Shown piece after piece: positions 1 through 32,000 of a DNA stretch of 32,000 nucleotides. Under the pieces are notes generated by a model. That model was not told the origin of the DNA. It worked only from the letters and a program-made list of their open reading frames with translations, and made no database searches. Position numbers and translations under genes: made by a program. The first letter of the stretch is position 1; each line of letters starts with the position of its first letter. Location of the stretch: positions 3,090,001 to 3,122,000 of the forward strand of contig NC_014972.1 of the NCBI RefSeq assembly GCF_000186885.1, written 5' to 3'. This DNA comes from Desulfobulbus propionicus DSM 2032. GTDB taxonomy: Bacteria > Desulfobacterota > Desulfobulbia > Desulfobulbales > Desulfobulbaceae.

Positions 1-189
1 CTTGCGTAGAAGGTAAAAAGGCCCTATATTGAGCCCTGGACCCATAAAACAAAAAAGCCCCATGCTCGATGATTGGCGTCGGAGAGCACAGGGCAAAAAT
101 GGAAGACACATGAACAATACTGCCTGCTTCAAAGATTGTCAAGCCCGCCTTAACTTTCCCACCCACCTGCCCACAGTTCCTTGTCTGTT

Positions 190-211
190 GTACTCTATGA
201 CAATAGAGTAC
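190..211. repeat. Perfect 9-bp inverted repeat GTACTCTAT-GACA-ATAGAGTAC, 29 bp upstream of the Rep-like start codon
   Basis: Read directly from the sequence. It overlaps a candidate -35 (ATGACA, 197-202), which is followed after 17 nt by TAAATA (220-225). Possible operator or nick-site hairpin. Confidence 0.85.
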
Positions 212-239
212 CCTATAGCTAAATAATTCAATCGTCACG

Positions 240-1037
240 ATGAAACGGTTATTTAGCAAACTCTCCAGCCCCCAGAGGAAGGCTCTTTATTGCCTGACCG
301 AAAATGTTGAACGTTTCGTTGGGCAGTACGGGAGGGACCGCGTAGCGGTCATGACCCTTACTTTCCCAGATCACTTAACAGACCCCAGAGAAGCATCGAA
401 GCGGTTGAACTCTTTCATGAGTAATTTCCTTCGTGAAAGGATTGGCTCTTTTATCACGGTCAGGGAATTGCATGAAAGTGGTTCATGGCATTACCACCTT
501 CTTGTTGCTTTCCAGGCCCCTATTTGCCTTGGTTTTCGATGGAAATACGCCAAGGACCACAAGGCTATCCCGGTATTCAAAACCGCAACCAAGGCCCTGA
601 AAACGCTCTGGAGAGACATTCGTGAGGCCGCCCCAAAGTACGGTTTTGGTCGTTCAGAAATCCTTCCAGTCCGAACTGGCAAGGGTCTTGCAAAGTATTT
701 CAGCAAGGTCATTCTCCAAAGAGCCCTGGACCCTGAACGATTCAAGGGTGTCCGCCTGGTCAGCTACTCCAGGAATTTCCTACGGTCTGTTGCCCGCTTC
801 GCGTGGAATAACCCGTATACCCGAGATTTCCGCCGTAAAGTGAAACGGTTTGCTACCGAATTGCTTGGTATCACTGAGAAATTGACAGATGAGCCGCCGG
901 ATGTTGATTGGCTGAGTTACCTATTCCCAGCCTGGTTCTGGCGATACGGAAAAGTCATCGACGGCATTGACCGTATCCTTGCCCAGCCGGACCTTGCCAA
1001 TATGTACCGGCACACCATCCAGCCCGCAGAGTTCTAA
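240..1037 (+). CDS. HUH-superfamily rolling-circle replication initiator (Rep)-like protein
   Basis: 265-aa ORF carrying the three Rep motifs in canonical order: VMTLTFPD (motif I), SWHYHLLVAF (HUH, codons at 489-497) and GLAKYFSKV (YxxK-type catalytic Tyr, codon 696-698). No obvious Shine-Dalgarno sequence. Assigned by motif recognition only. Confidence 0.6.
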   Translation: MKRLFSKLSSPQRKALYCLTENVERFVGQYGRDRVAVMTLTFPDHLTDPREASKRLNSFMSNFLRERIGSFITVRELHESGSWHYHLLVAFQAPICLGFRWKYAKDHKAIPVFKTATKALKTLWRDIREAAPKYGFGRSEILPVRTGKGLAKYFSKVILQRALDPERFKGVRLVSYSRNFLRSVARFAWNNPYTRDFRRKVKRFATELLGITEKLTDEPPDVDWLSYLFPAWFWRYGKVIDGIDRILAQPDLANMYRHTIQPAEF

Positions 1038-1155
1038 TCCTTTCAGGAAGCCCCCTATCCGCCCCGTAGAGCAAGATTTAACCCTTGGCCTATACCTAAT
1101 ACCCATTGACCTTGTTTTTTGATTGTAGGCCGTTTCTGTGGAGCTTCATTGATGG

Positions 1156-1187
1156 TTGACAGGTGTTCTCCAGGTGTGTTACATAAT
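1156..1187 (+). promoter_or_regulatory. Candidate promoter/operator upstream of the serine recombinase: perfect TTGACA plus two CAGGTGT direct repeats
   Basis: TTGACA sits at 1156-1161. CAGGTGT occurs at 1160-1166 and again at 1171-1177, an 11-bp period. The -10 is only weak (TACATA/CATAAT around 1180-1187). Confidence 0.3.
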
Positions 1188-1233
1188 ATCAAACGTTCGT
1201 ATGAAGGTTTGTAACATACCAGGGAGGAACGCA

Positions 1234-2142
1234 ATGGAAGGCCGTTTTGTGACATATTACCGAGTGAGTACAGCCAAGCAGGGCCGGTCCGGTTTGGGCC
1301 TGGAAGCGCAGAAAGAGACGGTGACCCGCTACCTGAATGGCGGTAACTGGGAAGTGGTTGGCACATATACCGAGGTGGAAAGCGGAAAGCGGGATGACCG
1401 GCCCGAACTGGAAAAGGCGATCAGGGATTGTAAGTTGAAAGGTGCCCGGCTGTTGGTGGCCAAGCTGGACCGACTGAGCCGTGACCTGCATTTCATTACC
1501 AGCTTGCAAAAGGCCGGTGTGCCCTTCACCGTTGCCGAGATGCCGGACGCAACAGAGTTGACCGTGCACATATACGCCGCCATGGCCGAACATGAACGCA
1601 AGGTTATTTCCCAGCGCACCAGGGCCGCCTTACAGGCCGCCAAGGCAAAAGGAAAGAAGCTGGGGAACCCCTGCTTACAGCGTGGCGAGCAGATACCCGG
1701 CAGCGGTGCCCCTAAGAACGCCAACAAGGCCCGGATTGAGAAGGCCGACGACTTCGCCCGACAGATGGCCCAGATCATCCAGGAAATGCGCTCTGAGGGT
1801 GATTCACTCCGGGATATAGCCGACAGTTTGAATAATGCTGGGTACAGGACCGCACGGGGAAAGGAATGGCAGGCAGCCAGCGTGAAGCGTGTTCTTGACA
1901 GGGTGACACCGAGGGAACCCGAAATGAAAATGATTGTTATGGGTGATGCTGCACCAAAGTCTTTTGACGGAACCACCCCAAAAACCCATAACCTTCTTGA
2001 TGCCCACAAAATTGTCAAACAATTCAACAAAGAGCATCGTGGCCTTAAGGCCGAGATCGGCGAAGTCATGTACAAGCAGGAGAGTTTTGTTGTCCTGGTT
2101 TTTGACACGAATGACGACAATCGGTTCTGGGGATACCTCTAA
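1234..2142 (+). CDS. Serine recombinase (resolvase/invertase family) with a ~70-aa C-terminal extension
   Basis: The N-terminus FVTYYRVSTAKQGRSGLGLEAQ contains the catalytic Ser. Also present are LVAKLDRLSRD and an HTH-like SLRDIADSLNNAGYRTARGKEW. The start at 1234 was chosen because AGGGAGG lies 7 nt upstream; the ORF-track start at 1156 adds non-homologous residues. Confidence 0.85.
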   Translation: MEGRFVTYYRVSTAKQGRSGLGLEAQKETVTRYLNGGNWEVVGTYTEVESGKRDDRPELEKAIRDCKLKGARLLVAKLDRLSRDLHFITSLQKAGVPFTVAEMPDATELTVHIYAAMAEHERKVISQRTRAALQAAKAKGKKLGNPCLQRGEQIPGSGAPKNANKARIEKADDFARQMAQIIQEMRSEGDSLRDIADSLNNAGYRTARGKEWQAASVKRVLDRVTPREPEMKMIVMGDAAPKSFDGTTPKTHNLLDAHKIVKQFNKEHRGLKAEIGEVMYKQESFVVLVFDTNDDNRFWGYL

Positions 2143-2163
2143 AAAAAAACCGAAATCATGGAG

Positions 2164-2193
2164 TGGTCCATATACCCTACGGGTATATGACCA
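2164..2193. terminator. Hairpin between the convergent recombinase and integrase genes
   Basis: TGGTCCATATACCC-TAC-GGGTATATGACCA forms a 13-bp stem with one bulge. A9 at 2141-2149 gives a T-run on the minus strand ~10 nt after the stem. Not a textbook intrinsic terminator. Confidence 0.4.
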
Positions 2194-2209
2194 CCCATGT
2201 GCCACTCAT

Positions 2210-3664
2210 TCAGCCCTTCACCTCTGGGAAATTCAACAAGCGAACCACTTCGTAAAGTGCCGCCAAAGGAAAAGCCTTTCCGTACCGCCCGGTTGAAATG
2301 TTCGGGTCAGAATGGCCCATAAGCTGGGCAATCTTCAGCGGATCAACCCCAGCCTGTTTCAAAGCATCGGCAAAGCAATGCCGGAATGAGTGAAAGCACT
2401 TGTTCGGTTTCCCGTCGCCCTTTTTGGTTCTTCCTATCCCCAGGGTTTTACGATAATTGGCAAACCAGCGAGAGAGCTTGTCCCCTGGCCCGTTTCCAGT
2501 GTCCCACGCTTCCGGAAATAGCCGTTCATGGCCCGCCGCCTTGGTCCGTGAAACATGGTCCAGGAAACCGCGCTGAATGATGACCGGGTGCAATGGTATT
2601 TCACGTTGAGAAGCCGTTGTCTTGAGCTTCCCAGCCTCTTTTGCAATACGGATGGCCCATAGCCCTGGTTCAGCCTCAAAAACGTCTTGAACGCGAAGCT
2701 GGGCAAGCTCCTGAGCCCTTGCACCGGTGTAGAGGGCAAGTAGGGTGCACCAATACTGAAATGGTTTGCGGATTTTCTCAGGGGTGAACCGTTCAGGGTC
2801 AAAGAGCTTGCCCAGGTCGTCCGAATCAAAGACCGCCCGTTCTTCGCTGGCCTTACTTTGAAGCCTCATTTTCAATCCCTCAAAAACATTCACCGTTGTG
2901 TATCCATGCCGGACCGCCCACAAGAAAAGGCTGGATGTCCTCTGAACCTTTTCATTGATGGTTCTGGGGTGCATCTTTGCACTGTCGGGGATGTTCATTT
3001 GAAGGAGTTGACGAACAGATTTACCGGCAAAACGACCTTTGGTCATATTTGAGGGCAGCTTGAGTAAAACTTCTTTGAAGGTGCGGGCTTCCTTGTGCCC
3101 AATGGCTGCTATATCGACATTCCCAAGGATTTGAGAAAGCAACTCATGAAGCGCTTTGTGTTCGTCGTGGGTTTTCTGAGTCCATGAGCCCTCAGTGACC
3201 TTTTCGGCCCGGTACTTTTCGGCGACCTTTAGCAACTTGCCCCCGGTTGATTCTTTGGCGGTCGAAATGGCTGTTGGTGCAGTGCTCTGGATGCTTCCGA
3301 GTAGTTGCCCGGCAACCTCTGCGTCCTTCTTGTCGCAACCCGTATCAATGACAACACCCTTGGCCTTGGCCCCACTGGGCAGGGTCAGTTCATCGAAAAC
3401 GATCTTTTGTAGGGAGTCGTCTTTTTTGGCCGGTCGTTTCCGCTTCCGCATTGGTTCGCCCTTCTCCAGTTTCTCAAAATAATCTTGCAATTCCGAGTAT
3501 AAACGATAGGCAACCGGGATTGCAACCCGCTTATCAGCAGTCCCCAGGCTACGCTTGATTTCAACTTTGCCGACGATGGCCTGAAGGTGGCCCGGAACCC
3601 GGAGCCGAAAATAAAGAAGACCGCTGGAAGGATGCCGCGAAAGAAAAGAAAATGCCCGAATCAT
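2210..3664 (-). CDS. Tyrosine recombinase / phage-type integrase
   Basis: Catalytic signature is present: YTGARAQELAQL (Arg), HSFRHCFADAL (HxxR) and GHSDPNISTGRYGK (His...Tyr). The N-terminus LLYFRLRVPGHL is typical of island integrases. The start at 3664 (MIRAF...) was preferred over 3733. Confidence 0.9.
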   Translation of the reverse strand: MIRAFSFLSRHPSSGLLYFRLRVPGHLQAIVGKVEIKRSLGTADKRVAIPVAYRLYSELQDYFEKLEKGEPMRKRKRPAKKDDSLQKIVFDELTLPSGAKAKGVVIDTGCDKKDAEVAGQLLGSIQSTAPTAISTAKESTGGKLLKVAEKYRAEKVTEGSWTQKTHDEHKALHELLSQILGNVDIAAIGHKEARTFKEVLLKLPSNMTKGRFAGKSVRQLLQMNIPDSAKMHPRTINEKVQRTSSLFLWAVRHGYTTVNVFEGLKMRLQSKASEERAVFDSDDLGKLFDPERFTPEKIRKPFQYWCTLLALYTGARAQELAQLRVQDVFEAEPGLWAIRIAKEAGKLKTTASQREIPLHPVIIQRGFLDHVSRTKAAGHERLFPEAWDTGNGPGDKLSRWFANYRKTLGIGRTKKGDGKPNKCFHSFRHCFADALKQAGVDPLKIAQLMGHSDPNISTGRYGKAFPLAALYEVVRLLNFPEVKG

Positions 3665-3694
3665 GTACCACCCCTGTGTACCTGTTTGTGTACC
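3664..3694 (-). repeat. Three direct repeats of GGTACA(CA) immediately upstream of and overlapping the integrase start codon
   Basis: On the plus strand: TGTACC at 3664-3669, TGTGTACC at 3675-3682 and TGTGTACC at 3687-3694, a 12-13 bp period. They lie between int and the tRNA-proximal end of the element. Confidence 0.8.
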
Positions 3695-3749
3695 AGTGAG
3701 GAATGATTCGGGCAATATATGTTGTAATCTCAACAGATTACAAATAAAA

Positions 3750-3826
3750 TGGTGGCGATGCAGGGACTTGAACCCCGGACACTACGGATATGAGCCGTAT
3801 GCTCTAACCGGCTGAGCTACATCGCC
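3750..3826 (-). tRNA. tRNA-Met (anticodon CAT), elongator type, CCA encoded
   Basis: The reverse complement folds as a cloverleaf: acceptor GGCGATG/CATCGCC, D stem GCTC/GAGC, anticodon stem TACGG/CCGTA with loop CTCATAT, T stem CGGGG/CCCTG with loop TTCAAGT. It is not initiator-like (G1-C72 is paired and there is no GGG/CCC anticodon stem). tRNA-Ile2 (lysidine-modified CAT) cannot be excluded by eye. Confidence 0.9.
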
Positions 3827-3860
3827 GTATCTCAAAAAGCCTACGGGCTTGAACCGGAGC

Positions 3861-3889
3861 AATATCTTAAAAATTTTTCCGTTTGTCAA
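3861..3889 (-). promoter_or_regulatory. Candidate sigma-70 promoter for the tRNA gene
   Basis: On the minus strand: TTGACA (3889-3884), a 17-nt spacer, then GATATT (3866-3861), ~35 nt upstream of the mature tRNA 5' end. Confidence 0.5.
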
Positions 3890-3932
3890 CAACAAAACTG
3901 TTGAGGGACAAGCCGCTTGTTGATTTTTGTGC

Positions 3933-3975
3933 AAAAAAAAAAGCCCTTTCCCGGCGAGGTCGACGGAAAAGGGCC
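3933..3975 (-). terminator. Rho-independent terminator of groESL
   Basis: Minus strand reads GCCCTTTTCC-GTCGACCTCGCCG-GGAAAGGGC followed by T10, ~40 nt after the groEL stop codon. Confidence 0.8.
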
Positions 3976-4013
3976 AACGTACAGCGACAGTCAGCGCTGG
4001 ACAGCGGGACGGA

Positions 4014-5675
<1,662 letters not shown>

Positions 5676-5703
5676 TTAATTAACGAATGGATGGATATCG
5701 TTT

Positions 5704-5994
5704 TTACGCCTGAACCACACCAAGGATATCATCCTCGCGCATAATGAGAAAATCCTCGCCGTCCAGCTTGACCTCGGTGCCGCCGTATTTGGAGAACAGC
5801 ACGCGATCACCAACGGCCACATCCATGGCCACCCGCTCGCCGGCGTCATTGAGCTTGCCAGGGCCAACGGCGACGATCTCGCCCTCGGCCGGTTTTTCCT
5901 TGGCCGAGTCCGGGATAATGATGCCGCCAGCGGTTTTCTCCTCTCCTTCCAATCGTTTGACCAAGATGCGGTCATTCAATGGACGAATTTTCAT
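5704..5994 (-). CDS. groS: Co-chaperonin GroES (10 kDa)
   Basis: [52 protein letters not shown] lies 6 nt upstream of the ATG at 5994. The ORF-track start at 6084 is a spurious extension. Confidence 0.97.
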
Positions 5995-6146
5995 GAGCAT
6001 TCCTCCTGTTTGATTTTTATCGATAGTGAAATAAAAAAACGTTTGCGCCGATGGGGTAGTTTGGTTGTCCAACGGTCGGCTCAAACCGTGTGTATGGACG
6101 AAAACGAAGCTTCAGTCTTCAAACTGCGCAAAACAATAGGATTGGA

Positions 6147-6196
6147 TTTTGAAAAATCAAGGGCGGGTTGGGCGAAAAAATTATCAGCCCAACCCG
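6147..6196 (-). terminator. Probable terminator downstream of ilvE
   Basis: Perfect 10-bp stem CGGGTTGGGC (6164-6173) / GCCCAACCCG (6187-6196) with a 13-nt loop. On the minus strand it is followed by CCCTTGATTTTTCAAAA. Confidence 0.5.
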
Positions 6197-6245
6197 TTGA
6201 AATGAAAGGAATTTGAAAAACAGGAAGGAAAAAACCGGTGGCGGT

Positions 6246-7331
6246 TCAGCCAACCCGGACACGCCATTTGTGGGGGTCTTCCCGATCGCCGAACTGGATG
6301 GCCTGCAACTCGTCGAACAGCCGCTGGGCCAGCGGACCGGTGGTGCCGCCGTTGAGCTGGATGTGCTGGTCACGATAACAGAACTCGCCAACCGGCGAGA
6401 TAACCGCCGCTGTGCCGGTGCCGAAACTCTCCTGCAGGGTGCCGTTCTTGCTGGCGGCGATCACCTCGTCAATGGTGATGCGGCGCTCGCTGACCGGGTA
6501 CCCCCAGTCGCGCGCCAGCTGCAACACCGAATCCCGGGTGATGCCGGGGAGGATCGACCCCTCCAGCGGCGGGGTGATCAACTCGCCGTCGATGAGGAAG
6601 AAGATGTTGGAGGTGCCGACCTCCTCGATGTAGCGACGCTCGACCGCATCGAGCCACAGCACCTGGGTGTAGCCCTTGTCGTGGGCCTCGACCTGGGCCT
6701 TGACGCTGGCCGCGTAGTTGCCGGCGGTCTTGGCGTTGCCCACTCCGCCCGGCACCGCCCGCACGTACTGGTCTTCCACGTAGATTCTGGTCGGGGCAAA
6801 GCCTTCGGCATAGTAGGCGCCGACCGGACAGCAGATGATGAAAAACAGGTACTCCTCGGCCGGACGCAGGCCCAGGGCCGGTTCGGTGGCGATCATGGTC
6901 GGCCGGATATACAGGGTCGCTCCCGGCGTCTTGGGTACCCATTCCTGATCGAGATAGACCATGGCGCGCAGGGCCTGGAGAACGCGGTCCTGCGGAAAGC
7001 GCGGCATGCAGATGCGCAGGGCCGACTGGTTCATGCGGGTGAAATTGTCGGCCGGCCGGAAGAGGAAAATTTGGTCGTCCTTGCTGCGATAGGCCTTCAT
7101 GCCCTCGAAAATGGCCTGCCCATAGTGAAAGACCATGGCCGCCGGATCGAGTTCGAAATTGCGATAGGGTTCGATGACCGCGTCGTGCCAGCCCTGCCGG
7201 CGGTTCCAGCGCATGGTAAACATGTGGTCGGTGAAGAACTGCCCAAACCCCAGACTGTTTTGATCCGGTTTCGGTTTCAACTGATCGGCCGATGCCTTGT
7301 GCAGCGTAACTTCAAGCTCCTTGTTGAACAT
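6246..7331 (-). CDS. ilvE: Branched-chain amino acid aminotransferase (fold type IV, long form)
   Basis: 361 aa containing FGQFFTDHMF, FHYGQAIFEGMKAYR, GGVGNAKTAGNYAAS and GTGTAAVISPV. AAGGTGA RBS upstream. Confidence 0.93.
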   Translation of the reverse strand: MFNKELEVTLHKASADQLKPKPDQNSLGFGQFFTDHMFTMRWNRRQGWHDAVIEPYRNFELDPAAMVFHYGQAIFEGMKAYRSKDDQIFLFRPADNFTRMNQSALRICMPRFPQDRVLQALRAMVYLDQEWVPKTPGATLYIRPTMIATEPALGLRPAEEYLFFIICCPVGAYYAEGFAPTRIYVEDQYVRAVPGGVGNAKTAGNYAASVKAQVEAHDKGYTQVLWLDAVERRYIEEVGTSNIFFLIDGELITPPLEGSILPGITRDSVLQLARDWGYPVSERRITIDEVIAASKNGTLQESFGTGTAAVISPVGEFCYRDQHIQLNGGTTGPLAQRLFDELQAIQFGDREDPHKWRVRVG

Positions 7332-7881
7332 CTTTTCACCTTGTGCTCGCCGGTTTGCTCCAACCGGTTTCGTGTTGTCTTGAACATAGATTGCGGGCCC
7401 GCGGATGCAGGAAAAAGCGGTGCTCTTCGCGCGCCGCCAGGCAGCCCTGACCGGTTGCCCACCCTTTCAACTCAAACCGCGACAATCCGGGGAGAATACT
7501 CCATAGACCTCTTTGGCACAAGCGGCGCGCGCCCATTTCGGCGTAAATTTCGCCAATCACCCGACAGCCGCGGCCTTTTTTCCTGCTCGTGGCGGCCGAC
7601 AACGATCAGGCCGTGGTTGATGACCGCAAGCCCGGCCAGAGCCGGTGACAGCCTCAGGCAAAGGCTCGGCAACAATGCGGCATCGCAAATTTTTACAGTC
7701 TCTTCTCCATGCGGTTAAAAAATTTGACAACCCTCTCCGGTGGTGAGTGAATAGGCAAGAGGACCATTCATTCTTCGTCCCAGCAACGACCACACCGGAC
7801 ATGGCCCCCACCATGGCGGTTTCTGGCTTGTTTTCATGTCGTTGTTGGGCCGCTCACCCATTCATTGCACAAGAGGTAGGT

Positions 7882-9555
7882 ATGTTGAACAATTTCAAAG
7901 TGGGAACCAGGTTGTTTTTCGGATTCGGACTGGTCATGGCGCTGCTGCTGCTCGTGGGCGGTTACGCGATCAAATCGATCAAGGGTTTGGACGAACAGAT
8001 CGAGCTGGTGGTCAACGACCGGATGGTTAAGGTCGGTCTCACCCAGGACGTCATGGACCATGTCAACATCATTGCCCGCGCCCTGCGCAACGTCCTCATC
8101 GATGACAGCAAGGACCGGCAAGCGGCCGAATTCAACCGCATCGCCGAATCGCGGAAAATCGTCGGGGAACGCGTCGAGGAACTGAACAGAAAGATGTCGA
8201 CCGACAAAGGCAAGGAACTGATCAGGAAGGTTATCGACGCCCGCGAGCCCTATGTGCGCCAGACCGAATCCTACATGGCGTTGATCAAGGAGGGACAGAT
8301 CGACCGGGCCAAGAAAATGCTGCTGTCCGAGGTCCGGGACGCACAGGGCGCCTACATAACGACAATCCAGGAAATTTGCACCTATATCGAGGAGGTGGCC
8401 AAGAAAGACGGAGAAAAGGCCGAGGTTGCCGCCAACACGGCCACACGCACCGTTGCCGTGCTGATGGGCATCGCCCTGGTCTTGAGCGCGGTCCTGGCCG
8501 TTATCATCGCCCGCGGCATCACCATTCCGGCCCACGCCTGTACCGCGTTCTTGCAGATGCTGGCGCAGAACGATTTTTCCAAGGATGTGCCGGAACTGTT
8601 TCGGGCGCGGCGCGACGAATTCGGCACGCTTGCCAACGCCACCCAAGCCATGGTGAACAACACCCGCCAATTGCTCAAGGACACCCTGCAGGGCGTGCAG
8701 GTGGTTGCCACCTCCTCCAACGATTTGGCCGCCGTTTCCAGGCATCTGACCTCGGCCGCCAAGGACACCGCCGACAAATCGGGCGCCGTCGCCGCCGCCG
8801 CCGAACAGATGAACAGCAACATGCAGTCGGTCTCGGCCGCCATGGAGCAGTCGTCCAGCAACGTCAACATGGTCGCCTCCTCCACCGAGGAGATGACCGC
8901 CACGGTCAACGAGATTGCCCACAACGCCGAGAAAGCGCGCTCCATTTCCGAGGGCGCGGTCAAACAGTCCCGCCAGGCCACGGAAAAAATGACGCTCCTG
9001 GGCGAGACGGCGCGCAAGATCGGCCGGGTGACCGAGACCATCACCGAGATCTCCGAGCAGACCAATCTGCTGGCGCTCAACGCCACCATCGAGGCGGCGC
9101 GCGCCGGCGAGGCGGGCAAGGGATTCGCGGTCGTCGCCAACGAGATCAAGGAACTGGCGCGGCAGACGGCAGACGCCACCGTGGACATCAAGAACCAGAT
9201 CGGCGGCATGCAGACCACCACCGCCACCACGGTGGAAGATATCGACCGCATCTCCCAGGTTATCACCGAGATCAACAGCGTCATCCAGGGGATCGCCACG
9301 GCGGTGGAAGAGCAGTCGGCCGCCTCGAGCGAGATCAGCGGCAATATCGCCCAAGCCTCCCAGGGCATTGCCGAAGTCAACGAGAACGTTGCCCAAAGCA
9401 CGGTGGTCATTGCCGACATGGCCCGGGACATTGCCGGCATCAATCAGCAGGCGGCCCAGGTGGGAGAGGGCAGCGGGCAGGTGCAGGTGAGCGCCCAGGG
9501 TCTCTCCGAAATGGCAGCCCAGCTGGATGCCCTGGTGAAAAAATTCAAGGTCTGA
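7882..9555 (+). CDS. Methyl-accepting chemotaxis protein (N-terminal TM/helical sensor, HAMP, MCP signalling domain)
   Basis: Contains the highly conserved hairpin tip [35 protein letters not shown]. Two TM segments. The start at 7882 is preceded by AGAGGTAGG; the ORF-track start at 7747 is rejected. Confidence 0.9.
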
Positions 9556-9567
9556 TTCTTCCCATTC

Positions 9568-9605
9568 CCCGGCGGAGTCGCTCCAGGCTCCGCCGGGCCC
9601 GTTTT
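9568..9605 (+). terminator. Probable terminator after the MCP gene
   Basis: 10-bp stem CCCGGCGGAG (9568-9577) / CTCCGCCGGG (9588-9597), followed by CCCGTTTTCG. Confidence 0.5.
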
Positions 9606-9848
9606 CGCCACCCGCAAGCACCCCTCCTTCGACCCGTCTCTCCCCCATCAGCGCCGGCAACCGTCAACGTCAGACAGGTGCCGGCGAACCAGCCCGGAGC
9701 CCGACGACGGTCAACGCAGGTAATTTCCCCCGACAGGGCATGGAAATCACCTTGACCACGATCGTGCATTAGGGGTTTAATGCCCGGTCCGAGGCCTCGG
9801 CTGTGCGGGGCCTGTACATGCAACCCCGGATCAATCAAAGGAAACGCC

Positions 9849-10193
9849 ATGACCACGCCTGCCACCGGCCCAGCCTCTCTGGATTTCTTTTCCGCCGCTT
9901 TTCTCCTGCCCAATATCGGCGCCCCCTTCCTCGTCGGCCTGGCCGTGGGCTACTTCGCCAAGAAGGTGGTCAAGATCGCCCTGTTCCTGGGCGGGGCGGC
10001 GGTGGTTCTGCTCTTTGCCGCCGAATACTACGGCGTCACCCATGTCAACGACCAAGCCCTGCACCAGACCGCCCAGGCCGCCGCCGACCTGGCCAACCAG
10101 TCCGGCAGCTTCCTCTACGACCGTCTGTCCCGACTCACCTGGAAGGGCGGCAGCGCGGTGGCCGGTTTCCTGGCCGGTTTGAAGCTGGGGTAA
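9849..10193 (+). CDS. Small membrane protein, FUN14-family-like
   Basis: 114 aa containing FLVGLAVGYFAKKVVKIALFLGGAAVVLL and a C-terminal GGSAVAGFLAGLKLG. AAAGGAAA precedes the ATG at 9849. The family call is from memory of the motif pattern. Confidence 0.55.
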   Translation: MTTPATGPASLDFFSAAFLLPNIGAPFLVGLAVGYFAKKVVKIALFLGGAAVVLLFAAEYYGVTHVNDQALHQTAQAAADLANQSGSFLYDRLSRLTWKGGSAVAGFLAGLKLG

Positions 10194-10200
10194 ATGTTTT

Positions 10201-10272
10201 TTCGCGGGCAGGGCCCGCCCCTACCCGACGGTCGCACCACTTGGGGCCGTAGGAGCGGGCCATGCCCGCGAA
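10201..10272. repeat. Pair of REP-like 24-nt elements in inverted orientation
   Basis: TTCGCGGGCAGGGCCCGCCCCTAC (10201-10224) is the reverse complement, with 2 mismatches, of GTAGGAGCGGGCCATGCCCGCGAA (10249-10272). Each unit is itself a small palindrome (GCGGGC-N3-GCCCGC). The pair lies just after the FUN14-like stop codon. Confidence 0.85.
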
Positions 10273-10455
10273 CAAGGGCGAGTTGAGCGCAACGAGCGCC
10301 GGCTGGCCAAACCTACCCGCTGTTTGCCGCGCCGATTTCGGCCCTCTTTTCTTTTGCTTGCCGGGCTATGAATGCAACCGAATGCATCCGTCCCGCCAAA
10401 TGCACGTTGCTTTCGCCAGTGAAATCAAGGCGTGCGATCCTGCGCCATCCATCCC

Positions 10456-11049
10456 TCACCCTCCCTGGCGGCCATTGTAAATAACCGGATTCGTCGCGGC
10501 AAACTCCCGAAACCCCTTTAACGCCTCCTCCCGCATCACCCCCTCGATCAGTTCAATGCCCCGGTCGGCCAGCTCCCTCCGCCAGTGCTCCGGCATCGGA
10601 CCCTCGTCAAAGCCGGTGATGGCCATCATCTCGGGATCGGCGCCGGCGATGACCAGCGAGCGGATGCCGGACCAGAGCACGGCCCCAAAACACATGGCGC
10701 AGGGGCTCCAGTTGACCACCAGTTGGTGCGCGGGCAGACCGGGCCCGCCGAGGTCGTAGACGCCGAGCATCTGCTGAGCGAGCGTCAGGGCCGTGATCTC
10801 GGCATGGGCCGAGGAGCAGTTGAGCGGTATCACCCGGTTGACGCCAATCACTATCAGCTTGCCGGAATCGCGCTCAAAAACGCCGGCGCTAAAAGGCCCG
10901 CCGCTCTGGTGCTCGGTGTTGAGACGGGCAAAGCGGAGCACCGCCGCCATGCGGTCTTCCAGGCGCGGCAGGTACTCGGGCACATGGAGCAGTTCGGCTG
11001 GAGCCCAATCCGGCAGATCGAGGATGAAACGGGGCGGGGTGGTCGGCAT
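10456..11049 (-). CDS. Cytidine/deoxycytidylate deaminase-family zinc enzyme (nucleoside/nucleobase deaminase)
   Basis: 197 aa with the zinc motifs SAHAEITAL (H-A-E) and SPCAMCFGAV (PCxxC). The start at 11049 has GGAG 8 nt upstream. The longer ORF-track version (to 11496) overlaps the upstream gene and is rejected. Confidence 0.8.
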   Translation of the reverse strand: MPTTPPRFILDLPDWAPAELLHVPEYLPRLEDRMAAVLRFARLNTEHQSGGPFSAGVFERDSGKLIVIGVNRVIPLNCSSAHAEITALTLAQQMLGVYDLGGPGLPAHQLVVNWSPCAMCFGAVLWSGIRSLVIAGADPEMMAITGFDEGPMPEHWRRELADRGIELIEGVMREEALKGFREFAATNPVIYNGRQGG

Positions 11050-11084
11050 GACGAAATCTCCGGTGAGGGTGGAAAGGGTAGGTG

Positions 11085-11441
11085 TCAAGCCCCCATGATC
11101 TTCTTGCGAAAGAGGAAAAAGACCGCGCCCAGCAGACAGAGCCCGGCCCAGAGGTAGTCCAGAGTGAGCTTTTCCTTGAGATAGAGCACGGAAAAGGGCA
11201 CGAAGATCGACAGGGTGATGACCTCCTGGAGGATCTTGAGCTGGCCGACGGACATCACATCGTGGCCGATGCGGTTGGCGGGCACCTGGAGCAGGTATTC
11301 CAGGAGGGCAATGCCCCAGCTGACCAGGGCGGCGATGATCCACGGCTTGTGCGACAAACTCTTGAGATGGCCGTACCAGGCAAAGGTCATGAAGATGTTG
11401 CTTGCCGACAACAGGGCAATGGTCAGGGTGTAGCGGTTCAT
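11085..11441 (-). CDS. DMT-superfamily small membrane protein (DUF486-type)
   Basis: 118 aa with NIFMTFAWYGHLK, LEYLLQVPANRIG and QLKILQEVITL, a characteristic DUF486 pattern. GAGGAGAG RBS. It lies 35 nt upstream of the deaminase gene, so the two are probably an operon. Confidence 0.75.
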   Translation of the reverse strand: MNRYTLTIALLSASNIFMTFAWYGHLKSLSHKPWIIAALVSWGIALLEYLLQVPANRIGHDVMSVGQLKILQEVITLSIFVPFSVLYLKEKLTLDYLWAGLCLLGAVFFLFRKKIMGA

Positions 11442-11576
11442 GGTGCTCTCCTCGCTGAAGGCGAGAGGTGGAGATGACGCGGCCGGTTGACCGCACCAGG
11501 GCGGATCGTTTGCGTTCGCCGCAAATGGGTTATAGTAGCACCCCTCCAGCCGATTTCAAGGGAGAAACCGCGCGGC

Positions 11577-11614
11577 GGCCCGACCGGCCCGACCGGCCCG
11601 ACCGGCCCGACCGG
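11577..11614. repeat. Tandem 9-bp repeat (GGCCCGACC) x4 in the intergenic leader upstream of the 1,419-aa ORF
   Basis: Read directly: four perfect contiguous units at 11577-11612 plus a partial unit. Non-coding position between divergent genes. Confidence 0.9.
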
Positions 11615-11702
11615 GCAAAACTCCTGCTGACTTTCCGGGGCAAGCTTTATACAATAGATACGTTGTGCTGTTTCTCCGTTCTCTCAACGTCCGAGGTTGC
11701 CC

Positions 11703-14700
11703 ATGCCCGCCGATTCCTGTCCGTTGCCCCTTGCCTCCGATGCCCTCAAGGCCAATCTGCGTGAAACCGCCGCCCCGGTGGTGATCAATCCCGCCTACCT
11801 GCCGCTGCGTGACGCGGTCTGCCGCTTCCGGGGCATCCTGGGCAAGCTCGACACCCTGCTCTACGAAATCAGCCACCCCTTCCGCAACTGGAAACTGCTC
11901 ATCCCCGAGCTGCGGGCCTATGTGCTCAAAAACAGCAACCACTACCGCGATCATGAGCAGGGGCCCGAGGCCTTCGCCTTGTTCATGGCCATTTTCTTCG
12001 ACGCGCTCAAGGATTCGGGCCGCAACGAGCAGCTGCTGCAGCGCATTCTCGAAGCCATGCTCGCCTATGCCGACAAGCTGATCCTCTCGCTCGACAGCCC
12101 GGCCCTGTTTCGCTACCAAGCGGTCTTCACCGAATTTTTCACCCGCCTGCGGGAATTGGACCGGACCGAACCGCAGGTGATGCTCTCCATCGTCCAAGGT
12201 CATCATCCCATCCGCAAGATCGTGCAACAGGTGCTCGGCCTGCGCAAACAGCAGCCGCAGCAGCCCTATGATCTCCAGGCACTGGCCCTCTTGCTCCGTA
12301 CCCTCCTCATCCGCACCTATCAGTATTGGCTGAACGAAGAGGATCCGCTGCCGTGGTTCGAGCGGCAATGCGGCGACTACTGCCGCCAGTGGCACGGCCA
12401 GGATCTGCTGTTGTCCATCTCCCATCAACGGATCGCCGAATGCCTTCGCACATTAGAGGCCATCGATTTTGCCGCCGATTACCAGGCCGGCCTGGAGCAA
12501 CTCCTTGCCCTGCCCGCCCACATGGACCTGGTTCGCTTGTACAAGGAGATCCCGGCCAAGATGGTGGCGGTCGAGGCGGCCAGCGAATCCTCGGCCAACT
12601 TCGTCGAGAACCGCAAGCTGCTCTTTTTGTTCCGCATCATGGAAACCGCCGGCCTGTTTTTGATCCACGAGGAGACCCTGCGCGAGATCAACCGCTCGCT
12701 GGTGCAGTTGATCCGCAAGCAGAGCTTCGAGGAGATCGAGCAGTTCTTCGTCACCACCTTCCACCTGCTCAAGGCCAATGTCCGCCGCTACCCGCACACC
12801 TCGCTGCAATGCATCCAGGTGATCGGCAACGAGGTATTCAAGCGCGGCAACTCCCGCCTGGTCGAGGCCTTTTTGTGGGAGGCGGTGCGCTTTGGCTTCC
12901 AGTACGCGAACGTGCGCGGCGTGGACGAGGACTGGCAGCCCATCGCCAACCCGGCCCATCTGACCAACATTCGTGTCTGGCTCAACCTGATCGAGCAGGA
13001 GCCCAAGTGGTGCTCGACCCTGTTTTCGGCCCTGATCATCAACCTGCGGCTGTCGGGTACCTGCGTGCGCGACACCGACCTGTTCCAGCGCGACATCACC
13101 GAACTGCTCAACCATCCCATCGGCCCGATCTACAACCTGGCCAAGCAGTTCACCAAGCTGATGCCGGTCTTTTTCAACGAGATCGGCGCCGAGGGCGAGC
13201 TGCGCGACGTGTCCACCGAACTCGACGAGATTCACAAACGCAAGGACATCCTCGTCCACTTCCTGCGCAAGCAGGCCCATGTGGAGTCGAGCAACCTGAT
13301 CGTCGGTTTCATCGAAGCCATCTTCACCTTCTGGATCACCCTCGATCAGAGCTACCTGCGCGAATACCTGCCCGACGAGGTGCTGCGCCAAGTGGAAACC
13401 AGCGGCCCCTTTGTCGACGACCAACATGAACTGGCGGCCCGGATCAAGAAGGAACTGCGTTTCACCCGCATGGCCCACATTCTCGCCTGGGACGACGACG
13501 AACGGCAGCAGTTCCTTGACCGCCAGCAGGATCTCTCGGAAGTGGAACGGCGGCGATTCGCCCTGTTGGTGCGGATGTACAAGCTCTTGCACCTCAAGTA
13601 CAATCTCAGCCTGCCCGAGATCCAGAGCCAGCTGCACCACGCCATCAATGCCGGCTTCCCCGAGTTGGCCCGCCTGCTCGACGTGCTCAGGGAAAACGAC
13701 CCGATCCATTGCCTCGATGCCCTGCTCGACGAACTCGAACACCTGCAGGAAATCATCCTCAGTCCAGACAAGTTCGAGCCCAAGGAGGAGATTTATTACA
13801 AGCGCCACATCGCGGTCGACATTCCCTCGGTCTACGGCCGCTATTCCGAACGCAAATTCGATGCCCTCGGCCTGACCTTCCGCCTGGAGAGCCTGGCCAA
13901 CGTCTACCTGGAGCGGCTCTTTTCCACCGTCAACCTGAGTTTCATCACCCAAGCGACCTTCATCCGCATCCTCAAGTGTCTGCGGCTCTTTACCCGCGCC
14001 CTGCAGATCGACGGCATCTCCAGCCGCCGCCTGGACACCTACATCAGCCTGCTGGCCACCTCGATCGGCATTCGCCGCTTTTCCTATACCCAACACCTCG
14101 ACATCATGCGCGGCCTGTCCGAAGGGGTCAAGGACATCATCTACGCCTACTACACCAACATCCACCAGAACAACCTCTCCATCATCGTGCCGCAAATCGG
14201 CAAGGACAACCTGCTGCCCAAGTACCACGGGTCCTGGGACGAGAAAAACATGCCCGAGACCGTGCTCCGCCTCTCGGAAACCTTTTTCCGCGACCTGATT
14301 TCCACCACCTTCGGCCTGCAGCACCTGGACAACTTCATCGGCAAGGTCATTGGCACCCTGGAGGCGCAAAAGGACATTCTCGACGAGAAGACGCTCGATC
14401 TGCTGATGACCTACAACCCGGAAAAGGCGATCAGCAGCCTCCATGCCGAAAACCTGCGCACCCACAACCTGATCCACCTGGGCAACAAGGGCTTCAATCT
14501 GGTGGTGCTGACCCGCGACAAGCTGCCGGTGCCGCCGGCCTTCATCATCACCACCGAGGTCTTCCGCTGCTATCGGGCGATCCGCAAGTTCGAGCGGGCC
14601 CGCGACGAATACATGCGGCGGGTGCGGGCCGCGGTCACCGGCATCGAGCAGATGACCGGCCTGGTGTTCGGCTCGCCGGAGCGGCCGCTGCTGCTGTCGG

Positions 14701-15962
14701 TGCGCAGCGGCGCAGCCATCTCCATGCCCGGCATCATGTCCACCATCCACAATGTCGGCGCCAACGAGGAGATGGTCGAGGAGTATGTGGCCCTCCATCC
14801 GGAGGCCAAATACTTTGCCTGGGACAACTTCCGCCGCTTTCTTCAATCCTGGGGCATGGCCAACGGCATGGAGCGCGAGGACTTCCAGGAGCTGATGAAC
14901 ACGCACAAACGTCAGCATCAGGTGCATTACAAGCGCGATTTTTCGCCCGAGCAGATGCGCCAGCTGGCCCTCAACTACCAGCAGGCGGTCAAGGGCCGCG
15001 GCTTCGGCATGCCCGAGGACCCCTGGTTGCAGCTGATCGGCGCGGTGGACATGGTGTTCGACAGCTGGCACACGCCCAAGGCCCAGGAATACCGCCGCCT
15101 GATGGGTGTATCCGACGACTGGGGCACGGCGGTCATCGTCCAGACCATGGTGTTCGGCAATCTCAGCTCCCAGGCGGGCAGCGGGGTGCTGTTCACCGCT
15201 CATCCCTATCGCAAGGTGCGGCGGGTGGCCCTGTGGGGCGATTACGCCACCGGCGACCAGGGCGAGGACATTGTTTCCGGCCTGGTCACCAGTCACCCGA
15301 TATCGGTGGAGCAGGCAGAGATCGACGGCCGTGACGAGAACAAGAGTTTGGAGCGTCGCTTTCCCAAGGTCTACCAGCGGCTTTTGGAAATCAGCCGCGA
15401 TCTGGTCTACGAAAAGGAGTGGAATCCGCAGGAAATCGAGTTCACCTTCGAGGGGCCGGAACCGGAACAGCTCTATCTGCTCCAGACCCGCGACATGATC
15501 ACCATCAAGAAGAAGGAGCATCTCAACGTCTTCGTCGATTCCGACCTGGCCCACAAGGCGATCCTCGCCAAGGGGATCGGCGTGTCCGGGTCGGCGATGA
15601 GCGGCAAGGCGGTGTTCAACGAGGACAACATCAGCCAGTTGCGCCGGGAGGAGCCGGGCACGCCGCTGATCCTCATTCGCCGCGACACCGTGCCCGAGGA
15701 TATCCGCGAAATTTCCCTGGCCGACGGGCTGGTGACCTCGCGCGGCGGGCAGACCTCGCACGCCTCGGTGGTGGCCACCCGGCTGGAGAAGACCTGCGTG
15801 GTCGGCTGCCGTGACATGCAGGTGGTGGAAACCGAGGAGTATGCCGAGATCAACGGCACGCGCATCACCTTCGGCACCCCGATTGCCATCGACGGCCGCC
15901 ACGGCCTGCTGATCGAGGGCAACTTCCCGCTGCGCGAGGAGGTGCACATTCTGCCTTTATAA
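11703..15962 (+). CDS. Large PPDK/PEP-synthase-related protein: ~900-aa unknown N-terminal region, ATP-grasp nucleotide-binding domain and phosphohistidine swivel domain, with no PEP/pyruvate-binding TIM-barrel domain
   Basis: 1,419 aa. From ~aa 912 (nt ~14440) the sequence follows the PPDK N-terminal half: LGNKGFNL..LPVPPAFIITTEVF, LLLSVRSGAAISMPGIMSTIHNVG, GTAVIVQTMVFGN, GDQGEDIVSG, EIEFTFE..LYLLQTRD. The swivel domain GLVTSRGGQTSHASVVATRLEKTCVVGC follows, with the His codon at 15759-15761. The ORF stops ~65 aa later. ATG at 11703 with GAGG 6 nt upstream. Confidence 0.85.
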   Translation: MPADSCPLPLASDALKANLRETAAPVVINPAYLPLRDAVCRFRGILGKLDTLLYEISHPFRNWKLLIPELRAYVLKNSNHYRDHEQGPEAFALFMAIFFDALKDSGRNEQLLQRILEAMLAYADKLILSLDSPALFRYQAVFTEFFTRLRELDRTEPQVMLSIVQGHHPIRKIVQQVLGLRKQQPQQPYDLQALALLLRTLLIRTYQYWLNEEDPLPWFERQCGDYCRQWHGQDLLLSISHQRIAECLRTLEAIDFAADYQAGLEQLLALPAHMDLVRLYKEIPAKMVAVEAASESSANFVENRKLLFLFRIMETAGLFLIHEETLREINRSLVQLIRKQSFEEIEQFFVTTFHLLKANVRRYPHTSLQCIQVIGNEVFKRGNSRLVEAFLWEAVRFGFQYANVRGVDEDWQPIANPAHLTNIRVWLNLIEQEPKWCSTLFSALIINLRLSGTCVRDTDLFQRDITELLNHPIGPIYNLAKQFTKLMPVFFNEIGAEGELRDVSTELDEIHKRKDILVHFLRKQAHVESSNLIVGFIEAIFTFWITLDQSYLREYLPDEVLRQVETSGPFVDDQHELAARIKKELRFTRMAHILAWDDDERQQFLDRQQDLSEVERRRFALLVRMYKLLHLKYNLSLPEIQSQLHHAINAGFPELARLLDVLRENDPIHCLDALLDELEHLQEIILSPDKFEPKEEIYYKRHIAVDIPSVYGRYSERKFDALGLTFRLESLANVYLERLFSTVNLSFITQATFIRILKCLRLFTRALQIDGISSRRLDTYISLLATSIGIRRFSYTQHLDIMRGLSEGVKDIIYAYYTNIHQNNLSIIVPQIGKDNLLPKYHGSWDEKNMPETVLRLSETFFRDLISTTFGLQHLDNFIGKVIGTLEAQKDILDEKTLDLLMTYNPEKAISSLHAENLRTHNLIHLGNKGFNLVVLTRDKLPVPPAFIITTEVFRCYRAIRKFERARDEYMRRVRAAVTGIEQMTGLVFGSPERPLLLSVRSGAAISMPGIMSTIHNVGANEEMVEEYVALHPEAKYFAWDNFRRFLQSWGMANGMEREDFQELMNTHKRQHQVHYKRDFSPEQMRQLALNYQQAVKGRGFGMPEDPWLQLIGAVDMVFDSWHTPKAQEYRRLMGVSDDWGTAVIVQTMVFGNLSSQAGSGVLFTAHPYRKVRRVALWGDYATGDQGEDIVSGLVTSHPISVEQAEIDGRDENKSLERRFPKVYQRLLEISRDLVYEKEWNPQEIEFTFEGPEPEQLYLLQTRDMITIKKKEHLNVFVDSDLAHKAILAKGIGVSGSAMSGKAVFNEDNISQLRREEPGTPLILIRRDTVPEDIREISLADGLVTSRGGQTSHASVVATRLEKTCVVGCRDMQVVETEEYAEINGTRITFGTPIAIDGRHGLLIEGNFPLREEVHILPL

Positions 15963-16064
15963 CCCGCCTGCTCGGACTTATAGTAGACCCTAAATCATGA
16001 TCGCCAGCGTCCCCCCAATAGCCGGTGCGCTGGCCTGTTTCTTTTCTCTGCCCGGTCACCTGCC

Positions 16065-19007
16065 ATGAACAGCCCCAGCCCTTTCCCCCCCGATCAATCC
16101 ATTCACTGCTTCACGGTCCAGGACATGAGCTGCGAACACTGCCAAGCCCGGGTGGAAGGGGCGGCGCGGTCTGTGGAGGGAGCGCGCGAGGCGCGGGTTG
16201 ACCTGACGGCCGGAATGTTGACCGTGCGCGGTGGCGATCCGCAAGCCATCCTCCGGGCGGTGGAGGAGGCCGGCTATCCGATCGAACAGATTGACGCCCC
16301 GCGACCTGGCTGCCCGCTGGCGGAAACGGTCTCGTCTCCCGCCGTTTCACAGCCGCCGTCCGCCGCAGACCGCTATCTGCTGCGGGTGGACGACATGCAC
16401 TGCGCCAGCTGCGTGGCCCGGGTGGAACAGGCCATCCTTGCCGTGGCGGGAGTGCGCGAGGCGGCGGTCAACCTGGTGGACAGGAGCGCCAGCGTGGTCG
16501 GCGGCGACCCGATCAAGGTGGTCGAAGCGGTGAACCAGGCGGGATACGGGACCTCGCTGCTTGAGGAGCAGGGACACACCTCTGCCGGGGATCGGTACGA
16601 GATCGACATCCTCGGCATGCACTGCGCCAGCTGCGTGGCGCGGGTGGAACAGGCCATCCTTGCCCTCCCCGGCGTTACCGGGGCCGTGGTCAACCTGATC
16701 GAAAAAAAGGCCCAGGTGCAAGGCGGCGACCCGGAACAGGTGGTGCGGGCCATTGTCGATCAAGGCTATGGAGCCTCGCTGCGGCACCAAACAACCGCCG
16801 ACACCTTTTTCCTGACCCTGCAGCCGCAGCCGGATGCCGACGAATTGGCACAGGTTCGCGAGATTCTGCTCGCCCTGGATCCTGCCACGGAGATGAGCGT
16901 GGACAACGGGCGACTGCGCGTCTCCACCTCTCAGCACCCGGCGGATGTGCTGCTGCGGCTGACCGATATCGGCTATCAGGTGACCCTGGAGGAATCCTTC
17001 ACCGACCCGGCCATCAGCCAGGCCGAGGAGACCTGGCAGGAAATCAGGCGCTCCTGGCGGCGGGCCCTGCTCGCCGGCCTGATGGGGTTCGGCCTCATGG
17101 CCGGCCACATGAGCGGACTGTTTCCCCATCTTCACGAAGGCCGGCTGTTCTGGGCCGGGGCCGCCCTGCTCTGTTTGTGCACCATGCTCTACAGCGGCCG
17201 CAACTACTTTATTGGCGCCTGGAAGCAGGCCCGCCACGGCGCGGCCAACATGGATACCCTGGTGGCCCTGGGCACCGGCGCGGCATGGCTGTCGTCAGTG
17301 CTGGTCATCGCTGATCCGCACTTCATCCCCGGCGCGGCCGATTATCTCTACCTCGATGCCGCGGTGATGATCCTCGCCTTTCTCCAGCTGGGCCATGTCC
17401 TTGAAACCAAGGCCAAACGGACCACCAGCGAGGCCATCGGCGCCCTGGTGGGCTTAAGGGCGCGCACCGCCTGGGTAATCCGCGCCAGCGGCCAGGTCGA
17501 GATCCCGGTGTCGCTGTTGCGCCTGGGCGACCGGGTGCGGGTCAAACCCGGCGAGAAGGTGCCCATTGACGGCGAAATCGTCGAGGGCCGAACCACCATC
17601 GACGAATCGATGCTCACCGGCGAGCCGCTGGCCGTGGCCCGCGAGATCGGCGATCCGGTCACCGGCGGCACCATCAACCGCTCCGGCGCCTTTATCCTCC
17701 GGGTCACCCGCTTGGGCGACGATACCACCCTGGCGCGGATCATCCGCATGGTGCACACGGCGCAGATGAGCAAGCCGCCCATCGGCCGGCTGGTCGACCG
17801 CATTGCCGGGGTCTTTGTGCCGGTGGTGATCACCATCAGCCTGGTCAGCTTTTTCGCCTGGTGGAGTTTTGCCCAGGAGTTGGCGCTTGCCCATGGATTG
17901 ACCGCGGCCATCGCGGTGCTGGTCATCGCCTGTCCCTGCGCCCTTGGCTTGGCGACGCCGATCGCCATCATGGTCGGCACCAGCCGGGCGGCCCAATGCA
18001 ACGTCCTCATCCGCAACAGCGACGCCCTGCAGACCGCCTCGACCCTGACCCATGTGGTGGTCGACAAGACCGGCACCCTGACCCAAGGCAAACCGGCGGT
18101 GACCGCCATTATGCCGGTGGCCGGCATGCGCCAGGACGAGGTGCTGCTGTGGGCGGCCAGCCTGGAGAGCGGCTCCGAGCATCCGCTGGCCGAGGCGGTG
18201 CTGAGCGCGCAACTGGAGCGCGGCGAACCGCTGCGCACCCTGGACAACTTCACCGCCATCCCCGGCCGGGGAGTGCAGGCGGAGCATGCCGGCGTCCGAT
18301 ATCTGCTGGGCAACCACCTGTTCCTCGACGAACAGGGGTTGGCCCTGCCTGCCGGGCTCCGGACCGAGGCCGAACACCAGGCGGCCCGGGGCGGCACCCC
18401 GGTCTGGCTGGCCCGTGGCACGGAGGTGATGGGCCTGTTGATCCTCAAGGATCCGGTGCGCCCGGATTCGGCGGCGGCGGTTGCCGCCCTCCAGCGGCAG
18501 GGCATCACGGTGGTGATGTGCAGCGGCGACAACCGGGCGACCGCCGAGGCCGTGGCCCGCGAAGTGGGGATTACCGAGGTGCACAGCGAAATTTTGCCGG
18601 AGCAGAAACTGGAGGTCATCCAGGCCCTGCAGCAGCAGGGGTGCAAGGTTGGCATGGTCGGCGACGGGGTCAACGATGCCCCGGCCCTGGCCCAGGCCGA
18701 TACCGGTTTTGCCCTGGGGAGCGGCACCGACGTGGCCATCGAGAACGCCGACATCACCCTCACCGGCGACTCGCTCCTGCTGGTGGCCGACGCCATCGCC
18801 ATCTCCACCGCCACCATCCGCAACATCCGGCAGAACCTGTTCGGCGCCTTCATCTACAACGTCATCGGCATTCCTTTGGCGGCCGGCCTGTTCTATCCAC
18901 TCACCGGCTGGCAACTCGAGCCGATGTTCGCCAGCGCCGCCATGGCCCTGTCCTCGGTGACCGTGGTCACCAATGCCAACCGGCTGCGTTTTTTTCGACC
19001 GCGATGA
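16065..19007 (+). CDS. copA: Copper-translocating P1B-type ATPase with three N-terminal HMA (CxxC) domains
   Basis: 980 aa. MSCEHCQARVE, then MHCASCVARVE twice. Also CPC (ACPCALGLATP), DKTGTLT, GDGVNDAP and TGEP. Confidence 0.93.
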   Translation: MNSPSPFPPDQSIHCFTVQDMSCEHCQARVEGAARSVEGAREARVDLTAGMLTVRGGDPQAILRAVEEAGYPIEQIDAPRPGCPLAETVSSPAVSQPPSAADRYLLRVDDMHCASCVARVEQAILAVAGVREAAVNLVDRSASVVGGDPIKVVEAVNQAGYGTSLLEEQGHTSAGDRYEIDILGMHCASCVARVEQAILALPGVTGAVVNLIEKKAQVQGGDPEQVVRAIVDQGYGASLRHQTTADTFFLTLQPQPDADELAQVREILLALDPATEMSVDNGRLRVSTSQHPADVLLRLTDIGYQVTLEESFTDPAISQAEETWQEIRRSWRRALLAGLMGFGLMAGHMSGLFPHLHEGRLFWAGAALLCLCTMLYSGRNYFIGAWKQARHGAANMDTLVALGTGAAWLSSVLVIADPHFIPGAADYLYLDAAVMILAFLQLGHVLETKAKRTTSEAIGALVGLRARTAWVIRASGQVEIPVSLLRLGDRVRVKPGEKVPIDGEIVEGRTTIDESMLTGEPLAVAREIGDPVTGGTINRSGAFILRVTRLGDDTTLARIIRMVHTAQMSKPPIGRLVDRIAGVFVPVVITISLVSFFAWWSFAQELALAHGLTAAIAVLVIACPCALGLATPIAIMVGTSRAAQCNVLIRNSDALQTASTLTHVVVDKTGTLTQGKPAVTAIMPVAGMRQDEVLLWAASLESGSEHPLAEAVLSAQLERGEPLRTLDNFTAIPGRGVQAEHAGVRYLLGNHLFLDEQGLALPAGLRTEAEHQAARGGTPVWLARGTEVMGLLILKDPVRPDSAAAVAALQRQGITVVMCSGDNRATAEAVAREVGITEVHSEILPEQKLEVIQALQQQGCKVGMVGDGVNDAPALAQADTGFALGSGTDVAIENADITLTGDSLLLVADAIAISTATIRNIRQNLFGAFIYNVIGIPLAAGLFYPLTGWQLEPMFASAAMALSSVTVVTNANRLRFFRPR
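16395..16664 (+). repeat. 48-bp near-identical (47/48) direct repeat inside copA, covering the CxxC loop of HMA domains 2 and 3
   Basis: 16395-16442 and 16617-16664 (ATGCACTGCGCCAGCTGCGTGGC[C/G]CGGGTGGAACAGGCCATCCTTGCC). The flanking codons of the two domains are much more diverged. Confidence 0.9.
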
Positions 19008-19171
19008 GCCTGCGGCTCGCGGGAGCGGGGCAATCGAGCGGGCTTTATCGATACAAATTATCAAGTGAGATTCAAATCTACTTGCGAATCCATCCCGAGC
19101 GCGGTAAGTGATGCCTCCCGTCCAGCGCCCCTTCGGCCTGGCGATCCCAATCAAAGACGAGCAACACGCCC

Positions 19172-20026
19172 ATGGACACCCTTTTTTCCCGGATCACCTA
19201 CATCTTCGACCCGCTGCACGCCTTTTACGAGCACGAGAGGGTCTACCGCAAGATCTCCATCTCCCTGGTTTTTCTCTTTCTCTGCAGCCTGGGACTCATC
19301 GAGCTGAACCGGCAGGGTTTGCTGCCTGCGGAGCTCGCCGCCCTCCTGCCGCGCAACCATTTCTACGCGGTCCATGCCGCCTTCACCGTCATCCTGGTGC
19401 TTGAGGTCATCAGTCTGATCTTTGTCCTGCCCTGCTCGTTTTCCCGCTCGCTGGGCAAGCAGTTCGAGATCCTGTCCCTGATCCTGATCCGCAACGCTTT
19501 CAAGGAATTGTCCTATTTCGCCGAACCGCTCAGCTACGAGGGCAACATCGAAAAGATCCTGCATATCCTGGCCAGCGGCTTTGGCGCATTGCTGATTTTC
19601 GCCCTGTTGGGCGTGTACTACAAGATCCAGAAACGAAGCGGCGAGGACGGCCGGTCCATTGATCTGTACGGCTTTGTCGCCTCGAAAAAGGCGATCTCCC
19701 TGCTGCTGCTGGTGTCCTTCGTCTGCATGGGCGGCTACTCGATTTATCAAACCCTGCAGGGCATCGAACACCCGGATTTTCTCCACGGCTTCTACACCCA
19801 GCTCATCCTCACCGACATTCTCATTGTCCTGGTGTCGCAGTGCTTCCACCCCTCGGCCAAGATGATCTTCCGTAATTCCGGCTATGCCTTGTCGACCCTG
19901 ATGATCCGTCTGGCCCTGGTGGCGCCGGTTTACTACAACGTGCTGCTCGGCGCCGCCGCCATGCTCTTTGCCATCCTCCTCACCCTGGTCAGTCAGCACC
20001 TGTTCCAACAGCAGCGGAAACTCTAA
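19172..20026 (+). CDS. Hypothetical polytopic membrane protein (about 6-8 predicted TM helices), family not recognised
   Basis: 284-aa ORF with repeated long hydrophobic stretches and coding-like composition. Weak RBS. No motif I can assign. Confidence 0.6.
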   Translation: MDTLFSRITYIFDPLHAFYEHERVYRKISISLVFLFLCSLGLIELNRQGLLPAELAALLPRNHFYAVHAAFTVILVLEVISLIFVLPCSFSRSLGKQFEILSLILIRNAFKELSYFAEPLSYEGNIEKILHILASGFGALLIFALLGVYYKIQKRSGEDGRSIDLYGFVASKKAISLLLLVSFVCMGGYSIYQTLQGIEHPDFLHGFYTQLILTDILIVLVSQCFHPSAKMIFRNSGYALSTLMIRLALVAPVYYNVLLGAAAMLFAILLTLVSQHLFQQQRKL

Positions 20027-20058
20027 AAAAAACGGGAGGCAGATGTCTGCCTCCCGTT
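20025..20058 (-). terminator. Strong hairpin between convergent genes; reads as a rho-independent terminator on the minus strand (fprA side)
   Basis: Perfect 12-bp stem AACGGGAGGCAG / CTGCCTCCCGTT with a 4-nt loop. A8 precedes it on the plus strand, which gives T8 after the stem on the minus strand. Confidence 0.6.
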
Positions 20059-20194
20059 GTCATCCCCGCCTCAACGCGGCGCGCGTTTTTTCCAATGCGC
20101 TTTCAAGGTGTCATGTATCCGTGGGGTGGACACGCGTTTTTGGTGTAAGCCCACCTCTACAAGAAAAAAGGCGCCTCTTGCAGGCCCAGGCGGA

Positions 20195-21421
20195 TTACTT
20201 GGTGAACTCGATCACCGCGTCGCAGTACTCTTCCACCGCCTTCTGGATGGCGGCCTTGTCGGCGTCGGTGGGGGCGCCCTGCCACTCGTAGTGGCCCAGC
20301 TTGTCCCAGCCGGACTTTTCGGTCTTGGCCTCGAAATCCTTCTGCGCGCCGCCGACCCACCCGAACGAGCCGAAACGGAACACCTTCTTGTTGGTCACCT
20401 TCTTGACCTGCAGCTCCTCGATCACATGGGCCATGGGCGGGAACATCTTGTACTCGTAGGTGGGCATGCCGAAGATCAGGCCGGCGGATTTCCAGGCACT
20501 GGCCAGGATGTAGCCAATCTCGTCGCCCGGCACCTGGAACACATGCACCGGGATGTTCCGTTTACGCAGGGTCTCGATCACCAGCCCCAGCACCTGCTTG
20601 GTGTTGCCGTACATGGAACTCCACACCACGGTCACCTCGCGCTCGGCCGGCCCTTTGCTGTACTCGGCATAACGTTTGTAGAGATCGATGATCACCGCCG
20701 GATTGTCGCGCCAGATGATGCCGTGCGAAGGGCAGATCACCTTGACGTTCAGACCGCCCAGCTTTTCCAGCCCCTTGAGCACAAAGGGCGAGAAGGTGGC
20801 AACGATGTTGGCGTAGTAACGCAGGGCCTCTTCCTCGAAGAACTTGTGTTTTTCCGAGGAGATCTGATCGTCGAAAATCGCGTTCTCGTCAATGCTGCCG
20901 TAGGAGCCGAAGGCGTCGCAGGAAAAGAGAATCCCCCGCTTGCGCTCGTAGGTCATCATGGTCTCGGGCCAATGGATGTTGGGGGTATCGAAGAACTGCA
21001 GCTCGTAATCGCCCACCGTCAGCACCATGCCGTCGGCGATGGCGATGGCCCGCTCGGCCGGCACCTCGGCAAAGGCCTGGAGCAGCGGAATGGCTTTCTT
21101 GGTGCAGTAGATGACCGCCTTGCTGTTTTGCTTGCAGAACTCGCGCAGCCAGCCCGAATGGTCCGGCTCCATGTGGTTGACGATGAGGATGTCGATATCC
21201 TCGACGCCCAAAGTCGCGCCGCCCAGCTGCTGGGTGATTTCCTGGGGGAAGTTGAAGATATCCTGGGTGAGGTCGATCATGACGTTCTTTTCCGCCTTGA
21301 TCAGGTAGCCGTTGATGGAAATGCCGTGGGGAATCGGCCAGATGCCCTCGAACAGATAGTTTTTGTCCTCGATGTTGACGGAAAGACGATAGATGTCGTC
21401 GACCACTTTCTTGATATGCAT
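20195..21421 (-). CDS. FprA-family flavodiiron protein (metallo-beta-lactamase-like domain plus flavodoxin domain; O2/NO reductase)
   Basis: 408 aa. Di-iron motif VNHMEPDHSG (HxExDH). Flavodoxin motif VVWSSMYGNTKQ. GGAG RBS. Confidence 0.9.
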   Translation of the reverse strand: MHIKKVVDDIYRLSVNIEDKNYLFEGIWPIPHGISINGYLIKAEKNVMIDLTQDIFNFPQEITQQLGGATLGVEDIDILIVNHMEPDHSGWLREFCKQNSKAVIYCTKKAIPLLQAFAEVPAERAIAIADGMVLTVGDYELQFFDTPNIHWPETMMTYERKRGILFSCDAFGSYGSIDENAIFDDQISSEKHKFFEEEALRYYANIVATFSPFVLKGLEKLGGLNVKVICPSHGIIWRDNPAVIIDLYKRYAEYSKGPAEREVTVVWSSMYGNTKQVLGLVIETLRKRNIPVHVFQVPGDEIGYILASAWKSAGLIFGMPTYEYKMFPPMAHVIEELQVKKVTNKKVFRFGSFGWVGGAQKDFEAKTEKSGWDKLGHYEWQGAPTDADKAAIQKAVEEYCDAVIEFTK

Positions 21422-21582
21422 TGTTCAGTACTCCGATCGCAAACGTTGGCTGAGGTTCATTCTTCAGGGCGAAGCTTATCGAGGCTCGCCGGAAAGCTTC
21501 GTACCATACGCCGGTTAGGGGAAAATTTCCAGACGCAAAATGGGGCGATGAGCCAAGCGGAAACGCGGCCCGCACGCTGGGG

Positions 21583-21840
21583 TCACGATGGCGGAAACCC
21601 GGAATCGGAGTCCCGAAGGAAGGCGAAACGGGGCTGAAGTTGTCCGTTCACCTCGACCTGTTCATGGAACATGGTTAGGGGACGAACCCACAACCCCGAT
21701 TCGTTGTACAGGGGGCGATAGACAACCAGCGGCTCAAGGGTTTCGCTGTGGCGGGCCACACCCAGCACCTCGTATTCCCCGCCCTTGTAATGACGGTAAC
21801 GCCCCAGGGCTATGGCGGGCAGCGGTGGCAGGTCACTCAT
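21583..21840 (-). CDS. DUF1653-family small protein
   Basis: GRYRHYKGGEYEVLGVARHSETLEPLVVYRPLY is the characteristic DUF1653 core. An alternative start at 21903 would overlap the upstream stop codon as ATGA. Confidence 0.7.
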   Translation of the reverse strand: MSDLPPLPAIALGRYRHYKGGEYEVLGVARHSETLEPLVVYRPLYNESGLWVRPLTMFHEQVEVNGQLQPRFAFLRDSDSGFPPS

Positions 21841-21899
21841 GGAGGAACGCTCCGTTGGTTGTTGCGTTGACGCTTCCGAGTGGATGGCCGGCGGTCGCA

Positions 21900-22304
21900 T
21901 CATTCCCAGCCGATGACATCGTACCCTCGTTCCTGCAGGCAGCGGGTCATGAAGTTTTTGAACACAGGGGTCGGCTGCGAGGCCTGAATGATGCCGTGCA
22001 CCAGCCCCGCGGCCGCGCCGGTGGCGGCACCGATACCGATTCCCCGCCCGAGGTTGCCGGTCACCGCGCCCGCCGCACCACCGACCACGGCACCCCCCGC
22101 GCCGCCAACCGCCGTGCTTTTGGCTGCCGCGAGTCCCTCCGGGGATTTAACGTAGCGATCGGCCAGCTCCTCGCATTCCGCCACATCCTGCTGAGCCCGA
22201 GCTTCCCCGACCGACTGGAGATGGGCGTTGGGGTACAACACCGGGCCCTTGGCACTGCAACCCGTGAGCACGGCAACCGCGACTATCAGCATCAGCTTGT
22301 TCAT
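21900..22304 (-). CDS. Lipoprotein with a glycine-zipper domain
   Basis: Signal peptide with lipobox (AVLTGC). Gly/Ala-zipper VGGAGGAVVGGAAGAVTGNLGRGIGIGAATGAAAG. GAGGAGG RBS. Confidence 0.75.
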   Translation of the reverse strand: MNKLMLIVAVAVLTGCSAKGPVLYPNAHLQSVGEARAQQDVAECEELADRYVKSPEGLAAAKSTAVGGAGGAVVGGAAGAVTGNLGRGIGIGAATGAAAGLVHGIIQASQPTPVFKNFMTRCLQERGYDVIGWE

Positions 22305-22837
22305 CTCTCCGACCTCCTCATGGTGTTTTCGCTTGTCTGTTCATCATCCCGCAAGACAGATCCCCGAAACCAGGGCCTGACAGCGGGAAACGCAATCACG
22401 CACTTAGGCTTTATTGTATTCGGTGTGGCTGAACGAACAAGAAGAAGGATTCATCCTCAGCGTAAATTTCATGGGAATGCGGCATAAGGATATATGTCAT
22501 GTCCTCGAAATTTCGCCATTCGTCACTTAAAAAGCTTAACAATTTCCCCGACAGAACAATTCCACATTACCGGAATTAATCAAAAATCTTCAATGGCGGC
22601 AAGATTAACACTCAATTTTAAATAAATACATCAAGTGCACCTCAATAATTCTCACCAATTATTCCTAAAAATCGGAATAATTGTTTCTTTGCAGATTCAA
22701 CCACAAGAAACACACAACTTGAATTCAATCTGTACATTCAATAAGTTGAAAATTTACCAATTCGCAATAAAAAAACGGAACGCCTGTTGCAGGCGATTAC
22801 TTGATTGTTTTTTATCAATATTTTCCAGGAGGATATA

Positions 22838-23440
22838 ATGAAAAAAGTATTTTTGGCAATGGCATGCGCAACCATGGTAAGCTGGGCGGGGTCCGCCTCC
22901 GCTGATGATTATGATTTTTCAGGGACCATGATGTACCACAACAGCGTGCTAACGTATTCGTTTACCACAGATACCGATACCACAGTAACATTGTTCAGCT
23001 CTTCATGGGATGACGGAGGATTCGACCCCATGCTGGGATTGTGGGATAGTGACGGGGATTTAATTTATTTTCAGGATGATGGCCACAACACAGGATCGAC
23101 TGTGTCGAATGGGTCTGCTTATGATCATGGGGAGTGGGATTCCTATTACGATGCCGCTGTATCAGCTGGAACATATTTTGTCACTATTACGACCTACGCA
23201 AACTTTAATATGGGACCGCATTTATCCGATGGATTTGATTATGACGATGAGACGCCCATCAATCTTGAGTCTTGGTATGAACCAGCGAATGGGTATAAGC
23301 AAGATTTCTTTGCATTTCATGTTCTGGGTGCGACTTCGGCAAACCAAGTTGACCCGGTACCAGAACCAACTACACTGCTCCTTTTTGGAACCGGTTTAGC
23401 CGGACTGACAGCTCTGAGTCGCAGGCGAGTGAATAGGTAA
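22838..23440 (+). CDS. Secreted PEP-CTERM-anchored protein (acidic, Asp/Tyr/Trp-rich domain)
   Basis: Signal peptide MKKVFLAMACATMVSWAGSASA. C-terminal sorting signal VPEPTTLLLFGTGLAGLTALSRRR. AGGAGGA RBS 5 nt upstream. The gene and its 5' flank are strikingly AT-rich compared with the rest of the window. Confidence 0.85.
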   Translation: MKKVFLAMACATMVSWAGSASADDYDFSGTMMYHNSVLTYSFTTDTDTTVTLFSSSWDDGGFDPMLGLWDSDGDLIYFQDDGHNTGSTVSNGSAYDHGEWDSYYDAAVSAGTYFVTITTYANFNMGPHLSDGFDYDDETPINLESWYEPANGYKQDFFAFHVLGATSANQVDPVPEPTTLLLFGTGLAGLTALSRRRVNR

Positions 23441-23513
23441 CAGACAATTAACAATTTGTATTTCAGGCGAGGCAAACGGAGCTACTCTTTGCTTACCTGA
23501 ACTCCTTGCAAAT

Positions 23514-23544
23514 GGTAGGGCACGCATATGATGCGTGCCCTACC
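23514..23544. repeat. Perfect 14-bp-stem palindrome GGTAGGGCACGCAT-ATG-ATGCGTGCCCTACC
   Basis: Read directly. It begins with the same GTAGGG core as the REP-like units at 10201-10272. It lies between the PEP-CTERM gene and the IS remnant and could act as a bidirectional terminator. Confidence 0.85.
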
Positions 23545-23634
23545 GTTGATTTCCCTGAGAACCTGCCAATTGCAAACTAGCCAGATAGCTAGTCGACCTT
23601 GAAAAAGTCCTTTTTTCAATTTGCCGGAGCAAGT

Positions 23635-24092
23635 GTCCAAATAGGTCTTCAATCGCTTGATCTCACGACCGGCTCTTCGCCGCTGACGGGCATGGAGATA
23701 TCGGCCGACCTTCAACAGAGCCTGGCGCCGAAGGCGGGAGTAACTCTGCCGAAGACGAATGCTCCACGTCGCTGCCAGCTTGACCAACCGCTCGCGGCTC
23801 CGGTTGTACAACCGCGAATCGGTCGGAAACGCAATGGCCTTTTCCTGCACGGTCGTATCGACGACGACCCGCTCCAAACTGGCTGGCCCCACCGCTCCGC
23901 TCGCCGAGCCTGCCTGCACAGTCAACTTCAAGATCAATTCCGATCCCTGCTCGCCTATTCGATTCCGCCAGCGACTCAACGACGGCGGATCATCGGCAAC
24001 TCATGTCGGAAGTACTCTTCGCCGCAGAAGTTTTGATGGTAGGGATCCTCCACCCACCGCCGTACTGTCTCTTCGTCCGACGTGTCTCCTCA
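23635..24092 (-). pseudogene. Degraded IS5-family transposase (N-terminal region only; frameshifted and truncated)
   Basis: One minus-strand frame gives SDEETVRRWVEDPYHQNFCGEEYFRHELP. A second frame continues DDPPSLSRWRNRIGEQGSELILKLT...ERVVVDTTVQEKAIAFPTDSRLYNRSRERLVKLA...LRQSY...LKTYL, the typical IS5/InsH N-terminal half. There is a frameshift near 23996, an in-frame stop at 24090-24092 upstream, and similarity ends near 23635 before the DDE core. No terminal inverted repeats were seen. Confidence 0.7.
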
Positions 24093-24325
24093 CCCACTTT
24101 TTTCCAGTTACCCTTTCGGCCATGCGCCGATACCATTGCATTAACTTTACCCCCCCAGAGGATGGCAAGGAAAGCCACGAGGCGTTGCGGCTCGCAAGGT
24201 ATGGCAAGAGGGACGACAGCTGTCTGACTGCATAGATGAAGAGCAGCGTCTAACGACTACCGAAACATTCGGAAGTGAACCTCGTGCCCCAAAAGGCGGA
24301 CCCTGCGGCCGATGCGGGGGAGTCA

Positions 24326-25603
24326 TCAGCCGCAGCCCGTCCCGCCGCCGGCACAGGCGCCTTTTGACGAGCATTTGCGCATCCGGCCCTTCAGGCTGGT
24401 CAAGCCCTTGCCGGTATAGACCGCCTCCAGTCCGCGCTCGATGAAACCGGCCATGGCCACCGGCTGAATGCCCCGTTTCTTGAGCATCTCCCTGGGCGAG
24501 TCGCCCAGATCGTTGACCAGGATGGCCCGGCAGTCGGCGAGGATGCGGCTGATATTGAACCAGCGCTGGATGCCGCCGCCGGCGGGCGGTGCCTGACGGT
24601 CCTCGATGTGGCGGTAGCCGCCCTGGCCGTCCTCGCCCCAGATCTGGAACCGGCTGGCCTCGCCCAGGTGTTGATTGACCAGCACCCCCTCCAGGGTCGC
24701 CACCGCCACATAGGGCCGAGCCGCCTCTTCCGGTTTGGGCAGCTGGGCACAGGCGCTGAGGCACCCACGGAACTCGTCGGTCTTGTCGTGATCCAGAAGG
24801 CCGACCGCATCGGCGCGGCACCGGGTGCAGTGGCGCATCTGCGGCAGGAACTGTTCGGCCGAATCGCGGATGCGCTCCATCATCTCTTTGCCCGGTTCCT
24901 GGATATGCTCAAAGGCGGTGTCCGCATTGGGAAACATGGCCATGCAGTTGAGCAAATCCACGCCCAGCTCCTTCATTGTGGCGGCCAGCACCGGCACATG
25001 GTGATCGTTGATGCCGGGGATGACGATGGTGTTGATCTTGACGGTGATGCCGTGCCGCTTGAGCAGGGCAATCGCCCGCAACTGACGGGCCAGGAGCAGC
25101 TCCGCCCCCTGAAGGCCGCGATACAGCACCTTGCCGTCGCGCACCCAGGCATAGATGTGCTGGCTGATCTCCGGATCGATGGCGTTGACGGTGATGGTCA
25201 CGTGGGAAACGCCGATCTCGGCCAGTTCCGGCACATGCGGCGCCAGGTGCATGCCGTTGGTGGAGAGGCAGAGGATCATCTCCGGATGGTGTGTGCGGAT
25301 CAACCGCATGGTGGCGAGCGTCTCGTCCGGGTTGGCGAACGGATCGCCCGGGCCGGCGATCCCCACCACCGAGATGCGCGGCTCCTTCTCCACCACCTTG
25401 TCCACATAGACCAGGGCCTGCTCGGGACTGAGTAGGGTCGAGGTGACGCCGGGCCGCGACTCGTTGACGCAGTCGAACTTGCGGTTGCAATAGTTGCACT
25501 GGATGTTGCACTTGGGCGCCACCGGCAGATGCACTCGGCCGTACTGGCCCTTGGCCTTGACGTTGAAGCAGGGGTGACGATTCAACTCTTTTTCGTTCAA
25601 CAT
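24326..25603 (-). CDS. nifB: NifB, radical-SAM FeMo-cofactor biosynthesis protein with a C-terminal NifX-like domain
   Basis: 425 aa. HPCFNVKAKGQYGRVHLPVAPKCNIQCNYCNRKFDCVNESRPGV (CxxxCxxC). The C-terminal part VAVATLEGVLVNQHLGEASRFQIW is NifX/NifY-like. AAAGGAA RBS. Starts 24 nt after the nifN stop. Confidence 0.92.
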   Translation of the reverse strand: MLNEKELNRHPCFNVKAKGQYGRVHLPVAPKCNIQCNYCNRKFDCVNESRPGVTSTLLSPEQALVYVDKVVEKEPRISVVGIAGPGDPFANPDETLATMRLIRTHHPEMILCLSTNGMHLAPHVPELAEIGVSHVTITVNAIDPEISQHIYAWVRDGKVLYRGLQGAELLLARQLRAIALLKRHGITVKINTIVIPGINDHHVPVLAATMKELGVDLLNCMAMFPNADTAFEHIQEPGKEMMERIRDSAEQFLPQMRHCTRCRADAVGLLDHDKTDEFRGCLSACAQLPKPEEAARPYVAVATLEGVLVNQHLGEASRFQIWGEDGQGGYRHIEDRQAPPAGGGIQRWFNISRILADCRAILVNDLGDSPREMLKKRGIQPVAMAGFIERGLEAVYTGKGLTSLKGRMRKCSSKGACAGGGTGCG

Positions 25604-25627
25604 AACGGGTTCCTTTGCCGTACGGGC

Positions 25628-27013
25628 TCACATGTAGAAATAGCCGACTGGGCTATCGTCCTGTTTTTTCTCGATCAGGGCGTTGGTCACGGTGTCGAAC
25701 AGTTGCTGGGCACCGCTGTAACCGAGATGGAGGATGCGCTGGCCGCCGATCCGGTCGTGGATGGGGAAGCCGACCCGGATGAGCGGGATATCGAGTTTCT
25801 TGGCCAGCGGATAACCCTTGGAGTGACCGACCACCAGATCGATATTCATCTGCCCGGCCATCTCGTTGATCTCGTAAAAATCCACGTCTTCAAAGACCTG
25901 GGGCTGTTCAAGCAAGGTGTCGCCAGTGACGGCGGCAATGGCTTCTTTCAGTTTACCCGAGGTGCCGCCCGTGGCGCAGAGCACCGGCTGGATGCCGATC
26001 TCGGCCAGGAAGGCGCACAGGCCGACGACCAGGTCCTCTTCGCCGTAGACCACGGCCCTCTTGCCAAAGACATACTTGTGGCCATCCACATAGGCGTCGA
26101 CCAGGCGACCGCGCTGTTTGACGTACTTCTCGGGGGTCGGCTGACCACTGAGTTCTTCGAGCAGGTTAAAGAAGACATCGGTTTCACGGATGCCGATGGG
26201 CATGCCGATGCGGTGGTGCATGACGCTGAACTTCTCGCGGAGCACATCGCCAGCGGTTGTCATGGCCCCGAGCGTCGTGCCGAACTCGATGGTCGCCTTG
26301 GCCCGTCCCATGGCCTTGATCGCCGCAATCGGCGTGCCGCCACCCTGGATTTTCTCGTATTCGAGCAGGGCCGGACCATCCATGGTCTCGGAGAGATCGG
26401 GGAGCACGGTGGCGTTGAGGCCAAAATCAGCGAGAATCTCATGGAGCAGACGATAATCGGCCGAGCTGACAAAGCCGGGCAGGAGGTTGACCGTCTCGCT
26501 GCGCGGCCCGCCCTCGCTCAACTGGGCCACCACCTCGCGCACCGCGGTCTGGAACCCCTCCATGTGGGTGCCCGAATAGCTGGGGGTGGAGACATTGACA
26601 AAGGTGGGCAGTCCCACCGAACCCTTGGTGTCCTCGGCGTACTGGCGCAGATACATGGCCACGTCGTCGCCGATGGTCTCGGTCAGGCAGGTGGTGGCGA
26701 TGCCGATCAGTTCCGGCCGGTATTTGGCGGCCACATTGGTCAGCCCCAACTTGAGGTTCGGCCCGCCGCCGTAAACCGCATGCTTCTCGGAGAGCGAGGA
26801 AGAGGCGATGTCGATCGGCTCGTTGTAGTGGCTGATGATGTAGCGCCGCATGTAGGTGGCGCATCCCTGGGAGCCGTGCAGGTAGGGCACCGCGCCTTCG
26901 ATGCCCTTGAAGGCCAGGCAGGCGCCGAGCGGTTTGCACAGCTTGCAGGCGTTGGTGGTGGAGAGGTAGTTGGGTTTCTTCGGTTTATTGAAGGTGGGCG
27001 GATTGGTGCTCAT
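25628..27013 (-). CDS. nifN: NifN-like nitrogenase cofactor scaffold beta subunit (component-1 oxidoreductase family)
   Basis: 461 aa. KLCKPLGACLAFKGIEGAVPYLHGSQGCATYMRRY and TTCLTETIGDD. Called NifN from its position between a NifE-like gene and nifB. The sequence itself is also NifK-like, so this needs phylogeny. Confidence 0.75.
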   Translation of the reverse strand: MSTNPPTFNKPKKPNYLSTTNACKLCKPLGACLAFKGIEGAVPYLHGSQGCATYMRRYIISHYNEPIDIASSSLSEKHAVYGGGPNLKLGLTNVAAKYRPELIGIATTCLTETIGDDVAMYLRQYAEDTKGSVGLPTFVNVSTPSYSGTHMEGFQTAVREVVAQLSEGGPRSETVNLLPGFVSSADYRLLHEILADFGLNATVLPDLSETMDGPALLEYEKIQGGGTPIAAIKAMGRAKATIEFGTTLGAMTTAGDVLREKFSVMHHRIGMPIGIRETDVFFNLLEELSGQPTPEKYVKQRGRLVDAYVDGHKYVFGKRAVVYGEEDLVVGLCAFLAEIGIQPVLCATGGTSGKLKEAIAAVTGDTLLEQPQVFEDVDFYEINEMAGQMNIDLVVGHSKGYPLAKKLDIPLIRVGFPIHDRIGGQRILHLGYSGAQQLFDTVTNALIEKKQDDSPVGYFYM

Positions 27014-27043
27014 GATGGTCTCCTTGCGCGTTGAAAGCGGAGG

Positions 27044-28402
27044 TCAACGGGTTGATGGGGCGCTTTTCTTGCGCGGGACAAACTGCCAGACCGGGCTCAT
27101 CACCGAGGAATAGACCTCGCGGGCAAAGTTGAGCATGCCCTCGAATCCGGCCAGGGCCTCCTTGCGCTCGTGGTTGTGGTCGCAGAAACCGATGCCCAGC
27201 TTGTAGGCGATGGGCCGCTCCTTGACCCCGCCGACGAACACGTCCACCTCCTTTTCCTTGAGGAAGGTGGTCAGCTCGAGCGGATTGGAGTCGTCGACGA
27301 TGATGGTGCCCGGATCGGTGATCGCCGCCAGTTCGATGTAGTCTTCCTTGGTGCCGGTCTGGGAGCCGACCATCACCACCTGCATGTCGATGAGGCGGAA
27401 GGCCTTGACCAGGGAGAAGGCCTTGAACGAACCGCCGACGTAGATGGCCGCCTTCTTGCCGGCCAGGGCCTGGCGGTAGGGCTCCAGCGCCACGGCCAGC
27501 TGCTTGACCTCCTCCTCGACGATCTTTTTCGTTCGTTCCATCATCTCGGGATCCTTGAAGAAACGGGCGATGTCGTAGAGGGCCTCGGCCATGTCCTCGA
27601 TACCGAAGTAGGAGACGCGAATGGACGGAATCCCGTATTTTTCCTCCATCATGTTGGCCAGCTGCATGGTCGAACCCGAACACTGGACCACGTTGAGGGC
27701 GGCGCCATGGGCCCGCTGGATGTCGGCTACCCGGCCATCGCCGGTGATGTTGGCCACCACCTCGATGCCCATGCGCTGGTAGTAGTCGCGGATCATCCAG
27801 ATCTCGCCGGCGAGGTTGAAGTCGCCGAGGATGTTGAGGGAATAGTTGGAGATACCGGTGGTGTCGCCGGTGCCGATCAGGCGAAAGAGCGCATCGCAGG
27901 CGGCCTGATACCCGGCGCGCTTGTTGCCCTTGAACCCTTCGGACTTGACCGGGATCACCGGGATGCCGTATTCGATGGCCACCTGGCGGCAGACCGCTTC
28001 CAAGTCATCGCCGATGATGCCGACGATGCAGGTCGAATAGACAAAGGCCGCCTTGGGTGAATGGCGCTCGATCAACTCGCGCAGGGCGGCGGCCAGCTTT
28101 TTCTCGCCGCCGAAGATGACGTCCTTCTCCTGCAAGTCAGTGGAAAAGCTCAGGCGATGCAGTTCTGGGCCGGACGACAGGGCGCCGCGGATATCCCAGG
28201 TATAGACCGCGCAGCCGATGGGGCCATGCACCAGGTGCACCGCGTCGGCAATCGGGTAGAGCACCACCCGTGAGCCGCAGAACACGCAGGCCCGCTGACT
28301 GACCGCGCCGGCCAGACTGTCCTTGTTGCAGACGATATCAAACGGCGCCTCGCCTTTGACGAATATCTGCTGTTCCCGTTCCTTGAGCGCCACTGCTTCC
28401 AT
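27044..28402 (-). CDS. nifE: NifE-like nitrogenase cofactor scaffold alpha subunit
   Basis: 452 aa. ACVFCGSRVVLYPIADAVHLVHGPIGCAVYTWDIRG, STCIVGIIGDD, LNVVQCSGS and MEEKYGIPSIRVSYFGIEDMAEALYDIARFF. The C-terminal DHNHERKEALAGFEGM matches the NifE ERK pattern rather than the NifD His442 region. The start at 28402 is preceded by AAGGGGGA; the ORF-track start at 28522 is rejected. Confidence 0.85.
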   Translation of the reverse strand: MEAVALKEREQQIFVKGEAPFDIVCNKDSLAGAVSQRACVFCGSRVVLYPIADAVHLVHGPIGCAVYTWDIRGALSSGPELHRLSFSTDLQEKDVIFGGEKKLAAALRELIERHSPKAAFVYSTCIVGIIGDDLEAVCRQVAIEYGIPVIPVKSEGFKGNKRAGYQAACDALFRLIGTGDTTGISNYSLNILGDFNLAGEIWMIRDYYQRMGIEVVANITGDGRVADIQRAHGAALNVVQCSGSTMQLANMMEEKYGIPSIRVSYFGIEDMAEALYDIARFFKDPEMMERTKKIVEEEVKQLAVALEPYRQALAGKKAAIYVGGSFKAFSLVKAFRLIDMQVVMVGSQTGTKEDYIELAAITDPGTIIVDDSNPLELTTFLKEKEVDVFVGGVKERPIAYKLGIGFCDHNHERKEALAGFEGMLNFAREVYSSVMSPVWQFVPRKKSAPSTR

Positions 28403-28446
28403 GATCAATCCCCCTTCACTGGATGACAACTGTCTTGCCCCTTCAA

Positions 28447-28462
28447 GGCAATCCACGTGCCA
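28447..28462 (-). promoter_or_regulatory. Sigma-54 (-24/-12) promoter of nifENB
   Basis: Minus strand reads TGGCAC-GTGGA-TTGCC, matching the consensus TGGCAC-N5-TTGCW. The predicted TSS is near 28436, 34 nt upstream of the nifE start. An A/T tract (28471-28495) lies just upstream. Confidence 0.65.
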
Positions 28463-28498
28463 CGGCGGCATTTTTTTAAAAAACGCATAAAACTGGAA

Positions 28499-28514
28499 TG
28501 TTACACAGAAAACA
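28499..28514. promoter_or_regulatory. TGT-N10-ACA motif (NifA-type UAS candidate 1)
   Basis: TGTTACACAGAAAACA, centred about -71 relative to the predicted TSS. This is a low-information motif and rather close to the promoter for a UAS. Confidence 0.35.
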
Positions 28515-28548
28515 CAGGACATTCACCGTACCGGGGCGTCCTGGTTTT

Positions 28549-28564
28549 TGTCGGACGATCAACA
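28549..28564. promoter_or_regulatory. TGT-N10-ACA motif (NifA-type UAS candidate 2)
   Basis: TGTCGGACGATCAACA, centred about -121 relative to the predicted TSS and 50 bp from candidate 1. Confidence 0.4.
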
Positions 28565-28848
28565 AAAATGAAGAGAGAGGACGATTTTGTCAGGCAGCGG
28601 TCTGATCTTTCGTCGAAGAAAGGGGCAGCCGCTGTTGGCCACCTCGCGAGTGCGGGGCGTGAAGGGTTGATTGCCAACGCCTTGGACAGATCAAGCGGAG
28701 ATGAATGGCTAACCAGTTGCAACAAAAGAAAAATCAACGATTGAAAACACTTGACCCAACTGGCGGAGTCTGCCATTGTGGAAAAGCGCCACCGCAAAAG
28801 GCGCCTCCCGGCCCTGCTCAAAACCCACCTCAACCGGAACCCGCTCCC

Positions 28849-29211
28849 ATGGCCAAGAACGTATTGATTGTCGAGGACGAAAAACTGATCGGCCTGATGC
28901 TGGCTGAAAACGTCAAGGAATTGGGCTGCCGGGTGATCGGGGTGGTGACCAACGGTCAGGCGGCGGTGCGGGCGGTGCGCAATGAACGGCCGGATGCGAT
29001 TCTCATGGACATCAGTCTCGACGGCACCGTGGATGGCATCGAGACCGCCCGGATGATCAAGGCCGAAGGGGACATTCCCATCCTCTTCTTCACCGGGTAC
29101 CAGGACCCGGACCTGTTATCGCGGGCCGACGCGGTCAAGCCGGTGGGCATCGTCGACAAGCTCGACACCACCGAAAACATCCGCGAAGCCATCCGCGCGT
29201 TGCTGCGATAA
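28849..29211 (+). CDS. Stand-alone CheY-like receiver-domain response regulator
   Basis: 120 aa. VLIVEDEKL (acidic pocket), PDAILMDISLDG (phospho-acceptor Asp) and AVKPVG (conserved Lys). No output domain. The Pro-rich ORF-track extension from 28705 is rejected. Confidence 0.85.
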   Translation: MAKNVLIVEDEKLIGLMLAENVKELGCRVIGVVTNGQAAVRAVRNERPDAILMDISLDGTVDGIETARMIKAEGDIPILFFTGYQDPDLLSRADAVKPVGIVDKLDTTENIREAIRALLR

Positions 29212-29316
29212 GCCAACGCCGCGGCCTACCGCCGACACCGTGCTCTTTTCCTGTTTTTCTGCTACGATCGTTTGCATCAATCAGCAAACAACCAAGGCGC
29301 GTGGGGAGGGCAGGCG

Positions 29317-30447
29317 ATGATCATCGGGGTGCTCAAGGAAATCAAGGCAGAGGAAAATCGCGTCAGCATGACGCCGTCGGGAGTGGAAGTGCTGGTGCAC
29401 AGCGGCCATCGGGTGCTGGTGGAACAAGGCGCCGGTGTGGGCAGCGATTTTGACGACGCACAGTACGCGCACGCCGGGGCCGAGCTGGTGTCAATTCCGG
29501 CGGCGATCTATGCCCAGGCGGAAATGGTCATGCACGTCAAGGAGCCGTTGCCGCCGGAGTACGAACTGATCCGCGAAGGACAGGTGCTGTTCACCTACTT
29601 TCATTTCGCCGCCTCCGAGGAACTGACCCGGGCGATGCTGGCCCGGCGGGCGGTGTGCATTGCCTACGAAACCATCACCGACCAACAGGGCGCCCTGCCG
29701 CTCTTGACGCCGATGAGCGAGATCGCCGGACGAATGGCGGCCCAGGAGGCGGCCAAGTATTTGGAACGCGGTCAAGGCGGCCGCGGCATCCTCATGGGCG
29801 GAGTGCCCGGGGTGACGCCGGCGACGGTGCTGGTGCTCGGTGGCGGCACGGTCGGGGCGGAAGCGGCGCGGGTTGCCTGCGGGCTCGGAGCCATGGTTTT
29901 CCTGCTCGACACCAGCCTGCCCCGTTTGCGACACCTGGCCGAAATCATGCCGAAAAACTGCATTCCCCTGATGTCCTCGCCGGCGACTATCCGTGAACTG
30001 GCCCCCAAGGCGGATGCGATCATCGGCGCGGTTCTCGTGCCCGGCGCCAAGGCTCCCCGACTGATCAGCCGCGACTTGCTGGCGTCGATGAAAAAGGGGG
30101 CGGTGCTGGTCGATGTGGCCATCGACCAGGGGGGCTGTTTCGAGACATCGCGGCCCACCACCCATGACCAGCCGGTGTTCGAGATCGACGGCATCCTTCA
30201 CTACTGCGTGGCCAACATGCCCGGCGCGGTGCCCCTGACCTCGACCCTGGCCCTGACCAACGCCACTCTGCCCTACGCCCTGACCCTGGCCAAGAAAGGC
30301 TGGCAACGGGCGGCGCTGGACGATGCGGGCATCGGCCGGGGCATCAACATGGCGGCCGGCCGGATCACCTGTCAGGGCGTGGCCGAGGCCTTTGGCCTGC
30401 CCCATTGTCCACTGGAAACAGTGCTGGGCCGGGAGAGAACGGTGTGA
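29317..30447 (+). CDS. ald: Alanine dehydrogenase
   Basis: MIIGVLKEIKAEENRVSMTPSGV..., Rossmann VLVLGGGTVGAEAA, and HYCVANMPGAVP. GGGGAGGG RBS upstream of the ATG at 29317. Confidence 0.93.
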   Translation: MIIGVLKEIKAEENRVSMTPSGVEVLVHSGHRVLVEQGAGVGSDFDDAQYAHAGAELVSIPAAIYAQAEMVMHVKEPLPPEYELIREGQVLFTYFHFAASEELTRAMLARRAVCIAYETITDQQGALPLLTPMSEIAGRMAAQEAAKYLERGQGGRGILMGGVPGVTPATVLVLGGGTVGAEAARVACGLGAMVFLLDTSLPRLRHLAEIMPKNCIPLMSSPATIRELAPKADAIIGAVLVPGAKAPRLISRDLLASMKKGAVLVDVAIDQGGCFETSRPTTHDQPVFEIDGILHYCVANMPGAVPLTSTLALTNATLPYALTLAKKGWQRAALDDAGIGRGINMAAGRITCQGVAEAFGLPHCPLETVLGRERTV

Positions 30448-30570
30448 AATCTGGCCGCGCAAGGCAAGACACGAGCACGGAGACAAAACCTACGAGCGCA
30501 GGCCAGACACCACCGACGGCGGGCAAGGAGAGAGGCGAAAAAACCCGCCGCCAATGGTGCAAGAGGGGGG

Positions 30571-31260
30571 TTAGTTCTCCGGAGTACCGATAAAGCGATA
30601 CACCACGGCGCCGAGCAGGGCACCAACGATCGGAGCCACCCAGAACAGCCACAGCTGGGCCAGCGCCCAGTCACCCACATAGAGAGCCACGCCCAGGCTC
30701 CGGGCCGGATTGACCGAGGTGTTGGTCACCGGGATGCTGATCAGGTGGATCAGGGTCAGGCACAGGCCGATGGCGATTGGGGCCATGCCCTGCGGCGCCC
30801 GCTGGTCGGTGGACCCGAGGATGACCAGCAGGAACATCATGGTCATCACCACTTCAGTGATCAGCGCGGCCACCATCGAATAGCCGCCCGGCGAATGCGC
30901 CCCGTACCCGTTGGAGGCAAACCCGGCCGACACCTCAAATCCCGCCTTGCCGCTGGCGATCAAATACAGTACCCCGCCGGCCAGCACGCCCCCGATCACC
31001 TGGGCGGCGATGTACGGCAACAGCTGATTCGCCGGGAAACGGCCGCCGGCCCACAGTCCAATCGAAACCGCCGGATTGAGATGGCAGCCGGAGATGTGGC
31101 CGATGGCATAGGCCATGGTCAGCACGGTCAGGCCAAAGGCGAACGAGACCCCGAGCAAGCCGATGCCGACTTCCGGAAAGGCCGCCGCCAGCACCGCGCT
31201 GCCACACCCGCCAAGAACCAGCCAAAACGTACCGAAAACTTCCGCAACATACTTTTTCAT
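30571..31260 (-). CDS. aqpZ: Aquaporin Z
   Basis: 229 aa with two NPA boxes (HLNPAVS, SVNPARS). The N-terminus [20 protein letters not shown] is typical of AqpZ. AAGGAGGA RBS. The ORF-track start at 31593 is rejected. Confidence 0.95.
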
Positions 31261-31409
31261 GCCTTGATCCTCCTTTGCAGGATATGAGGGAAAATGGAAC
31301 GGGAAGATGATGGTTGAAGGTAGCGGGGAACAACGGCAATGTACAGTAAATTTCCGGTAAATGTGGTACCCGATCGGACACTTGGCGGCCCGGATCGAGG
31401 GTGAGGGAA

Positions 31410-32000
31410 TCAGACCAGCAGGGCGCGCAGACGGCGGAGGTTTTCCACATCCTCGGCCAGGTCGGGGCCCTTGTCGGTCTCCAGGGTCATGGGATGGTGG
31501 CGGAAACGGGGATCGTTGAGCAGCAGGCGAAACCCCTCCAGGCCGATCTGGCCTTGACCGATGTGCGCGTGGCGGTCGATCCGGCTGCCGCAATCTTTTT
31601 TAGCATCGTTGAGATGGAAGAAGTGGACAGAATCGATGCCGACATGGCGCGCCAATTCCGTCATGGTTCGCGCGTAGCCGGCGGCGTCACGCAGGTCGTA
31701 GCCGGCGGCGAAAATATGGCAGGTATCGACGCAAACGCCGAGATGTGCCGGGTAGCGGTTATGGGCAAGCAGCCACCCCAGCTCCTCGAAGCGGCTGCCG
31801 AGCGAAGTCCCCTGACCGGCGGTGGTTTCCAGCAGCACAACGAGGGACGAGTCGAGTGCTCCCGAGTGTTCCAGGGCCTGGTCCAGATTGCGTGCCACCG
31901 CGGTCAGCCCGGCCTCGATGCCGGCGCCGCCGTGACTGCCGGGATGGATCACCACCGCCTCGATACCCAGCTGGCGGCAACGCGCCAGTTCCTCGGCAAA
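31410..32000 (-). CDS. nfo: Deoxyribonuclease IV / endonuclease IV (AP endonuclease family 2), 5'-partial with the N-terminus beyond the window end
   Basis: [23 protein letters not shown]...[13 protein letters not shown]...[14 protein letters not shown]...[26 protein letters not shown]. The frame stays open to position 32000. Confidence 0.9.

Follow-up and report, generated by a model that had tools for sequence, protein, structure and literature searches.

The window analysed here is a stretch of 32,000 nucleotides of the Desulfobulbus propionicus DSM 2032 genome (NC_014972.1, positions 3,090,001 to 3,122,000), and the gene under study, hereafter the giant gene, encodes a protein of 1419 amino acids (Table 1). 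Its reading frame could open at a TTG (11697) or at an ATG (11703). The ATG is the likely start codon, since M1 is nearly invariant among homologues and a GAGG is found 8 nt upstream. In agreement with the candidate promoter proposed for the gene when its letters alone were read, a sigma-70-like site, recognised by its match to the consensus, lies 48 nt upstream of the ATG, inside a 206-bp divergent intergenic region shared with a deaminase-like gene on the reverse strand (10456-11496). A weak hairpin follows the gene, the number of such terminator-like sites being no higher than expected from shuffled sequence. The region has a GC content of ~61%, and the strand opposite the giant gene carries an ORF of 1164 aa (12453-15947).

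Table 1. Features of the giant gene and its flanks (window coordinates).
Feature	Position	Strand	Remarks
Sigma-70-like promoter candidate, CTGACT-17-TACAAT	11627..11655	+	Consensus match only
Giant half-PPDK dikinase ORF, 1419 codons + stop	11703..15962	+	Complete, frame uninterrupted
N-module, aa 1-300, helical, least conserved	11703..12602	+	Mean column conservation 0.15-0.33; model
N-module hot spot 1, aa 395-540	12885..13322	+	Conservation 0.45-0.65, on a par with the best-conserved stretches of the PPDK half
N-module hot spot 2, aa 681-730	13743..13892	+	Conservation and models
N-module, aa 731-915, helical stalk into the ATP-grasp domain	13893..14447	+	Model and conservation
ATP-grasp nucleotide-binding domain (PPDK_N), aa 921-1270	14463..15512	+	Pfam, NCBIfam, phmmer against PDB
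Swivel phosphohistidine domain (PEP-utilizers), aa 1285-1412	15555..15938	+	Pfam, phmmer against PDB
Catalytic His1353 codon CAC, within GGQTSH	15759..15761	+	Codon read from sequence
Weak terminator-like hairpin	16021..16034	+	Between the giant gene and the downstream copA-type ATPase

The last ~500 residues had been recognised as the nucleotide-binding and swivel domains of pyruvate,orthophosphate dikinase (PPDK), and searches bore this out: aa 921-1412 are colinear with residues 16-514 of the Clostridium symbiosum enzyme (1KBL/1DIK; phmmer against PDB, E 8e-75), and aa 1287-1407 also align to the isolated PPDK central domain 2fm4. As anticipated, Pfam detected PPDK_N in three stretches (E 2e-29, best 973-1205) and PEP-utilizers at 1322-1387 (E 2e-16), but no PEP-utilizers_C (PF02896) even at E<=1. 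The histidine of the TSH motif lies exactly at the codon assigned to it; 66 aa remain after it (~65 had been estimated), and the protein ends within the would-be linker to the missing TIM barrel. By motif and published numbering, we take K929, R1001, E1244/E1246 and Q1261/R1263 to be the equivalents of PPDK K22, R92, D321/E323 and Q335/R337. Far from being degenerate, these residues and T1351, S1352 and H1353 are 95-100% conserved across 55 diverse full-length members, 54 of which keep His1353; the family conserves the GGxTSH motif of PPDK together with its ATP/Mg residues. Against NCBIfam models, the protein scored 353 bits for PPDK (TIGR01828) and 85 bits for PEP synthase (PpsA, TIGR01418). 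PpsA has the two relay domains in common with it, but is far more distant than PPDK (85-93 bits) and has a TIM barrel; judged by sequence, the ATP-grasp half is PPDK-like, not PpsA-like. A PPDK-type His relay has very probably been retained, and the protein most probably performs the ATP -> His~PP -> His~P partial reactions of PPDK.

Residues 1-915 form a different module. The region had been described as ~900 aa rich in Leu, Glu and Arg (14.9%, 7.4% and 7.4%, respectively) and apparently all-helical; indeed, AlphaFold2 confidently predicted ~45 helices and a single beta-hairpin (pLDDT 86.7, pTM 0.77). The failure to recognise any motif in it was likewise confirmed: neither Pfam (E<=1) nor NCBIfam gave a match, and the best hit of a PDB profile search had an E value of only 0.25. 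For the whole module, Foldseek returned generic HEAT/TPR-type solenoids whose TM values of ~0.1-0.18 do not indicate homology; for the conserved core, no hit was better than E 0.5. A TIM barrel or other characterised domain within residues 1-900 was thus not found by Pfam, PDB profiles, AlphaFold2 or Foldseek, and neither in sequence nor in modelled fold does the module have a detectable relative; it is unlike any solved structure.

Conservation within the module is uneven. Alignments of many distant homologues begin only at ~aa 300, whereas two segments further on are hot spots of conservation. In the first, H419, D457, D459, P488, E497, G498, R501, D508, D515, H519, R522, K523 and H526 are invariant and lie on loops and helix ends (AlphaFold2 models mfaa690d23fca and ma189cdd0df3d); the second includes the beta-hairpin (aa 694-715), with K700-R701-H702, I707-P708-S709, Y711, G712, Y714 and E716 invariant. 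G771, R863 and D876 are invariant in the stalk. Median identity is 0.40 in the module core versus 0.43 in the catalytic half, and 36 of 78 near-invariant residues, most of them charged or His, fall within the module. This pattern of invariant polar residues is more in keeping with a site for phosphotransfer or ligand binding than with a passive scaffold.

Database searches yielded 1159 homologues, corresponding to 598 clusters at 50% identity; more than 1000 have the same architecture. The full-length members listed measure 1335-1540 aa, with the same two PPDK domains in every one scanned; those of the Desulfobulbales are 66-89% identical to the window protein. Carriers include Desulfobulbales, other Thermodesulfobacteriota, Magnetococcus, Myxococcota, Bacteroidales, Cloacimonadota and Marinimicrobia, and some members bear an N-terminal hemerythrin sensor domain. 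The high GC content and the long opposite-strand frame, which shows that long chance ORFs do occur in the region, could raise the suspicion that the ORF is spurious, degenerate (a pseudogene) or a chimera of the assembly. The uninterrupted frame and its strong domain matches on the forward strand speak against such an artefact, which is refuted, and practically inconceivable, given that complete genomes and independent assemblies supply full-length homologues colinear with it by the hundreds. By sequence, the window gene is intact and belongs to a large, uncharacterised family that derives from PPDK and spans multiple phyla. These comparisons show that the family combines ATP-grasp and swivel domains having all catalytic residues with a ~915-aa all-alpha N-module in place of the TIM barrel. 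The sequence-only reading, a dikinase whose different substrate or partner is specified by the N-module, is therefore supported, the three points on which it had been staked in advance (no characterised domain in the N-module, no assembly fusion, no degenerate catalytic residues) having all turned out in its favour.

The same reading saw no functional hint in the neighbourhood. This holds for the window locus and its genus, where GAPDH adjacency is absent, but not for the family, in which linkage to GAPDH is strong, repeatedly rearranged and found across many bacterial phyla. In the survey of homologues and neighbours that had been suggested, GAPDH emerged as the only widely conserved neighbour, present in 59/87 diverse loci (the next-best cluster in 9). 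Among the 46 diverse loci that had room on either side, 34 have GAPDH directly adjacent, as do 23/57 Desulfobulbales loci. Adjacency takes four arrangements. In the Desulfobulbales gap lies immediately upstream of the giant gene. The same is true of Thermodesulfobacterium geofontis, where a GAPDH paralogue flanks the giant gene on each side (gap-giant-gapL; 2-nt spacer, 4-nt overlap). In Magnetococcus marinus MC-1 the order is giant-gapL. The partner is often a dedicated GAPDH of ~415 aa, and the GAPDH-like partners bear lineage-specific insertions of ~80 aa. All 39 long partners examined keep Cys149, His176, both phosphate sites and Asn313/Glu314, which suggests that the shared metabolite belongs to GAP/1,3-BPG chemistry. 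No PGK gene (PF00162) was present in any of the 12 Pfam-annotated giant-gene loci. Two genes upstream of the giant gene, 36 of 76 Desulfobulbales loci carry a gene for a GlgA-like glycogen synthase, which completes a gluconeogenic-looking glgA-gap-giant block; this linkage is confined to the Desulfobulbales and absent from the diverse loci, where GAPDH alone is conserved. The results show, as a new finding, that the giant family is genetically coupled to phosphorylating GAPDH.

What the N-module does may be approached through known relatives. Databases name the family PPDK or PEP synthase, and a genuine pyruvate/PEP dikinase in which the N-module is a non-homologous replacement of the TIM barrel would make these names functionally right. 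True PPDKs are the closest relatives of the ATP-grasp half, the carriers are mostly gluconeogenic anaerobes and autotrophs, and the Desulfobulbales block would suit such a role. However, the names are automatic transfers from two shared domains, the 353 bits compare with the 843 required by TIGR01828, PPDK has no counterpart of the ~915-aa module, the PEP/pyruvate barrel is absent from both the Pfam results and the AlphaFold2 model, and the conserved partner is GAPDH, not enolase, pyruvate-metabolising genes or PDRP; we consider this function improbable. Even less probable, and only a slight prospect, is a glycogen (alpha-glucan) dikinase with a glycogen-binding N-module. The glgA neighbour would fit, and plant GWD/PWD resemble the giant protein in size (~1400 aa), in a long N-terminal substrate-recognition region, in a beta-phosphate His relay and in lacking a TIM barrel. 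Yet the eukaryotic enzymes have the reverse domain order (N-region, His domain, ATP domain) and recognise glucan by CBM45/CBM20, no carbohydrate-binding module was detected by Pfam in the giant protein, and glgA linkage stops at the Desulfobulbales.

A more serious, though still doubtful, alternative is a protein-directed regulator that autophosphorylates His1353 and uses the N-module to dock GAPDH or another partner, modifying or regulating GAPDH or sensing a metabolite or redox signal and so steering glycolysis-gluconeogenesis flux rather than making a metabolite. Its model is VadK (Rv1127c) of Mycobacterium tuberculosis, a PPDK derivative that has lost the PEP/pyruvate domain but keeps ATP-grasp and the catalytic His; it is experimental proof that a half-enzyme of this kind can still phosphorylate itself (at His422), and it binds methylcitrate-cycle enzymes and tunes flux (bioRxiv 10.1101/2025.10.30.685616). 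The solenoid matches of the N-module, the partner insertions as possible docking elements, the hemerythrin domains and the paralogue-flanked T. geofontis gene are all compatible with a regulator. Against it, those matches are weak and the conserved core has none, and the invariant Asp, Glu, Arg, Lys and His residues on loops would be unusual for a pure scaffold. VadK, as described there, measures ~490 aa with no comparable module, whereas the giant protein adds 915 aa with their own invariant polar cluster; its partners are PrpC/PrpD and not GAPDH, and the sections of the preprint consulted name no substrate that VadK phosphorylates. Moreover, the window protein scores 308 bits with NF004531, the model for short actinobacterial PPDKs, whose cut-off is 456 bits.

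We favour, at roughly even odds, a small-molecule dikinase at the GAPDH node, possibly acting from 3-PG to 1,3-BPG. The superfamily offers precedents for a unique non-barrel third domain that binds a small molecule: the RIF-binding domain of RPH (PMC4844700), itself without structural homologue when solved, and HpeH (PMC12167813). RPH and HpeHI/phenylphosphate synthase likewise combine ATP-grasp, a swivel His at the extreme C-terminus and a unique substrate domain. In these enzymes, however, ATP-grasp and swivel enclose this domain, which in the giant protein precedes them both, hydrophobic phenols or antibiotics serve as substrates, and similarity to the giant protein is confined to the ATP-grasp domain (39.8 bits versus a 999-bit cut-off); RPH also differs in releasing Pi and in having an ATP-grasp domain that is PEP synthase-like (PMC4844700). 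The prodigiosin-condensing PigC/RedH/HapC also join PPDK_N and swivel to an unrelated third domain that sets a non-pyruvate substrate (PMC13534948), but there the domain is C-terminal and the genes lie in secondary-metabolite clusters; NCBIfam models of these enzymes match weakly the first ~60 aa of the giant ATP-grasp domain, at 49.6 bits far below the 1350 cut-off.

In the favoured small-molecule reading, ATP would pyrophosphorylate His1353 in the ATP-grasp site, AMP would leave and Pi would take off the gamma-phosphate as PPi. The swivel domain would then swing His~P over to another active site built from the conserved N-module cluster, with D457/D459/E497/D508/D515 as the likely Mg2+ site and R501/R522/K523/H526/K632/K700/R701/H702 as a putative anion site, where a small anion at the level of the triose phosphates would accept the phosphate. 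That a small molecule receives its phosphate at the N-module seems to us a balanced proposition; alpha-solenoid-like architecture, typical of protein-protein scaffolds, counts against it, as the hemerythrin sensor domain, more typical of signalling proteins, counts against a small-molecule role. The missing GAPDH adjacency in the window and its genus also counts against the favoured reading, and so does the near-universality of PGK (98.9% of surveyed prokaryote genomes, PMC12525153), by which a bypass is not required to complete the pathway. Interconversion of 3-phosphoglycerate and 1,3-bisphosphoglycerate is a clearly speculative, rather unlikely choice of acceptor: succinyl-CoA synthetase is known to pass phosphate from His~P to a carboxylate, but we know of no PPDK-family enzyme that phosphorylates a carboxylate. 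If true, the family would provide a counterpart of phosphoglycerate kinase that is linked to AMP/PPi and hands a labile acyl phosphate to the neighbouring GAPDH.

The dikinase gene is translated without a break into 1419 residues, an N-terminal module (N-module, aa 1-915) followed by half of a pyruvate, phosphate dikinase (half-PPDK, aa 921-1412), and the protein, the giant, ends 66 residues past His1353. The ATG at 11703 is the likely start, because Met1 is nearly invariant in homologues and a GAGG lies 8 nt upstream. The sequence-only reading had described an ATP-grasp and swivel half of PPDK type with a catalytic TSH His, a Leu/Glu/Arg-rich N-terminal region and no PEP/pyruvate TIM barrel. 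Pfam, phmmer against PDB sequences and the codon positions bore out every element of that description and the predicted domain positions; the TSH histidine is His1353 (codon CAC), and residues 1-915 contain 14.9% Leu, 7.4% Arg and 7.4% Glu. It had also raised an assembly fusion as a possible flaw, but the gene is real: the N-terminal 920 aa alone retrieved 1159 homologues, and their abundance and colinearity exclude an artefact. A 1164-aa ORF antisense to the gene, one of several overlapping ORFs that are shorter than it, almost certainly arises as a side effect of GC-rich coding sequence, since all homology and domain evidence lies on the plus strand. In the divergent intergenic region, a 9-bp unit, CCGACCGGC, occurs as four tandem copies directly upstream of the dikinase gene's promoter-like site, and no regulatory RNA was found near the gene with Rfam.

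In Pfam, the relay half matched PPDK_N (PF01326, E 2e-29) and PEP-utilizers (PF00391, aa 1322-1387, E 2e-16), and no PEP-utilizers_C (PF02896) or any further domain was matched across the protein at E<=1. Among PDB sequences, phmmer matched aa 921-1412 to Clostridium symbiosum PPDK (E 8e-75) over its residues 16-514, the ATP-grasp domain covering PPDK 16-340. No neighbouring gene in the window or in the Pfam-annotated family loci supplies a PEP/pyruvate domain. Among 55 aligned, diverse full-length members, the residues equivalent by motif to the ATP/Mg site of PPDK (K929, R1001, E1244, E1246, Q1261 and R1263) and those of the GG-TSH motif (G1348, G1349, T1351, S1352 and H1353) were 95-100% conserved, with the ATP/Mg-site residues at 96-100%; His1353, in GGQTSH, was present in 54 of the 55. 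Judged from these residues, every sequence prerequisite for ATP/Mg-dependent autophosphorylation of the swivel His is in place. The ATP -> His~PP -> His~P chemistry would thus be retained, and the gamma-phosphate acceptor is probably Pi, as in PPDK.

The giant shares with the class of PPDK, PpsA, rifampin phosphotransferase (RPH), plant glucan, water dikinase (GWD) and PigC an ATP-grasp, a swivelling His and a specificity domain, and belongs to no characterised family. It has both the ATP-grasp (PF01326) and the swivel (PF00391) domains of PPDK (EC 2.7.9.1) but not the PF02896 TIM barrel, and reaches 352.9 bits against a cut-off of 843.45 for TIGR01828. PEP synthase differs likewise by the barrel and by score (TIGR01418, 84.7 bits against 739.75; NF005057, 93.5 against 598). 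On these profile scores, the relay half is much nearer to PPDK than to PEP synthase, yet far under every curated cut-off. The VadK type (NF004531/PRK05878), named here for the truncated PPDK Rv1127c of M. tuberculosis, consists of two domains in ~490-534 aa, whereas the giant carries an extra 915-aa module and scores 308 bits against a cut-off of 456. The rifamycin phosphotransferase model (NF041857) gave 39.8 bits against 999 and matched over the ATP-grasp domain only; RPH carries its RIF-binding domain between ATP-grasp and swivel, so that the giant differs in both domain order and specificity domain, and no RPH chain was among the Foldseek matches listed for the N-module and its core. In GWD the His precedes the ATP domain, whereas in the giant it follows, and Pfam found no carbohydrate-binding module (CBM) in the giant. 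Unique third domains other than a barrel do occur in the superfamily, in RPH and in the two-component aromatic dikinase HpeHI (PMC4844700, PMC12167813).

Residues 1-915 had no Pfam or NCBIfam match, and a profile of the N-module found no relative among PDB sequences (best E 0.25). An AlphaFold2 model built on a 53-sequence alignment (pLDDT 86.7, pTM 0.77) was all-alpha, with ~45 helices and a sole beta-hairpin at 694-715, a confident prediction that excludes a cryptic TIM barrel. Foldseek against the PDB returned only generic HEAT/TPR/karyopherin-type solenoids (TM 0.08-0.18). Conservation across the 55 members was uneven: residues 1-300 scored 0.15-0.33, and residues 441-520 and 681-720 scored 0.56-0.65, on a par with the most conserved stretches of the catalytic half. 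A separate model of the core (aa 395-760; pLDDT 88.4) had no Foldseek match better than E 0.5, and this conserved core appears to be a new fold. The residues invariant across phyla are mostly charged or His (H419, D457, D459, E497, R501, D508, D515, H519, R522, K523 and H526, then K632, Y633, K700, R701, H702, S709 and E716), and sit on loops, helix termini and the hairpin of the models. Every one of them is present in the window protein, whose N-module shares 26-89% identity with that of family members in several phyla. These acidic and basic/His sets resemble what may be an Mg-dependent phosphotransfer site for an anionic ligand, and the core offers a clear candidate active site for mutagenesis. 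The N-module is a newly recognised and strongly constrained part of these proteins.

The best 120 of the 1159 homologues came from Desulfobulbus, Desulfogranum, Desulfolithobacter and the cable bacteria Electrothrix and Electronema; nearly all were 1412-1444 aa long with both PPDK domains, at 66-89% identity. An exhaustive HMMER scan of 1.84 billion representatives put the family at 598 or more clusters (50% identity) with a threshold of E<=1e-3. Tightening this to E<=1e-30 left 213, and full-length members had 1335-1540 aa and were 30-60% identical over the whole N-module. Counting one genome per species, at least 594 species have a relative. The family is present across the Desulfobulbales genera sampled, cable bacteria included, and in Magnetococcus marinus MC-1, Thermodesulfobacterium geofontis, Syntrophobacteraceae, Desulfotignum, Desulfobacterium, Myxococcota, Bacteroidales, Cloacimonadota and Marinimicrobia. 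Databases name its members 'pyruvate,orthophosphate dikinase', 'phosphoenolpyruvate synthase' or 'PEP/pyruvate-binding domain-containing protein'; the JGI/IMG and NCBI labels of member proteins P0001-P0120, P0271-P0296 and others read PPDK or PEP synthase despite the absent PEP/pyruvate domain, and two thirds of the protein length have no Pfam model. Literature searches found no published description of the family, and surfaced VadK. Matches of odd length were scanned for other architectures or a stand-alone N-module, and proved to be the same architecture, fragments or hemerythrin fusions. Some members indeed carry an extra N-terminal hemerythrin (HHE cation-binding) domain, such as the 1540-aa P0299/P0156 at locus L085, which suggests sensing of O2, iron or NO; at this one hemerythrin-fused locus examined, no adjacent GAPDH was present.

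The sequence-only reading had found no hint of function in the neighbourhood. This held within the window, where no functional link is apparent, and failed across the family, where a linkage to GAPDH emerged. We called and clustered ORFs at 76 Desulfobulbales loci (a heuristic taking the longest non-overlapping ORFs, corroborated at key loci by the Pfam-annotated gene calls that the collection itself supplies). A type I GAPDH gene (gap) lay directly upstream of the giant on the same strand in 28 of them and within 4 genes in 38, the usual block being aroK-aroC-glgA-gap-giant. Distant members, at 26-41% identity, have a 381-423-aa GAPDH-like gene directly downstream; they come from Marinimicrobia, Deltaproteobacteria MAGs and unassigned metagenome contigs. 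A metagenome scan targeting these distant clades added 80 loci. GAPDH was the sole widely conserved neighbour (59 of 87 diverse loci, against 9 for the next-best gene cluster). Where at least 1.3 kb was available on both sides of the giant, a GAPDH homologue was directly adjacent in 34/46 diverse and 23/57 Desulfobulbales loci. The linkage is a family tendency, not a universal rule, and demonstrates a specific evolutionary association of the family with GAPDH. Other neighbours at diverse loci (lepA, hisS, relA/spoT, dprA and UPF0102) are housekeeping genes found at 4-9 loci each and were dropped as functional partners. None of 12 Pfam-annotated loci encoded a PGK domain.

Four arrangements were seen: the giant followed by a long GAPDH-like gene (gapL), as in Magnetococcus marinus MC-1; a standard gap upstream and divergent; a standard gap upstream on the same strand; and gap-giant-gapL. 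In Thermodesulfobacterium geofontis, gap (333 aa), giant (1386 aa) and gapL (415 aa) lie tightly together, with a spacer of 2 nt and an overlap of 4 nt, so that two GAPDH paralogues, both slightly under the TIGR01534 cut-off, flank the dikinase. The same unit, with stop and start codons overlapping or nearly abutting, occurs at L120, L121, L139, L160 and L166. GapL is a distinct long GAPDH subfamily of 381-423 aa (loci L084-L172), and most of its members score just under the TIGR01534 cut-off. All 39 long partners keep the equivalents of Ser148, Cys149, Thr150, His176, Thr179, Arg195, Thr208, Gly209, Arg231, Asn313 and Glu314, and the Asp that binds NAD ribose is mostly Glu instead. Insertions of 13, 8, 9, 8 and 24 aa add ~80 aa in total, the ~24-aa one directly before the C-terminal helix. 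Since the catalytic residues are all kept, the long partners are predicted to be catalytically competent phosphorylating GAPDHs with extra surface.

In the window, no GAPDH was found among the ORFs scanned, and adjacency was likewise absent at the other loci of the genus Desulfobulbus. The dikinase gene is flanked by a divergent deaminase-like gene and a copA-type P-type ATPase gene, with an MCP gene farther upstream. The copA-type gene also follows the dikinase gene in Desulfolithobacter, at 10 loci overall; the pattern is confined to few Desulfobulbales genera, so that we treated it as inherited synteny and dropped a copper link. Elsewhere, the window contains a probable integrative mobile element (GC 49-54%, against ~61% around the dikinase gene) and a nitrogenase-cofactor-type cluster; a related radical-SAM gene also lies near the dikinase gene in Electrothrix (L002). 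At the Electrothrix loci L002, L003, L025, L028, L030 and L031, a histidine-phosphatase-superfamily gene lies directly upstream on the same strand; its CobC/PGM-like product scores under all curated cut-offs and may be either an enzyme of phosphomutase type or a phosphohistidine phosphatase. An alanine dehydrogenase gene, 13 kb downstream of the dikinase gene in the window, is found directly or a few genes downstream in the Desulfobulbales loci L039, L060, L041 and L054, possibly a weak link to pyruvate metabolism.

Coordinates of features in the window and at the family loci cited in the text
Locus	Position	Strand	Feature	Remark
Window	240-3826		Probable integrative mobile element	
Window	240-1037		Rep-like gene	mobile element
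Window	1156-2142		Serine recombinase/resolvase	mobile element
Window	2210-3733	-	Tyrosine integrase with DUF6538	abuts tRNA gene
Window	3753-3826	-	tRNA gene	abutted by integrase
Window	3927-5744, 6213-7718, 20057-22487		Long ORFs of 605, 501, 526 and 299 aa	no Pfam match
Window	10456-11496		Deaminase-like gene	divergent
Window	11580-11615		9-bp tandem repeat	
Window	11697/11703-15962	+	Dikinase ORF	
Window	12453-15947	-	Antisense ORF	
Window	15759-15761	+	His1353 codon	
Window	16065-19007		copA-type P-type ATPase	
Window	22805-23440		PEP-CTERM-sorted protein	
Window	24326-28522	-	Nitrogenase-cofactor-type cluster	
Window	24326-25603	-	Radical-SAM/NifB-like protein	C-terminal NifX-like domain
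Window	25628-27013, 27044-28522	-	Two nitrogenase component-1-type genes	NifE/NifN- or NifD/K-like
Window	29272-30447		Alanine dehydrogenase	
L002	15095-16243		Radical-SAM gene	Electrothrix
L039	12300-13409		Alanine dehydrogenase	Desulfobulbales
L085	8001-12623		Hemerythrin-fused giant	P0299/P0156
L087	10175-11446		gapL	
L171	12399-13634		gapL	
L172	6997-13405		gap-giant-gapL	T. geofontis

We infer that the swivel His visits the N-module as its third station, and that the phosphate acceptor is related to GAPDH chemistry. The reading we prefer, with confidence evenly divided for and against it, is a small-molecule dikinase acting at the GAPDH node. As its reaction, the most economical candidate is ATP + Pi + 3-PG <-> AMP + PPi + 1,3-BPG, which is speculative and, taken by itself, unlikely; slightly less likely again is the complete proposal of a 3-phosphoglycerate, phosphate dikinase with a new all-alpha catalytic fold, an acyl phosphate handed to docked GAPDH and an AMP/PPi-linked bypass of PGK. 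For the PGK step of trunk glycolysis and gluconeogenesis, no alternative is known in the phosphorylating direction. Such an enzyme would supply or remove the labile acyl-phosphate substrate of GAPDH, and channelling of the product straight to the docked partner would account for both the close packing of the operons and the insertions specific to the partner. The giant gene would then occupy the usual place of pgk in gap operons, and the giant would stand to PGK as PpsA and PPDK stand to pyruvate kinase, providing at low energy charge an AMP-forming route in keeping with how the carriers live. For phosphate transfer from His~P onto a carboxylate, succinyl-CoA synthetase is a precedent. Against a 3-PG dikinase, we know of no PPDK-family enzyme with an acyl phosphate product, and helical solenoids are classic protein scaffolds. 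The near-universal presence of PGK, in 98.9% of genomes (PMC12525153), counts against it as well.

The main rival, a VadK-like regulator that acts on protein, we hold to be possible if doubtful. VadK is reported to be a PPDK minus the same domain, to autophosphorylate on His422 and to bind enzymes of the methylcitrate cycle, whose flux it tunes (bioRxiv 10.1101/2025.10.30.685616). A regulatory role would also suit the hemerythrin-fused variants and the T. geofontis giant set between two GAPDH paralogues. A true pyruvate/PEP dikinase whose substrate domain is non-homologous is improbable. A glycogen dikinase, a reading on which the glgA neighbour bears, is very improbable, as that neighbour is limited to Desulfobulbales. 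An enolase bypass in cable bacteria was rejected, the family being far wider than cable bacteria and enolase being present in a groundwater cable bacterium (PMC6976610).

What is new is a specificity module without a detectable fold relative, joined to an unexpected conserved partner, in a large conserved family without a characterised member. Because the family is labelled PPDK or PEP synthase, a pyruvate-to-PEP step may be wrongly counted when the metabolism of sulfate reducers, cable bacteria, Cloacimonadota and Marinimicrobia is reconstructed. The tight and repeatedly arisen linkage to GAPDH, often to a dedicated paralogue with insertions of its own, points to a new reaction or regulatory step around 3-PG, 1,3-BPG and GAP, a node among the most conserved stretches of metabolism. 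All together, the giant family and VadK suggest that half-PPDKs provide a general platform on which new phosphotransfer functions arise. If true, the 3-PG dikinase would be an unrecognised central-carbon enzyme of energy-limited anaerobes and autotrophs, carried by sulfate reducers, cable bacteria, Cloacimonadota, Marinimicrobia and Magnetococcus.
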